Part shown: piece after piece, positions 1 to 64,000 of the stretch
How positions within the stretch are numbered: the stretch's first letter is position 1
Layout of the letters: each line of letters starts with the position of its first letter
Assembly (NCBI GenBank): GCA_018268995.1
Contig: JAFDVL010000102.1
Location: 21,696 to 85,695, forward strand
Direction of reading: 5' to 3'
Length of the DNA: 64,000 nucleotides
Source: Acidobacteriota bacterium
Lineage (GTDB): Bacteria; Acidobacteriota; Blastocatellia; RBC074
Notes under the pieces: model-generated
The model's input: the letters and a program-made list of their open reading frames with translations, nothing else
Told to the model about the DNA's origin: nothing
The model's database searches: none
Made by a program: the position numbers and the translations under genes

Positions 1-392
1 ATCGGCAACCCGCCACCAACAATTGCATAGCCGCCATAAAATCGGCGTGCGGCATCGAAAAAGTGCATTGAGCCGCCGTGGCCTTTGCTGCACCCATTTG
101 CCTTACCGTACAGTTCCGCCATCAATGATCCCATTTCCATCCCGCGAGCTAACGCATGACCGTGTTCACGGTAGGTTGAAACAATCGCATCGTCAGCGGT
201 AAATGCTTGCATCGCCCCAACCGCCACGGCTTCTTCCCCAATGTACAAATGCAGGAACCCACGAATGTTGCCAAGGCTATACAATTCAGCAGCTTTCTCT
301 TCAAAGCGGCGAATGCGCATCATTTCGCGAAGCAATGCCAATGCGTGTTCGCGCTCAATTGCAGGCGGCGGACTGTTTTTGGTCGCGTTCAT
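1..392 (-). CDS. Pyruvate/acetoin dehydrogenase E1 component alpha subunit, N-terminal part; gene continues past the window start.
   Basis: Reverse-strand translation from the ATG at 392 reads [59 protein letters not shown]...[10 protein letters not shown]...GGSMHFFD. This N-terminus is typical of TPP-dependent E1α proteins (PdhA/AcoA). The frame stays open to position 1. Confidence 0.7.
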
Positions 393-2156
393 TTAACTTT
401 CCTCCAACGTTGAGGTATCGCCAATGGGCAAACCTAATTCCTGCGCTTTCAGTAAACGGCGCATGATCTTGCCGCTGCGTGTACGTGGTAATTTGTCGCG
501 GAACTCAATCTCTTTGGGTGCGACAACTGCCCCTAATCTTGCACGGGCAAAGCCGAGTAATTCCTTGCGCAACGCGTCAGAAGCTTCATAGCCCGACTTC
601 AAAGACACAAACGCCTTCACGATTTCCATTGCTGTCGGGTCTGGTTTGCCAATCACGCCTGCTTCCGCAACAGCAGGATGCTCCAGCAAAATACTTTCGA
701 CTTCAAAGGGGCCAATCAGATGCCCTGAAGTTTTGATGACATCATCCTTGCGCCCAACAAACCAGAAGTAACCATCCTTGTCTTGTCTGGCCAGATCGCC
801 AGTCAGATAGAACCCGTCGGCGAAACATTTCTGATACCGAGCCGGTTCGTTGAGGTATGCGCGAAACATGGAAGGCCACCCTGGTCGCAGAGCTAATTCG
901 CCCTGCACATCGGGCGTCGTGACAACCTCGATTTTTCCGGCGGGGTTCTTATTAACGATGGCGGCTTCGATACCGGGCAAAGGTTTGCCCATTGAGCCGG
1001 GGCGAATATCCATTGACGCAAAATTTGCGATCATGATGCCGCCCGTTTCTGTCTGCCACCAATTGTCGTGAAACGGCAGGCCATAGGTTTTATGGCTCCA
1101 GGCAACAGCCTCTGGATTGAGTGGTTCGCCAACACTGGCCAGGAATCGCAATTTGCTGAGATCATACTTTTTTGCCACCTCTGCCCCAGCTTTCATCAAC
1201 ATCCGAATTGCAGTGGGTGCGGTGTACCAGACGGTAACTTTTTGTTCCTGTAAGATGCGATACCAACGTTCTGCATCGAAGTCCGCCTCATCTACAATCA
1301 TCGTGACACCGTTCGTCAGTGGAGCAATGATGCCGTAGGAAGTGCCTGTCACCCATCCGGGGTCTGCCGTACACCAGAAGACGTCCGCCTCGTGCAAGTC
1401 CAATGCGTACTTGCCTGTGATGTGATGCGCAACGACTGCTCCATGAACGTGAACGGCTCCCTTCGGAGTACCCGTCGTACCGCTGGTAAAATGTAACAAT
1501 GCGATGTCTTCAGGGTCTGTGGGCTGGATGGTGAACTCTTCGTTAGACTCTCGCATCAATTGATGAAAATTCAATGTGCCAGGAATGCTGGTTAGCTCCT
1601 GCCCTGTGCCCAGCAAAAGCACATATTTCAAGGATGGAAGTGCATCGCGAATGGCAGCGACTTTGCGTTGGTACAATGTCTCTGTCGTCACCAGCACTTT
1701 TGCTTCACCAAGATTGATCCGAGCCTTGATCGGTTCCGGGCCAAAAGCCGAAAACAGCGGACAAAATACACTGCGATTTTTGAAGGTGCCAAGCGCGGTA
1801 AAATACAATTCCGGCACACGTCCGGTCAGGGCAAATACGCGATCCCCTTTGGCAATACCAAGGTTCTGCAAAACGTTGGCAAACCGATTTGTCAGTCTGT
1901 GGAGCTGTTGATAGGTAAATTCATGAACTTCGCCATTTTTCCCCAACCAACGCATGGCCAGTTTATTTGCAGTCGCACCCTGCGCGTGACGATCCACCGC
2001 TTCATGCGCGATATTCAGGCCTCCATCGTTGGGAAGCCCCTGCAATTCCCGTTGTGCCTGTTGCCACGTAAAGGTGGATCGCGTGAATTCGTAATCCAAC
2101 AAATTGGCTTGGGACTTGAACTGGCTGGGTGTCTTTTGGATTGTGGGCCAAGACAT
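393..2156 (-). CDS. acsA: Acetyl-CoA synthetase, short AMP-forming AcsA type.
   Basis: Part of the 672-aa ORF. I chose the internal ATG at 2154-2156 (MSWPTIQK...). The protein has the AMP-binding motif [10 protein letters not shown], the segment [12 protein letters not shown] and the Acs-characteristic WWQTETG. Its stop (393-395) abuts the start of the upstream E1α gene. Confidence 0.7.
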
Positions 2157-2453
2157 ACAGATTACTCCTTTAGGCAAATAACAATTGCAAGCTTCAGGCC
2201 AGATGAAGATGAAACCGCCGGAGGGTACGCTGCACAGAAAAGAGCCCTGCTGATGCGGCTTTTCACGCAACAAGTGGGAAATCCTGCCCGTTTCGCCTGC
2301 CCAATTCTTCGCGGATGTCAGAGGTGTCATCATCAAAAAATGGATTTCATTGGAGCGAGACGAGAAACTGTTTTCAAATCTGATTCGATGAGGTAAAAAT
2401 ACTGTCTCCAATCACCCATCTGAAAACAATAACCATTTGCTGAAAGAGGAATT

Positions 2454-3764
2454 ATGACCGACTGGAATCGCAGACAATGGATTGCTACGGCAGCCGGCAT
2501 CACGGGATTAGCCAGCATCGAAAATATGGCGCTGGCCTTTGATGCAAATGCCTTTGGGCAAAAACGCAGCGGAACCCCGAAAGCCAATCGGCCCCGCAGC
2601 AAAATGAAAATTACAAAATTTATGGCAACGCTCGTTGCATCCCCTGATTTTGCGCTCTTAAATTCCTGGAATGTCCACGACACGCATTTCCTGCGTTCCA
2701 TCCTCGAAATCGAAACGGCGGATGGATACAAGGGCATTGCGGAAATCGGTGGTGGACAAATTAAAGAACTTGAGGCCGCCAGTCAGGTTGTGCTGGGGAA
2801 AGACCCGTTTGAAATCGAATACTTCCGCCGCAACATCAACAATATTCACGCGTTTGGTGCAGTCGAAACTGCTTGTCTCGACTTGATCGGCAAGGTCATC
2901 AATCGTCGTGTAGTGGATTTGCTGGGTGGTGCATACCGCGAAGCGCAGCCGTTTTCAGCCTACATTTTTTTCGTGATGCCAACACCCAATGGCCCGGACT
3001 ATTCAACGCCTGAATTGGCGGCAAAACAGTTCGTCGAATTCAATCAGAAGTATGGTTTCACTTCCTGCAAGTTCAAAGGCGGCGTGCTGCATCCCAACAA
3101 AGAGATTGAAGCACTGCAAATCATGCGCGAAAAAATGCCGAAGGCAAAACTGCGGATTGATCCAAATGCAGCCTGGAGCGTTGAGACTTCGGTGCGGGTG
3201 GCCAAGGCAATTGAGCCGTTAGATATGGAATATTACGAAGATCCGACACCAACGCTGGACGGAATGGCAGCCGTGCGCAAACAAACCAAAATCCCGCTGG
3301 CAACCAATATGGTCGTCACCCGGATGGAACATATCAAACCCGCCATTCAGAAAGGTTCGGTTGATATTGTCCTGCTTGACAATCATTACATGGGGGGGCT
3401 GAACAATGTGCGTTATTGGGCAGCAATTTGCGAGGCGATGGGCTGGGGGTGCTCCGGCCACAGCAACAATCATCTGGGGATTTCGATGGCAATCATGACG
3501 CACATGAACTGCGCGATTTCACGAGTGGAATATCACGCAGACACCCATTATCCCTGGACAACGCAAGACATCATCAAAGGCCCCATGCTGCAATTTAAAG
3601 ATGGGAAAATGGCCCTGCCGGATGCGCCGGGACTTGGCGTTGAAATTGACCCGGACAAATTCGCCGCCTTGCAGGAAAACGTAAAGAAATTCAGCAATCG
3701 GCACGATCTACTGAAAAAGTGGGACCCGAATTATCCCCTGAATAACCACATCATCCGTTGGTAA
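2454..3764 (+). CDS. gudD: Glucarate dehydratase-like enolase-superfamily enzyme with an N-terminal twin-arginine-like signal.
   Basis: The C-terminal half matches GudD (TNMVVT...HSNNHLGISMAIMTHM...DTHYPW...GLGVEIDPDK). The N-terminus NRRQWIATAAGITGLASI looks like a TAT signal. An AGAGGA RBS precedes the ATG at 2454. Confidence 0.75.
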   Translation: MTDWNRRQWIATAAGITGLASIENMALAFDANAFGQKRSGTPKANRPRSKMKITKFMATLVASPDFALLNSWNVHDTHFLRSILEIETADGYKGIAEIGGGQIKELEAASQVVLGKDPFEIEYFRRNINNIHAFGAVETACLDLIGKVINRRVVDLLGGAYREAQPFSAYIFFVMPTPNGPDYSTPELAAKQFVEFNQKYGFTSCKFKGGVLHPNKEIEALQIMREKMPKAKLRIDPNAAWSVETSVRVAKAIEPLDMEYYEDPTPTLDGMAAVRKQTKIPLATNMVVTRMEHIKPAIQKGSVDIVLLDNHYMGGLNNVRYWAAICEAMGWGCSGHSNNHLGISMAIMTHMNCAISRVEYHADTHYPWTTQDIIKGPMLQFKDGKMALPDAPGLGVEIDPDKFAALQENVKKFSNRHDLLKKWDPNYPLNNHIIRW

Positions 3765-3793
3765 GCCTTAAGTGTATTGACAGGTGTGGTGAC

Positions 3794-3851
3794 GCAAACA
3801 GGATGTTTGCGCTACAGGTTTGCAGATAATGTACAACAAACATCTTGTTTG
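3794..3851. repeat. Paired palindromic hairpin motif, copy 1 (gCAAACAGGATGTTTGc ... CAAACATCTTGTTTG).
   Basis: Motif A at 3794-3810 is a CAAACA-N3-TGTTTG palindrome. Motif B at 3837-3851 is its near reverse complement. The A-to-B offset is 41 nt. A second copy of the same arrangement lies at 25216-25272. Confidence 0.5.
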
Positions 3852-3904
3852 TTGCTCCACATCAGTCTTTCTAATCTTTGTTGTCATCACACCTAAAAGA
3901 TAAA

Positions 3905-3935
3905 GAGCCGAGAATTTCCCCCTCGGCTCTTTTCT
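3905..3935 (+). terminator. Candidate rho-independent terminator.
   Basis: The sequence GAGCCGAGAATTTCCCCCTCGGCTCTTTTCTC forms an 8-bp GC-rich stem followed by a T-run. It lies in the convergent gap between the gudD-like gene and the GMC oxidoreductase gene. Confidence 0.4.
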
Positions 3936-3958
3936 CTCTCCAACCTAAGTTTACGTGC

Positions 3959-5680
3959 TCAAATATTGCCCTTCTTGCTTTCTTCCACCAACCAGTCACA
4001 AGCACGAAGCGTAATTGCCATCATGGTTAGCGTTGGGTTCTGGCAACCTTGTGAAGTGAAGGCAGCACCATCCGTGACAAAGACATTTTTGACATCCCAC
4101 AACTGATTCCATTTGTTGAGCACTGATGTCTTCTTATCCGCCCCCATCCGAGCAGTTCCGGTTTCGTGAATACAGAAGCCTGGGGGGGCTGCTTCGGTAT
4201 TTTGCGAAGTTATCTTGAATCCCGCAGCAGTAACCATCTCACTGGTCGTTTCCAGCATGTCTTTAATCATCGCGCGTTCGTTGTCGCCGTGCTGCGCTTC
4301 GATGTGCAAAACGGGGATGCCCCACTTGTCAACTTTGGTAGGATGAATCGTCACGCGATTTTCAGCACGTGGCAGCATTTCGCCCCAGCAATTCAGCGAG
4401 AAGAATAATTCTTCGGGTGCTTCGCGCACTTGTTTTTTGAACTCAGCGCCAAAGCCCTGCGTGTTCTTCGCCCGTGCATAGCTGTAACCCATTCTGACTC
4501 CGCCTTGCATGCCGTACCCGCGAATAAAATTCGGATGCTTATCAAAAACGTTACGGAACTTCGGCACATAAATTCCGTTGGCGCGCCCATCAGAATAATC
4601 GTATTCCTGCCCTTTTAGCTGGGGAACAATCCCGCCAACTCCGATGGGAAAAGCATGATCCATCAAATAACGTCCAAGCACATCGTTTGAATTCCCAAGT
4701 CCATTTGGATGCTGGCGCGGTTTTGTGTTCAGCAAAATTCGGGTTGATTCCAGAGTGGAGGCACAAAGCACAACGACTTTGGCCAGGAACTCATAATCCT
4801 GTTTCGTTCGTTGATCAATCACGCGAACGCCCTTCGCCTTGCCCGTGTTGTTATCAATCAGGATTTCGCGCACGACAGAATGCGGACGTAAGGTCATCCG
4901 TCCGGTTTTCTGCGCAGCGGGCAAAGTCGAACCCGGACTGCTGTAGTATGAGGCCGTCGTACAACCGCGATCACAATGTCCGCACCAATGGCAGGCAGCG
5001 CGCCCCTGATGCCGCTGCGTCAGGATGGCTGCGCGTCCGATGATCACCTTGCGATTTTTGAAGTTGCGCTCCACTGCTTTTTTCAGCAAATGCTCACCAC
5101 AGGTCATTTTCATCGCAGGCAAAAATTTGCTATCCGGCAGTTGCGGCAGATTTTCGTAGGAACCACTGATGCCGACAAAGTCTTCGACCGCATCGTAGTA
5201 AGGCTCCAGCTCCTTGTAGCTAATTGGCCAGGGTTCACCAAATCCATCGCGCTCTGCGGCTTTGAATTCGTAATCCGAGAGGCGATAGGATTGCCGTCCC
5301 CAAGTCAGTGAACGTCCTCCCACCTGACGCCCACGAATCCACCAGAAAGGCTTGTCATCCGGCGTTGTGTAGGGATTATCAATGTCGTCCACGAACAAAT
5401 GCGCGCCATATTCGTTTGCCGCATAACAACGGCTTTGAATTGGCTGACGCGGTGCAAATTTGGAACCTGGGCCACCCGAAGCAAGCCCGCGATATTTCAT
5501 GTCATAGGGGAAAGAGTGCTCGGTAAAATCCTTCATTGGATCAATATCGCGCCCCGCTTCCAGGACAAGAACTTTCATTCCGCGCTGGGTTAAGGCCATC
5601 GCGGCATACCCGCCGGTTGCACCAGAACCAACGACAATCGCATCGTAGACTTGTTTTGCGGTATTTCTTGAATTTTGCAT
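3959..5680 (-). CDS. GMC family FAD-dependent oxidoreductase.
   Basis: FAD-binding N-terminus [19 protein letters not shown] and length around 570 aa. The start is taken at the internal ATG ([10 protein letters not shown]...) at 5678-5680. Confidence 0.8.
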
Positions 5681-5823
5681 TGGATGCCTCTCAGTGATGG
5701 AGTTGATAAATTCGATGCGATGTAAATTATGCGCCGTGTCTGTTATTGTCAATCTGTCCGTTGCTTGAAGCACGACAAATCACAATGCTATAAAAGGTCG
5801 AACATTCATCCACGAGGTATTTT

Positions 5824-6156
5824 ATGTCTGATTTAGCAGCCAAAACCTGTGTTCCCTGCAAAGGTGGCGTGCCACCTTTGGGCAGCGCTGAAATCGCCAC
5901 GTTGCTTACCCAGCTTAATAATCAATGGGAAGTGATTGCTGAACATCACCTCCGCAAGGAATTCAAGTTACCGGATTTTCGCACTGCGCTCGCATTCACA
6001 AATCAGGTAGGCGAACTGGCAGAAGAACAAGGGCACCATCCAGATATTTATCTGGCCTGGGGCAAAGTCGAGATTACAATTTGGACACATAAAATTGACG
6101 GCCTGAACGAAAGTGATTTCATCCTTGCCGCAAAAATTGATCGCTTGCAAACATAG
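5824..6156 (+). CDS. phhB: Pterin-4a-carbinolamine dehydratase (PCD/DCoH).
   Basis: The 110-aa protein contains ...EEQGHHPDIYLAWGKVEITIWTHKIDGL..., the canonical PCD motif. Confidence 0.85.
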   Translation: MSDLAAKTCVPCKGGVPPLGSAEIATLLTQLNNQWEVIAEHHLRKEFKLPDFRTALAFTNQVGELAEEQGHHPDIYLAWGKVEITIWTHKIDGLNESDFILAAKIDRLQT

Positions 6157-6965
6157 TGCAATCCAGCCACTCCCCCAACGAAAAATTCACAGATAGATTT
6201 TTTGCGCGCCAGCCCTGGCTCGCGTACAGCATCCTTGGACTGAATGTCATTGTGTTTCTTGTGATGCTTAAGGCAAGCTTGCTACCGATTCGTTTGACCC
6301 TCATTGCTGGCAACGATCACGCCACACTGATCAATTTCGGGGCCAAATCCAATTTCTGGTTGCTACAGCAAAGACAGTGGTTCAGGTTGGTAACGCCCAT
6401 TTTCATTCACATCGGACTTTTGCATCTTGCTTCCAATTCATACGCCCTGTGGATTGTCGGCCCCATCGTCGAAAGACTCTATGGATCAGGGCGATTTGCC
6501 TTGCTGTATTTACTGACCGGAATTGCCGGAGTTGCAGGCAGCGTGTTGACCAGGGGAGATGTCCAATCCCCAGTGGCTGGGGCGTCAGGCGCGCTCTTTG
6601 GCCTGTTTGGAGCGTTGTTGATGGTGAGCTTTAAATACCGGCATGAACTTCCGACCACCTTTCGTCAGGCATTCCGAAAGGGGATACTCTTGGTTGTTGG
6701 ATTCAATTTTCTCTTCGGGTTGCTGAATAACACTGGGTGGTTGTTTGGAAATCGTTTCAGAGCGGTCATCCCTTTCATAGATTTATGGGGGCACGCCAGT
6801 GGGTTGCTTACAGGCGCGATTTTAGCGATGATCCTGCCTTATTTGCCACCAGAAAAAAATTCTCATTCCTGGCTGGACAAATTGATTTTGGTAATTTGTT
6901 TATTCATTGTGAGCTATTGTTTTTTACGCGCATATCAATTGCGCCCCTATTTCATCCAACGATAA
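6156..6965 (+). CDS. Rhomboid family intramembrane serine protease.
   Basis: Multi-TM protein with the GASGALFG serine motif and a downstream His in a TM helix (HASGLLTG). The GTG start overlaps the phhB stop (taGTG). Confidence 0.7.
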   Translation: MQSSHSPNEKFTDRFFARQPWLAYSILGLNVIVFLVMLKASLLPIRLTLIAGNDHATLINFGAKSNFWLLQQRQWFRLVTPIFIHIGLLHLASNSYALWIVGPIVERLYGSGRFALLYLLTGIAGVAGSVLTRGDVQSPVAGASGALFGLFGALLMVSFKYRHELPTTFRQAFRKGILLVVGFNFLFGLLNNTGWLFGNRFRAVIPFIDLWGHASGLLTGAILAMILPYLPPEKNSHSWLDKLILVICLFIVSYCFLRAYQLRPYFIQR

Positions 6966-6975
6966 AGGAGCATCT

Positions 6976-7866
6976 ATGGCAATCAGGAAAGTTGGCGTTC
7001 TCGGCGCGGGGCTGATGGGTTCTGGCATCGCACAGGTCGCAGCTGTGAGTGGTTATGAAGTCACCGTGCTTGAGGTCAACGAACAAGTTCTCAGCAAAGG
7101 CCTCAGCGGAATTGATAAATCACTGAGCAGGTTTGTCGAAAAAGGATCGCTCAGCGCAGAAGCCAAAGCCGCAACGATGGATCGGTTGAAAGGCACCACG
7201 AACATCCAAGACCTGGCTGATGCAGACATTATCATCGAAGCCATCATTGAGAACCTGAACATCAAACGAGAAACCTATGCCAGGCTGGATCAACTGTGCC
7301 CGGCGCGTACAATTTTCGCCTCAAATACGTCCTCTCTTTCGATCACCGAGATGATGACCGCCACCAGCCACGAACGCCAACGCCGTTTTGTGGGAATGCA
7401 CTTCTTTAATCCAGTGCCTCTGATGAAGTTGGTCGAAGTCGTTAGAACAATTGTGACGGACGAAGACGTATATGCAGAAGCAGTCGCACTCGGAACAGCG
7501 ATGGGCAAAACCGTCGTGCAAACCAGCGATAAAACGGGCTTCATCGTCAACCGATTGCTGGTGCCTTATATGCTGGATGCGATCCGGGTTTATGAAGAGG
7601 GTCTGGCATCTACCGTGGATATTGATAATGCAATGAAGCTGGGCTGTGGCTATCCGATGGGGCCGCTGACCTTGTCTGATTTTGTAGGGCTGGATACGAC
7701 ATTGTATATCTCCGAAATCATGTTCAATGAATTCAAGGAAAAACGTTTCGCTGCGCCGCCCTTATTGAAGCGAATGGTGCAAGCCGGATTATTAGGCCGC
7801 AAATCAGGACGCGGTTTTTATAATTACAGCGATCCGAAAAACCCGCAGCCAATTAAATTAGTATGA
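6976..7866 (+). CDS. hbd: 3-hydroxybutyryl-CoA / 3-hydroxyacyl-CoA dehydrogenase.
   Basis: The N-terminus KVGVLGAGLMGSGIAQV is a Rossmann fold, and the protein matches the 3HCDH family throughout (e.g., MKLVEV, GFIVNRLL). Confidence 0.85.
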   Translation: MAIRKVGVLGAGLMGSGIAQVAAVSGYEVTVLEVNEQVLSKGLSGIDKSLSRFVEKGSLSAEAKAATMDRLKGTTNIQDLADADIIIEAIIENLNIKRETYARLDQLCPARTIFASNTSSLSITEMMTATSHERQRRFVGMHFFNPVPLMKLVEVVRTIVTDEDVYAEAVALGTAMGKTVVQTSDKTGFIVNRLLVPYMLDAIRVYEEGLASTVDIDNAMKLGCGYPMGPLTLSDFVGLDTTLYISEIMFNEFKEKRFAAPPLLKRMVQAGLLGRKSGRGFYNYSDPKNPQPIKLV

Positions 7867-8840
7867 GCCTTGGCGTAATCCTTTTTAATCTCGGAGGGCC
7901 GGAAACATTAGCCGATGTGCAACCGTTTCTCTTTAATCTGTTCTCCGATCCTGAAATTATCCGTCTGCCAGCCCGTTTCATGCAGAAACCGTTGGCGTGG
8001 CTGATTTCTACCACAAGAGCCAAAAAATCTTCCGCCTATTATGCCCAAATTGGCGGCGGTTCGCCCTTGCGACGCATCACGGATGAACAGGCAAAGGCAT
8101 TGCAAGCCGAGTTAGGAAATCGCGGCATCGAGGCTAAAGTGTATGTGGGGATGCGCTATTGGCATCCCTTCACCAACGAAGCCATGCACCGCATCGAACG
8201 CGATGGCATCACGGAATTGATCGTGCTGCCGCTGTATCCTCAATATTCGGTTTCGACCACGGGTTCCAGTCTGAAAGAATTCATTGGACTACTCAAAGGA
8301 CAAACCAAATGGCGCAAGATTCGACGCCGCTACGTCACGCGCTGGTACAATCACGCGCCGTACATCAACACCCTGGCGGAGCAGATCAAAGCGGAAATTG
8401 CTCAATTCCCCGATCCCGATCCGCGCAAAGTGCATTTGCTTTTCAGTGCCCACAGCGTCCCGCAAAGTTATATTGAACGCGGCGATCCATATCTACGCCA
8501 CACGCAGGAAACGGTGCGTCTGGTTTCGGAGGCGCTTGGCAATGTCAGCCCCACCTCCTTGAGTTTTCAAAGCAAAGTTGGCCCGGTGAAATGGCTCGAA
8601 CCAGCGACAGATCAAAAGATTCGCGACCTGCGCTCATCGGGTGTCGAGCAACTGCTGATGATTCCGATCAGCTTTGTTTCGGAACATATTGAAACCTTGT
8701 ATGAACTAGACATTCTTTACAAAAAGTTGGCAGACGAGATTGGTGTGCCCCACTATCGCCGAGTGCCTGCCTTCAATACCGATGTGCGGTTTATCATGGC
8801 GCTGGCAGATTTGGTGAGCGAGAAAGTGAGCCGACAATGA
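7863..8840 (+). CDS. hemH: Ferrochelatase.
   Basis: The N-terminus GVILFNLGGPETLADVQPFLFNLFSDPEIIRLP is the ferrochelatase signature. The gene overlaps hbd by 4 nt. Confidence 0.9.
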   Translation: MSLGVILFNLGGPETLADVQPFLFNLFSDPEIIRLPARFMQKPLAWLISTTRAKKSSAYYAQIGGGSPLRRITDEQAKALQAELGNRGIEAKVYVGMRYWHPFTNEAMHRIERDGITELIVLPLYPQYSVSTTGSSLKEFIGLLKGQTKWRKIRRRYVTRWYNHAPYINTLAEQIKAEIAQFPDPDPRKVHLLFSAHSVPQSYIERGDPYLRHTQETVRLVSEALGNVSPTSLSFQSKVGPVKWLEPATDQKIRDLRSSGVEQLLMIPISFVSEHIETLYELDILYKKLADEIGVPHYRRVPAFNTDVRFIMALADLVSEKVSRQ

Positions 8841-9475
8841 AGAAATGGATTGTGATCGGATTGGTGATTGTTGTCCTGATTGGTCTTGGAGTCATTGCGA
8901 CCCCATTGTTCCTGTTTCGAGCCATGCACGTTCCCACGGGGGCAATGGCCAACACAATCATTCCGGGGGATGGGTTCTGGGCCAAACGATGGGTGGGCGA
9001 GATTAAGCGCGGAGACATTGTTATATTTGAACCCCCCTCGAATCGAAAGGTCTTATTCGTAATGCGTGTGATCGGGATGCCTGGGGAAAGCATTCAGTTT
9101 CGCGGAAAAAAAGTACTGATTGATGGTGAGGAATTGCCCGAAAGAAGGGCAATCATCGAACTCCCGACCGAGTCCGATCATGGCCTGCTGAAAGAGTCAT
9201 CGCATGAAGGCGAAGGGAAATACACGGCGCTTTACACGACAGAGAGTTGGAATGCGACTGATGGAGCAATCTATTCCGGCATGAAATTCGGAGTAGCCGC
9301 ACCGTTTCAAATCCCAAGCGGACATTATTTTGTGCTTGGTGATAGTCGTGACAACAGCATGGACAGTCGTTTTTGGGGGCCTGTTCCAGAAAATCAAATC
9401 AAGGCCAAACCGTACATCATTTATTCATCGAAAGAACCAAGTCACCTATTTGCCAAGCTTGAAATAAATCCATGA
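8837..9475 (+). CDS. lepB: Signal peptidase I.
   Basis: N-terminal TM helix plus the S26 motifs ...GDSRDNSMDSRFWGPV... (the catalytic Ser/Lys boxes were not all located). It overlaps the hemH stop. Confidence 0.85.
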   Translation: MKKWIVIGLVIVVLIGLGVIATPLFLFRAMHVPTGAMANTIIPGDGFWAKRWVGEIKRGDIVIFEPPSNRKVLFVMRVIGMPGESIQFRGKKVLIDGEELPERRAIIELPTESDHGLLKESSHEGEGKYTALYTTESWNATDGAIYSGMKFGVAAPFQIPSGHYFVLGDSRDNSMDSRFWGPVPENQIKAKPYIIYSSKEPSHLFAKLEINP

Positions 9476-10857
9476 ACTTCGACTCGATCATTATCGGCGC
9501 GGGAATCTCAGGCCTCAGCATTGCCTATTACCTGAAAAAAGCAGGGCAAAATATCTTATTGCTTGAGGCCAGCGAACGCGTTGGCGGGGTGATTCAATCG
9601 CTGGATGCCGATGGATTCCTGCTCGAACGCGGCCCAAACAGTTTGCGAGGAACACACGAGCTACTGGATTTAGTGGATGATTTGCAGTTGCAAGATGAAC
9701 TGGTCGCCGCGTATCCCAAAGCTCCGGCGTTTGTGTATTTTCAAAAATCGCTGCATCCGGTTCCGATGTCGCCGCCCGCACTCATCAAGACCAAGTTGCT
9801 TTCTACCAAAGCCAAGTTTCGACTGTTGCGTGAGCCATTCATAGCCGCGCGCAAGGGAACCAGTGAAGAGAGTTTGGATTCGTTTGTACGACGAAGATTA
9901 GGGGATGAGATTTTAGAACGATTCGTCGCGCCCTTTGTTTCCGGAGTATACGCGGGTGATCCCAAACAATTGAGCATTCAGGCCAGCTTCGCGCGGCTGG
10001 CAGAGTTTGAAATGCAAGCGGGCAGTATTTTGAAAGGCGCAATCAAAGCGGCTCGTGCGGCCAAGTCGAAACACGAGCCTCCGAAACGATCTTTGCGACC
10101 GTATCGGCTGTGTTCTTTTCAGAAGGGGCTAGAGACACTGCCGCAGGCAATGGCTAAATCGTTGGGCGAGAGCCTTGTCACTGGTGCCTGCAACATTGAG
10201 TTATCTCGAATTTCGGATTTTCAATTTCAGGTAAACTACGAACACCAAAACCAGCGAGAAACTGTTACGACCAGAACGCTGATCGTGGCTACCCCAGCGT
10301 CAGCGGCCTCACAAATGCTAGACAGGTTTGCGCCTGAAATCACGAAGCATTTGGCAGAGATTCATTCGACAAAACTCTGCGCTGTTCCGTTAGCCTATCG
10401 AATTGATCAACTTCCGCATCCGTTAGATGGCTTCGGCTTTCTTGCCCCACGCGACCAGGGCTTGCGCACGCTGGGCAGCATCTGGAATTCCTCGCTCTTT
10501 CCGCATCGCGCGCCAGAAGGATGGGTCGTGATGAACAACTTCATCGGTGGCGAAACTGACCGTGAAGCGATCAATCTGAGCGATGACGAATTGATCACAA
10601 TCGTACATCGTGACCTGCAAACTGTGCTGGGAATCAAGGGCGAACCAAAACGCCTACCAATCACCCGATGGCAACGCGCAATTCCACAATATAATCTAGG
10701 CCACGCAGCGCGCATCGCAGCGATTGAGAAGGAGTTGAGCCAGCACGAAGGGTTGTGGCTGACAGGAAATTATTTGCATGGTGTGGCCATTGGCGATTGC
10801 CTCAAACGCGGTAAGGATTTAACCGAGGAGATCGTGGAATGGATGTCCAAACATTAA
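9472..10857 (+). CDS. hemY: Protoporphyrinogen oxidase (HemY type, FAD-dependent).
   Basis: The N-terminus IIIGAGISGLSIAYYLKKAG is an FAD Rossmann fold with amine-oxidase-like architecture. The gene is co-operonic with hemH. Confidence 0.8.
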   Translation: MNFDSIIIGAGISGLSIAYYLKKAGQNILLLEASERVGGVIQSLDADGFLLERGPNSLRGTHELLDLVDDLQLQDELVAAYPKAPAFVYFQKSLHPVPMSPPALIKTKLLSTKAKFRLLREPFIAARKGTSEESLDSFVRRRLGDEILERFVAPFVSGVYAGDPKQLSIQASFARLAEFEMQAGSILKGAIKAARAAKSKHEPPKRSLRPYRLCSFQKGLETLPQAMAKSLGESLVTGACNIELSRISDFQFQVNYEHQNQRETVTTRTLIVATPASAASQMLDRFAPEITKHLAEIHSTKLCAVPLAYRIDQLPHPLDGFGFLAPRDQGLRTLGSIWNSSLFPHRAPEGWVVMNNFIGGETDREAINLSDDELITIVHRDLQTVLGIKGEPKRLPITRWQRAIPQYNLGHAARIAAIEKELSQHEGLWLTGNYLHGVAIGDCLKRGKDLTEEIVEWMSKH

Positions 10858-11429
10858 AAATTCGGCGATTGTTACTCATTCCAATTTTGTTCACAATTTG
10901 CCTTCCGGTTCTTGTGCTTTCACTGCTGAGCAAACCGAAGATGACCGAAACACCTGAGCCATCAGCTTCCTATCGAATCGTTGTCAAAAAATCGCAGCGG
11001 AAGCTTTATCTCTATAACCAGGACAAGAAGCTGCTCAAGACGTACAAAATCGCGCTTGGCTTTAACCCTGTCGGAACCAAGCAAAAACAGGGCGATGGCG
11101 CGACGCCCGAAGGTAAGTATTACATCACGCATAAAAACCCGAATAGCAAGTTTCACCTTTCACTCGGAATCAGCTATCCAAACAGTCAGGACGCAGCCTC
11201 AGGGTTGCAGCGAAAACTCATCACGCCAAAAGAATACGAAATGATAACCACTGCGATCCAGGCTCAGGCAAAGCCACCTCAAAACACGAAGCTTGGCGGT
11301 GATATTTTTCTGCACGGTCACGGCACAGATTCGGATTGGACTTGGGGGTGCGTCGCATTAGAAAACAACGACATCAAGGAATTATTTGATTTGCTCCCGA
11401 TCAAAACGCCTGTCAAGATTGAGCCGTAA
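10839..11429 (+). CDS. L,D-transpeptidase (YkuD) domain protein, secreted.
   Basis: TM/signal N-terminus, with the catalytic HGHGTDSDWTWGCVAL (His...Cys) motif. It overlaps the hemY 3' end by 19 nt. Confidence 0.75.
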   Translation: MDVQTLKIRRLLLIPILFTICLPVLVLSLLSKPKMTETPEPSASYRIVVKKSQRKLYLYNQDKKLLKTYKIALGFNPVGTKQKQGDGATPEGKYYITHKNPNSKFHLSLGISYPNSQDAASGLQRKLITPKEYEMITTAIQAQAKPPQNTKLGGDIFLHGHGTDSDWTWGCVALENNDIKELFDLLPIKTPVKIEP

Positions 11430-11434
11430 AGATT

Positions 11435-12073
11435 ATGTCAAACGAAAATAATGTCAGAGATAGTTACGATCTCGTGGCAGATGAATACGCCAAACGCCTT
11501 TATCACGAATTACAGGACAAAGCTTTTGACCGAAAGATGTTGGATTGGCTGGTCGAGCGAGTGGGACAATCAGGGGTGATTTGTGATTTAGGCTCCGGGC
11601 CAGGGCAAATCGCACGCTACCTGGCCAATCAAGGCGCACAAGTCTGTGGCATTGATCTGTCCGATGAAATGGTCAGACATGCGCAACGACTCAATCCTGA
11701 CATTGCGTTCACACAAGGTTCGATGCTGAAGTTGCCGCAGGTTGCGGATGCCACGTTTGCTGGCGTGGCTGCGTTTTATTCCATCATCCATATTCCGACG
11801 CCAATGGTCATTTCGGCCTTGTGTGAAATCAATCGCATTCTGCAACCGGGAGGTACGTTGCTCTTAACCTTTCACATCGGGGCACAACCGATTTTTATGG
11901 ATGAGTGGTGGGGACAGACAGTCGCTTTGGATTTTCATTTTTTTACAGTTGAAGAAATGAAGGACTACCTCATCTCTTCTGGCTTCGCAATTTTGGAAGT
12001 AATGCAAAGAGAGCCGTATTCCGAAGTCGAAGCACAAACAAAACGAGCCTATATCTTTGCTCGGAAGCGATAA
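11435..12073 (+). CDS. Class I SAM-dependent methyltransferase.
   Basis: SAM-binding motif VICDLGSGPGQIARYLANQGAQVCGIDLS. Confidence 0.75.
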   Translation: MSNENNVRDSYDLVADEYAKRLYHELQDKAFDRKMLDWLVERVGQSGVICDLGSGPGQIARYLANQGAQVCGIDLSDEMVRHAQRLNPDIAFTQGSMLKLPQVADATFAGVAAFYSIIHIPTPMVISALCEINRILQPGGTLLLTFHIGAQPIFMDEWWGQTVALDFHFFTVEEMKDYLISSGFAILEVMQREPYSEVEAQTKRAYIFARKR

Positions 12074-12079
12074 TACTTT

Positions 12080-13480
12080 ATGAAAACATTGTATCTGGAT
12101 TGTTTCGCTGGCATCAGCGGCGATATGACGATTGGAGCCTTGCTGGATTTAGGGCTGGACTTTGAGTATCTAAAACAAGAGTTAGCCAAACTCGGCATTG
12201 AAGGCTATGAATTGACGCTGGAACGTGTGGATCGTAGTGGCATCAATGCGGCCAAATTCGACGTACTTCAACGTGAGGAGGTGCATGTTTCGCATTCTCA
12301 CGATCACCACGAACATCACCATTTGCATTCGCACGATCATCATCACGATCACGAACATTCTCACGAACATCACCACGATCACCATCATCACGAACACTCA
12401 CACGATCATCATCATCACCCGCACCACGAACTTCATCACCAACATCATGCCCCTGCATCGGAATCGGGGGCCGCGCCAGCAGTTTCTCATCATGACCACC
12501 ATCATCACGATCATCGGTCGCTTTCAACCATCAAGCACCTGATCGCATCTTCGAGTTTAAGCGAGCAGGTCAAACAAAATGCCACCGCAATCTTTCAGCG
12601 AATTGGAGAGGCAGAGGCCAAGATTCACGGGATGGATCTGGAGTCCGTTCATTTTCACGAGGTGGGCGCGATAGATTCCATTGTGGACATTGTCGGTACG
12701 TGCATTGGCCTTGATGCTCTGGGCATTGATCAAATCGTCGCATCGCCCTTGCACGTAGGGTTTGGCACATTCACCTGCGCACACGGCACCTATCCAATTC
12801 CCGGCCCTGCGGCAACTGAAATCCTGCGCGGAGTCCCTGTCTATGCCAAAGACATTGAGGGAGAACTTGTCACCCCCACTGGCGCGGCGATAGTCGCAAC
12901 ACTGGCCAAAGCATTCACCAAACTACCGGCGATGCGGATTGACAAGGTTGGGTACGGAGCGGGAACACGAACTTACCCCAAATTCCCGAACGTGCTGAGA
13001 GCCGTTTTGGGAGAGATTGAGATTGCAGACAAGACCCCTGATACGATTACAGTGATTGAAGCCAATCTGGATGATTTAAGCCCACAGGTTTTTGGACACC
13101 TGATGGAACAAGCGTTTGCCGCAGGGGCGCTGGACGTTTTTTACACGCCGATTCAGATGAAGAAAAATCGTCCGGGCGTCTTGTTGACAATTCTCTGTGC
13201 AACGGAAGATCGCGAGCAGATGATGAATTTAGTCTTTCGCGAAACGACCACATTGGGGCTGCGTTTTCGCGAGGAAACGCGCAAGATCCTGCGACGTGAA
13301 TTCGTGACGGTCACAACCCAATTCGGCCCGATTAAAATCAAGGTTGCGCACGACCCATCCGGCGCAATCCTGAACGCCGCTCCTGAATTTGAGGATTGTC
13401 GGGCAGCCGCAATTCAGCATCAGGTTGCGATTCGTGAAGTGCAATTGGCGGCGTCCACGGCGTACAGCAATCATCATTGA
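12080..13480 (+). CDS. larC: LarC-family (DUF111) nickel-insertion protein with a long His-rich insert.
   Basis: MKTLYLDCFAGISGDMTIGALLDLG at the N-terminus; GAIDSIVDIVGTCIGLDALGID and TPTGAAIVATL at the C-terminus. The central tract HSHDHHEHHHLHSHDHHHDHEHSHEHHHDHHHHEHSHDHHHHPHH is strongly His-rich. Confidence 0.75.
   Translation: MKTLYLDCFAGISGDMTIGALLDLGLDFEYLKQELAKLGIEGYELTLERVDRSGINAAKFDVLQREEVHVSHSHDHHEHHHLHSHDHHHDHEHSHEHHHDHHHHEHSHDHHHHPHHELHHQHHAPASESGAAPAVSHHDHHHHDHRSLSTIKHLIASSSLSEQVKQNATAIFQRIGEAEAKIHGMDLESVHFHEVGAIDSIVDIVGTCIGLDALGIDQIVASPLHVGFGTFTCAHGTYPIPGPAATEILRGVPVYAKDIEGELVTPTGAAIVATLAKAFTKLPAMRIDKVGYGAGTRTYPKFPNVLRAVLGEIEIADKTPDTITVIEANLDDLSPQVFGHLMEQAFAAGALDVFYTPIQMKKNRPGVLLTILCATEDREQMMNLVFRETTTLGLRFREETRKILRREFVTVTTQFGPIKIKVAHDPSGAILNAAPEFEDCRAAAIQHQVAIREVQLAASTAYSNHH
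12290..12470 (+). repeat. Low-complexity CAY/GAY codon repeat encoding the His/Asp/Glu-rich segment of larC.
   Basis: Directly visible as reiterated catcac/gatcac/gaacat units. Confidence 0.6.
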
Positions 13481-13549
13481 TCCCGTTCGCGCTGCGACAA
13501 GACGAACTCAGTAACCTTGGTGCGTTAATCTTTCCTTGCCCCCGCCCCA

Positions 13550-15778
13550 ATGGATTTTATTGCCATGAGCCAAGCAGAATATGCAAAACAGCATCGCGGG
13601 ACGCGTGATGCGTACGAATCGTACTTCAGCGGGATGGACGCTTCGATGCAGCAGAAAGTTGCGTTGACGACTGGGTACTTCCCGACACGCGGGCGAATTG
13701 CTGATATGGGCAGTGGGTCGGGGCGTGGGACTTACGATCTGGCCTGTTTATATGCGAATCTGGAAGTAGTCGGGGTTGATATTAATCCGGTTTCTGTTGC
13801 CCGTTCGCAGGAAACATATCAGGCATCGAACCTTTCCTATCTTACAGGAGACATCGCGGAAAAAGTTTTTCCTGACGAATCGCTGGATGGCGTTCTCAAT
13901 TCATCCGTGCTGCATCACGTCACCAGCTTCAATCAGTTTGATGTGGTGCGCGTCTCCACCACATTTGATCATCAGGTTGCACAATTAAAAACAGGCGGCG
14001 TCATCATCGTCCGCGACTTTGTTATTCCCAATGGGCCAGAGAAAGTCTGGCTGGATTTACCAACGGATGACGGGCTGAGCGAAGGAGAAATCAAAGGGCT
14101 TTCCTCCGCAGCGTTATTTGAACGTTTCGCGCGTAACTGGCGTAGCAGTTTGAATCCCGACACGGCAGTTCCCTACTTGCAATTAACGTCATCCCATCCG
14201 CATTGGGCGCGCTTTGAAGTGAGTCTGCGTGCTGCTACAGAATTTGTACTGCGCAAAGATTACCGCGCAGATTGGGATGCTGAGTTGCTTGAAGAATACA
14301 CGTACCTGAATCAAGCAGAGTTTGAAGCTGCGTTTCGCGCACGCGGATTACGCATCATCAATTCAATGCCGATTTGGAATCCGTGGATTGTGCAAAATCG
14401 CTTCAAGAATCGGTTTCAGCTCTACGATCTTGCGGGCACGCCAATCGCGTTTCCTCCGACAAACTTTTTAATTGCGGCGGAAAAGGTTCCTGCGACAGAG
14501 GGCGTTGAATTGTTTGAACTAAAACAATCTGCTCTGGAGTCTCCCAAATTTCTTTCCGTCAGAAGCTATCGCCACAAGACCACCGGGGAACATTTTGAGC
14601 TGGTGACAAGGGCAAAACAAACCATTGACCTGCTTCCCTGGTTTGAGAATAACGGGCAGATTTTCATCTTAGCCAAAAAAGATTTTCCGCGTCCGCTTGT
14701 GAACGCCTGTTCTGATCATCCAAACCTGAATCATTCGACAAGGTCAGGGTACATCACAGAGCCAATTACAGCATTAGTTGATGGAACCGAAACCCCCAAT
14801 GTGGCGATACACCGCGTCTTACAAGAGCGGGCAGGCATTCAGGCAGAAGATATTACCTCCATTGGCGACCCGTTTGATTACTTCACCTCACCCGGCGGAT
14901 TGGATGAACGCGTTCTGGCGCGGCTGGTTCAAATTCAACCGAGATTTGCCACTCCTTTCGTCAGTCCGAATTATACGAAATTTACCTCGGCGGGCATCGT
15001 CCGTGAATTGGATGCTGGGCAAACGCTACGCGCCAGCCACGTAGGCGGGATGTTCGACGCCCGAATGGAAATCAATCTCTATCGGCTGCTTCGCAGTCTG
15101 AACCGTTCCGTTGGAACCTGGATTGGTGCTCCAATTCGGTTAATTGAACAAGCCTCAACGGATGTGCCACAAGAAACACGGTCAGTGCTTTCGCCAACCG
15201 CAATTGAAGCGTTCGAGGCTGACACGACAACACCGGAACTAAAATATCTGGAGCTGCGGGAAGGAAGTTTCTCTGAGATAAATGCAGCGGGGTACGATCT
15301 AGCGCAAGCTGAATTTGAGTATGTCATTCCACGCGAAATAAGCAGGAATACGGTGACGGCGCTGCCGGTCGTAAAGCGCAAAGAAGGCGTTTTCATTGCA
15401 CTGGAACAACGTGATCTGCCTGCGCCACAGCACTTCACCCAGAATTCGCGCCTTGCGGTCGTTCCGGCGTGGAGGCTGCCACATACACTTCAGCATCTGG
15501 CAGAAACGCCTGCTTTTTTGAGGCAGCGATTTCGCAGTGATTATGGAACTGGTTTGCAACAGGCGTGGGAATTAGGCGGCGCGTACTTCCCGACTCCGGG
15601 AGTAACGCCTGAAATTGTTTACCCATTTGCCTGTGAGGTTGAAGCAGCAGATTTGGCTGGATCAGGGTTACAGACTGTCAGGCTGGAAGAAGTAATCGAA
15701 CATATTGATCTGGTACAGGACGCGCATACATTGATTGCCATTCATCGTCTGGCGCATGCGCTGGGGTTCTTGCCATAA
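13550..15778 (+). CDS. 742-aa protein with an N-terminal SAM-methyltransferase domain fused to a roughly 500-aa uncharacterized C-terminal region.
   Basis: SAM motif IADMGSGSGRGTYDLACLYANLEVVGVDINP at residues 50-80. I recognise no family in the remainder. Confidence 0.55.
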   Translation: MDFIAMSQAEYAKQHRGTRDAYESYFSGMDASMQQKVALTTGYFPTRGRIADMGSGSGRGTYDLACLYANLEVVGVDINPVSVARSQETYQASNLSYLTGDIAEKVFPDESLDGVLNSSVLHHVTSFNQFDVVRVSTTFDHQVAQLKTGGVIIVRDFVIPNGPEKVWLDLPTDDGLSEGEIKGLSSAALFERFARNWRSSLNPDTAVPYLQLTSSHPHWARFEVSLRAATEFVLRKDYRADWDAELLEEYTYLNQAEFEAAFRARGLRIINSMPIWNPWIVQNRFKNRFQLYDLAGTPIAFPPTNFLIAAEKVPATEGVELFELKQSALESPKFLSVRSYRHKTTGEHFELVTRAKQTIDLLPWFENNGQIFILAKKDFPRPLVNACSDHPNLNHSTRSGYITEPITALVDGTETPNVAIHRVLQERAGIQAEDITSIGDPFDYFTSPGGLDERVLARLVQIQPRFATPFVSPNYTKFTSAGIVRELDAGQTLRASHVGGMFDARMEINLYRLLRSLNRSVGTWIGAPIRLIEQASTDVPQETRSVLSPTAIEAFEADTTTPELKYLELREGSFSEINAAGYDLAQAEFEYVIPREISRNTVTALPVVKRKEGVFIALEQRDLPAPQHFTQNSRLAVVPAWRLPHTLQHLAETPAFLRQRFRSDYGTGLQQAWELGGAYFPTPGVTPEIVYPFACEVEAADLAGSGLQTVRLEEVIEHIDLVQDAHTLIAIHRLAHALGFLP

Positions 15779-15872
15779 GCATCCGAAATTGCCGGGAGTA
15801 TTTGCCGTTGGCTCCTACTCCGGTTGCAATTCATCAGAATGAATCAAGGCTTTTCACAACAACCAAATTGGA

Positions 15873-17309
15873 CTATTTGGGCGCAGAGGCAGGTTGAATA
15901 CGGATTTCGCTGATGTTGTGCGGGGCCGCCGACTCAACGTTGAGCTGGAATGCAATCCAGTCGGAAGCTTTCTTCGTTTGCACCAAGACCTCGATTTCTG
16001 TTTCAGAAGATCGTTTGATGCTGTGCAATTTCAGACCTCCTGATTGCTGAAAGAATCCCATGTCCTGTTCGGCATTTTCCGGGTTCCCTCCGTGATCCTG
16101 ATGAAACTTTCGCATCGTTTCGATCTTGCCGGTATTCAATGCCTTCACAAAAGCCTCCAGCGTTTTGCCAGCAGGCGTATTTGGTAAAGCCAACTCATCT
16201 CCCGTCGAAGATTGCGTTTTGGCTGATCCGGTCGGAGCTTTCATTTCATCCAGTTCGTGTTGAATTGCTCCGATTAAGGATTTCAATTGTCCGGCCAGCC
16301 GTGAATCTGTGTTTTTGGCTTCGACCGCTTTCAAGGCAGCAAGATGTGCTGTCTTGAGCGATTGTGCCGCAGCGACTTCGATGTCGGGTTTGACACCCAC
16401 GCCTTCCCAATTGGTTTTCGTGATCGGATTAATCGCGCGGGCAAACGGCACGCCGATCACAAAATCCTCACTGATTTTATGTGGGCTGACAGGATGTGCG
16501 CCGCCGCCTGTCACCTCCCCAATGATCGTTGCGCGTTTCAGATTTTTAAGGTTATAGGAAAATTCTTCCGCCCCCGAAAATGTGTATTTACTGGTCAGGA
16601 CGAACACCGGCTTTTCGCCCCCGAACTTTTTACCAGGCACGTTTTCCTTCGTCCAGAATTCTTCTGTCTGATTGCCAGGCCGCTCATAAATGTCATTGAG
16701 GTGTGTGCGCTTATCAAAGAGGTAACTGGAAACAAACGCAACCATCGCCGGGTCTCCGCCCCCATTCTGTCGCAAGTCAATAATCAAAGCATCCGTGTTG
16801 GCCAGAAATGACATGGCAGCGGCGGCAGTTTCGCGGGCAAATTCCGGGTCTTCAAAACCTCGAAAATCCAGATAGCCAATGTTGCCACCTAACCGTTCGA
16901 CTTTTTCAAATCCAAAATTCCGTTTGCTGGCCATCATTCGGTACTGCTCACGATCTGCCCCTCCTCCCAGATTCGGGCCACCGCCTCCGGTAAACCTGAC
17001 ACTTAGATGCTTATCCTTACTTACCTCGCGCAAGTGATCGGTCAGGGTATTGGCGAAGATGATCGGATTCGTGATTTGATCGTAGTCCTTCCGCTCCTGT
17101 CGAGCGCGAATGGCCGATTCCATCTGTTTGGCCACTTCAGGGAAAACATAATTTTCGTGCAATTTTTTAATCGCTGCCTCAATCACCTGACTGCGGATGC
17201 TGGCGTCAATTGCTTTTGCGGGTGTCTTTGCAGGCGGATTCCCTGGTTGTGCAATCACAGAAAGGGACAGGACGAGTGCCAGAAAAAGGGATAAAATTCG
17301 CATTCTCAT
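15873..17309 (-). CDS. S41 family (C-terminal processing / tricorn-like) peptidase, secreted.
   Basis: Signal peptide MRMRILSLFLALVLSLSVIAQ. The S41 hallmark ALIIDLRQNGGGD is present. The start at M19 (17309) versus M21 (17303) is ambiguous. Confidence 0.75.
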   Translation of the reverse strand: MRMRILSLFLALVLSLSVIAQPGNPPAKTPAKAIDASIRSQVIEAAIKKLHENYVFPEVAKQMESAIRARQERKDYDQITNPIIFANTLTDHLREVSKDKHLSVRFTGGGGPNLGGGADREQYRMMASKRNFGFEKVERLGGNIGYLDFRGFEDPEFARETAAAAMSFLANTDALIIDLRQNGGGDPAMVAFVSSYLFDKRTHLNDIYERPGNQTEEFWTKENVPGKKFGGEKPVFVLTSKYTFSGAEEFSYNLKNLKRATIIGEVTGGGAHPVSPHKISEDFVIGVPFARAINPITKTNWEGVGVKPDIEVAAAQSLKTAHLAALKAVEAKNTDSRLAGQLKSLIGAIQHELDEMKAPTGSAKTQSSTGDELALPNTPAGKTLEAFVKALNTGKIETMRKFHQDHGGNPENAEQDMGFFQQSGGLKLHSIKRSSETEIEVLVQTKKASDWIAFQLNVESAAPHNISEIRIQPASAPK

Positions 17310-17568
17310 ACTCCTCTTGAAAAGATAGGATTTCCTACAGTTTGGTTTACTAAAATCTCCCACAAGAGTTCCAACTTTAACTGGACGATGTTGAAATATT
17401 TACGGCGAGGACGGTTTGTGTTCAGGAGTGAATCCAGGATCAGTTCATCGCTTCAAATACACCGTTCGTCATTAAATCCTACCGTTCGTCAGATACCTTC
17501 GGCTTCCAACTAAATCTATCCGTATCTTTTCAGGCAAAGCAGCGCTTTGCTTTACCTGAGGAGACAAG

Positions 17569-18336
17569 ATGAATAACACCCTTTTTTTTCGCCTACTCTC
17601 AGTCCTTTTTTTCAGCCTGATGGTTTTCATTTTCACCACGTTTTGTGCGCCTGCCTGGGCCCAGACCTCTCGTGCTGAAACCGCTAAATCGTACCTTGAG
17701 CGAGGCCAAAGCTGGCTTGCCAAAGGGGAATTCAAGCGAGCCATTTCGGATTTTGATTTGGCCATCGCCACTGATCCATCATCAGCACAGGCCTATTTCA
17801 ACCGGGGCGAATTGCGCCGTGTGACAAAAGATTTTGCAGGTGCCGTTGACGATTATTCCAAGACCATTCAAATCAACCCGACGGATGCCAAAGCCTGGTG
17901 CAATCGCGGAATCGTGCATCGCCATCAGGGGCAGATTGAAGAGGCGATTGCAGACATCACACATGCACTTGAACTCAACCCCAATTTCGCTGAAGCCTAT
18001 TACTATCGGGCGACGTCCTACTGTCAAAAGCAGCTCCTGGAAAAAGCGATAGCCGATTTTGATCTCGCAATTCGGCTGCGTCCGCGATTTGCTGAGGCCT
18101 ACAATGATCGGGGCGTCACGCTTCATCGAATTGGAAAGCTGGAGGCGGCAATTGTGGATTACAACCATACCATCAAGCTTCAACCAGAGTTCGTCAAAGC
18201 CTGGATGAATCGAGGGATTGCCTACCTCGAAGCAGGGGCGATGGAAAAAGCCAAAAAGGACTTGGCCGAAGCCTGTCGTTTAGCACCGGAAATGAAAGCG
18301 ACAGTTGAGCAAATTCTGGGATCGCATAAGCCTTAA
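17569..18336 (+). CDS. Secreted tetratricopeptide (TPR) repeat protein.
   Basis: Signal peptide, then about six tandem 34-aa TPR units (AxAYxNRG..., AEAYYYRA..., AEAYNDRG...). Confidence 0.8.
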   Translation: MNNTLFFRLLSVLFFSLMVFIFTTFCAPAWAQTSRAETAKSYLERGQSWLAKGEFKRAISDFDLAIATDPSSAQAYFNRGELRRVTKDFAGAVDDYSKTIQINPTDAKAWCNRGIVHRHQGQIEEAIADITHALELNPNFAEAYYYRATSYCQKQLLEKAIADFDLAIRLRPRFAEAYNDRGVTLHRIGKLEAAIVDYNHTIKLQPEFVKAWMNRGIAYLEAGAMEKAKKDLAEACRLAPEMKATVEQILGSHKP

Positions 18337-18389
18337 AACCCAGATTTTTCGCATAGCGTTTACGCCCACAAAGCTTTATTCTTACCGCT

Positions 18390-19547
18390 ATGATGCAACG
18401 TACCGAAACACTTTTAGATACTCATCATAGCCACGAACACAACGGAACCTGGCTTTCCTGGCAGGCCTTAACTTGTTCGTGCATTTATGGCAAAACGCTC
18501 ACAGCACGCTGGGGATCAAGGTTGATGCTGATTCTGGCTGCCACCTTGACCTCAGCGCTGCTGAAATATTGGATGATCGCTGATGCACGCCACACATCGT
18601 TTTCATCGTGCCTGTTTTACTCGTTCATCTATTGCGCCTGCATTGGCGTAGAGTTTTTTTATTCATTCCATCTTTTTTCTGAGCGCATCGCGCGTCAGCC
18701 GTTTCCGCTGAACTGGTTCTTTCTCTTCCTGACCGTCTTGGTTTCTGCGGCCATTGGATATTTGACAGGAGGACTGATTTTGGTCGCGTTCGGTGCCTTT
18801 TCTTTGCACGAGTTTCTGGAATCATTTGCCCGCAGTCTGCGCTTTTCGCTCGTGCTTGGAATGGTATTTGGCATTAGTTTCTTTTTGTATGAATCGTTAC
18901 GAATCCGACTGGAAGCAACGACGCTGGAGCTGCGCACAAAACAGTTGGAAGAGGAACGCGCACGAAAACTGGCGATTGCGGCCCAATTGTCATCGCTGGA
19001 ATCTCGCGTCCGCCCACATTTTCTGTTCAATACGCTGAATTCCATTTCTGCTTTGATTCGAGAAGAGCCTGTTCAGGCGGAGCGAATGGTCGAACGACTT
19101 TCTGCCATGCTTCGGTTTTCGCTCGAATCCAATCAGCGGAGCATTGTTCTGCTGCGTGACGAAGTCAAAATTGTCACTGATTATTTGGAAATCGAAAAAG
19201 CGCGGTTCGGAGATCGCTTGCAGTTCCAAATCAATGTGCCGACTTCGGTGAGTATGGTGCAGATGCCGCCATTCGCGCTGCAAACGTTGGTCGAAAACAG
19301 CATCAAGCATGCCATTGCGAATAAGCGTGAGGGCGGAGAAATCCTGATCCAGGCAGAACTGAAGAATGATGTCGTTCGTTTGGAAGTACGCGATGATGGG
19401 CCGGGTTTCTCAGAGGATCAGATTCCGCCCGGTCACGGATTAGATAACCTACGATCTCGACTCTACGCATTATTTGGCGAAGCAGCTTCGCTAGACATTC
19501 GGCCCGATGGCAAATACACAGTTGTAACGATTTCTTTCTTTGGCTAA
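18390..19547 (+). CDS. Sensor histidine kinase, LytS/YehU (5TM-LYT / His_kinase) family.
   Basis: Multi-TM N-terminus. The H-box ESRVRPHFLFNTLNSISALI and a C-terminal HATPase region are present. Confidence 0.8.
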   Translation: MMQRTETLLDTHHSHEHNGTWLSWQALTCSCIYGKTLTARWGSRLMLILAATLTSALLKYWMIADARHTSFSSCLFYSFIYCACIGVEFFYSFHLFSERIARQPFPLNWFFLFLTVLVSAAIGYLTGGLILVAFGAFSLHEFLESFARSLRFSLVLGMVFGISFFLYESLRIRLEATTLELRTKQLEEERARKLAIAAQLSSLESRVRPHFLFNTLNSISALIREEPVQAERMVERLSAMLRFSLESNQRSIVLLRDEVKIVTDYLEIEKARFGDRLQFQINVPTSVSMVQMPPFALQTLVENSIKHAIANKREGGEILIQAELKNDVVRLEVRDDGPGFSEDQIPPGHGLDNLRSRLYALFGEAASLDIRPDGKYTVVTISFFG

Positions 19548-19567
19548 AACTCTCTGAGATTGAATCC

Positions 19568-20356
19568 ATGACGACGCAATCCATCCTGCAAGTATTCCTG
19601 GTTGACGATGAACCGCTAGCCCTGAAACGACTGGCCCGGCTGCTGACAGAAACAGGGCAAGTTGCGATTTTGGGGCAAGAATCCGACCCTGAAACGGCAC
19701 TGACGCGTCTCAGGGATGCGTCCTTACGCGAGCAGGTAGATGCGCTTTTTCTGGATATTCAGATGCCTGTACTCAATGGATTTGATTTGTTGAGGCGATT
19801 GGATTGGCAGCCGTTTGTGATCTTCACAACAGCGTATAACGAGTATGCCTTGCAGGCGTTTGAGGTGCATTCAATTGACTACTTGCTCAAACCGGTTGAG
19901 ACAACCAATCTGCATCGCGCACTGACCAAGCTCCAGCGGTTTGCTGCGGCTCCCGTGCAACCGGATTTCCGCAGCGTAGTCGAACAGCTGGCAGCCTCAA
20001 TGGTTTCGCCAAAAACAATTGCTCCCTCTCGAATTGCTTCACGCCTCGGTGAGCGAATTCGCTTTATTGAGCTTTCACAGATCACGCATTTCTATGCGCA
20101 GGACAAGCTCACCTTTGCAGCAACCGCGAACGGTAATCACATTATTGATCGCACCATCGTTGAATTAGAGCAGGAATTGGCCAGCAACCAGTTTATCCGC
20201 ATTCATCGTGCGATCCTGCTGAACGCGGATTACATTGACGAAGCGCATTCGTGGTTCGGGGGACGATTGGTCGTGCGCCTGAAAGATGCCAATCGAACGG
20301 AACTGACCGTCGCACGGGATCGAGTCAAAGAGCTAAAAGATAAACTTGGATTTTAG
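19568..20356 (+). CDS. LytTR-family response regulator (REC + LytTR DNA-binding domain).
   Basis: Receiver motifs LVDDEP...DALFLDIQMP. The C-terminal LytTR motif is ...FIRIHRAILLN... Confidence 0.85.
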   Translation: MTTQSILQVFLVDDEPLALKRLARLLTETGQVAILGQESDPETALTRLRDASLREQVDALFLDIQMPVLNGFDLLRRLDWQPFVIFTTAYNEYALQAFEVHSIDYLLKPVETTNLHRALTKLQRFAAAPVQPDFRSVVEQLAASMVSPKTIAPSRIASRLGERIRFIELSQITHFYAQDKLTFAATANGNHIIDRTIVELEQELASNQFIRIHRAILLNADYIDEAHSWFGGRLVVRLKDANRTELTVARDRVKELKDKLGF

Positions 20357-20391
20357 CTGCGATTGGTGTCCACCGATTTTTCCAACTGTCC

Positions 20392-23025
20392 TCAGAAACT
20401 AAACCGTATTCCAGTTTCCATTCTTCGCCCCGGCATCGCGGCAATAGCTTGCCCAAAAAACGGCGATGTTTGCACACCGATAAAGTTCGTCAGGTTCGCT
20501 TTATTCAAAACGTTCGATGCCTGCACATAAAATTCCGTTTTGAATCGCTTGCTGGCTAGACTCATCCCTGCACCGGGCATCGAACTCAGCATATCGTCAC
20601 CGCCACCACGGATAATCCGAACCTGCATTGGGCCACCAGCTTGTTCCTTCGGCTTACCAAAGCCAAAAGCCCAGCTTAAACGTGTCCCCAAGTTGAACTG
20701 GCTGGCACCGCGAGCACTGTTACGAGCAAAGCCGAGGGGGCGGTCATTGATGACAGCATCACCGTTGTTATCAAACCCGGTCGTGATGTTGTACGGCATA
20801 GCAGAAAGGTAATTAAAGGTCGTACCGATCCGCAGCATTTTGTACAACGGAAAGCTCGCCATCCCGAACACCATATGCCGAATATCATTCAAGGCAGCCC
20901 CACGTTCCGCGCGTAGATCATAACTATTCATCGGCAAACTAAACGGGCTATCGGATTCATTCGTCGTCTTGGACAAGCGATAGTTAATACCAAAGTGAAT
21001 TGCCTTAGGAATGCTGCTCCAGTTCAAGTTCAGCATCAGTGCATGACCTTGCGAATTCGCTATCGAAGCAACCTGCGTAATGTTGCCTTGCGTAGGAAAC
21101 GGACGCCCAAGACCCGGAATCGGTTGGTTAATATTTACCCCACGCAATTGATGCAGCCCCCGTGTAAAAGAATAGTTCGTCATAAAGCGGACACCACGCG
21201 GAAGCTCGCGCTCAACTCCAATCGAAGATTGAATGATGTACGGCATTTGCAGATTGCTTTGTTGTTGAATCACGCTGGGGGGCAAGGTGCTGGCGGTTCC
21301 GCCCGAAAACGGGTCGGGGTAGCCGGGGTTTCGGACAATCAAATCCGTTTGCCGTTGCCCATTGACACGCAAAATCTGTTCATAAGTTGCAGAACCAAAC
21401 CAATCGTAAAAAATCCCACCGCCGCCGCGAATCGTCGTCTTTCCATTTTTGAATGGCGACCAGGCGAAGCCTGCGCGTGGCGCAAAATTGTGCTTATCGC
21501 CCAAATTGGTTTGGAATTCGTGGCGCAGACCAAAGCTCAGCGTGAAGCTTTTATGTAAGCGCCAGTCGTCCTGGGCATACCAACCCACCTGATACTGATT
21601 CAACGACACAGCAGGCGAACCGCTCCGCTGCGTGTATTGCAATGGGCGATTCGCCAGAAAATCGGCGAGGCTGGCAAACGTAAAGGTGCCACTTGTATTG
21701 CGCAATTCACTGCTGCGGTAACGCCCGACTTCAAATTGGACGCCCGTGCGTACCAGGTGCTTTTTGAAAATGGAGATGTCCAGATTGTCGCTCAACTCAA
21801 TCTCACGCAGGTTACGATTGCTGGTGAGTTGCGCGCCTCCGCGCGTAAAAGCATCCAGCACGACAATGGTCTGAGCATTGGAAAGCGAGCTGATGCCAAC
21901 CTCGCGCCACGTCGTTTGAAAGCGCAATTCATTGAATAGTTTTTTGCCCAACGCGCCCGAATCAGACAACCGGAAAATATGTTCCATGCTATCGCTGCTG
22001 TACGCACGGTCGGATAAATCAAAATTGCCCACACCAAGATTTTCCTGACGATTGGCATTGCGTTGATACTCACCGCGCAAAGTATGGGTTTTATTGAGGG
22101 CGTGTTCGATACGAGTTTGCAGGTTCAGGCGACGTGACGGGCGGCGAATCAAATCGGCAAAGTTGCCCGTTGGAAAGGCAGCCACAATCGTTTTCGTGTC
22201 ATAGGAATTCATGCCATCTACGGAACCCGACAGCGACGTATGATTCTTCCAAAGCGGGCCGCTGAAATCCATCCCATAGCGCCGATCCTGTTCGGCACCA
22301 CGAAACGGGGCAAAGGCATTGCGCGCATTCAATGACTCATCGCGAAAGCCAAAATTCACGCTCCCGTGCCATTGGTTAACGCCGGGTTTGGTATAAATGT
22401 CTACGCTGATGAAACCCGCTTCATGGTTTTCGGCAGCCCATTGATTTGTGCGGAACCGAATCTCACGAATCTGCGATTTCGGCGGCAACTTTCCACCTCC
22501 AAAGCCATTGACACGAAAGCGCGCACCGGGGCCAGCCATATTGCGAATGATGTTTTCAAATTCATCAGGATCGTCGGGCAACATGGCCAATTGCTCTTCT
22601 GTCAGGACAGAACTAAACCCATCACCACGCGGGTCTGTATTGGCTTCCTGCTTATCTTGTGAAATCTGAATTTCATCTTTGACATTCGCCACAGGCAAAG
22701 TCACAGCAAGCGTATTTACACCAGCATTAACCGTGACCGCCTCCAAGACCTGTGCCTCAAAGCCTTCTGCATTGACCTTCACTCGGTAAACACCTGGCGA
22801 TAATTTACTAAACCGCGCTTCGCCGTAACGGTTGGAGTCAGTGGTTTTCGCTTTCAGGCCAGTTGCTTCAATCACAACCACTGCATTGCGAATGGCAGCA
22901 CCAAGCGCGTCGGAAACAGTGATCTTCAAAGTGGCATCATTGTTGGCGGACTGTGCCAAACAAAGGCTCAGCATCAAGACGCACCACAGGCAGACAAGCA
23001 TGAATTGTCGAGGGTAAGGATTCAT
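20392..23025 (-). CDS. TonB-dependent receptor-like outer-membrane β-barrel with an N-terminal carboxypeptidase-regulatory-like domain.
   Basis: Signal peptide, then an N-terminal CarbopepD_reg-like domain (GVYRVKVNAEGF) and a long β-strand-rich region. The C-terminus ends in ...GIRFSF, the aromatic terminal residue typical of OMPs. Length is 877 aa. Confidence 0.7.
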   Translation of the reverse strand: MNPYPRQFMLVCLWCVLMLSLCLAQSANNDATLKITVSDALGAAIRNAVVVIEATGLKAKTTDSNRYGEARFSKLSPGVYRVKVNAEGFEAQVLEAVTVNAGVNTLAVTLPVANVKDEIQISQDKQEANTDPRGDGFSSVLTEEQLAMLPDDPDEFENIIRNMAGPGARFRVNGFGGGKLPPKSQIREIRFRTNQWAAENHEAGFISVDIYTKPGVNQWHGSVNFGFRDESLNARNAFAPFRGAEQDRRYGMDFSGPLWKNHTSLSGSVDGMNSYDTKTIVAAFPTGNFADLIRRPSRRLNLQTRIEHALNKTHTLRGEYQRNANRQENLGVGNFDLSDRAYSSDSMEHIFRLSDSGALGKKLFNELRFQTTWREVGISSLSNAQTIVVLDAFTRGGAQLTSNRNLREIELSDNLDISIFKKHLVRTGVQFEVGRYRSSELRNTSGTFTFASLADFLANRPLQYTQRSGSPAVSLNQYQVGWYAQDDWRLHKSFTLSFGLRHEFQTNLGDKHNFAPRAGFAWSPFKNGKTTIRGGGGIFYDWFGSATYEQILRVNGQRQTDLIVRNPGYPDPFSGGTASTLPPSVIQQQSNLQMPYIIQSSIGVERELPRGVRFMTNYSFTRGLHQLRGVNINQPIPGLGRPFPTQGNITQVASIANSQGHALMLNLNWSSIPKAIHFGINYRLSKTTNESDSPFSLPMNSYDLRAERGAALNDIRHMVFGMASFPLYKMLRIGTTFNYLSAMPYNITTGFDNNGDAVINDRPLGFARNSARGASQFNLGTRLSWAFGFGKPKEQAGGPMQVRIIRGGGDDMLSSMPGAGMSLASKRFKTEFYVQASNVLNKANLTNFIGVQTSPFFGQAIAAMPGRRMETGIRFSF

Positions 23026-23133
23026 ATTATTTGGTGATCATGAAAGCCACGTCTCAGGCATCAGGAAGACGACTACGAAAATTGTCTGTGTTTTCCTGAT
23101 GCCTCAAGGTTTGAGTGCTTCTATCGAGCGAGT

Positions 23134-24072
23134 CTATTTTTTCTCGAATTTTTCAGCTTTTAAGGCAGGGTTAATTTTGAATTTCGTCAACTGCCATTCT
23201 TCTGAGATTTGCCCGTCAATCGTGCGGGAAACACGATGGGGCAAGGTGACTCCACCTTCAGAACGATAATCTTCAAATCGAAGCTGAATCTCCACCATCG
23301 GTTCAGAGGCAGCCTGTGCCTGCGATTTTTCGCGCGCATCCTTCATTTCTTTTTCGAGTTCTTCAGGCGATTTCTTTTTCACATCTTCATGCGAAATCTG
23401 CCGAGTGATCATTGCTACACGTGGTTTTCGTCCTTGATAACTCAGCATCAACGGACGATGTGTTTTCTGATCCAGGAATAATTGTGCAGTTAGCCCGATG
23501 GATTTGCTTTTGACATCCAGGACATCCGCCAGACCATCCGGCGCTTCGGCTTCTCCGGCATAACTGCATTCCAGTGAAACCGAGGAAGGGGCAATCGCGA
23601 GAACCCCTAATAATAGGCGCGTCCAATCCTGTCGAATAAATGTTTGCTGAGCTTTCTGTTGATCGGCTGAAGCATTAGGGCCATTCACGCCCATCCGAAA
23701 CACTACATTGCCACCCGCAGGAGCACTGTTTTGGGTGTCCATCCAGGCATTTTCGCCATTGACTGCTTCAATGCGCGTGATCTCGACGCCAGCAATGGGA
23801 CTCATCACTGATGATTTGAGGAACTTATCGGGCAACATCATTTCCAGTTCGATGTCACCGCCCATTTCACGATCCCCCATGATTTGGCGATACGTCCCAG
23901 CCATCGAGAGAGATTTCACCTTGTCACTGCCAATCGCGCTACGGGCCTGCGTCAGCAATTCCTGTGCGCGTACCGTCTTTGCCGCATCGTCCTGATCCAC
24001 CAGCTCTGTAGGAAGGCTGAATGAAATGAATGAGGTCAATACTGAAATTAAAACTACGATCAATTTCGTCAT
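23134..24072 (-). CDS. Hypothetical membrane-anchored or secreted protein.
   Basis: Start taken at MTKLIVVLISVLTSFISFSL (TM/signal; ATG at 24070-24072). I recognise no family. Confidence 0.45.
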   Translation of the reverse strand: MTKLIVVLISVLTSFISFSLPTELVDQDDAAKTVRAQELLTQARSAIGSDKVKSLSMAGTYRQIMGDREMGGDIELEMMLPDKFLKSSVMSPIAGVEITRIEAVNGENAWMDTQNSAPAGGNVVFRMGVNGPNASADQQKAQQTFIRQDWTRLLLGVLAIAPSSVSLECSYAGEAEAPDGLADVLDVKSKSIGLTAQLFLDQKTHRPLMLSYQGRKPRVAMITRQISHEDVKKKSPEELEKEMKDAREKSQAQAASEPMVEIQLRFEDYRSEGGVTLPHRVSRTIDGQISEEWQLTKFKINPALKAEKFEKK

Positions 24073-24208
24073 GCAAGAATCTCCTTTCGCATGACTCTTG
24101 TTGTCAACCCAAAGAGAAGTTCCATTATTTGCCAAAGAATTTGCGGGCGGACTTGTCGCAAGGCCCAACAACAGGTATTTTCGGCGCAAATCAATTGAGG
24201 AGATTCAT

Positions 24209-25174
24209 ATGAGTATTGTTCGCTGGGGATTAATTGGCTGCGGAGACATCTCACAAAAACGCGTTGCGCCTGCCTTACGGGATTTACCCGATGTAGATTT
24301 TGTCGCCGTCAATCGCGCGCGCGCCGAATTAGCCGAAGAATTTGCGCGCAAGTTTGGAGCGCGCAAGTGGTACGCAAACTGGCAGGAATTACTGGCTGAT
24401 CCTGAGATAGATGCCGTGTACATTGCGACGCCTGTACATTTGCACGCGGAGCAAACAATTGCCGCTGCCGAAGCCGGCAAACACGTGTTATGTGAAAAGC
24501 CAATGGCCTTGAATGTTGAAGAATGTGATCGAATGATCGCCGCCTGTCAGGCCAATGGCGTCAAGCTTGGCATTGCCTATTATCGCCACTTTTACCCGGT
24601 TATCGCCCGTATTAAAGAACTCATCGCGGCTGAAGAAATTGGCCAGCCGGTACTGGCGCAAATCAATGCCTTCGAGTGGAACGACATGCAGCCCAGTGAT
24701 CCGCGTTATTGGTTTCTGACCAAAGCCAAATCCGGCGGTGGCCCGATGATGGATTTTGGTTGTCATCGAATCGAAGTGTTAATAAATATTTTCGGGCCGA
24801 TCAACCGAGTGCAGGCATTCACGGACGCGCTTTTGTTTACGCGCGAAGTCGAAGATTCAAGCGGTGCGTTTTTCAAATTTGAGGATGGAGCGCGTGCGAC
24901 CCTAACCGTGACGCATGCGGCATTTGAAAGCCAGGATACTTTGGATATTTTTGGGTCCAAAGGTTCTTTGCATGTCTCCGTCCTGAATCGCGGAGACCTC
25001 ATTATCAAAACTGCCAGCGGAGATCGTACAGAATCGCATCCACCGCACAGTAACATTCAACTACCTTCGATTAAGGATTTCACACAGGCGATTCTTGAGA
25101 ACCGTGAACCGCAGGTGGATGGAATCGTCGGGCGAGAAGTTGCACGTGTGGAGGAAGAGATTTATAAGGCTTAA
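24209..25174 (+). CDS. Gfo/Idh/MocA family NAD(P)-dependent oxidoreductase.
   Basis: The N-terminus VRWGLIGCGDISQKRVAPAL is a Rossmann fold, followed by EKPMALNVEECDRM. A GAGGAG RBS precedes the ATG at 24209. Confidence 0.8.
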   Translation: MSIVRWGLIGCGDISQKRVAPALRDLPDVDFVAVNRARAELAEEFARKFGARKWYANWQELLADPEIDAVYIATPVHLHAEQTIAAAEAGKHVLCEKPMALNVEECDRMIAACQANGVKLGIAYYRHFYPVIARIKELIAAEEIGQPVLAQINAFEWNDMQPSDPRYWFLTKAKSGGGPMMDFGCHRIEVLINIFGPINRVQAFTDALLFTREVEDSSGAFFKFEDGARATLTVTHAAFESQDTLDIFGSKGSLHVSVLNRGDLIIKTASGDRTESHPPHSNIQLPSIKDFTQAILENREPQVDGIVGREVARVEEEIYKA

Positions 25175-25215
25175 TTATATGAACAAGTTTCGTTTTGAAG
25201 TCATCGGCGGAGCAA

Positions 25216-25272
25216 CAAACAGGATGTTTGTCGTACATTTTCTTGCAACAGGTATCGCAAACATCTTGTTTG
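25216..25272. repeat. Paired palindromic hairpin motif, copy 2 (CAAACAGGATGTTTG ... CAAACATCTTGTTTG).
   Basis: Motif A lies at 25216-25230 and motif B at 25258-25272, an offset of 42 nt. This is the same architecture as copy 1 at 3794-3851. It also lies in a convergent 3' intergenic region. Confidence 0.5.
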
Positions 25273-25311
25273 CGCCCTCAATGGATTTCGTCAGAACACC
25301 ACGCAAATAGC

Positions 25312-26529
25312 TTAGTTTTCTGCCTTCCCTGTTCGTACATTCCACCTTACTTTGCGATCCTGCTTAAAAGCCAGATTGCCGATGTGCGCCGCATTGGCAC
25401 AATCTACGGCGACACGAATATCCGCATTTGGCTTCTTGCGGCTTTTCACGCAATCCAGGAAGTTGCGAACATGATCAATCGTTCCGTCACGCCTGGATCG
25501 AATCATGATTTCGGGTTCCACTTCTCCGAGCTTGCCAATCAGCTCACCGCCTTCGGGGTAAATTGCCAGGCGCGAGCGATCTAATTTCATGGTGCCTCTG
25601 GTGCCACGAATTTCCAACCCGCCATCGTCAATGCTGGAAGCCATCATCCCGTGATAGGTCACGCTGAAATTTTTCGGATAATCCAGCACACAGGTAATCG
25701 TATCGGGGCATTCCCAATCCAAAACGTAGCGGTTGCCATTTGTCATCGCGGTCATCGGCACGGGCGAACCTGTGAACCAATGCACCACGTCAATCCAGTG
25801 CGACATCAAATCGGTCAATGCGCCACCACCGAAATCCCAGAACCAACGCCAGCGTGCGAATTTATTCACCGTGACTTCCTGTTGCGGCGCATTGCCCAGC
25901 CACGCTTTTGTATCAAGTTTCGCAACATCAAACTTTTTGGGCAGAGCTGAAATCGCGTAGTTCTGAAACCACCACGCTCGGACGAATGTGACCTGCCCAA
26001 TTTTGCCGGAATCAACCAGTTGCTTGCCAAGAATAAAATGTTCCCAGCTTCGCTGTTGCGTCCCGGTTTGCACTACCTGCCCTGAAGACTCAACCGTCCG
26101 AATTAATTCTGCCCCTTCCTCCAGCGAATGCGTGACAGGCTTTTCGACGTAGACATCTTTGCCTGCTTTGACACTGTCCATTGTCATCCTGGCGTGCCAA
26201 TGATCCGGGCTGCCAATCAATATAGCGTCAATGCTCTTGTCATCCAGCAGCGCACGATAATCACGAAGTTGCTTCGCATTCGGAGCGACTTCAGCCGCTT
26301 GTAATAAATTTGGTTCGTAGACATCGCAAATCGCCACGATTTCTGTATCCGGTTCAGCTTTGCTGTTCCCCATCAGTGACTTTCGGCAACGCCCTCCTGT
26401 TCCCATAGCACCCAGCCGAATGCGTTCGTTCGCGCCCAACACATTGCGATAAGAAAGCGCTGAGGATGCGACAATCCCCGAAGCCGAGGTTTGCAAAAAA
26501 CCTCGACGCGTCAATGTTTGTTTTTTCAT
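25312..26529 (-). CDS. Gfo/Idh/MocA family oxidoreductase with twin-arginine signal (periplasmic).
   Basis: MKKQTLTRRGFLQTSASGIVASSALS is a TAT signal. GANERIRLGAMGTGGR is a Rossmann fold. EKPVTHSLEEG is the family motif. Confidence 0.8.
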   Translation of the reverse strand: MKKQTLTRRGFLQTSASGIVASSALSYRNVLGANERIRLGAMGTGGRCRKSLMGNSKAEPDTEIVAICDVYEPNLLQAAEVAPNAKQLRDYRALLDDKSIDAILIGSPDHWHARMTMDSVKAGKDVYVEKPVTHSLEEGAELIRTVESSGQVVQTGTQQRSWEHFILGKQLVDSGKIGQVTFVRAWWFQNYAISALPKKFDVAKLDTKAWLGNAPQQEVTVNKFARWRWFWDFGGGALTDLMSHWIDVVHWFTGSPVPMTAMTNGNRYVLDWECPDTITCVLDYPKNFSVTYHGMMASSIDDGGLEIRGTRGTMKLDRSRLAIYPEGGELIGKLGEVEPEIMIRSRRDGTIDHVRNFLDCVKSRKKPNADIRVAVDCANAAHIGNLAFKQDRKVRWNVRTGKAEN

Positions 26530-26541
26530 ATTTTTTGCTGC

Positions 26542-27456
26542 TTACAAGAGCGGCTTTCGTGCGATCAGGAAAGCCGATGCCGTCGTTAAATCCGATTCCG
26601 ATAAATGCTGAAATCGGGCGTTTAGTTCATCTCGTGTCAGACCAGATTTCCCTTTGATGGTATACATCCCTTTGAGTTCAAACCCTGATTCCGCCAGCAA
26701 TGCCTGATGCGTCGAAAGAGGTGCGCGGTTGATAAAGTACATTCGCTTGCCCTTCATCAAACGCCACATCCAATCGGGAACTGACCAATGTCCATTCCAT
26801 TCGCTGCTGGTGCCGTGCGAGGAAAAATCTATGCTATGAGTCATGTAACCACCGGGCCGCAAACACTTCCACATCAGGGCATACATTTCGCGTAAATCAT
26901 CAACGTGTTCCAGCACAGAATGCGATAAGAGATAATCTACAGAATTTGCTTCTAACGTTGTTGCGTCGTTGAGATAAGAAAGAAGATCATTCTGTTCTCG
27001 CAGTGCAAACCGAATCCGTTCCAGCCATTCCGGCGAAAGAAAATACGACATTCGCTCAGCAGCAAATAATTCAGCCGGAAAAGCCTTTGTCGGGAAGTTT
27101 GGGTCTGATACGACGAAGGGTGCTTTCCGCTGAAAATAACTCGCAAGCTCGGCGACCAGATGCGATTCAGTTCCCGGTGGTAATACGGGATTCGCATCAA
27201 AGGCGACATATTTCTGAACACCTGAGAGCAACGCGGCGATGCCAACGCCAAGCGATTTTCCGGGGCCAATTTCCAGGACGGATTCTGGGGAATCCCAGGA
27301 TTTGAAGTAGTTCGCAATGCACACGTGGCTCATCCAGACGCTGTAATAATATGCGGCATCCACTTGCGGATAATTACGGCACCGCATTGCATCAGCGACG
27401 GAAGGAACAAAGAGCGTGGTTAAGCCACCCAGAAATGGTTTGATGCGAATCTTCAT
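26542..27456 (-). CDS. Class I SAM-dependent methyltransferase.
   Basis: SAM motif VLEIGPGKSLGVGIAALL...VAFDANP. The start is taken at MKIRIK (27454-27456) to avoid overlap with the DoxX gene. Confidence 0.6.
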   Translation of the reverse strand: MKIRIKPFLGGLTTLFVPSVADAMRCRNYPQVDAAYYYSVWMSHVCIANYFKSWDSPESVLEIGPGKSLGVGIAALLSGVQKYVAFDANPVLPPGTESHLVAELASYFQRKAPFVVSDPNFPTKAFPAELFAAERMSYFLSPEWLERIRFALREQNDLLSYLNDATTLEANSVDYLLSHSVLEHVDDLREMYALMWKCLRPGGYMTHSIDFSSHGTSSEWNGHWSVPDWMWRLMKGKRMYFINRAPLSTHQALLAESGFELKGMYTIKGKSGLTRDELNARFQHLSESDLTTASAFLIARKPLL

Positions 27457-27535
27457 ACGCTTTTCCGGCAAAAACCCTGAAAGAAAGAGAGCGCCAATGC
27501 ATTCCTCTTTCCAGGAATCCCAGCCCGGAAAATCA

Positions 27536-27958
27536 TTAAAGTCGCAGATTCGCGTCCACTGACAATTTGCCACCACCCAAATAAATCAAGGTAATCGCGA
27601 TACTCAGCAACGCCAATGGAAATTCCATTCCCCCCTGATTGGCAAAGAACGCGTGACGATGAACGCCAAAAATCGCGGTGATCATGACTCCAGCAATGGC
27701 CAATGCACCGAGCCGCGTAAAAAGCCCCAGCAACACTAAAACTCCGCCCAACAGTTCAGCGAACGCTGCGGCTCCCATCCAGAACCACGAAGGCCATAAA
27801 CCTAAGGGAGCGGGGGCACTGAGAAAAGCACTAAGACCGCGTCCACCAAAGGCACCAAAAACTTTTTGTGCCCCGTGGGCAATAAAGATAACGCCCAGCG
27901 CCAACCGCAGCGGAACAGTCGCCCAGGTTTTATGCGTCGAGGTGATTCGTCGGAGCAT
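27536..27958 (-). CDS. DoxX family membrane protein.
   Basis: 140 aa with four TM helices. The DoxX-like N-terminus is LRLALGVIFIAHGAQKVFG. Confidence 0.75.
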   Translation of the reverse strand: MLRRITSTHKTWATVPLRLALGVIFIAHGAQKVFGAFGGRGLSAFLSAPAPLGLWPSWFWMGAAAFAELLGGVLVLLGLFTRLGALAIAGVMITAIFGVHRHAFFANQGGMEFPLALLSIAITLIYLGGGKLSVDANLRL

Positions 27959-28127
27959 GTCGAAATCCTTTCTTTTTCGGTGTAGGAATATTTTTTGATG
28001 ATTTCAGCGAAAATCTAGCATCCAACTATCCCCTTTGCAATGTTGCAATCTATGCGCACAGGCAGTAGTTTTAGCGCAAGCTGTTTTCCCAAAAGCTTAC
28101 TTACCACATTTTAGGAGGAAGAAAATC

Positions 28128-28973
28128 GTGCTTACACGTCGTAACTTTTTACAATCGGCCACTGTTGCCGCTGCGGGCGGTGCATTGCTGACACTACCCG
28201 AAACGTCTTTCGCCAAGCAGAAAATCAAAGCCCCCGGCATCCAGCTTTATACGGTGCGCGCGGAAATGGCCAAGGATTTTGAGGGAACCCTGAAAGCAGT
28301 CGCAGCCCTTGGTTATAAGGAATTTGAATTTGCAGGCTACAACAATAAATCGCCGCAGGAAGTCAAAACATTACTTGGCAACCTTGGCGTCACCGCACCG
28401 TCAGCCCATTTCGCCCTGGCGGAGTTTGATAAAAACATCAACAAAACCATTGATATTGCCAAAGGCGTTGGCCACAGCATCTTGATTTGCCCATTCCTGA
28501 TGCCAGATCAGCGCAAGACGCTAGATGATTATCGCAAGGTCGCGGCCATTTTGAATAAAGCCGGGGAGGCGTGCAAAAAGGCAGGCATTACCTTTGGCTA
28601 TCACAACCACGATTTCGAGTTCAAAGAAGTTGAGGGCAAATTGCCAATGGATTTGCTCTTGGCAGAATGCGATAAGAATCTGGTAAAAATCGAATTGGAT
28701 TTGGGCTGGATGACCTATGCAGGCAAAGACCCGGTGGAGTATTTCACTAAGCATCCCGGACGTTTCATCAATTTCCACGTCAAAGACATGAATCCGAGTA
28801 CCAAGGAAATCACCGTCGAACTCGGTCGCGGCAATGTGGATTTCAAACGTATTTTTGCCAAGAGCAAGCTGGCTGGCGTGAAGCATTATTTCGTCGAACA
28901 GGATCGCTCAACCATGTCACCGCTCGAAAGCATCAAGATCAGCATGGAGTACCTGAAAAACCTGGAGTTTTAA
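28128..28973 (+). CDS. Sugar phosphate isomerase/epimerase (xylose-isomerase-like TIM barrel) with TAT signal.
   Basis: GTG start at 28128, preceded by an AGGAGG RBS. The TAT signal is LTRRNFLQSATVAAAGGALL. The TIM-barrel AP-endonuclease-2 type motifs GYHNHDFEF and HVKD are present. Confidence 0.7.
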   Translation: MLTRRNFLQSATVAAAGGALLTLPETSFAKQKIKAPGIQLYTVRAEMAKDFEGTLKAVAALGYKEFEFAGYNNKSPQEVKTLLGNLGVTAPSAHFALAEFDKNINKTIDIAKGVGHSILICPFLMPDQRKTLDDYRKVAAILNKAGEACKKAGITFGYHNHDFEFKEVEGKLPMDLLLAECDKNLVKIELDLGWMTYAGKDPVEYFTKHPGRFINFHVKDMNPSTKEITVELGRGNVDFKRIFAKSKLAGVKHYFVEQDRSTMSPLESIKISMEYLKNLEF

Positions 28974-29001
28974 GTCCTCCCGTAAAATAGCGATTACGAG
29001 G

Positions 29002-29024
29002 CACTGCGGAAATACGAAACAAGC
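29002..29024 (+). promoter_or_regulatory. Shared 20-mer CACTGCGGAAATACGAAACAAGC, copy 1, 76 nt upstream of the 29100 gene.
   Basis: A near-identical sequence (CACTGGAAATACGAAACAAATC) occurs at 30229-30250 upstream of the next gene. The candidate function is promoter or operator. It could instead be a flanking direct repeat. Confidence 0.3.
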
Positions 29025-29099
29025 AAGCGCGATTTTGAGCTGAGAGTTTTTCTGTTTTGTTATTGCCTGCTTCGTAATCGCCAACTCACCTTTCAAACT

Positions 29100-30089
29100 A
29101 TGCGGTATATTCTTCTTCTTTCCCTCTTCCTCACGATAACAATAAACGCCCTGGCACAGGCAGGACAGCAATGGATCACCAATGCCTCCGGCGTCCGTGC
29201 CAGATCAACGTCAGCCACAACTGGGGAGGAAGTTGTCCGCTTGCCAATCGGCACGGTGCTGAAACAATTGGATAATGAACAACGTGCGGGCCAGGTGAAT
29301 AACAAAGGAGATTACTGGTATCACTTCGCCTTGCCCAACGGAAAAGATGGATGGGTGTTTGGCGCTTTCATCACGCGGTTTGATGAGAACAAGCGAGGTG
29401 AGATTTACAAAACCATTGCTGCAACCAAGGTCAAAGCAGAGGAAGCAAGCTTTGCTGAATACGCAGATTTATTACGATTCCTCACAGCGGCAATCCCCGA
29501 AGTCACAGACCGCGCAACACTCGCCGAATTGGAATTGTGGCGCTGGGTCGCGCTGCAAAAAGCCTTTGAGAAAATCCCAGTGGATAAGCTGCAACAAGCC
29601 GAATATCAGCGCTTCATCAAGACTCATCAGGCCAATGCCGTTTACAGCGAACCGGGTGGAATCTGGTTGGTAAAGGCGGATTTACTTTGGAATTTGCAAA
29701 AGAAAAATGCTGACCTGCCAATAGCGGATACGATTGCCTGGGAGGCGGCAAATCTGCCTTTGCCTGGGGAATGCGAGGGCGATGATACGTGTTACACCAT
29801 GTACCTCAATCAGACCAAAGCCAAATATCTGCAACTTCATCCCAATGGTAAACACGTAAATGAAGCGCTGGACACGCTTTTGGAAGCCTATCAGGGGATT
29901 AACGAACAGATGAAAAATGTGGCCACGCCAAAAGGCAACTCCAAAGAGGATCAGCAAATTCGCAAAGACGCCCTGGCAGCGATCACGAAAATGCGTACCA
30001 ACCTTGCACAGGTCTCTCATCCCAAAAAGACAAAGCTGATGCAGTTACTGGCACAGTACGAGAAAAATTATCTCCCGGCCAAAAAGTAA
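29100..30089 (+). CDS. Secreted protein with an N-terminal bacterial SH3-like domain; function unknown.
   Basis: Signal peptide MRYILLLSLFLTITINALAQA. The SH3b-like segment is GVRARSTSATTGEEVVRLPIGTVL...GDYWYHFALPNGKDGWVFGAFI. Confidence 0.55.
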   Translation: MRYILLLSLFLTITINALAQAGQQWITNASGVRARSTSATTGEEVVRLPIGTVLKQLDNEQRAGQVNNKGDYWYHFALPNGKDGWVFGAFITRFDENKRGEIYKTIAATKVKAEEASFAEYADLLRFLTAAIPEVTDRATLAELELWRWVALQKAFEKIPVDKLQQAEYQRFIKTHQANAVYSEPGGIWLVKADLLWNLQKKNADLPIADTIAWEAANLPLPGECEGDDTCYTMYLNQTKAKYLQLHPNGKHVNEALDTLLEAYQGINEQMKNVATPKGNSKEDQQIRKDALAAITKMRTNLAQVSHPKKTKLMQLLAQYEKNYLPAKK

Positions 30090-30228
30090 CCTTACCCACA
30101 ACTTGCCATAAATTCTGCTTGAAGCCCGGAGGTTGTGCAGCCCCGTGTTTTTTTCTACCTGACCATCTTGTTCTCGGCCAACAAGATAAAATTTGTTCAA
30201 GTTGAAAATTGAATTTCCCCGTATAAAA

Positions 30229-30250
30229 CACTGGAAATACGAAACAAATC
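30229..30250 (+). promoter_or_regulatory. Shared 20-mer CACTGGAAATACGAAACAAATC, copy 2.
   Basis: See copy 1 at 29002-29024. Confidence 0.3.
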
Positions 30251-30401
30251 GCCTTGTGTCATAGGCGGAAGCAAAAAAACTGGAACAGACTTGGTACGAA
30301 ATTGATGCAAAGCTTCCTCGCATGAATTACCCCGGAAAAGATTAACAAGACGATTGCACCTCGCTCCCCTCGCAATTGTCGTCAGCCGAAGTAAAAAAAT
30401 T

Positions 30402-31796
30402 ATGCAGCCCCCTCTTAAGCTTATCTTGTCGTTTGCTTTTTTGCTGCGTATTGCAATTACGATCATCGCCTGGTTCTCTTTACACGACGTAAAAGCGTTT
30501 TACGCTAAAGATACCGGGTCATATTTGCAACCAGCACTTGAATTGGTCGCACAGGGCAGTTTCACCACCTTTGGCGCACCTGAACTTTTTCGCACACCTG
30601 GCTATCCCTTGCTGCTGAGTTTGGGAGTTTGGCTGGGACAAGTGGAAATCATCACGATTGGTCTGCAAATTCTGCTTGGATGCCTCACCACTTATCTTGT
30701 CTACCTGCTTGCACTAGAACTTTTTACGGATACACGAATCGCCAGTTGGAGCGCACTTGCATTCAGTCTGGAACCGATCAGTATAATCAGCAGCAACTGG
30801 CTTTTAAGCGATACGCTTTTCACGACGTTGCTGGCGGGTGCGCTGTATTGCCTGATTCGGTTTGTCAAAACACGGCAAACGAGTCTGCTGATGCTCGCGG
30901 CCTCAATCTTTGCTCTTTCCGTGTATGTTCGTCCCATCGGATATTTCCTGCCATTAGCATTGGCGTTAACGTTACTGATCTGGGGAGTGGTGAAGCGGGA
31001 AAAACAGCTGATTGCCCAAACCTTCCTCTTTGCCGCCATCGCCTTTGGAATCATTAGCGCCTGGCAAATCAGAAATAGAGTTGAAACCGGATATGCCGGA
31101 TTCTCTGCTGCGGTGGATTACAACCTGTACTTTCATCAGGTCGCGGCGCTCAAGTCCAGAGAGAATGGCGTGCCATTTTATGAAGTGATGGAGGAAATGG
31201 GATTTTACAGCCGCGAAAAATATCTCAGCCAAAATCCTGAACAGCAAATCTGGACGCTGGCGCAGCAATACGAATTCATGCGAACCGAAGGCGTTAAGGC
31301 AACGTGGCGCGATCCGTTAGCCGCAGCGAATATTTATTTGCATGGCTTAGTCATTTCGATGTTTGATCCGGGCGCGTCTGAATATTTGCGATTGTTCGGC
31401 CTCTATCCCAAATCCGGTAAAGTCCTGAACGGCGTGGTCAGCGAAGGCATCATCGCCACTGCGATAAATCTGGTGACGACAAAACCGTTGCTGTTCTCTT
31501 TAACCTGTATTTTGGGCTTCCTGCTCCTACTGTACTACTCACTTTCCCTCATCGGCCTCAAAGCCAGCTTCCAACAATCCAGCCTATCTTTCCTGCTCTT
31601 GCTGATCACAGGCATGTACTTGATCGCACTTTCAGGCGGAACGATTGCGGCAAGTAGATTTCGTCTGCCCGTCATGATCGTCGTTTGCATTCTGGCGGGA
31701 CAAGGTTTATCAATAGCGATGTCGCAGATACAACTTTGGAAAGTACAACTTGCTCCTGCCCTTAATCTGGGAGAAGCAAATCTGACGCGTCAATAA
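30402..31796 (+). CDS. Integral-membrane glycosyltransferase family 39-like (ArnT/PMT-like) protein.
   Basis: About 12 predicted TM helices. The first periplasmic loop carries a D-x-type motif (HDVKAFYAKDTGSYLQ). The topology resembles aminoarabinose/mannosyl transferases. ATG at 30402. Confidence 0.5.
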   Translation: MQPPLKLILSFAFLLRIAITIIAWFSLHDVKAFYAKDTGSYLQPALELVAQGSFTTFGAPELFRTPGYPLLLSLGVWLGQVEIITIGLQILLGCLTTYLVYLLALELFTDTRIASWSALAFSLEPISIISSNWLLSDTLFTTLLAGALYCLIRFVKTRQTSLLMLAASIFALSVYVRPIGYFLPLALALTLLIWGVVKREKQLIAQTFLFAAIAFGIISAWQIRNRVETGYAGFSAAVDYNLYFHQVAALKSRENGVPFYEVMEEMGFYSREKYLSQNPEQQIWTLAQQYEFMRTEGVKATWRDPLAAANIYLHGLVISMFDPGASEYLRLFGLYPKSGKVLNGVVSEGIIATAINLVTTKPLLFSLTCILGFLLLLYYSLSLIGLKASFQQSSLSFLLLLITGMYLIALSGGTIAASRFRLPVMIVVCILAGQGLSIAMSQIQLWKVQLAPALNLGEANLTRQ

Positions 31797-31903
31797 AGTT
31801 CGATTTACAACAGAAACAAGTTCACCGCAAAGGCGCAACAACTGTGTCTTTGCGGTGATGCCAGTTTTAGGATTGCTTCCGCAAATTGAAAGCACAAATA
31901 CGC

Positions 31904-33247
31904 ATGATGACATCGCGCCGCACATTCGGATGGTTATTCGTCCTTCTCTCATTGACCATCACCGCCCAAAACACAGCCCGCAAATACACCACTGTTGAGC
32001 GATTACAACCCGAACATTTACGCGCCGTTCATGAAGATCGCCTGCGTCATCAACAGCAACGCAAGACCATCAAAGTCATCAAAGGCTACAACGACTATCG
32101 CGCGATCATGCACGTCCATGCCGAAGATGCGACGCACACTGGCGGCACGCGTCCCGAATTACTGGCGGCGTGCAAACGAACAGGCGTCAACGTTGTGATG
32201 CTGACGAATCACGTCCGCCCACCCGTAGATTTCATCACCGATACCTGGCGTGGGTTGCGCGAAGGCGTGCTTTTCATTCCCGGTGCAGAGCATGAAGGCT
32301 TTTTGTCTTATCCGATGAAATCCATTCTGAACCGCAAAACAAACTCGCGCGAAGAATACATTCAAATGGTCAGGGAAGGCGGAGGCAACATCTTCCTTTC
32401 GCATATCGAAGAGCGTCCCGACTGGGCGACTGATCAATTGACGGGAATGGAAATTTATAACCATCACGCTGATTTCAAAGGTGAGTTGGAGTTCCTGAAA
32501 TGGCTACCGCAGACGCTTTCTGATCCTGATGGCATTGTAAAATTCAAGCAACTGCTGGCGGATTACCCGATGGAGTTTTTCGGCGCGACACAGGATTATT
32601 TGCAGGATTACATCAAGAAATGGGATGCCGACAGTCAACAGCATCGCGTCACAGGCGTCGCCGCCAATGATTGCCATCACAATCAGGTCATCACCGTCAA
32701 AGTTGCCGCACCGGATGCGATTGAATTATGGCTGACGGGAGACAAAGACCCGACCTTCAAGGTGAACGCCAAACGTGCGCCACGCATCCCCGAATTGACC
32801 AAAGACAAACAACCCGGTGACATCATCGCCGTCGTAGACATTGACCCATACGACCGCAGTCTGAGTTACGTCACCACCCACATCCTCGCCCAAAAACAGA
32901 ACGAATCCTCCATCCGCGAAGCCCTCAATCAGGCACACGCCTACGTTTCGCACGATTGGTTTTGCGATCCAACAGGATTTGCTTTTGTCGTGAACAAAGG
33001 CACGCGACAAATAGGAATTATGGGCGATGGGGTGAAGTTCAGTGCGGAAATGAAATTGTCTGTGGCTGCGCCAACAAGTGGAATGATTCGATTGTTTCGC
33101 AACGGAGCGATGGTGCAGGAATCAAAAAGCAATTCGATGGACTATCCAGTCACGGAGCCAGGAACGTATCGCGCAGAAGTTTGGTTGGAACTGGATGGCG
33201 AATGGCGTCCGTGGATTTATGCGAATCAGGTTAGGGTTTTACAATAA
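31904..33247 (+). CDS. Secreted hypothetical protein, possibly a PHP/CehA-like metal-dependent hydrolase.
   Basis: Signal peptide. The His-rich motifs IMHVHAEDATHTGG, NHV and HHADFKG resemble PHP-domain metal ligands. This assignment is weak. Confidence 0.4.
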   Translation: MMTSRRTFGWLFVLLSLTITAQNTARKYTTVERLQPEHLRAVHEDRLRHQQQRKTIKVIKGYNDYRAIMHVHAEDATHTGGTRPELLAACKRTGVNVVMLTNHVRPPVDFITDTWRGLREGVLFIPGAEHEGFLSYPMKSILNRKTNSREEYIQMVREGGGNIFLSHIEERPDWATDQLTGMEIYNHHADFKGELEFLKWLPQTLSDPDGIVKFKQLLADYPMEFFGATQDYLQDYIKKWDADSQQHRVTGVAANDCHHNQVITVKVAAPDAIELWLTGDKDPTFKVNAKRAPRIPELTKDKQPGDIIAVVDIDPYDRSLSYVTTHILAQKQNESSIREALNQAHAYVSHDWFCDPTGFAFVVNKGTRQIGIMGDGVKFSAEMKLSVAAPTSGMIRLFRNGAMVQESKSNSMDYPVTEPGTYRAEVWLELDGEWRPWIYANQVRVLQ

Positions 33248-33291
33248 TCATTTGAATATGATTGGTAATCAGCGCTCGCCGATCTATTTGA

Positions 33292-34260
33292 TTACTTGCC
33301 CTTTCTCCAACTACTATTTCGCTCTCTTGTGATTTCGTGATAATTGGCTTTCGCCTTTTCGAGAAAAGAATTATCTGCTGATATTTTCTCAACAATCCAG
33401 TCTATGAATTCCTGGCTATATTGAGCACTACTATATTGAGATTTGTAGTAGAACCGTGGAATTCCAGAAATATTATAGACAGACCTAACTGACAGAACGT
33501 CATAGTTATTTATTTTGGGCGTAATCTGCAAACGTTCATTTAGTTCTCGAACAATATCAATTTGCCTAAATGGATGGGTGTCGTCTGGGTTGAGTAAACG
33601 GTTTGCTGGTACACTTGGATCATCAACAAGACGGATGACTTTGGGCGAATTAGAAGCTGGATTAGTTTCAGTGTCAGGCACAATCATGATCCTCGCCCCA
33701 ACTGGAGCCTCAACAACCTTTCTAATTCCATCTAGCCAAGAAACTTTTATTATCTCTAATTCCCTATGAAGAAATTGTTGAAGATCATCTGAGGTTCCAG
33801 GTTCACTTTTGGCTCCGTGTCGAAAATATACTGTCCCAGTATTAAACGCGCTTCTCGCTTTGCCATCTCGGCCTTGATAGTTACCAGGGGCAATGAATAC
33901 GAGTGGTACTGAAGTACGACCGATCTCAAGTGCCGCAACCATTTGCCCCTCTTTTTCTACTGCCAGCATGTTAAATTCACTGAAATGTCGCCCTGTATAA
34001 GAGAAAATCTTGTCTGTAATTTTTGCTGGGTCGTAGCTAAGGATAGTTGACACGTCTTGCCCTGATACTTTGCCTTCATCATTCACATTAAACAATAAAA
34101 CACCCCCACCTGAATTTGCCATTGCAACTATGTCTTTGATCACTTCGCACCAATCGCCTTTCGATGAAGTGTCAAAATGCTCTTTGAAATCTATTTGTGC
34201 TGTTTCTTGAGATGAGAGCAGGGCTGATTCGATAATATTACTCATAAGAGGTCCAAACAC
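33292..34260 (-). CDS. AlbA_2 (Schlafen-like, 'divergent AAA') domain protein; putative nucleic-acid-binding or defence-associated.
   Basis: The N-terminus ESALLSSQETAQIDFKEHFD...WCEVIKDIVAMANSGGGVLLFNVNDEG matches the AlbA_2 motif (E..-E.K...D + AFAN.GGG.L..GV). The gene is conspicuously AT-rich compared with its flanks. Confidence 0.55.
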   Translation of the reverse strand: MFGPLMSNIIESALLSSQETAQIDFKEHFDTSSKGDWCEVIKDIVAMANSGGGVLLFNVNDEGKVSGQDVSTILSYDPAKITDKIFSYTGRHFSEFNMLAVEKEGQMVAALEIGRTSVPLVFIAPGNYQGRDGKARSAFNTGTVYFRHGAKSEPGTSDDLQQFLHRELEIIKVSWLDGIRKVVEAPVGARIMIVPDTETNPASNSPKVIRLVDDPSVPANRLLNPDDTHPFRQIDIVRELNERLQITPKINNYDVLSVRSVYNISGIPRFYYKSQYSSAQYSQEFIDWIVEKISADNSFLEKAKANYHEITRERNSSWRKGK

Positions 34261-34352
34261 CCATACTCGAGATTTGACTTGAAGTTTAGTTATTTCCCAC
34301 CTGTCCTCCGCTCTTACTATTTTTTCGCGTGCTAAACTTCTGCAAAGTTTTC

Positions 34353-34895
34353 TTACTCGCTGTCATACGGAGGCCGAAAGTAATACAGCTTTGTCTTTGA
34401 CGGTTGGCGGGTGTTATATGCAACATATCCACCGCCCAGTCCCTTCACAAGCAGACTAATATCGCCGCCTAGTCCCCCGTCTGTATTCCCGTCAATCGTG
34501 CGGATTGCCCCCATATTATCGGCGTTGACGATGAAGCCGACATGATTCTTGGCTACGCCTGAGGCGTTAACGGGCATGTTGTATATGTCGCCCGGTTGCG
34601 GATTGGTGACCTGTTTGTAGGCAACCGTGTACCGTTCGATGGCATTGGATTTTTTATTGGACGAACCTGTCAGGCTGAAATTGGCGGGCAGTGGTCTGAC
34701 ACCTGCTTGTGCCAGACACCAATACACAAAATCACCACACCAGCTATTGCCGGGATCGTCTACGTTGTCCGCGACATAACCGGTTTGACGTGAGGTACGG
34801 ATGTATTCAAAGACACGCGCTTTGTTTGTTTTCCAGCCTGTTTTTACCAAGGCTTCCAGAAATGCGATGTAGAGTACGTCCATTGCGGTTGGCAT
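34353..34895 (-). CDS. CHAP-domain (cysteine/histidine-dependent amidohydrolase/peptidase) protein with no signal peptide.
   Basis: CHAP motifs are NSWCGDFVYWCLAQAG (Cys) and GDIYNM...KNHVGFIV (His). ATG at 34893-34895 with a GGAGG RBS. Confidence 0.65.
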   Translation of the reverse strand: MPTAMDVLYIAFLEALVKTGWKTNKARVFEYIRTSRQTGYVADNVDDPGNSWCGDFVYWCLAQAGVRPLPANFSLTGSSNKKSNAIERYTVAYKQVTNPQPGDIYNMPVNASGVAKNHVGFIVNADNMGAIRTIDGNTDGGLGGDISLLVKGLGGGYVAYNTRQPSKTKLYYFRPPYDSE

Positions 34896-34984
34896 AATTC
34901 CTCCTGGGTGAGGGGGAGAGTAACAAGGCAAGCGCGGCAGTAACCAGACTGTAAAGCTTGTCATTACCTAGTTTTTTGCACGCA

Positions 34985-35206
34985 CACAGCCCGCGAAGCG
35001 GGTGGTAGCATAAAGCCTGGGGTGCAACCCCAGGTAACATCGGGTTCGGACACATTAGCCCGCGAAGGCGGGCGATAGCTCACGTGGTTGGCGGAGCAGC
35101 TATCGCCTGCTCCGCAGGCTAGGCCTGATGGCCACATTTTTCCTGGGGTTACGGCTCTCGCCTTCACCCCAGGCTTTACTCGGACGCCCGCCTTCGCGGG
35201 CTGGCA
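34985..35206. repeat. GC-rich cluster of at least seven hairpins with internal symmetry; candidate structured ncRNA or REP/MITE-like element.
   Basis: Hairpins GCCCGC-GAAG-GCGGGC occur three times (34988-35003, 35057-35074, 35184-35204). CCTGGGG...CCCCAGG occurs twice (35016-35034, 35142-35173). Central stems GATAGCT...AGCTATC and GCGGAGCAG-CTATCGC-CTGCTCCGC are also present. The 18-mer AGCCCGCGAAGGCGGGCG has its reverse complement about 110 nt downstream. Confidence 0.5.
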
Positions 35207-35302
35207 AACGAAACGCATCAACAAAAAATGACAAGCTGTAAAGGAGGGCGTTTTATTTAGCGTTACGCCCACCTTCACAGTCGGGCTACTGCCTTATTTG
35301 TA

Positions 35303-37714
35303 CTATTTCTTTTTCCGATTCGCTTTCCCGCGTTCCTCGCATTCACGCAGCATGTCAGTGATGCGTTGGCGTTCATCGGCGGGCAGACGCGGGCCGTAAA
35401 TCGCGAGTCCTTTGCGTAAGGCTTCAGCGGCTTTGGTGTATTCCTGATTCACATAATTTGCCTGATACAAAATTGTGTACAGTTCAAATTTGTCTCCGGC
35501 CAATTCTGCATTCGGCATGGCATCGGCTAGTTTCAATGCCGCTTCAGCATCCTTCAAGGCTCGTGCATTATCCCCTTTGAGGAAGGCGTTATCTGCGCTC
35601 AGCCAGAGCGAGAGGAACAGGCGCATCTTATCGGGTAAATTCTGGGCCAGCTGTAAGGACTGGTTGATATTCAAACGCCCCTTATCAATGTAACTCATTC
35701 GCACGGCATCCGGCAGCTTGCTTTCTTCCCAGCCTGCATACCGAGTGTAGGCCTTGCCAAGGATGTAATTCGATTCGGCCAGCGCAGCATCATCGGCATA
35801 TCGAGCACCACCGAAAATGACGTGCGAAATGGACATGAACTTCGCGGCTTTCAGCAACGAGACTTTTTTCTTGGCCACTTCATTGAAGAGTTGCAGCGCG
35901 GTTTCTGCCTGCTCGACCGCCTCTTTCCAGGGCACGGCATCTACTTCCTTGCCCAGATCAATAAACTTCGCTGCCGGGTCTTTTGACAGCAGAACGTGGG
36001 CCAGAATCATGTGCGCAGGAGGAAATTTTGGATTGATGCCGATGGCTTTGCGCAGGGCTTTTTCCGCTCCGATTTTGTCACCACGAGCAAACAAGACATC
36101 ACCAAGAACGACATACGCAAAGTCATACAGCGGGTAACGCTTGTTGATGGCGCGCAAATCGTTGATGACTTCTTCAGTGTTGCGACCCGCATTAAATTTG
36201 GCTTCGGCGAGCAGCGTCTTGGTTTGGTAATCAGTCGGACGAACTGCCAGCGCTTCACTAAAGCTCTTGATCGCATCTTCCTTCATCCCCAGCGATTGCT
36301 CTGCGCGGCCACGATAGGTAAAGGCCTGATGATAGCCGCCGCCATTGATGCGAATGGCGTCATTGAAAATGGCAATTGCTTCCCGATATTTTTGCTTATT
36401 GAATAGATCAACGCCTTCCTGCAATTTCTTCTCAGCGTCTTTGGTCGGCGTTTTTTCATCGGTCAGATAAATCTGTTTCTGCTGCGTCGTAGATTCGACA
36501 ACTGCTTCCTGATCGCTTTGTGTGAAGGCGGCATTGATCTCATAAGCAGTCGTTTGGTTAGGTTTCACTTCGGCGGGTTGCGTTTGCTGCTTTCCGCCCT
36601 TTGCCAACGTTAGATTTCGCAATCCCACCGGAACGCGAATGGTTCGCTGGCTCCCTGAAGTAAGCGTTCCGACGGCTTTGCCATCCACAGAAACCGTCAC
36701 ACCATCCACTTCTGGATTTGTGATGCGCAAGGTTCCACACGGCGAATCTGCGCTGCATTTTCCAACTTCGGGATAAGACACCACAGAAAGCGGCAATTGA
36801 TTTGCGCTCAGCATCGTCGTGGCATATTGCGGATGCTGGCGATTGTTCGTCATCTTTGGCACTTCATCACGAACGTATGTGCGCAACTCTTCAAAGGTTA
36901 CTTTGCCATCTGCATCAAAATCCGCATTGCCTTGCACGGCTTCGAGCAGACAATAAGTAAAAACACCGTGACCCAGTTCATCTTTTTCCATCGAAGATTC
37001 ATTTTGATCCGCCGCAGACAAATAGCCGATGCCGCGCGGAATGCCTTCCAGCTCTTTCAGCCATTGGTTCTGCGCACGTTGTGTCACTGCCAGTCCGCGC
37101 GAACCACTATCCAACATTACGCCCGCGCTGTGGCAGGTATCGGAAATCACCAGTCCTTTTTTGGCAGGGATGCTGTTTACGGTACGCTTGAAAGTTTCCA
37201 TCCGCATTCCAGATTTTGAAATCGTGCGTGGGTCGGTGTCATAAAGCACAAAGTATGGATATTCCTCGGTTCGTCCCGAAGCTCCTTTTTCCTGCCAGAT
37301 CACGCCGTGGGCCGCAATGAAAACCACAAAGTAATCATCCGGTTTGGATTGTTTCAGCTTCTCCAGTGAGGCTTCGATATTGGCTTTGGTGGCTTGTTCA
37401 TCCACCAGCAGAGAGATATTGGATTCAGGGAAATTGCCGCCTTCATTGCTGCGCAGGAACTTATAAATTTCCGTCGCATCTTCTGCGGCATTTTTCAGAT
37501 TGGAAATTTGATTTCCATCCACATTTTGATCGCCGAATTTATACCGAGAAACGCCAATCACCACTGCCCATAAATTCACATTGCGATTGGCTGCGGCATC
37601 CTCTTTGGTCGCTCCCACCTTGATCGTTAATCCACGATCTCGTGTTTGGGCAATGGCAAGGAAAGTGACGGCACTTAGAAGAATTGTGAGGCTAAGATAA
37701 GAGAGGCGATTCAT
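35303..37714 (-). CDS. Secreted caspase (peptidase C14) domain protein with a C-terminal array of TPR repeats.
   Basis: Signal peptide MNRLSYLSLTILLSAVTFLAIAQ. The caspase His/Cys dyad is FIAAHGV ... ISDTCHSAGV. There are multiple TPR units in the C-terminal 450 aa. Confidence 0.8.
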   Translation of the reverse strand: MNRLSYLSLTILLSAVTFLAIAQTRDRGLTIKVGATKEDAAANRNVNLWAVVIGVSRYKFGDQNVDGNQISNLKNAAEDATEIYKFLRSNEGGNFPESNISLLVDEQATKANIEASLEKLKQSKPDDYFVVFIAAHGVIWQEKGASGRTEEYPYFVLYDTDPRTISKSGMRMETFKRTVNSIPAKKGLVISDTCHSAGVMLDSGSRGLAVTQRAQNQWLKELEGIPRGIGYLSAADQNESSMEKDELGHGVFTYCLLEAVQGNADFDADGKVTFEELRTYVRDEVPKMTNNRQHPQYATTMLSANQLPLSVVSYPEVGKCSADSPCGTLRITNPEVDGVTVSVDGKAVGTLTSGSQRTIRVPVGLRNLTLAKGGKQQTQPAEVKPNQTTAYEINAAFTQSDQEAVVESTTQQKQIYLTDEKTPTKDAEKKLQEGVDLFNKQKYREAIAIFNDAIRINGGGYHQAFTYRGRAEQSLGMKEDAIKSFSEALAVRPTDYQTKTLLAEAKFNAGRNTEEVINDLRAINKRYPLYDFAYVVLGDVLFARGDKIGAEKALRKAIGINPKFPPAHMILAHVLLSKDPAAKFIDLGKEVDAVPWKEAVEQAETALQLFNEVAKKKVSLLKAAKFMSISHVIFGGARYADDAALAESNYILGKAYTRYAGWEESKLPDAVRMSYIDKGRLNINQSLQLAQNLPDKMRLFLSLWLSADNAFLKGDNARALKDAEAALKLADAMPNAELAGDKFELYTILYQANYVNQEYTKAAEALRKGLAIYGPRLPADERQRITDMLRECEERGKANRKKK

Positions 37715-37869
37715 AAACGATCCTTTGCGTATTTTCAGGAAAGTCTGAGAAAGTTCTGATAAAGCGGGGAGAGACTTGCAAGTTCCGGGAACGTCAGATG
37801 CGCATTGCGAATCGTGGCACGTTCCTGAACCTTACAAGTCCTCCCAGTCCGTTCCTAGAGAAAAATTTG

Positions 37870-38931
37870 CTATGGCAAAATCACCGTGCCACCCGTCCGC
37901 GTATCAACTTGCGGCGTCTGGCGTACGGGATCGCGTGTTGCAAATTTATAAGCGCCAAGTCCGACCGCCGCGCCAATCACACCGAAGATTGGAAGAGCGT
38001 TTTGCGGTGCCCAGAAACCGACCTGCGCGCTGATGACATTGATTGTGCCTTCCCACACGGCATCGGTTCCCTCAACTTGCACTTTGATCTTGGTCGAAGT
38101 CCCCGAAGTCTCGCTGGCCGTGAAATTCACCTGAGCAACCCCTTGTGAATTTGTCGTGGCCCGTAAGCTTGCCTGCCCGGCCAGAGTACCAGCATTGCCT
38201 GAATTTGCGCCGCCGCCACCTAACAGGAATAAGACAGGTGCATCCGGGACAGGACGATCATTTTCATCCGTCACGCGAACCTGCAAGTTGCGCGTCGAAC
38301 GAGCACGAATTTCCGTATTCGTGCCCAGATTCAACGGCTTGATCAGATATTTACGCGGCCCGGCCTGCTGTTGTGCCGCATTCGCCGCAGCGATTTCTTT
38401 GTCGTACAGGCCAAGTGCAAAATTGCCAACTGACATTACCTGCCCGCTGATGGGCGTAATGATCGGTTGACCATCCCGAATGCCAGCACGAAACTGCGCG
38501 CCTTTGGTGGTCACGAATCCGGCACCTGCAACCTCTAATCTGGCTGCTGATTCAGGCTTCAGGGAAACACTGACTTCCCCGTTGACCAATGAGGCAAGCA
38601 TCGCGTGCGAAACAGTATCTGCCGCCAGTTTGACAGTGGCCCCACCGCGCAACGTGATGTTGCCGATGGTTGCAAGCATTACCTGAGCACTGGCCCCAGA
38701 TGCAGCTTGCACCGTGTCACCGTTCCAAAGCAATCCTTGTCGCCCGGCTTCGTTTCCATTGATTTCAATCGCTTCCATTGACTCAACCGACCCGATTGGC
38801 GCTGCTGTCAGCCGTGTGGCGGAACGGTCATTGGAGCGATCATTTACGCGCGATGCCCCTGCCAGTGAAACGACTGGCATGAGTGCAAGCGCAAAGGCTA
38901 GTAGAAAAATCGTGAACTTTAATTTTCGCAT
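37870..38931 (-). CDS. Secreted hypothetical protein with a C-terminal TM anchor; possibly FecR-like.
   Basis: Signal peptide MRKLKFTIFLLAFALALMPVVSLAGA. The C-terminal helix is IFGVIGAAVGLGAYKF. The stop is 2 nt from the start of the giant downstream gene. Confidence 0.45.
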   Translation of the reverse strand: MRKLKFTIFLLAFALALMPVVSLAGASRVNDRSNDRSATRLTAAPIGSVESMEAIEINGNEAGRQGLLWNGDTVQAASGASAQVMLATIGNITLRGGATVKLAADTVSHAMLASLVNGEVSVSLKPESAARLEVAGAGFVTTKGAQFRAGIRDGQPIITPISGQVMSVGNFALGLYDKEIAAANAAQQQAGPRKYLIKPLNLGTNTEIRARSTRNLQVRVTDENDRPVPDAPVLFLLGGGGANSGNAGTLAGQASLRATTNSQGVAQVNFTASETSGTSTKIKVQVEGTDAVWEGTINVISAQVGFWAPQNALPIFGVIGAAVGLGAYKFATRDPVRQTPQVDTRTGGTVILP

Positions 38932-38933
38932 GG

Positions 38934-41900
38934 TTAGTTCTCCCTCCTGGCACTCGCCTCGCCTTTTGATTCAAGTTTGCGCGGTGCCAGTTGTATAACG
39001 TCGGAAAATAGAGCTTCTGTTCTGAATAATGTGGTTGCCGAATTGAAAGCAGGGATGAATGGACTGGACGAAGCTGTGACAGTCGTCGCGTCGCCATCGG
39101 TCACTGCCACACGGACATAGGTAATATCAGGTCGTCCGCTCGCTCCACTGAAATCTTGTTGCAGTGTGAAGGGCTGCCCAGGCAAGAGTGTGGATAACGA
39201 ATTGAGTACCGATGTCAGATCAACCTCAATCAATCGGCTGGCAGGCTGACGAAATGTATCAAAGAACTGATACGTGATTTTGGTCGCGTTTTTGTTTGCA
39301 TCATAAAGAGAAACCTTGACGCGGAAATCATCACGCACCGTCGTCATTTCAACCAATGGCGTCGTCGCTGGATTGCCGATCACGTTTCCATCTCGCGGAA
39401 CAATTTGAATCGCAGGGGAAACGCGCGCGGAGATATTGGCCGCCGCCGTCCCCGGATCACCAGCCGCTTCGGGGCGACCAGGAGACACCCCTCCGGTGAT
39501 AAAGCTGAAGCGGATTTGCGAATCAAACAACGCAGGCAACACCTGTGTTGCAAAGACGCCCTGATCGCGATTGGCAAATGTCCCGGCAAACGTTGGCAGC
39601 GGCGGATTGAACAAAATGCGGAACCGAAGCTGCTCGCCACTAAGCAAAGTCCGATTGATTGAAATCGGCTGTGCCGCAGTACGATCTGGATTCACGGTTG
39701 GATTCAGTGGAACCTCTGCCCCCGAAGCCGGAACCAGGCGCAATGAGAAATAGCGACTGTCATCCACACCACTTAAGTTCGCCGCGTTGGTCACACGAAC
39801 AAACAACGCCGTCGTCAAATTCATCGGCAGACAGCCTGTATTCGTGAGTGTGAACGTCCCAGAAGGTGGCGTCGCATTGCTGCCCGCCACGATGGGGCCA
39901 AGTTGCAGTGCCGTGCCTCCTGCATCATAAGCAACTGTACCAATAGCCGTTCCAGCCAAACCGGTGCTGGTGATCGTGGAGGAATTATTCGCCGAGCTGA
40001 CATCAAAAGTTTGACTGGAAACCGTTGCCTCACTCGTCAAAGTCGTATTTTGCGCAAGGCAAGCGAGGGTTCCAGTGATCGTCAAAACGGCGGTTCCCGG
40101 AGCCAGATTTGAAGTCGAAGCAAAGAATGGATTCCCATCCCGTCCACAAGACCAGCCAGCCGGAGCCGTACACGTAGCCCCTAACAACTGAACAGGTGGC
40201 CGGATGACCGCAGATACAAAACCAGCGGTACTTGGGCCATTGTTGGTCACGTTAATGGTGTACGTCACCGCAGCACCACTGGCGACTGGATTGGGTGCCA
40301 CACTTTGCGTAATCGCCAGATTCGCTGAAGCATTGACCGTTGCGTTCGCATTGGCAGTATTGTTTGTCGTAATCGTGTCCTGCTCATTGCTGCTGACGGA
40401 TGCGGTATTCGTGGCAGTGACCGATTGTGGCGGCGTCCCTGTGGTCGGAATCGTAGGAGCAATGACCACGCTGACAGTCGCGTTGGCACTGGGAACAATC
40501 GTCCCTAAATTACAATTGATTGGCCCGGTTCCGGTGCAACTACCGGCTAATGGCGTGACCGAGACGACTGTAAACTGGCCATTCGGAATCGTCACGTTAT
40601 CCGTTAATGCCACGCCTGTTGCATCATTCGGCCCGTTGTTGGCAACCGTGATTGTGTAGGTCAGATTGTTTCCGACAAAGACGGGATTTGGTGCTGCTGT
40701 GACCGTCACGCCCAAATCGGCAACTGCATTTTGGACGGCCAGACAGGCAGAAAACTCTGACGTATTTCCAGAGCTATCGGTCGCCGTTGCGGTCACAACA
40801 CGCCCGGCAGTCACTGGTGTCGTGACCACCAGGGAAATGTTTCCGACCCCGCTGGCATTGGTTGTGACGTTGGTCCGCCCAACAAATACTTCCCCCTCAC
40901 CATTCCCGGTCGTATCGCAACTGGCATTGCTGAAAACTTCAACGATGTAGGTTGAGTTTGCCGCACTGTTCAATGTCCCAACAATGGTTGTTCCGGTCGT
41001 CCGCGTCAAAGCAGACGTGAGCACCGGATAGTTTTGGAGATTATTCGCACCTGTATCCGTGTCATTCGTGTCATTCGCGGTGACTCCGGCTGCCCCTAAA
41101 TCAATTCCTAATTGTCCATTGTTGTAGATGGAATTATTCAGAATCGAATTATTGACCGTACTGGAGGAAATAAAAGGAGCAGGAAGATAAACACCCTGCG
41201 TGGCGTTATTCGCAATAATGTTCCCCGCACCTGGTGCTGTTCCGCCAATCGTTGTATTCGCGACCCCATCAAGCTGAATTCCCGCCGCATTAAAAGATTC
41301 AGAATTTCCATTCCCCAGCGCACCTGTGCCAGCAGCATCTACGCCAATGTAATTCGATTGAATCACATTACCATCAGCAGCTTCGGGGGTGGCCTCCGTC
41401 CGAGTGGGAACACTTCCGCTGATGCTAATACCACTGCCGAAGTTTCCTGAGATCACATTCCGTGCTCCGGCTGTCGTGCTGCCAATCACATTGTTGGCTG
41501 CAAGAAACAGGTTCACGCCCGTGCCATTTCCGTTGGCGCTGGTTCCAGCACTATTTGTACCAATGTAATTGCCTAATATCCGGTTGCCTGAGCTTGTTTC
41601 AAGAAATAGGAAGATTCCAGAAAAACTATTGCCGGAAATAATATTGCGAGCGGCTGCCGTTGTCCCTCCAATAATGTTATTCGGGGAGCGATCAATTCTG
41701 ATCCCCTCGCCTCCGTTATTCACCAGCGTATTTCCTTCGATGACATTGCTATTTCCGAGGTTGATGTTTATCGCTCCGGCAAAGGTAAACCCGGAAATTG
41801 TCAGACCCCGTATTGTATTAGAGTTCCCCGTCAGGGTGAGGGCATAAGATCCACCAGTAAAATTTGCCCCCTGATTAATCACGATGCTTTGCGAGGCAGG

Positions 41901-43469
41901 TGCGCCTCCCTGCGGAGTGCCATCAATGATGATCGGATTGGTAATATCCGGGAGCGGCGAGTTCAGTAAAATTGTTTGGGTTCCGCCGCCGATATTGAAG
42001 GTAATGGTATCTGAACCCGCCGTTGCATTCGCTTCCTGGATGGCAGCCCGCAGCGTGCAAATAGGGCCACCAGCGCGCGAACTGTCACAAATACCATCGC
42101 CAGGAATCGCATCAGGCAAATCGCCATTTGAGTTCACACTAAACGTTGCTTCCGGCACGGCATTGATCACCATCGGAGCAGCAGCATTTTTACGCAGCAA
42201 AACCAGCCCATCCAAAGCGCTGGCAGTTGTTCGCAGTGCTAATGCCGCCACCAATTCTCCCTGCCCTTCTAAAGATGCCGAGCTGATGTCTTTGCTGGCA
42301 TTATTCGCGAGGACTCGCAATTGATTCGATTGAAGCGTGACTAAGTCATCCACCTTGCTGCCAGAAATTCGAGCACGCATTAAATGCATTGCGCCACTAT
42401 TTTCCTGCCGGGCGGATCGGGCATTTTCAGTTGGCTTGAGCACCTGCGTTATTTGCCACTGCTCAGCCGCGCGGGAACGAACACTTTGCCTGCTGTTGCC
42501 TGTTACCATCTGACTTACGACTGAAATTGAGCCATCCTGCGCAAGCAATGCGATCTGATTTATGTAGACTTGTGCATCATCAACAAAGTGGCCGATTGCT
42601 AGCGAATCGGCTTTCGCCGAAAGCGCTTTGCGCATGATCGTTGGGGTCTGTCTTCCACCTGCAATGACGACCAGCTCGGTGCCAGCAGCAACAGCGAGAT
42701 CAGAAAAGGCATCGCGGGTTAAGTGGGCGAATGCCAGCGAAGTCGCAGGCTGTGACAGGTTATAGGTTTGAGGCTGTGCTTTCCACGCTCCATCGGCAGC
42801 GCTGAACAACTGAATGAATGCACCATCTGCTGTTTGTTCGGCAACGGCGAAATCTGCCAGTCCATCCACGCGATTGAATTCACCACTCCCCAGCGCCGTG
42901 ATCGCCCCTTTTACCTCCGTCACCACTGGCTCGGCGAAGCCACCTTTGCCATCGCCAGCCAGGAAATATAAGACATTACTATTGCGTGCAGCTGCAATCA
43001 CATCAAAATGGCCATCCGCATCAAAATCGCCTGTTTCAAGAAAATCTGGAATTGAAGGAAGAAGGAGATTACTGCCCGCAGAAGAAAAGATTGCGCTTCT
43101 GGATTCCGTGTCGAAACGGGGATAGAGAGCGTTGGCATTTCCGCGATAGGTGGTGATTATTCCGACGCCACCATTTTCATATCCACCGATCAAATCTGTC
43201 ATCCCATCTTCGTTGAAGTCAGCGGTGGCGAGGGCCAGCGGACGAAGACTGTTTACGTCCTGACCTGCCGACTCCAGCAATTGCGCATTGGACAATCGGA
43301 GTGATTTGCTGCTTGATTGAATTTTGATCGTTTTGGTTTCTGGTCTGGGTAAAACAGTTGTCGCGGGCTTCCTGATGAACGTGGCCAATCCACCAGCGAC
43401 AATCGCAATTGAAGTTAAAGTTAATAGGACTATTTTTGTTGTGAGTTTATGTAACAAACGAACAGACAT
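38934..43469 (-). CDS. Giant (1511 aa) cell-surface protein with FG-GAP/VCBS-like repeats, right-handed parallel β-helix repeats and DUF11 ('conserved repeat domain') units.
   Basis: N-terminal TM anchor. FG-GAP-like DFNEDGMTDLIGG and GDFDADGHFDVIAA. A long Gly/Asn-rich β-helix region (NNIIGGTTAAARNIISGN..., the 'GxxxNxI' periodicity). DUF11-like LTYTITVANNGPNDATGV and VTYTINVTNNGPSTAG. Confidence 0.7.
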   Translation of the reverse strand: MSVRLLHKLTTKIVLLTLTSIAIVAGGLATFIRKPATTVLPRPETKTIKIQSSSKSLRLSNAQLLESAGQDVNSLRPLALATADFNEDGMTDLIGGYENGGVGIITTYRGNANALYPRFDTESRSAIFSSAGSNLLLPSIPDFLETGDFDADGHFDVIAAARNSNVLYFLAGDGKGGFAEPVVTEVKGAITALGSGEFNRVDGLADFAVAEQTADGAFIQLFSAADGAWKAQPQTYNLSQPATSLAFAHLTRDAFSDLAVAAGTELVVIAGGRQTPTIMRKALSAKADSLAIGHFVDDAQVYINQIALLAQDGSISVVSQMVTGNSRQSVRSRAAEQWQITQVLKPTENARSARQENSGAMHLMRARISGSKVDDLVTLQSNQLRVLANNASKDISSASLEGQGELVAALALRTTASALDGLVLLRKNAAAPMVINAVPEATFSVNSNGDLPDAIPGDGICDSSRAGGPICTLRAAIQEANATAGSDTITFNIGGGTQTILLNSPLPDITNPIIIDGTPQGGAPASQSIVINQGANFTGGSYALTLTGNSNTIRGLTISGFTFAGAININLGNSNVIEGNTLVNNGGEGIRIDRSPNNIIGGTTAAARNIISGNSFSGIFLFLETSSGNRILGNYIGTNSAGTSANGNGTGVNLFLAANNVIGSTTAGARNVISGNFGSGISISGSVPTRTEATPEAADGNVIQSNYIGVDAAGTGALGNGNSESFNAAGIQLDGVANTTIGGTAPGAGNIIANNATQGVYLPAPFISSSTVNNSILNNSIYNNGQLGIDLGAAGVTANDTNDTDTGANNLQNYPVLTSALTRTTGTTIVGTLNSAANSTYIVEVFSNASCDTTGNGEGEVFVGRTNVTTNASGVGNISLVVTTPVTAGRVVTATATDSSGNTSEFSACLAVQNAVADLGVTVTAAPNPVFVGNNLTYTITVANNGPNDATGVALTDNVTIPNGQFTVVSVTPLAGSCTGTGPINCNLGTIVPSANATVSVVIAPTIPTTGTPPQSVTATNTASVSSNEQDTITTNNTANANATVNASANLAITQSVAPNPVASGAAVTYTINVTNNGPSTAGFVSAVIRPPVQLLGATCTAPAGWSCGRDGNPFFASTSNLAPGTAVLTITGTLACLAQNTTLTSEATVSSQTFDVSSANNSSTITSTGLAGTAIGTVAYDAGGTALQLGPIVAGSNATPPSGTFTLTNTGCLPMNLTTALFVRVTNAANLSGVDDSRYFSLRLVPASGAEVPLNPTVNPDRTAAQPISINRTLLSGEQLRFRILFNPPLPTFAGTFANRDQGVFATQVLPALFDSQIRFSFITGGVSPGRPEAAGDPGTAAANISARVSPAIQIVPRDGNVIGNPATTPLVEMTTVRDDFRVKVSLYDANKNATKITYQFFDTFRQPASRLIEVDLTSVLNSLSTLLPGQPFTLQQDFSGASGRPDITYVRVAVTDGDATTVTASSSPFIPAFNSATTLFRTEALFSDVIQLAPRKLESKGEASARREN

Positions 43470-43567
43470 GAGTTGCTCCTTTGCAATCTCGTGGGGGCTG
43501 AAGATTCAATCCAGGCGCAGGGAAATGGGGGAGTGGTGGATTGCACCTGATAACAGATAACTACGAT

Positions 43568-44401
43568 TTATTTCGTGATAGAAACAAGCTCGGTACTGGC
43601 ACCGCCAACATCAGCCAGTGATTTCACCATTCCGACATCCTTGGCAAACCAGGCAGTAGATTTCACGGTATTATTCATCGGCATTTCTTTGCCGTTCATT
43701 TTCATCACCATTTTGTTCGTCATCGTCATTGAAACCTTAAAGGCCTCAAAAGTACCAGCAGGAACCGTGACAGATTCTTTGCCAACAATCTCTGAACTAA
43801 TGTTCATCGTGCCTTTCGGTGCAGTCATGTTCGGCAATGGGGTTTTCGCAAATTCACCTTCAATTTCGTATTGCAGATCCCATTTCTTGCCAACCTTCCA
43901 GTCACTCTCAACGGGGTAAGAAATGCCTTCGGTTTTTACGGTTTTGTATTTGTATTGCACATTCTGCCCGGCGTTCAGATTGCCGGATTCCAAGGCCATC
44001 AACCCGTCCGGTTTGCATTTCACACCACTTTCGACAACCACCGCGCCTGAGCTGGCAACGGTTTGTCCAGTCTTGGATTTCATTTCGTAAGGAGCGAATT
44101 CCATCTTATGCATAAAGCTTTCGCTCGTGAAATTGGAATAGGTCTCAGTAAACGTCGAAGGGGGGAAATTATTTCCGCTGTAGGATGATTTATAGGTTCG
44201 CTTCAGTGTGGCAGAAGCAGGGTAATAGGCATTGTAACACCCGCCTGATGAGGCCGACGAAGTTGCAGTTGTCCCATTCGCCTTTTCACCTGTCGCAGGT
44301 GCCGTCGGGGTTTGCTTACAGCCTGCTACGCCAAGCATCAGACCAATCATTATTGCTAACAGTTTGTGTGTCCGGTTTGAAGTGATCACTGTTTTCTCCA
44401 T
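43568..44401 (-). CDS. Hypothetical lipoprotein.
   Basis: Lipobox LGVAGC after a signal peptide. Thr/Ser-rich linker. Confidence 0.55.
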   Translation of the reverse strand: MEKTVITSNRTHKLLAIMIGLMLGVAGCKQTPTAPATGEKANGTTATSSASSGGCYNAYYPASATLKRTYKSSYSGNNFPPSTFTETYSNFTSESFMHKMEFAPYEMKSKTGQTVASSGAVVVESGVKCKPDGLMALESGNLNAGQNVQYKYKTVKTEGISYPVESDWKVGKKWDLQYEIEGEFAKTPLPNMTAPKGTMNISSEIVGKESVTVPAGTFEAFKVSMTMTNKMVMKMNGKEMPMNNTVKSTAWFAKDVGMVKSLADVGGASTELVSITK

Positions 44402-44496
44402 ATGGTTGACAAGTTCGCAGCTGAATGCGATAAGCTGCGGTGAGGTTAACTCCCAACAAGATAAGCGAGATTTTCCTTCGAAAACAGGAGGCCCCG

Positions 44497-45270
44497 ATGA
44501 CGATGGAAGAAAATTATAGCTTGCAACGACTACTTACCTTGAGAAAGCTGACGCGCGCGATTACAGAACTTTTGCGCGGGCAAATGAAAGAGCATTTGAC
44601 GACAATCGCACCGTTGTTACGTCCTAAAACTGTTCTTGGTGAATATATCAAAAGCAGTACACGCGAAATGACGCCGGGTGCGAATTTAGCTTTTAAAGAC
44701 CTGCAAACTCTATACGAAACCGTCGCAGCCAACAAACCTTTTCTTTTAGCAAAAGAATTAGATTCTTCGCTGGACATCATGAACACCACCATTGAAATCA
44801 CGCCGATGGAATATAGCTATGAAGCGCAGGCCGAAAATCATCGGAAAGTGATTTCAATCACCTCTCCGCTCAAAAACATATTGACCTATTCGGGGTATGG
44901 GCCAACGAAGCTCAAAGAGTTGCTGGCGGATCGGTATCGTCAGCCGGAAAAAGTGCAGGAATACATTGTGCATTATTTAGCCCTGCACGTCACGATTGCG
45001 CGGCAACCGGGACTTTCTCAGATGTTGTCGGCACTGCACTTTCCAATCACCACGATTCGCTTACCCGAATTTGGCGAATTGCCAATTACCTGCATCAACT
45101 CCTCTATCAGTACGATTCGCCCCTCTGATCCGGTCTTAATTGAAAGTACCGAGTTTTCGGGACTGGACGCTTTTGAAGAAGTCGTCAATGTGACAGACAT
45201 CGCGAATTTGCAGGATTCTCTCAAAGAACGATTGCGTGAAATAGCCAAAAACCACGGCGAAAATCTTTGA
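44497..45270 (+). CDS. Hypothetical protein.
   Basis: ATG at 44497 preceded by AGGAGG. I recognise no motifs. Confidence 0.45.
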   Translation: MTMEENYSLQRLLTLRKLTRAITELLRGQMKEHLTTIAPLLRPKTVLGEYIKSSTREMTPGANLAFKDLQTLYETVAANKPFLLAKELDSSLDIMNTTIEITPMEYSYEAQAENHRKVISITSPLKNILTYSGYGPTKLKELLADRYRQPEKVQEYIVHYLALHVTIARQPGLSQMLSALHFPITTIRLPEFGELPITCINSSISTIRPSDPVLIESTEFSGLDAFEEVVNVTDIANLQDSLKERLREIAKNHGENL

Positions 45271-45276
45271 TCGCGG

Positions 45277-45573
45277 TCACCCGATCATCACCGTCATTTC
45301 TCCCATCACGATATTGCCCCCGTGAACGGTTGTATCTCCGATCCGAGCAGCAGGCATAAAGCCAATCATGACCGTCATTGACCCCATCGCGATTACATCC
45401 GGCGGCCCAACACAGGTTGCCATATCGCCAACGCGGGCAGCGGGCATAAAGCCGATCATGACCGTAGGACAACACGGCGGCAAAATTGGGCCTCCGACGT
45501 GTGGCACGGGTGGCGTGCCGGGGGTGACCATGGGGCAAACATGCATATCACCTAATCTGGCTGCTGGTGGCAT
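45277..45573 (-). CDS. PAAR-domain protein (type VI secretion spike tip), minimal form.
   Basis: Three PAAR motifs: MPPAARLGD, GFMPAARVGD, GFMPAARIGD. Conserved Cys/His is present (HVCP, PPCCP). 98 aa with no C-terminal extension. Confidence 0.9.
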   Translation of the reverse strand: MPPAARLGDMHVCPMVTPGTPPVPHVGGPILPPCCPTVMIGFMPAARVGDMATCVGPPDVIAMGSMTVMIGFMPAARIGDTTVHGGNIVMGEMTVMIG

Positions 45574-45584
45574 AAAAAACTCCT

Positions 45585-46484
45585 TTACAACTCTCGCATC
45601 GCCTTCGTTACTGCCTGTCGTTGTGAGGCATTCAAAGACACTTTTTTCAAAGCTGTGGTGCCAATCTTTTTCAGCAACCGACGTGCTTCACTTGTCAGCG
45701 GTTGACTATCTGGTGTGGGAACATTCGCATCAACGCGATACCAGTCTTGTGGACGATAATCGAAAAGCGATTCGACTAAATGCGGGCGTAATTGTTTTGG
45801 CAGCGTGGTCGTCAAAATTCGATCCAGGCTCGCCAATAACACAGGATTGCGGCGATGTTGCACGATCGCCTCGTGCATCCAGGCAATCTTTTGCTCCGGC
45901 GCGATGGTGGCATCCACCATCCGTTTTTCTAATAATCCAATTGCCGGAGCCGTGCCATTATCAGCCAAAGCATCAATCACAAACTTGATGTGAACGGAAT
46001 CAGGATCGCTGTGGGTTTCCCAAAATTTCAGCACTTCAGCCGTAGGAGGTCGTACGATTGCCAGAGCCTTGATGAGCATCGTGTCGCAGGCATCACAATT
46101 TATCGGCTTCCCAGACCGCACCAAGGCCGCCAGCGTTTCCCGCATTGGAGCCGAGTCATTGCCGCGTATCGTTTGATACAACTGAGCCAGCCGCAGTTTA
46201 TTGACGGGTTTGCGAATATGATCTTCGCGAGGATCAAGCCGATAGATGGCTTCGATTGACGAGAGAAATTCCAGAAGCTTTTTTTGTTCTTGAGAATTCG
46301 TGCTGGCAGCAAGCTTTTGCATCTCCTGCAAAAGTGAATCTGGATTCTGGGAAGAAGTCGTTGGCGTGACTGTCCCAGCTGCGGCTTTTTCGGCCTCTGA
46401 CGCGACAAGAGTTGATCGTCCTTCGCAGGCGAAAAACAAGAGCATTGAAATTATCGGGCCGGCCCAGATCATTCGGCAGTTCAT
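45585..46484 (-). CDS. Hypothetical secreted protein or lipoprotein, paralog A of the downstream gene.
   Basis: Signal peptide MNCRMIWAGPIISMLLFFAC. It shares blocks with 46501-47292 (HSDPDSVHIKFVIDALADNGTAPAIGLLEKRMVD vs HSTPDSIHLHFTIDALCKNGTDPAIALLERKMID; LRLAQLYQTIRGNDSA vs LRIARIFKVLMMNDSA). Confidence 0.6.
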   Translation of the reverse strand: MNCRMIWAGPIISMLLFFACEGRSTLVASEAEKAAAGTVTPTTSSQNPDSLLQEMQKLAASTNSQEQKKLLEFLSSIEAIYRLDPREDHIRKPVNKLRLAQLYQTIRGNDSAPMRETLAALVRSGKPINCDACDTMLIKALAIVRPPTAEVLKFWETHSDPDSVHIKFVIDALADNGTAPAIGLLEKRMVDATIAPEQKIAWMHEAIVQHRRNPVLLASLDRILTTTLPKQLRPHLVESLFDYRPQDWYRVDANVPTPDSQPLTSEARRLLKKIGTTALKKVSLNASQRQAVTKAMREL

Positions 46485-46500
46485 GAGTGGTTCTCAGGAT

Positions 46501-47292
46501 TTACTTAATCAACAAATCCACTTCCGTCAGCGTAATATCAACAGCGACCTTTTCCAGTGGCTTTAATTCCAAATTAGCTTTGGCGTATTCACAAATTGCC
46601 CGCAACTCTTCCAGGGCTTCATTGAAGGCAAGGGCGCGATCCGGTGGAACAGGAACATCGCAGGATTTGTACCATTCTTCCTTGCGATAGGCGCATAAGG
46701 CTTCGACTAATGATCCTTTTAATTCAGGGTCTAAACTGGACTGCAACAGGCGATGACAACCACGCAGCAGTGGGAGATCGTTGCGATGCGACAGGATTGG
46801 GCCGCGCATCCACGCCAGCTTGTAATCCACTTCCTGCTCTGGATCAATCATCTTTCGCTCAAGCAAAGCAATGGCGGGATCAGTGCCGTTTTTGCACAAA
46901 GCGTCAATCGTAAAGTGCAAATGAATCGAATCCGGTGTGCTGTGCGCATCCCAGTATTGAACCGCTACGGACGGAGCGGGCCGAACCGCAGCCAGTGCTT
47001 TGACCAGCAGTTCTTCGCGTGCATCTGAGTCCTTAAATGTGGGCACCTGCGTTAAGGCCACCAGGGTTTGATGGGCTGCCGCAGAATCATTCATCATCAA
47101 GACCTTAAAGATGCGGGCGATGCGCAGTCTTTTGGGAGAGAGAGCAATGTAATCTTCACGCGAATCTATCCGGCTTAAGTAATCCGCAGAACTCAAGGCC
47201 GACAACAGCATAGACTGTTCATTTGGAGTCTTACCGTTGGCCCAGCCGACGGCTTGCCTGACTAATTCCTGCGGAGTTGGTTCATTGGCCAT
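46501..47292 (-). CDS. Hypothetical cytoplasmic protein, paralog B of 45585-46484.
   Basis: No signal peptide (MANEPTPQELVRQAVGW...). It shows paralogy as described for 45585-46484. Confidence 0.6.
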   Translation of the reverse strand: MANEPTPQELVRQAVGWANGKTPNEQSMLLSALSSADYLSRIDSREDYIALSPKRLRIARIFKVLMMNDSAAAHQTLVALTQVPTFKDSDAREELLVKALAAVRPAPSVAVQYWDAHSTPDSIHLHFTIDALCKNGTDPAIALLERKMIDPEQEVDYKLAWMRGPILSHRNDLPLLRGCHRLLQSSLDPELKGSLVEALCAYRKEEWYKSCDVPVPPDRALAFNEALEELRAICEYAKANLELKPLEKVAVDITLTEVDLLIK

Positions 47293-47312
47293 CTAAGTCT
47301 TCCTCAGTCAAA

Positions 47313-49154
47313 CTATGCTTTATCCTTCAAGCCGGGATGTTTGCGCACCGTGATCGTTTGAATCAAGTCAGCATCCAAGCCGCGCCGGACGTCATACCCC
47401 ATCACATTTTCGCGCCACGGATGACCACGCTTTTTCCCTTTGTCATCCACACTGTTGACGTCATCGTCCGAGAGCTTGAATCCGGTCGCAACGTTATTTT
47501 CCCCACCGCTGCCACGATGAAATAATCCCAGAATGTGGCCTATTTCGTGCGCCATATTTTGCCCCGAATCATGTTCCGGTGCTCCGACCGTCCAATCGGA
47601 AGGATAGATCACCCCAAAGAGCCGTTTCTTCAGGTCATCCGAAGAGAAACTCGCTTGCACTTTTTTGCGCGCCTTGACATAAGCCGCATCCGAAGAATTT
47701 GAGCGGTTCTGATGCGAAAAGGATTTCATCTTCACTTTCTTTGCTGCGGCATCCGGTAGGACGCCACTAGGTAAAACCAATGACGTGCTGGGAAAACCAT
47801 CTAATTCTTCCGTCTTCCCTGAGACGCTTTGCAAGTCGGTCGCAGCGGCATTGGTTCCGGTGGTGGAACGGACAAAGGCAACATTGAGAACACTGGGGTT
47901 GAAATTCAAGCGCGTCGCAATCGGGGAGACATTATTATTCACGTTCACCGTCCAGTTATCTTTTTCCGCTGTCACCGTGAAGATTCCTTTATTTGCCGAA
48001 GCTACAGCATTATCCCAAGTCGTAGCATCAGGATCAGGAACAAATTCAATGCCGCATTGCCACCAGATAATCTGAGCAACCTGCATAAAATGAAGGACAT
48101 CGCTTGGCGACACCGTCGGGCTACGTTCTGGATGATTTGTCTTGTCTACGCCATTGATAATGTTGATGCGATAACGAATTTCTTTGATAACGCCGACCCA
48201 AGCGCGATACGTTGCCAGCAATGGGCCTTTTTCACCATCCCAACGTGCTTCAATCACCGCCATTTTATCGGTCGGAGCAGATGTGCCTCGCACCTTTACC
48301 CAAATGCCCTGATTGGAACCGACGAATTCAATCGGGCCTTCTTTGATGTGCCAGGTCACTTTGCTGACCTCTAAATCCCCCGGCCAAACCCAAGTGATTG
48401 CAATCTTCGCCGCTTTGGTTTCCAAATCAGGATCGCTTTTTTTCAAAACTGGAATCAGAGAAGGATTCACCAAGATATTCCAAGCCATATCAGGGGTCAG
48501 CGTGATGGCTTTGGCAAATTCAGTTTCCTTGCCGGGTTCCAATTCGGCTTTCAACGCTTCGATGGCGGCAGGACGGGGCGGCAATTTGCTCGGAGAAATG
48601 GGGACGGGAACAACGGGACAGACTTCAATTCTTGGCTCAACCGCTTTGCCTGAAATTGTTGTGAATGTGCTGCTGCCATTATTCTGCCGACTGACCAGGA
48701 TACCCTTGGTTTTGTCTGGCGTGGTGGTCGCTTTGACTTCCAACTGCTTGACGGTCACGTAGGCTTGAAAATACTGATGATCAGGAAAAAACAGCCAGCC
48801 TTTGATAACTGAGGAGGAAATCGGGAAGTCTGTGTATTCGTTGGTGAAGGGATATTTCAGCGTTAGTTTTGCTTCGCCCAAATCGTCATCGCTGAAGACA
48901 TCCACATCAATTCCCTTGATGGAAATTTCGATCTTGTCACCAGGCTTCTTATTTGTCAGATCAAGTTCGACTGACCATTTATCTTCCGGCAACTTGATCG
49001 TGTCTTTATCGCGCACCTCAAATTCATGATTGGGATCACCAACTGTTTTCCCGTCCACCTTGGCGGTTAATTTCCATTCTCCAGCACCAATGATGTCGCC
49101 GCTTTCATTCGCGTAGACTTTATTGAATGTTACTTTGATCTTCGTTACTGGCAT
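47313..49154 (-). CDS. Metzincin-type zinc metalloprotease domain protein; candidate T6SS cargo effector.
   Basis: 613 aa with no signal peptide. Near the C-terminus are the extended zinc motif HEIGHILGLFH (HExxHxxGxxH) and a Met-turn-like NVMGY about 40 aa later. The N-terminal 450 aa is β-rich and of unknown fold. Confidence 0.65.
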   Translation of the reverse strand: MPVTKIKVTFNKVYANESGDIIGAGEWKLTAKVDGKTVGDPNHEFEVRDKDTIKLPEDKWSVELDLTNKKPGDKIEISIKGIDVDVFSDDDLGEAKLTLKYPFTNEYTDFPISSSVIKGWLFFPDHQYFQAYVTVKQLEVKATTTPDKTKGILVSRQNNGSSTFTTISGKAVEPRIEVCPVVPVPISPSKLPPRPAAIEALKAELEPGKETEFAKAITLTPDMAWNILVNPSLIPVLKKSDPDLETKAAKIAITWVWPGDLEVSKVTWHIKEGPIEFVGSNQGIWVKVRGTSAPTDKMAVIEARWDGEKGPLLATYRAWVGVIKEIRYRINIINGVDKTNHPERSPTVSPSDVLHFMQVAQIIWWQCGIEFVPDPDATTWDNAVASANKGIFTVTAEKDNWTVNVNNNVSPIATRLNFNPSVLNVAFVRSTTGTNAAATDLQSVSGKTEELDGFPSTSLVLPSGVLPDAAAKKVKMKSFSHQNRSNSSDAAYVKARKKVQASFSSDDLKKRLFGVIYPSDWTVGAPEHDSGQNMAHEIGHILGLFHRGSGGENNVATGFKLSDDDVNSVDDKGKKRGHPWRENVMGYDVRRGLDADLIQTITVRKHPGLKDKA

Positions 49155-49187
49155 CGAATCTTTGCCTCTCCGTCAATATTGAATGGT

Positions 49188-49925
49188 TTAGCTGCCGTGC
49201 AATTGTTTCAACTTATCCTTCGTGGCGGCATCAATCTTTCCGGTGACATCTAATTCATTGTTCTGCTGGAACATTCGCAAGGCCGAAGCTAAGTCATCGG
49301 TTAGCTCATCGCCTGTTGAAGCGCAAGGAAAGCCCAAATTGGATAAGCGCATTCGCACCCCGGAAATTTCAGAGATGGGGTCCATGCCACCCAGATTCAA
49401 AGGTAATACACGCTCTTCCGGCGTCCCTGGGCGAATAACCAACCGACCTTCGCGTGCATTTGGCGGCAGTTCAACCTCAATCTGCCCCTCGCCATCTGTT
49501 GAGCCCTCTTTCACCACTTTGCCGTCTATTTCCAGACGAAAGGGAGCATTCTTGACAGGTTCATCTTGAATTGGTTCCGGGTTGTAATCCGGGTCTTCGA
49601 CGTGAGAACCATCGTCTGCACCCGTAGCATTTTCTTCCGCTGGTTTATCCTCTGCTTTGGGCGGTTCCATCACTTTGAGTTTGAGCTTGGCTGGAACGCC
49701 TTTGATCTTGAATTTATGCTTTTGATCAGTCGCACAAGATTCTTCTTTCAGTTCCTTGTCGGGGATGAACAGGACATCGCCTTCTTTGAGAATATTAGGA
49801 TCAGTGCGTTTCTGTTTCAGCTCTGCATTTTTAGGATGATTCCAGAGCGTTTCCCAGAAGAAGCCGCGATCAAAAGCGATGCTGCTGACGCAATCTCCGG
49901 GTTGGATAACATACTCTTCAGGCAT
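49188..49925 (-). CDS. LysM domain + peptidoglycan-binding (PG_binding_1-like) domain protein.
   Basis: The N-terminus YVIQPGDCVSSIAFDRGFFWETLWNHPKN...LKEGDVLFIP is LysM. The C-terminus GVRMRLSNLGFPCASTGDELTDDLASALRMFQQNNELDVTGKIDAATKDKL is PG-binding-like. It starts 22 nt after the vgrG stop. Confidence 0.65.
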   Translation of the reverse strand: MPEEYVIQPGDCVSSIAFDRGFFWETLWNHPKNAELKQKRTDPNILKEGDVLFIPDKELKEESCATDQKHKFKIKGVPAKLKLKVMEPPKAEDKPAEENATGADDGSHVEDPDYNPEPIQDEPVKNAPFRLEIDGKVVKEGSTDGEGQIEVELPPNAREGRLVIRPGTPEERVLPLNLGGMDPISEISGVRMRLSNLGFPCASTGDELTDDLASALRMFQQNNELDVTGKIDAATKDKLKQLHGS

Positions 49926-49947
49926 ACAATTCTTTCACTCCCCTGCT

Positions 49948-52278
49948 TCAGGCTTTTGTCCAGGCTTCTTTATCCAAATCGGGGAAGGTCACTTTGCAAC
50001 TGCCCGGATCAATACCGGCAACAAGAGCATAGCCTTTTTCATCCAGTGTGCCTTCCGCCAGAGTTTGTCCATCGGGCAACGTGACACGGTAGCGCAGCCC
50101 CGGAACAGGCTTGCCATCTTCATTCACGACCTCAATTTCGATCTTGGATTTCTTTTCTTTGTTCTCTTCAGAGTTGGGATTATGCGAGGGCGCATTCGCC
50201 GCAGCTTGTTCTGATGCGGATTTGGCCTGCCATTGCTGTTTGTACGTTGGCGCTTTGTCGCCCGGATCAGCATTGTCGGCAATGTCAGCTTCAGCAGGTG
50301 CGGTGGGCGAAACCAACATTCCAGCCATTCCGGGCAAAGCAGCACCACCACTGTTGATCATCACCATCGTGCCTTGAATAAAGACGCCTGCCGGAAGCAA
50401 GGTAATAAAATTGCCGCCGCATTTCAGCGTCAGGCCGCTGCTGGATTCGATGACAACCTGCATCCCCTTAACGTAGATGTTGCCAGTCGTGGATTCAGTG
50501 TGATTGCCAGAAATTTCCTCTGTCACATTGCCTTTGACGGCGACAGATTGCGCCCCAGTGATTTCAATAGCCTCTTTGCCTTTAATTTTCAAGTGATGAT
50601 CACGGCCAATTTCTTCGACTTGATCTCGTTTGATAACGATTTGCTGATCACGTTCGATCAGCTCTTTTTGGTCGCGCTTGACGATTAAATGGGTGTCGCG
50701 GCCAATCCATTCGCGGCGATCATTTTTGACGCGCAAGTCCATGTCCTTCTCGGCATGCATGAACAATTGCTCATCGCCTTTTTTATCTTCCATCCGAATT
50801 TCGTTGAAGCCGCCACCGCCCTTGGAAGAATAGGTTTTGACGGTACTCTTGGTCATTTCATCGGGCAGTTTGTAAGGCGGCATGGAATCCGCGTTATAAA
50901 CGCGTCCCACGATAATCGGACGATCTGGATCACCTTCCAGAAAATCTACGATGACTTCCTGCCCGATGCGTGGCAGCGAGATTTGCCCCCATCCTTTTCC
51001 GGCCCACGTCGTAGACACGCGAATCCAGCAGGAACTCATGGCATCGTATTTCCCTTCCCGATCCCAATGGAATTGCACTTTCACGCGTCCGTACTTGTCA
51101 GTGTAAATTTCTTCGCCCGGCGGGCCGACAACGATGGCTGTCTGCGAACCAGCGACGACGGGAACCGGGGTAATGCGCGGTGAGCGAAATGGCGTCGGGT
51201 GCTGGATACATTGAAACGAATTGTAATAACTCAGCGTTGTCTCCCCCGCATCCGAGCTGCGCCAGCTTTCGCCTAGATCGGCGGAATGTTGGATTGAGGT
51301 CAAAACATACGCCTTGTTAAAGTCGCGACGATAGTGATCGCGAAGGTCAAATCTGTAGCCCGTGACTAAACCTCGACAGGTGCTTGCGCCGTTCACGACA
51401 ACTTGTGGCAAATCTTCTTCCTGAATACGAATGCCAACCAGACGCTCGCCTTCATCTTTGGTCTTGTATTCACCGGGATAATCGTAAATTTCCAATTTAC
51501 TCTCGCCCTTACCGGACAGATTTGATGTCAGATCAAGGCCAGGGTTTTCAAAATTGAAATCGCGGACTGTGTATTGACCGGGCCGAACCTCACGGCTCAT
51601 GGTGAAATCTGTGATGACATCTTCGTCGCGTTCCTGCCCGATGACCGTTTTGTAACTGACCATATCCTGCAACGGGCAAGGTTTGAATTCATTGGCGTTG
51701 TTGGCAAGGATGAGGGTGTGTTTTTCTTTTTCGTGCTCGAAGAAGTAAAAGATGCCTTCTTCTTCCATCAGGCGCGAGACAAAGTTGAAATCCGTTTCGC
51801 GGTACTGCACGCAGTATTCGCGTTTGGCGAAGTTGCCTTGCAGCTTGTTTTTGAAATCGGCAAATCCGTTGTCCTTGAAAATCTTCTCGAGAATTTCAGG
51901 CACGGTCATTTCCTGAAAAATACGGCAATCACTGGTTCGCGTCAGCATCCAGAACCAGGGCACCAGCGAGGCAGAATAATGCGTGAAAACAGTTGGCTTG
52001 TCGCCTTCTTCCAGCGTGGAAGAGCCGCCCTGCGAAAAGGAACTGATCAAACCATTGATGAATCGTTCAGAGCCGTCTGGCAAGACAATCGCGATGGTGG
52101 CGCGCTTGCCAACAATGTCTTCAAATTTGATGCTGCGATTTTCCGACATCAGCCGCAGACTGAAATGGAAGAGTCGCGAAATTCCTTCCTGCCCATCGAA
52201 TCCCTGCAACAACAATTCGTCCTCGCCCAGCGGCGTGTAAATGCGAATGATGCGATTTTCCTGTTTATATTCTGGCAA
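49948..52278 (-). CDS. vgrG: Type VI secretion system spike protein VgrG.
   Basis: The N-terminus ENRIIRIYTPLGEDELLLQGFDGQEGISRLFHFSLRLMS is the canonical VgrG/gp27 start. Length is 776 aa. The start is TTG at 52278 with an AGGAGG RBS. A C-terminal extension of about 70 aa follows a Lys/Glu-rich linker. Confidence 0.9.
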   Translation of the reverse strand: MPEYKQENRIIRIYTPLGEDELLLQGFDGQEGISRLFHFSLRLMSENRSIKFEDIVGKRATIAIVLPDGSERFINGLISSFSQGGSSTLEEGDKPTVFTHYSASLVPWFWMLTRTSDCRIFQEMTVPEILEKIFKDNGFADFKNKLQGNFAKREYCVQYRETDFNFVSRLMEEEGIFYFFEHEKEKHTLILANNANEFKPCPLQDMVSYKTVIGQERDEDVITDFTMSREVRPGQYTVRDFNFENPGLDLTSNLSGKGESKLEIYDYPGEYKTKDEGERLVGIRIQEEDLPQVVVNGASTCRGLVTGYRFDLRDHYRRDFNKAYVLTSIQHSADLGESWRSSDAGETTLSYYNSFQCIQHPTPFRSPRITPVPVVAGSQTAIVVGPPGEEIYTDKYGRVKVQFHWDREGKYDAMSSCWIRVSTTWAGKGWGQISLPRIGQEVIVDFLEGDPDRPIIVGRVYNADSMPPYKLPDEMTKSTVKTYSSKGGGGFNEIRMEDKKGDEQLFMHAEKDMDLRVKNDRREWIGRDTHLIVKRDQKELIERDQQIVIKRDQVEEIGRDHHLKIKGKEAIEITGAQSVAVKGNVTEEISGNHTESTTGNIYVKGMQVVIESSSGLTLKCGGNFITLLPAGVFIQGTMVMINSGGAALPGMAGMLVSPTAPAEADIADNADPGDKAPTYKQQWQAKSASEQAAANAPSHNPNSEENKEKKSKIEIEVVNEDGKPVPGLRYRVTLPDGQTLAEGTLDEKGYALVAGIDPGSCKVTFPDLDKEAWTKA

Positions 52279-52288
52279 TGCCTGCCTC

Positions 52289-53416
52289 CTAATTCGTCAA
52301 TTCAAAATGATGCAGATCCACGTTGGCTGAATAAAACGTCGCGCCCCAACGAAACTTGTGTTTGTGTAATTGTTCCAGCAAACTCCACTCCAGCGTAAAG
52401 AAACCCTGTTTCCAGGCAATTAGCTTTGGAGCCTTTGCCAGCAAGACTTCAAGGGGTTCCGACCGCTTCGGGATAGGCTTTCCAGCGGCTTTCAATTTCT
52501 CATCTTCCTTCTGACGCTCATCCTGGATTCGTTTCAACTCGGATGCGACCTTTTTGACAAACTCATCGTTCACGTCTTTGACATCTTTCCACATCGCCTG
52601 TGGACTGGTGTTCCATCGCGTCAGACTCAAATCAACTTTCGCCTTCCCGGTAAACTCAATCAGAAAATCCCACTCCGCCTTCGATAGAATTGGATTGCTC
52701 AGAGATTCAATGTCAATCGCATTGCCGATGGCATGTTCGCTGATTGTGCCCAGACGATAGCGATAACCGCTGTCCTTCATTGGACGTGGATTGAATCCGC
52801 CTGTTTTGAACGGCTTGTCATACGCAACACGAACTTTGGCAAGTGCCGCTTTGAGTTCTGCTGAATTTCCACGCAGGATCAGCTCTGACACATCGTTGAC
52901 GCCTTTTTTTTGATAGGCCTTTCGCACCCAGCGGTAGAAAACTTTTTGCGCCTCCGGGTTCTCTCCCATCTCAATCAATTTGCGAAGGCCTTTTGTGGAT
53001 TCCAATTCCGTATCCGACTCGTAGGAGTAATCTTCATACTCAGCGGCGGAGCCAAAATACTCGTTCCGATAGGCAATATAATCATCCACATTCTTGAGGT
53101 TGATTTTCCCCTTCAGCAACTTGAATTCTGATTCCTCTGCTGCCCGAACCAGCGCTTTCCGCATTGCGCGAAAGATAATCATTTGCAATGGATCATCCGC
53201 AGTGAACTCAGGGCAGGGCAAGGTTTCCCAACTCAACCGAAGGCGATGGTGCGGATCGGCCAAATCTTTCATGCCCACCGAACCTGGCGTATCACCAAGC
53301 AAAAGGCGTGGCGCATCGGGATTGCCAAAATCGTTGTGGCCAAGTGGTCCCGGCGTAAGGGGCGAAAGCTTGAATGGGTCGCGGCCACAGGAAATGATGT
53401 TGCGTGAGTTCCCCAT
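52289..53416 (-). CDS. Peptidase M15 (VanY/L,D- or D,D-peptidase) domain protein; candidate peptidoglycan-targeting T6SS effector.
   Basis: M15 zinc motifs are ISEHAIGNAIDIE (SxHxxGxAxD) and the C-terminal KFRWGATFYSANVDLHHFE (WGG...D.xHFE). There is no signal peptide. The N-terminal extension of about 200 aa is unknown. Confidence 0.65.
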   Translation of the reverse strand: MGNSRNIISCGRDPFKLSPLTPGPLGHNDFGNPDAPRLLLGDTPGSVGMKDLADPHHRLRLSWETLPCPEFTADDPLQMIIFRAMRKALVRAAEESEFKLLKGKINLKNVDDYIAYRNEYFGSAAEYEDYSYESDTELESTKGLRKLIEMGENPEAQKVFYRWVRKAYQKKGVNDVSELILRGNSAELKAALAKVRVAYDKPFKTGGFNPRPMKDSGYRYRLGTISEHAIGNAIDIESLSNPILSKAEWDFLIEFTGKAKVDLSLTRWNTSPQAMWKDVKDVNDEFVKKVASELKRIQDERQKEDEKLKAAGKPIPKRSEPLEVLLAKAPKLIAWKQGFFTLEWSLLEQLHKHKFRWGATFYSANVDLHHFELTN

Positions 53417-53995
53417 CTATGCGCCCTCCTGCTTAGATGGAAACTGTTGATGATGCAAAAACACCCGCAAATCTGAAGCGGAGAAAAATACTAATCGCAC
53501 TTCTTTAATCTGATCATCGCTGGCCAAAAACGAGGCGATAGCTTTCGATGAAACAGCGGCAGCCTCTTCGCGGGGATAGCCGTAAACACCTGTCGAAATC
53601 GCAGGAAAAGCGATGGATTCCAAGCTATTCTCTGCCGCTAATTTCAGCGAGTTGTGATAGCAGGCAGCCAGATAAGCTGCATCCTGTTCACCGTGTCTGC
53701 CTTTGATCGGGCCAACGGTGTGAATGACAAACCGTGCAGGCAAATTTCCAGCAGTTGTCAGTACGGCATCTCCGGTCGGAAGCCCATCTGGGAAGCGTGT
53801 CTGGCGGATTTCCTGACACGCTTCCAGAATGGATGGCCCACCGTTTCTGTGAATTGCACCGTCCACCCCACCACCACCCATCAATGTCCAATTCGCAGCA
53901 TTCACGACAGCATCAACGGCTTGTGCCGTGATGTCGCCTTGCAATGCAATGACGCGACCGGAGAGAAATGAATGGGTTGTTTGTGGCGATTGCAT
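53417..53995 (-). CDS. Macro-domain protein (ADP-ribose binding / O-acetyl-ADP-ribose deacetylase-like, YmdB type).
   Basis: GDITAQAVDAVVNAANWTLMGGGGVDGAIHRNGG ... FPAISTGVYGYP are the classic macro-domain motifs. The stop is directly adjacent to the ATG of the M15 gene (TAGATG). Confidence 0.85.
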   Translation of the reverse strand: MQSPQTTHSFLSGRVIALQGDITAQAVDAVVNAANWTLMGGGGVDGAIHRNGGPSILEACQEIRQTRFPDGLPTGDAVLTTAGNLPARFVIHTVGPIKGRHGEQDAAYLAACYHNSLKLAAENSLESIAFPAISTGVYGYPREEAAAVSSKAIASFLASDDQIKEVRLVFFSASDLRVFLHHQQFPSKQEGA

Positions 53996-54027
53996 AAAAT
54001 GATTTTCTGCCTGAAACGCATTTCCAA

Positions 54028-56685
54028 TTACGAGATGTCGTATTTGAAGTGTTCGTCTTCCGTGAGACTAACGTAAACCTTCGAGACGGCTTCTCCCGTT
54101 GCCATACGCGTCAGGAACTCACCGCTCATTTCAGGCAGTAATGTTCCATTGAGCACGTTGTGAACGTTGCGCGCGCCGCTGTCCACATCGGTACACCGTT
54201 TCGCGACGGCTTCCACCACGGCATCGTCGTAGGAGAAGTCTGCGCCGTGATTTTCTTCGATTCGCTTCGCAATCTTGGAGAGCTGCAACTTGATAATGAG
54301 CCGCAAAATTTCATCCGAGATTGGATAGTACGGCGCGATGGTCATACGTCCGAGTAACGCAGGCTTGAACGCCTTCACTAACTCAGGCCGTAAGGCTTCG
54401 ATCAACCCCTCAGGCTCAGGCTTTGTATCCGGGTCGGCGCACAGCTTCATGATCGTGTCCGTCCCAACGTTCGAGGTCAGCAGAATAATCGTATTTTTAA
54501 AATCAATCTCACGTCCTTCGCCATCTTCCAGCACGCCCTTGTCAAAGACCTGATAGAAAAGCTCCATCACGTCTGGATGAGCTTTTTCAACTTCATCCAG
54601 CAGGACGACCGAGTATGGTTTGCGGCGGACAGCTTCCGTCAAGACACCGCCTTCGCCGTACCCGACATAGCCTGGAGGTGAGCCTTTGAGACTGGAAACA
54701 GTGTGCGCTTCCTGATACTCGCTCATGTTGATCGAGATCAAATTGCGTTCACCGCCGTAGAGTGAATCGGCCAATGCCAGGCCCGTTTCGGTCTTGCCAA
54801 CACCGCTGGTTCCGACCAATAAAAATACACCGATGGGGCGTTTGGGATCAGTCAAACCAGCACGCGAGGTCTTGATGCGTTCGGAAATTGCGTTCAGGGC
54901 ATGATCCTGACCGATAACGCGTTTCTTCAGGGTATCGGAAAGATGTAAGATCGCCTGAATTTCATCCGCTACCATTTTACCAACCGGAATGCCTGTCCAG
55001 CCTGAAATCACTTCGGCAATGGTCTGTGACGTCACAACCGGCTGCATCAATGGCGTCTCGCCCTGAACCGTTTTCAGTTCCGCATTCAGGTTGGCGAGGT
55101 CAGTACGCAAGGCTTGCGCCCCTTCTGTCGAATGCTCGGCAGCCATTGCTTCCAGCTTTTCACGAATTTCGCGAATCTTACCAATCAGGTTTCGTTCCTG
55201 TTCCCATTGTGCATTCAGTTTTGCCAATGACTCTTCAGTGGTGGTGCGTTCTGCATTGAGTTCGGCAATGCGCTCTTCGTGTGCAGCACCAGTGATGGCT
55301 TCACGTTCGAGGACATTGATTTCAGTCGTCAGATTTGCAATGCGACGATTGGAATCTTCAATCGCAGGCGGCGTTGCTCCCTGGCCGATGGCAACTTTGG
55401 CGCAAGCGGTGTCAAGCACACTGACGGATTTATCAGGTAATTGCCGCCCTGTGATGTAACGACTGGATAAGCGCACGGAATCTTCAACTGCCTCATCCAA
55501 AATGCGAACGTGGTGATGGTTTTCCAGCGCGCTGACAATACCACGCATCATCACAATGCCTTTGGCTTCGTCCGGCTCTTCGACTTTGACGACCTGAAAG
55601 CGGCGAGCAAGCGCGGCGTCCTTCTCAAAGTATTTTTTGTACTCGGCCCAGGTGGTCGCCGCAATGGTTCTGAGTTCGCCGCGTGCCAGTGCAGGCTTCA
55701 GCAAATTCGCCGCATCGTTCTGTCCGGCCTGTCCGCCCGCGCCGATCATCGTATGTGCTTCGTCAATAAAAATAATGATCGGAGTGGGCGAGGATTTGAC
55801 TTCGTCAATCACTGACTTCAAGCGATTTTCAAATTCCCCCTTGATTCCGGCACCCGCTTGAAGCAGGCCTAAATCAAGAGTTCGCACAATGACATTCTTC
55901 AGCGGGTCAGGCACATCGCCTTGGGCAATACGAAGGGCGAAGCCTTCAACAACTGCGGTCTTACCAACCCCCGCTTCACCCGTCAGAATTGGGTTGTTCT
56001 GGCGGCGACGCGTCAGAATGTCAACGACCTGACGGACTTCAAATTCACGGCCCAACACCGGATCAATTTTGCCGGAACGAGCCTTAGCAGTCAGGTCAAT
56101 CGTGAATTGATCCAACGCCTTTGTTTTGCCCGGTGCACCAATTGCTCCGCCTTCAGTTGCCTCACCGCCCCCCTCCATCGGTTGCGAGGTGAAGCCTTCT
56201 GCGGCACGAGCTTCGGCTGAACCTGTGGTCAAGGCAGCAAAGTTTTCGCGCAGTTCGTCCACTTTGATTTTTGTGAAGTCTTTGGAAATCTCACGCGCAA
56301 GACGAATCAATTGCTCATTCGTCAATAAAGCCAACAGCAAATGGCCAGATCGAACTTTCGCCTCACCGTATTCCACCGACGCCAATAACCACGCGTCCTG
56401 AAACAAGGTTGGAATGTATGGGGAAATCGAAGGTGTGCGCGCATTCCCAGTCTTCAAGCGATCCATTGCTACTGTGATGTCCTTGCCCAACCGTGACGCA
56501 TTTAGCTCATAGTGACGAAGGATTTTATTCAGATCGGTATCAGTGGATTCGAGCAATTTGACAAAGAGATGCTCAATTTCGACATCGTAATTGGTACGAG
56601 ACAAGCAAAGTCCGGCAGCACCTTCAAGCGCGCTTCGTGTCGTATCATTTAATCGGGCTACAAGTGATTTTAAACTTACATTCAT
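54028..56685 (-). CDS. clpV: Type VI secretion AAA+ ATPase ClpV (TssH).
   Basis: ClpB-like protein of 885 aa. The N-domain is LKSLVARLNDTTRSALEGAAGLC. There are two AAA modules (GEAGVGKTAVVEG; GTSGVGKTETGLALA). It lies within the T6SS operon. ATG at 56685. Confidence 0.9.
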   Translation of the reverse strand: MNVSLKSLVARLNDTTRSALEGAAGLCLSRTNYDVEIEHLFVKLLESTDTDLNKILRHYELNASRLGKDITVAMDRLKTGNARTPSISPYIPTLFQDAWLLASVEYGEAKVRSGHLLLALLTNEQLIRLAREISKDFTKIKVDELRENFAALTTGSAEARAAEGFTSQPMEGGGEATEGGAIGAPGKTKALDQFTIDLTAKARSGKIDPVLGREFEVRQVVDILTRRRQNNPILTGEAGVGKTAVVEGFALRIAQGDVPDPLKNVIVRTLDLGLLQAGAGIKGEFENRLKSVIDEVKSSPTPIIIFIDEAHTMIGAGGQAGQNDAANLLKPALARGELRTIAATTWAEYKKYFEKDAALARRFQVVKVEEPDEAKGIVMMRGIVSALENHHHVRILDEAVEDSVRLSSRYITGRQLPDKSVSVLDTACAKVAIGQGATPPAIEDSNRRIANLTTEINVLEREAITGAAHEERIAELNAERTTTEESLAKLNAQWEQERNLIGKIREIREKLEAMAAEHSTEGAQALRTDLANLNAELKTVQGETPLMQPVVTSQTIAEVISGWTGIPVGKMVADEIQAILHLSDTLKKRVIGQDHALNAISERIKTSRAGLTDPKRPIGVFLLVGTSGVGKTETGLALADSLYGGERNLISINMSEYQEAHTVSSLKGSPPGYVGYGEGGVLTEAVRRKPYSVVLLDEVEKAHPDVMELFYQVFDKGVLEDGEGREIDFKNTIILLTSNVGTDTIMKLCADPDTKPEPEGLIEALRPELVKAFKPALLGRMTIAPYYPISDEILRLIIKLQLSKIAKRIEENHGADFSYDDAVVEAVAKRCTDVDSGARNVHNVLNGTLLPEMSGEFLTRMATGEAVSKVYVSLTEDEHFKYDIS

Positions 56686-56730
56686 GATCAACCTCGATTC
56701 CAGGGGCCTCTTTAGTAATTTAGTGGATCG

Positions 56731-57591
56731 TTATTTTTTCGGCGGCGCATACGTCGAAAGTGGGTACGCCTTCAGCCCAAAGGTTTCCGGGCTTTCTGCC
56801 AAGATGGCAGCGGCAAAGAACCTGGGCAGATAATGAACCCCTTCGTCTAAAAAAGCCTTGTCGAATTTCTTGGCGTCTGGCTTCGCTAAGATCGCCCAGA
56901 GTTCACCGCCTGAGTCGTGCTCTTTAATCAATTCAGCAAAATCGCGTTTTACATTTGCAGTGCCACGGTTGTACGCAAGCATGGCCAGCGCGGCGGAGAT
57001 GCCATCCTTCCCAAATTCCGCCATTCGCGCTTTGATAAATCGAGCCGCCGCGTTTGCCCCTTTCTCGACATCGCAAAGGGCATCCGCTTTTACGCCTAAA
57101 CTTGTGGCAGATGCTGGCAGGATGGCAAACATCCCTTTCCCTTTGCCCTTCGCAGGGCAGGGTTGGAATTCGGATTCCAACAACGCAACCGCATTCCCTA
57201 ACGTTTCCAGGACTTTCTCTTTTTCAAACTCACCATTGATAATAGGAGCATATTGCACCGCACGCTCAAAGACTTTGTTCAGGTCTTCACCGCCCGACTT
57301 GGGATCAGCAGCGCCAACGCGTACGGCATAGACATCAACCCATTTTTTGATCAACTGGACGCCTTCTGCTGAAACCACCAAAGGCTTTTCAGGGGATAAC
57401 ATCCAACCAAGATTTCCCGCGTAATTTGAGATAAAACTGGCCCGTGCCTGGTCATTCATTTTCAAATACTGTGATGCGCCACTTGTTGCAGCCTCTGAGG
57501 CTTTGGGCGCTGAGGTATTGCTTTGGGCGAGGATCGGCATGGCTAAAAACAGCAGTGAGGTTAGCATGACCGATGGGATTAACTTCTTCAT
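56731..57591 (-). CDS. Secreted lytic transglycosylase (SLT-domain) protein.
   Basis: Signal peptide MKKLIPSVMLTSLLFLAMPILAQS. SLT-like motifs are LLESEFQPCPAKGKGKGMFAI (ES-x-F...G-LMQ variant) and LAMLAYNRGTANV (AYNAG-like). Confidence 0.55.
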   Translation of the reverse strand: MKKLIPSVMLTSLLFLAMPILAQSNTSAPKASEAATSGASQYLKMNDQARASFISNYAGNLGWMLSPEKPLVVSAEGVQLIKKWVDVYAVRVGAADPKSGGEDLNKVFERAVQYAPIINGEFEKEKVLETLGNAVALLESEFQPCPAKGKGKGMFAILPASATSLGVKADALCDVEKGANAAARFIKARMAEFGKDGISAALAMLAYNRGTANVKRDFAELIKEHDSGGELWAILAKPDAKKFDKAFLDEGVHYLPRFFAAAILAESPETFGLKAYPLSTYAPPKK

Positions 57592-57604
57592 TTTTCCTGA
57601 CTCC

Positions 57605-58924
57605 TTATCGTTTGACGAAATAAAAATCTCCATCAAGGGAGGTATTTTCCCAGGGCACTTGTTGACCATTTGTTTTTTCTTTAACTGCAATTCGGGTTCG
57701 TTTCAGTACTTCTTCTACTTTTAAATTCGGCTCGCGCATGTGCCTTAATAATTCCTGCGTGTACAGACCATTTTTCCCATCGCCATCGCTGGCAACTTCT
57801 CCTGGCCCCGTGGCATAAGCCACAACGGTTCCACTTGGTGCCGACATCACCGCGAGTCCACGTGAAAGTGAGCGCGTACGTTGCACAAAAGGGTTGTTGC
57901 GACAGGCGTCCAGAATCACGATATTCAAACGGCTCCCAGCAGATTCCAATTCGTTCATGATCCGGCCTGCATCCACGGCTTCATATTCGGCATCGCCTTC
58001 CTTTTCAATCTTTGCTCCGACAGGAACCAGATAATTTACGCCTTTGACCTGAATTCCGTGTCCCGCAAAATAGAACAAGGCCACGCTGCCGCGCTGTATT
58101 TTATTGCCAAACGCGCGCAGGCTTTCTTCCAGTTCGCGTTTGTTCAGGTTGGTATATTGCATGACCTCAAAACCTGTTTCACGCAGGGATTGCGCCATCG
58201 CATTAGCATCGTTAGCAGGATTCGCCAACGGGCCAACCTGATAGTTGCTATTCCCGATCACCAAAGCCAGACGATTTGTGCTACTGATTTCATTGACCGA
58301 GCTGGATGAAATGCCCGAATTTGTGACGACAGTTGAATTCCCGTCACTGCGAGCAGGCGTACTGACAGCAGGATTCTCATTCGGCTTCTTTTCCGGCGGC
58401 AGAACAGGCCCGGTCGGCTGATTTGTATTGTTGCGGACGGGTGGATTTGTCGGCGCAGTATTTTTGCTAATGATTACTGGCCCTTTCACTTTCAAAGTAA
58501 AAAAGCCGCTTTGGTTGTTGCGCGGGCCAAAAACGCGCATGAGCACATTTTGACGAGTGTCCAGTCGAAGTTTTGCATCCTTCCGGTCTCCACCGGAGGA
58601 AGCATCAAACTTGATCAGTGTTTGTGCATCAGCATCCAGAATTTCGACGCCGATGTTTGACCATTGCTCATTGGTTTTCACCTCAAGAGAAAAACTGACA
58701 TCGCCCGGCCCGGCGGTAAAAGTATAGAAGCGGTTGATGGAAACATTCGGAGCAATATTCCCTTTCAATTCCTGATTGAACAATGGCATGGGATTATCTT
58801 TGCTGCTTGGTTGTGCAAACACCAGTTGAGCGACACAAAGACAGCCCAATGCAATCCAACGCAACCTGCAAGACAATCGGTTTGCGCTGTTGGAACTTCG
58901 ATGTAAGGCGTTCAATAATTTCAT
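57605..58924 (-). CDS. Secreted caspase-family (peptidase C14) protease with an N-terminal β-sandwich pre-domain.
   Basis: Signal peptide. The caspase His/Cys dyad is ALFYFAGHGIQ ... IVILDACRNNPF. It lies inside the T6SS operon. Confidence 0.8.
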   Translation of the reverse strand: MKLLNALHRSSNSANRLSCRLRWIALGCLCVAQLVFAQPSSKDNPMPLFNQELKGNIAPNVSINRFYTFTAGPGDVSFSLEVKTNEQWSNIGVEILDADAQTLIKFDASSGGDRKDAKLRLDTRQNVLMRVFGPRNNQSGFFTLKVKGPVIISKNTAPTNPPVRNNTNQPTGPVLPPEKKPNENPAVSTPARSDGNSTVVTNSGISSSSVNEISSTNRLALVIGNSNYQVGPLANPANDANAMAQSLRETGFEVMQYTNLNKRELEESLRAFGNKIQRGSVALFYFAGHGIQVKGVNYLVPVGAKIEKEGDAEYEAVDAGRIMNELESAGSRLNIVILDACRNNPFVQRTRSLSRGLAVMSAPSGTVVAYATGPGEVASDGDGKNGLYTQELLRHMREPNLKVEEVLKRTRIAVKEKTNGQQVPWENTSLDGDFYFVKR

Positions 58925-58953
58925 AATTTGCCCTATTGCTATCAGAGTCAGCC

Positions 58954-64000: not shown

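Follow-up and report, generated by a model that had tools for sequence, protein, structure and literature searches.

A probable VgrG-linked T6SS cargo effector with a disordered leader and an M15-type metallopeptidase module

Introduction

Effectors that degrade the cell wall are a well-known kind of T6SS effector. Among other wall-cutting enzymes, the phage L-alanyl-D-glutamate peptidases Ply500 and LysB4, of the MEROPS M15C type, are compact domains of ∼150 residues joined to cell-wall-binding domains. The LAS/M15 enzymes also include a cytoplasmic dipeptidase, VanX.

Hcp secretion depends on TagX, a T6SS-associated L,D-endopeptidase of Acinetobacter baumannii and baylyi that does not itself serve as an effector (PMC5061870). 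[quoted passage not shown] T6SS effectors with M15-type domains have been predicted before: M15-like ones in fusion with WHIX (PMC12135965) and, downstream of vgrG in Neisseria, LysM-M15 proteins (PMC10210955). Short N-terminal elements mark several groups of such cargo, and one of them, RIX, occurs also on proteins that carry other effectors (PMC10435454). The cargo toxins of eCIS/PVC machines bear instead an N-terminal DUF4157 domain (eCIS_core, ‘PVC-metallopeptidase’) and often lack immunity genes (PMC3482391).

Here we describe an M15 gene within a T6SS core cluster on a 64-kb stretch of Acidobacteriota DNA, hereafter the window. Its closest characterised relative is TagX, whose membrane anchor is absent here. 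Its product is, in our view, probably a T6SS cargo effector associated with VgrG, in which a disordered leader precedes a LAS/M15 zinc metallopeptidase that would cut the peptidoglycan of a target cell. All genes and features below lie on the minus strand of the window, and L numbers denote the other loci with which it was compared.

Results

The gene and its neighbours

The M15 gene (52289..53416) was delimited from the open reading frame list, Pfam model PF13539 and its homologues, which form 198 clusters; it encodes 375 aa, starting at the first ATG past an in-frame stop codon. Kyte-Doolittle hydropathy along the whole protein revealed neither a signal peptide nor a transmembrane helix: the highest 19-residue mean is 0.85 overall and 0.23 within the first 60 residues, which bears out the preliminary description of the protein as lacking a signal peptide. 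The 10-nt gap to vgrG given there is exact as well, with the M15 stop codon at 52289-52291, the TTG start of VgrG at 52278 and a Shine-Dalgarno-like GGAGG in the junction. This VgrG spike protein (49948..52278, 776 aa; Pfam Phage_GPD at 8e-101, Gp5_trimer_C and Phage_base_V) is the presumed carrier, and its C-terminal extension weakly matches a transthyretin-like domain (CarboxypepD_reg).

Immediately upstream is a Macro-domain gene of the O-acetyl-ADP-ribose deacetylase type (53417..53995; Pfam Macro 2e-43; NCBIfam NF001664, 225.6 bits). Its TAG stop codon abuts the M15 ATG with zero gap, and it provides the M15 Shine-Dalgarno sequence. Further upstream lies the ClpV (TssH) ATPase gene (54028..56691), called from its translation and from synteny with the Pfam-annotated ClpV genes of L001, L006 and L027; it forms the upstream edge of a recurrent ClpV-effector-VgrG slot. 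Also within the T6SS cluster is a secreted lytic transglycosylase of the SLT type (56731..57690; Pfam SLT, 36.5 bits; signal peptide in the translation), a candidate remodeller of the producer's own wall, a job that would otherwise fall to a TagX-like enzyme.

Downstream of the M15 gene follow, in this order, VgrG, the LysM/PG_binding_1 protein (49188-49925), a HEIGH protein of 613 aa and paralog B, none of which has a signal peptide; not until paralog A (45585-46484), five genes from the M15 gene and with a lipobox, is a secreted product encoded. By gene coordinates, the genes from ClpV to PAAR (45277-45573) are densely packed and all on the same strand, as would fit a single operon. A simple scan of positions 45000-57800 returned no promoter-like sites on the minus strand, and terminator-like sites at the number expected from shuffled sequence.

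The catalytic domain

Two short motifs identify the enzyme. The first, SEHAIGNAID (SxHxxGxAxD; S226-D235, 52712..52741), aligns to GGQSNHNYGVAVD of Ply500 and LysB4 and contains the predicted zinc ligands H228 and D235. The second, WGATFYSANVDLHHFE (WG...DxxHFE; W357-E372, 52301..52348), aligns to GFKWGGDWKSFKDYPHFEL of Ply500; it supplies the predicted general base, D367, and the predicted third zinc ligand, H370. Among 63 aligned homologues (37–80% identity) the zinc-ligand triad H-x6-D...H (H228, D235, H370) is invariant in 63/63. The DxxH of the M15C type (D367 to H370) is likewise present, with D367 invariant, and aligns to D-Y-P-H of Ply500.

The motifs sit in the two halves of a split LAS core. 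The first half, residues 203-250 (52667..52810), reads GGFNPRPxK...YRLGTxSEHAxGxAxD; it was recognised by its invariant residues (R211, P212, K214, S226, H228, G231, A233 and D235 in the 63-homologue alignment) and by the Pfam match at 224-249. The second half, residues 338-375 (52292..52405), was recognised in the same alignment by invariant G338, F339, W357, G358, D367, L368, H370 and F371. Between them lies a helical insertion, residues 251-337 (52406..52666), seen in the secondary structure of both predicted models and including a single long helix at 272-310. Ahead of the core is a family-specific helical domain, residues ∼63-200 (52817..53230). In the AlphaFold model its helices span 76-199, confident from residue 76 and with pLDDT >90 from about residue 90; E97, Y113, F121, Y161 and W163 are conserved among the 63 homologues.

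PF13539 (Peptidase_M15_4) is passed marginally, with 26.9 bits where the cut-off is 25; residues 224-249 are the best stretch and no single stretch is significant by itself. Most M15 homologues carry a precomputed match to this model. Searched against PDB, the family profile matched only Ply500 (2vo9, E 0.031) and LysB4 (6akv), with both motifs aligned and the alignment limited to short motif stretches. A phmmer search of PDB sequences with the single protein gave no match. Nor did Foldseek against PDB with either the full model or the trimmed catalytic model, so the LAS fold is without structural confirmation. In the BFVD viral structure library the top matches were weak ones to phage M15 ‘D-Ala-D-Ala carboxypeptidases’ (probability 0.97–0.99, E ∼0.09). 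Because the catalytic residues are invariant, the Pfam cut-off is passed and both solved enzymes align, the M15 motifs are, judged from sequence, beyond chance, as the preliminary description had read them.

The N-terminal leader

Residues 1-58 (53243..53416; MGNSR...TPGPLGHNDFGNPD...TPGSVGMKDLADP) form a leader, defined from the translation, pLDDT, alignment and cluster census. It contains the motif (S/T)PGxxGxxDxxDP twice, in the form (S/T)PGPLGxNDxxDP. It is predicted to be disordered, with pLDDT <50 at residues 1-31 and 37-62, and residues 1-62 are hydrophilic. No Pfam or NCBIfam model matched residues 1-62, and none was common to 110 leader proteins.

An exhaustive profile search placed the leader in 396 representative clusters (50% identity) at E<=1e-3, in ∼85% of them within the first 10 residues; a word-indexed search listed only proteins of <=104 aa. 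The M15 family described here accounts for only 2–3 of the top 150 leader proteins. What follows the leader is polymorphic: 134 C-terminal tails fell into 79 BLAST clusters, the majority without a Pfam match. Wall hydrolases are prominent among the rest, whose Pfam matches are Pesticin, VanY, M15_4, Phage_lysozyme, Muramidase, CHAP, Glucosaminidase, VgrG3-like_C, Tlde1, NlpC/P60, Ntox5, M91 and C70. Beyond the well-studied Proteobacteria, the leader has carriers among Acidobacteriota, Desulfobacterota (e.g. Geomonas oryzisoli WP_216799942.1), Verrucomicrobiota, Planctomycetota and Myxococcota; proteobacterial carriers are Thiobacillus, Nitrosomonas and Chromatiaceae. Full-text literature yielded no description of the motif or of an equivalent marker. 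The leader is apparently an undescribed tag, carried, to judge from these searches, by hundreds of other predicted toxins.

Leader proteins lie beside vgrG in eight further loci (L027, L046, L078, L093, L095, L103, L115 and L118), and one directly adjoins ClpV (L085). In L027 the ClpV-VgrG slot is occupied by a split leader together with an Ntox44 toxin; in L093 and L095 it contains other leader proteins. The VgrG C-termini beside leader proteins are not conserved and no conserved C-terminal docking domain was found there, so that there is no obvious docking domain. Three loci (L026, L027 and L029) have separate leader-only reading frames of 76–99 aa just upstream of a toxin gene; such a stand-alone protein would be a tether or adaptor. 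Among the short leader loci, the majority have no T6SS gene in the available DNA, many of the flanks being short.

Injection-system context of the M15 family

We examined 23 distinct loci of the M15 family. Eleven are linked to T6SS: the window, L001, L002, L006, L010, L013, L014, L017, L018, L019 and L022; the M15 gene of L014 adjoins a Tox-PAAR-like deaminase. Another five (L003, L005, L009, L011 and L015) are linked to eCIS, bringing those linked to contractile injection systems to 16/23, and the remaining seven show no T6SS gene in the available DNA, where again many flanks are short. The order ClpV-M15-VgrG is kept in the window, L001 and L006, the last at 45% identity. Orphan copies far from any vgrG occur in L007, L020 and L021, and the family as a whole is patchily distributed across phyla, with polymorphic N-termini.

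The type of N-terminal leader varies with the injection system. T6SS-linked members begin with PG-motif leaders, and eCIS-linked members with GNxAVxRLL and/or eCIS_core (DUF4157) leaders; one or the other was found in homologues P0023 and P0021 and in all five eCIS-linked loci. The M15 protein of the window has neither the eCIS_core/DUF4157 domain nor the GNxAVxRLL motif. The same wall-cutting M15 module appears to have been exchanged between the PG-motif T6SS leader and the eCIS (DUF4157) leader, and cargo modules would on this view move between the two kinds of contractile injection system.

The immunity question

No secreted partner gene adjoins the M15 gene in the window, L001 or L006. The products flanking it have no signal peptides, and the claim that it lacks an adjacent immunity gene is thus correct for the window and the closest subfamily. 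This is unusual for a wall-degrading effector that is fired among kin. Two sister subfamilies do have adjacent genes for signal-peptide proteins or lipoproteins, which are immunity candidates: a protein of ∼200 aa that has a signal peptide or lipobox, in L013, L017, L018, L019 and L023 (family 1; L013:6572-7204), and a lipoprotein in L014 and L016 (family 2; L016:4478-5167). Their presence fits a periplasmic site of action. In addition, a DUF4384 protein with a signal peptide is encoded downstream of the M15 gene of L002, and a leader-muramidase gene in L041 is followed by a reading frame with a signal peptide. The 64-kb window contains no homologue of family 1, of family 2 or of the L002 DUF4384 protein.

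Paralog A, proposed earlier as an immunity candidate, is not supported in that role. Paralogs A and B are confined to the two loci that have the 613-aa HEIGH protein, whose gene is metalloprotease-like (the window and L001), and both are absent from L002, L006 and L010, all of which have the same M15 subfamily. Paralog A thus co-varies with the 613-aa gene, not with the M15 gene, and we reject it as a general immunity partner, though in this genome it may conceivably act as one. The Macro protein was also rejected: it has no signal peptide and occurs only in the window, L001 and L041, in the last of these close to another leader effector with a secreted partner of its own. We know of no link between the Macro protein and peptidases.

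Discussion

The proposal of a VgrG-linked cargo effector is supported by the recurrent ClpV-M15-VgrG order, by fusions of the module to eCIS leaders and by the sharing of its own leader with polymorphic proteins beside vgrG. From these comparisons we infer secretion, dependence on VgrG, action in the periplasm, the bond cleaved and toxicity. The M15 gene would be translationally coupled within a ClpV-Macro-effector-VgrG operon. Its leader (residues 1-58) may serve to load it on the spike complex, or may mark it for T6SS export in some other way. The enzyme part would comprise residues ∼63-375, modelled confidently from 76, with a small core set within family-specific helical elaborations; its predicted zinc ligands are H228, D235 and H370, and D367 its predicted general base. 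Once fired, the enzyme would arrive in the periplasm of an adjacent Gram-negative cell and cut the stem peptides of its peptidoglycan, most probably at the L-Ala-D-Glu bond by analogy with Ply500, LysB4 and TagX. The wall would be weakened, and the target killed or lysed.

We think it unlikely that the enzyme is instead a spike-borne tool for breaching walls, opening peptidoglycan locally so that spike and cargo can pass through the wall of the target and possibly of the producer; phage T4 gp5, with its lysozyme domain, would be the parallel. Such a breach would do local, sublethal damage, making an immunity protein unnecessary, and the subfamily of the window indeed has no adjacent immunity-like gene. 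The position beside vgrG in a core cluster, kept in the window, L001 and L006, would suit such a tool, as would the presence of the same module in eCIS loci, which must pierce envelopes too; the 613-aa HEIGH and LysM/PG_binding_1 proteins of the operon are possible cargo that would gain from a breach. However, the same slot is elsewhere occupied by unrelated toxins (Ntox44 in L027), the leader is common to many classical toxin domains, the secreted partners adjacent in sister subfamilies imply a harmful activity, and the orphan copies are distant from vgrG.

The likeness to TagX raises another reading, which we regard as improbable: an accessory L,D-endopeptidase acting in cis, which is not exported and remodels the producer's own peptidoglycan for T6SS assembly or firing. 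TagX has the same PF13539 domain with Ply500-like catalytic residues, lies in T6SS core clusters without an immunity gene and cuts L-Ala-D-Glu (PMC5061870), and the M15 gene is placed between the core genes clpV and vgrG. But the M15 protein has no hydrophobic segment (maximum 19-residue mean 0.85), so it could not reach the periplasm through Sec. Its leader is the one common to polymorphic toxins, some of its relatives are fused to eCIS cargo domains, and the cluster already has a secreted lytic transglycosylase (56731-57690).

An effector with a cytoplasmic or non-peptidoglycan target is very improbable in our view. It might be a VanX-like D-Ala-D-Ala dipeptidase that drains precursors, or a protease directed against eukaryotic or other prey, and either target could explain why a periplasmic immunity gene is missing. 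VanX is a precedent among LAS/M15 enzymes, but the best alignments here are to muralytic L-Ala-D-Glu endopeptidases, and wall hydrolases dominate the leader class. Although the window subfamily has no periplasmic partner near the M15 gene, sister subfamilies are paired with secreted or lipoprotein genes, and no cytoplasmic immunity candidate is evident. It would also fit this reading that eCIS toxins, for which distant organisms are possible targets, often lack immunity genes (PMC3482391).

Finally, a housekeeping cytoplasmic peptidase that lies in the T6SS cluster by chance is hardly credible: it would account for the missing export signal and for homologues outside recognisable contractile injection loci, but 16/23 loci are linked to such systems, leader type follows system type, the phylum distribution is patchy with polymorphic N-termini, and no housekeeping family in NCBIfam matches the protein. 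The preliminary description had set a housekeeping role, together with orthologues outside T6SS loci, against the effector assignment; such orthologues exist, but they carry similar leaders, or lie in eCIS loci or beside other toxins, and so look more like orphan effectors than housekeeping enzymes.

If the probable cargo effector described here is taken by itself, the M15 enzyme is a modest addition to the known wall-degrading effectors of T6SS. If its leader is a real delivery determinant, it offers a handle on uncharacterised effectors, hundreds of them, in phyla of soil and sediment where, to our knowledge, T6SS biology is almost unexplored. A wall-cutting effector of the core cluster that has no neighbouring immunity gene also raises a testable question of self-protection.

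Comparison with known systems

The leader resembles the MIX, FIX, RIX, PIX and WHIX elements in being a short N-terminal element on polymorphic cargo with diverse toxic C-termini, and the RIX carrier proteins resemble the split arrangement of a leader-only reading frame and a separate toxin gene (L026, L027 and L029). Unlike those elements, it has an apparently unrelated sequence with twin TPGPLGxNDxxDP motifs, is predicted to be disordered and is found in other taxa; this comparison was made through Pfam and NCBIfam models, which may not include RIX, PIX and WHIX.

Like the Tae/Tge, VgrG3 and Tlde1 effectors, the M15 protein is a non-Sec protein encoded beside vgrG with a predicted attack on the wall from the periplasm. 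It differs from these, and from the WHIX-M15 and Neisseria LysM-M15 proteins, in belonging to another M15 subfamily and in bearing another delivery element. It also differs from those peptidoglycan-targeting effectors in having no adjacent immunity gene and in its host, an acidobacterium where theirs are Proteobacteria. Like eCIS cargo, the family includes catalytic-module homologues (∼50% identity) that carry DUF4157 and adjoin other eCIS toxins (L003, L005 and L015); unlike that cargo, the window protein is without DUF4157 or GNxAVxRLL and lies in a T6SS locus. With Ply500 and LysB4 it shares the SxHxxGxAxD and WG..DxxHFE motifs, whereas helices divide and surround its core, and no overall similarity to the phage enzymes is detected by Foldseek.

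Of all these systems TagX is the nearest. Both proteins have PF13539 with Ply500-like metal-binding and general-base residues, are encoded in a T6SS core cluster and have no adjacent immunity gene. Unlike TagX, the M15 protein has no hydrophobic segment; it has instead a disordered leader common to polymorphic toxins, a helical N-domain of ∼140 residues and, within the catalytic core, an insertion of 87 residues. The PF13539 type would thus occur as a membrane-anchored biogenesis factor in TagX and, here, apparently as fired cargo. The pair offers a clean system for asking whether a leader or a transmembrane anchor decides between effector and accessory enzyme.

The M15 gene and its setting

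The M15 gene (52289-53416, minus strand) encodes a protein of 375 aa, identical to the database entry hypothetical protein JST84_28210 from an Acidobacteria MAG. Its translation carries both motifs named in the preliminary description exactly as claimed, SEHAIGNAID at residues 226-235 and WGATFYSANVDLHHFE at residues 357-372. Because the maximal 19-residue Kyte-Doolittle mean is 0.85 overall and peaks at 0.23 in the first 60 residues, the protein has neither a signal peptide, whose absence had been noted, nor a membrane helix. Its ATG is immediately preceded by the TAG of a Macro-domain gene, with AGGAGG 8 nt upstream, and 10 nt, the gap originally described, separate its stop codon from the TTG at which vgrG starts (776 aa; Pfam Phage_GPD, 8e-101). 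On the minus strand the T6SS cluster runs TssF, TssG, CsgG-like lipoprotein, secreted caspase, secreted SLT transglycosylase, ClpV, Macro, M15, VgrG, LysM/PG_binding_1 protein, 613-aa HEIGH protein, paralog B, paralog A (with a lipobox) and PAAR. Neighbouring ORFs in the window include no small secreted protein flanking the M15 gene, again as described.

Catalytic domain

With the Pfam model Peptidase_M15_4 (PF13539) the protein scores 26.9 bits, just above the cut-off of 25. A homology search gave 198 clusters of homologues, conserved over the C-terminal ∼75% and variable over the N-terminal ∼90 residues; in a 63-member alignment H228, D235, D367 and H370 are invariant, as are R211, P212, K214, S226, G231, W357 and G358. 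Among solved proteins the family profile matched only Ply500 (2vo9, E 0.031) and LysB4, both L-alanyl-D-glutamate peptidases, whose zinc-ligand and general-base residues align with the two motifs. From residue 76 onward the AlphaFold models have high confidence (pLDDT 85.7 overall, 92.4 for residues 201-375); they are mainly helical, an 87-residue helical insertion interrupting a small LAS core; the M15/LAS assignment is therefore based on sequence, not on fold comparison. So qualified, the Pfam match, the invariant residues and the alignment with Ply500 and LysB4 support an M15/LAS peptidase, and with it the zinc M15-type enzyme first proposed. M15-like T6SS effectors have been predicted earlier elsewhere (PMC12135965, PMC10210955), and the enzyme adds a new subfamily to this known effector kind.

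Loci of the M15 family

Family context was compiled from 23 distinct loci, the window included. Eleven are T6SS-linked (the window, L001, L002, L006, L010, L013, L014, L017, L018, L019 and L022). L001 (80% identity) shares full synteny with the window, L006 (45% identity) retains ClpV-M15-VgrG without Macro, and L017 has the order ClpV-M15; the M15 gene follows TssK-TssL-TssM in L002 and VgrG in L010 and L019 (the latter also with PAAR), and adjoins a Tox-PAAR-like deaminase in L014. Five loci are eCIS-linked (L003, L005, L009, L011 and L015), with the M15 gene after the eCIS AAA ATPase, adjoining eCIS_core toxins, or 5′ of Pvc16/sheath/tube genes. Seven (L007, L016, L020, L021, L023, L024 and L025) have no T6SS or eCIS gene in the DNA examined, several flanks being short.

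The N-terminus tracks the injection system: it opens with M(A/G)xSR and PG motifs in T6SS-linked proteins, and with GNxAVxRLL and/or a DUF4157/eCIS_core domain in eCIS-linked ones. The M15 module appears to have been swapped between the T6SS leader and the eCIS leader.

A leader shared with other predicted toxins

Residues 1-58 of the M15 protein, MGNSRNIISCGRDPFKLSPLTPGPLGHNDFGNPDAPRLLLGDTPGSVGMKDLADPHHR, are predicted to be disordered and contain two copies of (S/T)PGxxGxxDxxDP. A profile of 11 such leaders (A2), searched exhaustively against 1.84 billion representative proteins, matched 396 representatives at E ≤ 1e-3 and 103 at E ≤ 1e-10. The match lies inside the first ten residues in ∼85% of the top 150, only two of which, plus one weak case, belong to this M15 family. 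Leader-bearing proteins are 68-499 aa long, and the C-terminal tails of 134 of them form 79 BLAST clusters. Most of the 110 searched against Pfam have a tail without any match; the domains found are Pesticin, VanY, M15_4, Phage_lysozyme, Muramidase, CHAP, Glucosaminidase, T6SS_VgrG3-like_C, Tlde1, NlpC/P60, LysM, PG_binding_1, Ntox5, Peptidase_M91 and Peptidase_C70. Named sources are Geomonas oryzisoli, Thiobacillus, Blastocatellia and Desulfuromonadaceae. In the M15 protein and the other leader proteins the leader falls outside every Pfam and NCBIfam model, and full-text literature searches yielded no description of it.

Searching metagenomes with a degenerate DNA pattern of the twin motif gave 87 stretches, which together with L026-L032 hold 81 leader ORFs, none (0/81) of this M15 family. 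T6SS genes adjoin 9 of the 27 leader ORFs with at least 6 kb of total flank and 8 of the 54 with less. The order is ClpV-leader-VgrG in L093 and L095, ClpV-leader in L085, VgrG-leader in L046, L078 and L118, and leader-VgrG in L115, where a caspase-like fragment, not ClpV, lies on the opposite side; in L103 the leader gene is divergent from vgrG. Five ORFs of 76-99 aa consist of the leader only. That of L027 (8001-8294, 97 aa) occupies the ClpV-VgrG slot, its stop overlapping the start of a 283-aa Ntox44 toxin (31.9 bits); those of L026 (8001-8264) and L029 (8001-8231) have the next ORF within 10 nt, the spacing in these three loci being -4 to +10 nt; that of L031 (8980-9243) lies inside a VgrG-DUF2169-PAAR-like island, and the fifth is in L032 (6829-7128). 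The close spacing in L026, L027 and L029 suggests a split tether-plus-toxin arrangement and not fragments. The leader is a more interesting result than the enzyme; in phyla that have received little study it seems to label a large class of polymorphic T6SS cargo not described before.

Near leader-bearing effectors we also observed a ∼180-aa family without Pfam match (L041 549-1082; L016 1683-2234, minus strand; L019 8946-9422, between PAAR and the M15 gene), with 32% identity between the L041 and L016 members; this family might act as adaptor or chaperone, or represent a further toxin.

Immunity

In two sister M15 subfamilies, genes for secreted partners are closely linked to the M15 gene. Family 1 (∼200 aa, signal peptide or lipobox, members 30-48% identical) lies directly 3′ of the M15 gene in L013, L017, L018 and L019 and on its 5′ side in L023; family 2, a lipoprotein, immediately precedes it in L014 and L016 (41% identity). 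L002, of the window's own subfamily, encodes a signal-peptide DUF4384 protein 558 nt downstream, and in L041 a signal-peptide ORF follows a leader-muramidase gene. Such pairs fit periplasmic action. No such partner adjoins the M15 gene in the window, L001 or L006, and tblastn of the 64-kb window found no homologue of either family or of the L002 DUF4384 protein; as the window covers 64 kb of a 193-kb contig, an unlinked immunity gene may lie elsewhere. Paralog A (45585-46484), once suggested for this role, is not supported in it: paralogs A and B are found solely alongside the 613-aa HEIGH protein, which makes them more plausibly its partners. The missing immunity gene would also be accounted for if the M15 protein were a gentler, spike-borne enzyme that breaches the wall instead of killing, which we consider unlikely.

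Other genes of the cluster and its surroundings

The Macro gene (53417-53995, minus strand; L001 9339-9917) is of the O-acetyl-ADP-ribose deacetylase type (NF001664, 225.6 bits) and translationally coupled to the M15 effector gene. In L041 a 62%-identical Macro gene (1-333) precedes another effector, in which the leader is joined to a PF11860 muramidase, and in L001 a 273-aa unannotated gene separates ClpV from Macro. Possible readings of Macro are a cluster gene specific to this lineage and an orphan antidote against an ADP-ribosylating toxin.

Between TssG and ClpV, and conserved in L001, are two unusual T6SS cluster members, a secreted caspase-like Peptidase_C14 protein (57605-58924, minus strand) and a CsgG-family lipoprotein with an FlgT_C domain (58954-59946, minus strand); L017 and L115 also have caspase-like fragments close to a leader or M15 gene. 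The SLT protein (56731-57690, minus strand; 319 aa, signal peptide, 36.5 bits), between the caspase gene and ClpV and likewise conserved in L001, could remodel the cell wall of the producer itself, by analogy with MltE and TagX.

Directly 3′ of vgrG, a 245-aa protein (49188-49925, minus strand) with an N-terminal LysM-like segment, C-terminal PG_binding_1 and no signal peptide might be a peptidoglycan-binding factor that is delivered alongside, or else a spike accessory resembling gpX. A second cargo-like module (45277-49154, minus strand) comprises the 613-aa protein (C-terminal HEIGHILG zinc-protease motif, weak Matrixin match), two mutually paralogous proteins (263 and 299 aa, one cytoplasmic and one with a lipobox), found only together with it in the window and L001, and PAAR. 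Convergent with PAAR, a 276-aa protein without Pfam match (44440-45270, plus strand) has homologues that recur in T6SS loci, directly 5′ of TssK in L013, L022, L085 and L091, and probably represents a gene, so far unnamed, with an accessory or core-like role in this type of T6SS. Adjoining TssF, a 166-aa protein (62974-63474, minus strand) with Cys/His spacing suggestive of a papain-like peptidase and only a weak Peptidase_C34 match (E 0.007) may be a small amidase/peptidase effector or an accessory protein. Just beyond the cluster are genes for a 1511-aa secreted protein with FG-GAP, beta-helix and CARDB-type repeats (38934-43469, minus strand; syntenic in L001) and an 803-aa secreted caspase/TPR protein (35303-37714, minus strand).

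Comparison with known systems

The closest characterised T6SS-linked protein is TagX, a core-cluster PF13539 enzyme with Ply500-like residues that cleaves L-Ala-D-Glu (PMC5061870; review PMC13584744). The M15 protein shares its domain, residues and cluster location, but the defining traits of TagX are two TM helices, residence in the inner membrane and lack of secretion (PMC5061870), whereas the M15 protein has no TM helices, its leader is common to toxins, and the cluster already encodes a secreted SLT transglycosylase; a TagX-like role is thus quite improbable. We give still less credence to a non-peptidoglycan or cytoplasmic target, and a housekeeping enzyme is scarcely credible, since a toxin module re-headed per injection system is expected of cargo and not of such an enzyme.

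The finding is real, and its first interpretation, paralog A excepted, is supported: the T6SS and eCIS contexts, a leader that tracks the injection system and the sharing of that leader with toxins argue for a VgrG-linked effector, for which we infer export, loading partner, bond cleaved and toxicity. In function the leader would resemble MIX, FIX, RIX and PIX.

Follow-up and report, generated by a model that had tools for sequence, protein, structure and literature searches.

Among the closest described systems is Tre1-Tri1 of Serratia proteamaculans, which is reported (Ting et al. 2018) to pair an ADP-ribosyltransferase effector of the T6SS with an immunity protein that is an ADP-ribosylhydrolase. 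The genomic immunity gene of RhsP2, a T6SS ART toxin, encodes a binder, and DarG has an additional C-terminal toxin-binding domain, its toxin DarT representing a distinct ART family. The Escherichia coli macro protein YmdB is known for a housekeeping role or as a modulator of RNase III. The macro enzyme of DarT-DarG serves as a catalytic antidote of the neighboring ART-superfamily toxin (PMC8883491). Likewise, macrodomain PARGs protect cells from RhsP2 (PMC11833690), and the 'Imm-ADP-RGHD' proteins constitute enzymatic immunity (PMC3482391). RES enzymes whose function is known serve either as toxins or as NADases in defence. Those of the MbcT type yield ADPR-1''-P, and ADPR phosphate derivatives are hydrolysed by MacroD enzymes (PMC8883491). 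A phage macro-domain phosphatase counteracts NAD+ depletion by RES (bioRxiv 10.64898/2026.01.28.702374), so that the pair aRES and Adpp provides an experimental precedent for the processing of ADPR-1''-P, the RES product, by a macro enzyme.

Here we analysed a macro-domain gene located in a T6SS operon of an Acidobacteriota bacterium, within a 64,000-nucleotide stretch of DNA hereafter called the window. A sequence-only reading had suggested that the macro protein could be an immunity or reversal enzyme for an unrecognised ART activity in the adjoining M15 peptidase or elsewhere, or a regulator of the T6SS.

Results

Organization of the T6SS operon

The genes on the minus strand of this acidobacterial T6SS operon follow the order clpV, macro, M15 and vgrG (Table 1). 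The end of clpV is separated from the start of the macro gene by 32 nt, and the M15 stop from the start of vgrG, which has its own AGGAGG, by 10 nt. We found no promoter-like and no convincing terminator-like site on the minus strand of the clpV-to-vgrG stretch. The PG_binding_1 protein gene is found downstream of vgrG in all sister loci, whatever the cargo. The 613-aa protein with the zincin motif, probably a second effector as judged from its sequence, is kept in L001, L086 and L088, and the PAAR gene has an equivalent position in L001 and L086. The accessory block of CsgG-like, caspase C14 and SLT genes is clade-specific and kept in L001, L084, L087, L090 and L093.

Table 1. Features of the T6SS operon in the window.
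Feature	Position	Strand	Evidence or remark
tssF	61109-62965	-	
tssG	60028-61077	-	
CsgG-like	58954-59946	-	Pfam; accessory gene between tssG and clpV
Caspase C14	57605-58924	-	Pfam; accessory gene between tssG and clpV
SLT transglycosylase	56731-57690	-	Pfam; accessory gene between tssG and clpV
clpV/tssH, T6SS ATPase	54028..56691	-	TIGR03345 VI_ClpV1, 1318 bits; Pfam AAA_2, ClpB_D2-small
MacroD/YmdB-type macro-domain gene, 192 aa	53417..53995	-	Pfam, NCBIfam and PDB matches
Macro/M15 junction (Shine-Dalgarno, stop TAG, start ATG)	53414..53430	-	Sequence reading
M15 protein, N-terminal leader, aa 1-62	53231..53416	-	Low pLDDT, alignment motif
M15-like protein, conserved body, aa 63-375	52289..53230	-	Helical domain and LAS/M15 zinc-peptidase core
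vgrG/tssI spike gene	49948..52278	-	TIGR03361, 660 bits; Pfam Phage_GPD, Phage_base_V, Gp5_trimer_C
PG_binding_1 protein, 245 aa	49188..49925	-	Pfam match
613-aa protein with HEIGHxxGxxH zincin motif	47313..49154	-	Weak Pfam Matrixin match and motif
PAAR protein, 98 aa	45277..45573	-	tblastn match, ORF

The junction between the macro and M15 genes reads AGGAGGGCGCATAGATGGGG on the minus strand. The macro stop codon TAG (53419-53417) directly abuts the ATG of the M15 gene (53416-53414), and a Shine-Dalgarno sequence, AGGAGG, occupies 53430-53425. Reading of the sequence thus confirmed that the macro gene abuts the M15 gene between clpV and vgrG. The abutting arrangement is ordinary operon packing and is replaced by an 84-nt gap in L001, a sister locus that is 80% identical.

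The macro protein

The macro protein matched Pfam Macro (PF01661) with an E value of 2e-43, covering positions 1-117 of 118, and its score of 225.6 bits exceeds the cutoff (200) of the NCBIfam model NF001664, 'O-acetyl-ADP-ribose deacetylase'. Among solved structures, those of E. coli YmdB (5CB3/1SPV, E 2e-48) are the best match. In the alignment with YmdB, the ADP-ribose-binding and catalytic motifs NAAN, GGGGVDGAIH and FPAISTGVYGYP are intact, and the presence of NAANWTLMGGGGVDGAIH together with the last of these fits the MacroD motif set NAAN, GGGVDGAIH and (I/V)STG(V/I)YG(Y/F)P. No signal peptide or TM segment was seen by eye in the protein. Judged by these features, it is an ordinary-looking cytoplasmic hydrolase of ADP-ribose derivatives of the MacroD/YmdB type, predicted to be catalytically intact. 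The sequence-only reading had placed a cytoplasmic macro protein inside the T6SS operon and had also considered that its catalytic and ADP-ribose-binding residues might be inactive; the placement stands, and the motifs are all kept. In common with YmdB, the protein consists of a single macro domain (~180-190 aa in this type), carries all binding and catalytic motifs, and exceeds the equivalog cutoff. In contrast to YmdB, macros of the window type are fixed in the effector slot of a T6SS operon and have a RES-like gene beside them in sister loci. More than 7,900 homologues were found at E < 1e-30, many of them 65-70% identical. PADLOC returned no match for the macro as part of DarTG or of any other defence system. 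We rejected a DarTG identity on the basis of the single-domain architecture, the neighbors ClpV and M15, and the blank PADLOC result for both the macro and the RES-like proteins.

The M15 protein and its family

The N-terminal leader of the 375-aa M15 protein (aa 1-62) is predicted to be disordered (pLDDT < 50). It carries the motif 'SR..C..DPF.LSP.TPGPLG.ND', a variant of a leader common to T6SS-linked M15 and GH19 proteins; the N-terminus of GH19 proteins from the same slot matches M15 N-termini over 35 aa. An all-helical domain (aa ~69-200) precedes the zinc-peptidase core, which was assigned to the LAS/M15 family by profile and fold match and by the Zn-ligand pattern H-x6-D...H(-x-H), found as SEH228AIGNAID235 and DLH369H370FE. 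The putative Zn ligands H228 (52733-52735), D235 (52712-52714) and H370 (52307-52309) are invariant in 29 aligned sequences. The protein has no signal peptide, no TM segment and no hydrophobic segment. An ART activity had been suspected in its N-terminal 200 aa, where we found a disordered leader and an all-helical domain, with no split beta-sheet ART core and no ART-like match, which argues against that suggestion.

The 83 related loci of the M15 family form 64 non-redundant groups and are mostly T6SS-linked. T6SS core genes were present in 23 of the 32 non-redundant loci having at least 6 kb of flank, and M15 genes adjoin ClpV, TssK or TssM within T6SS core clusters of many phyla. One member (P0023) is a fusion of M15 with DUF4157, a marker of eCIS toxins (PMC8213781), and a conserved lipoprotein adjoins M15 in a high-GC subgroup. 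No immunity-like gene for an M15 effector was seen in the window, and none flanks M15 in the window, L001, L002 or L017. The LAS/M15 match, the T6SS linkage and the leader in common with GH19 proteins bear out the earlier view of the M15 protein as a peptidoglycan-peptidase-like effector candidate. It would be an independent T6SS cargo effector composed of a disordered delivery leader, the helical domain and a zinc peptidase, and the latter would cleave peptidoglycan peptides in the periplasm of the target cell.

Macro and M15 genes are not conserved as a pair

The 83 related loci ruled out macro-M15 as a conserved pair. Of the non-redundant M15 loci, 38 extend 1.5 kb or more upstream, and 2 of these have a macro gene. 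The ClpV-M15-VgrG arrangement exists without the macro in L002, and L017 and L027 are likewise syntenic and macro-free, an absence that the sequence-only reading had named as telling against the partnership it proposed. Conversely, the macro is kept without M15 in L084-L094, so that the two genes lack the co-conservation of an effector-immunity pair; the macro stays while the cargo changes.

The macro slot in sister loci

Neighborhoods were taken from a handful of metagenome contigs, and the context of eight distinct macro homologues was looked up. Six of the eight (69-79% identical) lie in the order ClpV, zero or one gene, macro, cargo and VgrG, the exceptions being P0154 and P0148, and look-ups of RES-like proteins led to two additional slot macros (L093, L094). 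The same position was seen in L001, L084-L088 and L090-L094. The cargo, by contrast, varies: it is M15 in the window and L001, a 284-aa protein with GH19 in L084/85 and L093, a 325-330-aa membrane protein in L086, L090-92 and L094, and proteins of 277 and 133 aa in L087/88. Pfam gave no informative matches for the variable cargo proteins of 174, 277, 133, 325 and 330 aa, for family X, or for the lipoprotein and the Rhs C-terminus of L063. These neighborhoods show that the macro is a fixed resident of one Blastocatellia-type T6SS operon, between clpV and the cargo gene or genes preceding vgrG. The slot macros group in one 27-leaf NJ clade, computed without support values, to the exclusion of P0154 and P0148, the two sampled macros of non-T6SS context. 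Only the NJ topology separates slot macros from housekeeping macros; raw identity fails to do so, as the window macro is 71-72% identical to non-T6SS macros and 68-70% to some slot macros. A macro of another branch (L063/L030) is also located in a T6SS-type neighborhood, where a lipoprotein gene separates it from the M15 gene downstream.

A RES-like neighbor of the macro gene

In every sister locus examined for it (L001, L084/85, L087/88, L093, L094), a gene for a protein of 273-288 aa (the P0242 family) directly adjoins the macro gene, in either order and with gaps of ~10-25 nt. Furthermore, P0249 and the macro match P0131 lie on contigs of equal size, as do P0246 and the macro match P0133. 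The family comprises 17 clusters among 5.8 billion proteins. Direct sequence searches with the core family against Pfam (E up to 10), PDB profiles and PADLOC gave nothing significant; the identification came from a structure model, followed by a profile search and a Pfam scan of remote members. The AF2 model (pLDDT 77, pTM 0.78) matched MbcT (6FKG) in Foldseek with an E value of 3.8e-8, a probability of 1.0 and a TM of 0.62, with Tse6, Tne2 and PARP13 as weak further matches. The profile search extended the family to 176 clusters, and 23 of 107 aligned members of the extended family matched Pfam RES (PF08808), with no other family matched. R73 and E102 show no variation, and each of the 17 members has S or T at position 200. 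Taken together, the medium-confidence model and this transitive homology identify the neighbor as a putative RES-domain, ART-related, NAD+-using protein like MbcT. We found no recognisable T6SS delivery marker in the RES-like protein and no other Pfam domain in any member. A tblastn search detected no RES-like sequence and no remnant of one in the window, where clpV and the macro gene are only 32 nt apart, and there was no homologue in annotated plasmids.

Discussion

We give an even chance to the reading that the macro belongs to a RES-macro module as its antidote and is an orphan in the window, the M15 protein being an unrelated T6SS cargo effector. RES and macro would form a toxin/antidote module. 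This would most probably consist of a T6SS effector and an immunity enzyme, the alternative being a toxin-antitoxin cassette that has settled in the operon. Instead of binding the toxin, the macro would process the toxin product as an enzyme, either by stripping ADP-ribose off a modified target or by converting ADPR-1''-phosphate. In the genome of the window the RES gene would have disappeared, leaving the macro as an orphan antidote co-transcribed with, and abutting, whichever cargo now occupies the slot. The RES gene occurs on both macro sub-branches (L094 beside L090/92 on one; L001, L084, L087 and L093 on the other), which is consistent with the pair being ancestral and the toxin having been lost repeatedly. 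However, at the motif level the macro is indistinguishable from housekeeping YmdB orthologues, and it is kept without a RES gene in at least four distinct loci (the window, L086, L090/91 and L092), so it could be older than the RES gene or unconnected with it. Moreover, if the RES enzyme is an MbcT-like NAD+ phosphorylase, the macro alone cannot restore NAD+, and immunity would therefore result only if the RES enzyme ADP-ribosylates a macromolecule. As general logic, the earlier idea of an antidote to an NAD+/ADP-ribose toxin is counted the best explanation. Its provision for an ART activity 'elsewhere' is answered by the RES-domain gene beside the macro in sister loci, but that gene is absent from the window. 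We propose more tentatively that the macro is a conserved T6SS accessory gene processing the product of a RES enzyme. It may be either the first macro-domain, RES-directed enzymatic immunity of a T6SS, persisting as a broad-spectrum orphan after toxin loss, or half of a reversible ADP-ribosylation switch on the secretion machine.

The logic of a cytoplasmic hydrolase beside a T6SS-linked NAD+-using toxin, able to undo the toxin chemistry, would be the same as in Tre1-Tri1 and Imm-ADP-RGHD. Here, however, the hydrolase is a macro and not of the DraG/ARH fold, and a RES-like protein, not an ART-RSE, is the candidate toxin, whose gene is missing in the window. RhsP2 likewise offers a macrodomain-fold hydrolase that shields cells from a T6SS ART toxin, but there protection was obtained by co-expression and the PARG subfamily differs from MacroD (PMC11833690). 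In contrast to DarTG, the macro is single-domain, stands in a T6SS operon and lacks a DarTG-type PADLOC match. The neighbor in sister loci shares the MbcT fold and RES homology with MbcT-MbcA, RES-Xre and aRES/Adpp, whereas no Xre- or MbcA-type antitoxin and no NARP1 genes accompany it, the setting is a T6SS, and the partner is a YmdB-type macro instead of one of the Poa1p type. Macro-domain T6SS immunity would be a new variant of the known enzymatic immunity exemplified by Tri1 and DarG.

That the macro is an immunity or reversal enzyme, or a dedicated partner, of an M15 protein hiding ART activity now appears very improbable. The abutting genes with their Shine-Dalgarno sequence, the macro upstream of M15 in L001, and the similar order in the unrelated L063/L030 lineage speak for such a partnership. 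It is nonetheless largely refuted by the fold of the M15 N-terminal part, the rarity of the macro among M15 loci, the macro-free ClpV-M15-VgrG arrangement, and a macro slot that is unchanged when GH19 or other cargo replaces M15. In addition, a cytoplasmic hydrolase cannot counter a peptidase acting in the periplasm. As the sister genomes point to a RES-type gene as the real partner of the macro, they suggest that its juxtaposition with M15 in the window is incidental. A TagX-like role is an unlikely alternative for the M15 gene alone, which would then encode a housekeeping peptidoglycan hydrolase opening the producer's own wall for T6SS assembly. TagX of Acinetobacter and Burkholderia, an L,D-endopeptidase, is likewise a VanY/LAS-fold peptidase encoded in a T6SS cluster (PMC5061870, PMC13584744), and the location of the M15 family inside T6SS core clusters of many phyla and the lack of a flanking immunity gene agree with such a role. 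However, TagX is a fixed accessory gene product anchored in the inner membrane by N-terminal TM helices (PMC13584744), whereas the window protein is soluble, has the cargo-type leader known from GH19 proteins, and is interchangeable with unrelated cargo, as seen in sister loci whose apparatus is the same. The toxin-type DUF4157 fusion, the lipoprotein partner in one subgroup and the SLT gene already present in the cluster also argue against this role.

For the macro itself, we regard it as somewhat unlikely that it is simply the YmdB/MacroD orthologue of the lineage, a housekeeping passenger engaged in O-acetyl-ADP-ribose or ADP-ribose-phosphate turnover. Such a gene would have been trapped by chance in an ancestral T6SS operon and inherited vertically, with the RES gene arriving later or being fortuitous. 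The score above the equivalog cutoff, the YmdB alignment with all motifs kept, the thousands of close homologues, the equal similarity to macros in metabolic contexts, and the single NJ clade, which fits one capture with vertical descent, are all consistent with a passenger. They contrast with a position retained while both flanking genes turn over, tight operon packing, a clade-restricted RES-like family adjoining the macro wherever its context was examined, and the recurrence of a macro from another branch in a T6SS-type neighborhood. Quite improbable, in our view, is a regulatory eraser, which was the second suggestion of the sequence-only reading. The macro would then be paired with the RES-like protein as writer, where present, in a DraT/DraG-like reversible ADP-ribosylation of a T6SS component or regulator. 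An eraser would suit the position after clpV and before vgrG that the macro keeps throughout the clade, and the macro is cytoplasmic, as are ClpV, the baseplate and the sheath. No regulator based on ADP-ribose appears in a 2026 review of the accessory genes of T6SSs, so known biology does not speak against one; equally, such an eraser has no precedent. Furthermore, about half of the loci, the window among them, have no writer, the macro slot is the variable effector slot and not a regulatory part of the cluster, and the functions established for RES enzymes are those of toxins or defence NADases.

Independently of the macro, the related loci define a large uncharacterised family of T6SS-linked LAS/M15 peptidase cargo in soil phyla, and the common N-terminal leader could be a marker for T6SS effectors in Acidobacteriota, Verrucomicrobiota and relatives. 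If RES-macro is a T6SS effector-immunity pair, RES-type NAD+ enzymes would join the T6SS arsenal, and the macro would be a third fold among the few catalytic immunity proteins. Catalytic immunity needs no co-evolution with the toxin and is useful after toxin loss, which would account for the retention, in an effector slot, of an enzyme that is highly conserved and looks like a housekeeping one.

The macro gene and its T6SS cluster

The macro protein of the window covers the whole Pfam Macro domain (E = 2e-43) and scores above the cutoff of the NCBIfam equivalog model for O-acetyl-ADP-ribose deacetylase. Its nearest solved structure is E. coli YmdB (E = 2e-48), and all binding and catalytic motifs are intact. 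On these grounds it is an active-looking cytoplasmic enzyme of the MacroD type. Its family is both very large and conservative, with more than 7,900 proteins at E below 1e-30, many of them 65-70% identical. The gene lies in a minus-strand T6SS cluster at roughly 45-63 kb of the window, which derives from an Acidobacteria MAG. Its juxtaposition with the gene of a LAS/M15-fold peptidase (M15), reported in the sequence-only reading, is real: the M15 ATG directly abuts the macro stop codon TAG, with AGGAGG 8 nt upstream, and the gaps from clpV to macro (32 nt) and from M15 to vgrG (10 nt) were confirmed. No promoter-like site was found between clpV and vgrG, and terminator-like matches in this stretch did not exceed the shuffled expectation. 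Given the tight gaps and the lack of a promoter-like site, macro, M15 and vgrG, together with clpV, look co-transcribed.

Coordinates of features in the window and in fetched loci (L numbers)
Feature	Locus	Coordinates	Strand
tssF	window	61109-62965	-
tssG	window	60028-61077	-
CsgG-like gene	window	58954-59946	-
Caspase C14 gene	window	57605-58924	-
SLT transglycosylase	window	56731-57690	-
clpV	window	54028-56691	-
macro gene	window	53417-53995	-
375-aa M15 gene	window	52289-53416	-
Leader variant in M15	window	53231-53416	
vgrG	window	49948-52278	-
PG_binding_1 protein, 245 aa	window	49188-49925	-
HEIGH zincin, 613 aa	window	47313-49154	-
Two paralogous unknowns, 263 and 299 aa, between zincin and PAAR	window	45585-47292	-
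PAAR	window	45277-45573	-
Family X	window	44440-45270	+
Family X	L001; L002	18382-19146; 20045-20851	-
Family X	L008; L032; L063	3189-3956; 7711-8478; 19-666	
Giant-protein region	window	34353-43469	-
AbiEii-like gene	L084; L001	2150-3399; 2689-3372	
Leader	L084; L093	9450-9560; 8877-8990	
Leader, M15 N-termini	L008, L009, L031-L036, L040, L041, L045, L053, L054, L058, L072		
Lipoprotein-like family, adjoining M15	L063; L030; L046; L055; L064; L071; L052	1261-1968; 243-1004; 3236-3907; 233-970; 769-1563; 9169-9831; 5800-6492	
Tpt1/KptA	L063; L043	6855-7409; 5161-5712	
Broken vgrG	L093	10033-12121	

Between tssG and clpV, a CsgG-like lipoprotein, a caspase-family C14 peptidase and an SLT transglycosylase (56731-59946) form an unusual T6SS accessory set, kept at the same place in the sister loci L001, L084, L087, L090 and L093. 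An AbiEii-like nucleotidyltransferase gene stands between the CsgG-like and caspase genes in L001 and in L084, where a PD-(D/E)xK protein accompanies it; this insertion indicates that defence/TA cassettes do lodge inside the T6SS operon. Whichever cargo is present, vgrG is immediately followed in all sister loci by the 245-aa protein, which carries PG_binding_1 at its C-terminus and lacks a signal peptide; it may serve as an adaptor or be a fixed effector. The HEIGHxxGxxH zincin is followed by two paralogues (37% identical, the 299-aa one with a lipoprotein-like signal) in an arrangement kept in L001, L086 and L088; the three genes probably encode a second effector and its immunity proteins. 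Downstream of the T6SS genes, the window encodes a giant 1511-aa FG-GAP/DUF11/beta-helix protein, also present after the cluster in L001, L093 and L094, an Ig-like protein, an 803-aa caspase-TPR protein, which is the second caspase protein of the window, and a CHAP-domain protein. Family X (about 255-276 aa, no Pfam match) recurs in T6SS clusters, where it often immediately precedes tssK; in L063 it immediately precedes macro. It is probably an undescribed T6SS-associated gene. In L093, vgrG is broken into three ORFs (102, 92 and 382 aa), through either pseudogenisation or misassembly.

A constant macro gene with interchangeable cargo

Among the nearest macro homologues examined by context look-up, six (69-79% identical) share the slot ClpV-(0 or 1 gene)-Macro-(cargo)-VgrG-PG_binding_1, where the cargo is a 284-aa protein with GH19, a 325-330-aa membrane protein, a 277-aa glycine-zipper protein with a 133-aa protein, or M15. 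Two macros at 71-72% identity were found instead in ordinary metabolic neighbourhoods. In a neighbour-joining tree of 125 macros, calculated without support values, the slot macros form one 27-leaf clade that excludes these two. The shared slot, the changing cargo and the single clade thus identify macro as the constant element and M15 as one of several interchangeable cargoes.

We surveyed 83 loci with M15 relatives, corresponding to 64 non-redundant groups. Of the 38 groups with 1.5 kb or more of upstream sequence, just 2 carry macro, namely the 80%-identical sister L001 and a distant lineage of high GC, L063; macro is likewise found near M15 on a third, short contig, L030. The sequence-only reading had named absence of macro from otherwise syntenic vgrG-M15 loci as refuting its pairing with M15, and such loci exist: L002 reads ClpV-M15-VgrG with nothing between, and a caspase/TPR gene occupies the expected place of macro in L017. 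A functional macro-M15 pairing is therefore not supported. In L063 and L030, macro belongs to another branch and lies between a T6SS-associated family-X gene and a lipoprotein-M15 pair; this recurrence, found under M15-based ascertainment, is of borderline significance (about 0.05 by rough estimate, given macro rarity). L063 also encodes a Tpt1/KptA RNA 2'-phosphotransferase of the ART superfamily (PF01885, E = 4e-37), 5.6 kb downstream of its T6SS-embedded macro and after an Rhs toxin and a 143-aa gene.

The M15 protein

The Pfam match of the M15 protein is marginal. Its 198 homologues make up a clear family, and H228, D235 and H370, the LAS H-x6-D...H zinc triad, are invariant in the 29 sequences aligned. 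In the AF2 model (pLDDT 83), residues 1-62 are disordered and residues 69-200 purely helical, followed by the C-terminal core. An ART had been suspected within the N-terminal 200 aa, an idea that we reject because the model and fold comparison revealed no ART-like fold anywhere in the protein.

Several observations support an effector role of M15. The family is T6SS-linked, with T6SS core genes in 23 of the 32 groups having at least 6 kb of flank, and was seen in Acidobacteriota, Verrucomicrobiota, Phycisphaerae and one gammaproteobacterial MAG; M15 is also a variable occupant of its slot. Many members share an N-terminal leader with same-slot GH19 proteins; it is about 35 aa long and reads R.PGP.CR..L..EID.GTLCRQ.SP.PGP.G, and the window protein has a variant of it. 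This leader has two conserved Cys, spans two unrelated peptidoglycan hydrolase families encoded beside vgrG, and is a candidate T6SS cargo-delivery marker for soil phyla. The M15-like module also exists in fusions, with DUF4157, the marker of eCIS toxins (PMC8213781), in homologue P0023 (610 aa) and with LysM in P0055 (533 aa), so that it looks like a toxin or hydrolase module that is portable. In a high-GC subgroup, a conserved, immunity-like lipoprotein gene without a Pfam match adjoins M15, a candidate periplasmic immunity protein. The window contains no homologue of it and no visible immunity gene for M15, which, together with the placement among core genes, argues for a TagX-like protein rather than an effector; against this, M15 lacks the membrane anchor of TagX and is dispensable in sister loci.

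A RES-like neighbour of macro

A 273-288-aa RES-like protein flanks macro in sister loci, upstream in L001, L087/88 and L094 and downstream in L084/85 and L093, with gaps of about 10-25 nt; in the sister loci that carry it, the gene always adjoins macro, and the window has no RES-like gene. The family comprises only 17 clusters among 5.8 billion proteins, and the core has no direct match in Pfam, PDB or PADLOC. A profile search of 1.84 billion representatives enlarged it to 176 clusters, and 23 of 107 aligned extended members match Pfam RES, the sole family matched. The AF2 model (pLDDT 77, pTM 0.78) resembles the M. tuberculosis RES toxin MbcT (Foldseek E = 3.8e-8, probability 1.0), with a weak tail of the T6SS NADases Tse6 and Tne2 plus PARP13. 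R73 and E102 do not vary, and S or T occupies position 200. Both sub-branches of the slot-macro clade include loci with the RES-like gene, a distribution that favours an ancestral pair of RES and macro genes from which the RES gene was lost repeatedly.

Macro as a probable antidote

We infer that the RES-like protein would act as a toxin using NAD+, the product of which macro would neutralise catalytically. The literature supports the chemistry of such a putative toxin and antidote: MbcT-type RES enzymes produce ADPR-1''-phosphate, and phosphate derivatives of ADP-ribose are hydrolysed by MacroD enzymes (PMC8883491). RES-mediated NAD+ depletion is overcome by a phage macro-domain phosphatase, but only in combination with a pathway that rebuilds NAD+ (bioRxiv 10.64898/2026.01.28.702374). 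By itself, a macro enzyme cannot reverse the depletion of NAD+. Immunity would be fully plausible only if this RES branch ADP-ribosylates a macromolecule. ParT-type RES toxins ADP-ribosylate a macromolecule. Protection against RhsP2, an ART toxin of a T6SS, is provided by macrodomain PARGs (PMC11833690), and ADP-ribosylglycohydrolases form an established class of immunity proteins (PMC3482391).

Macro could also be a housekeeping passenger, as nothing sets it apart from YmdB orthologues and four loci keep it although they lack the RES gene; we regard this as unlikely, and a role as a regulatory eraser as considerably more improbable still. The earlier proposal that macro is an antidote to an NAD+/ADP-ribose toxin is probably right in general, with the partner being not M15 but a RES-type gene missing from the window genome. 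Neither a macro nor an ADP-ribose component is mentioned in a 2026 review of accessory genes of the T6SS. The RES-macro pair would be a variation on known enzymatic immunity and antitoxin systems, and its interest lies mainly in the sister loci and less in the window.
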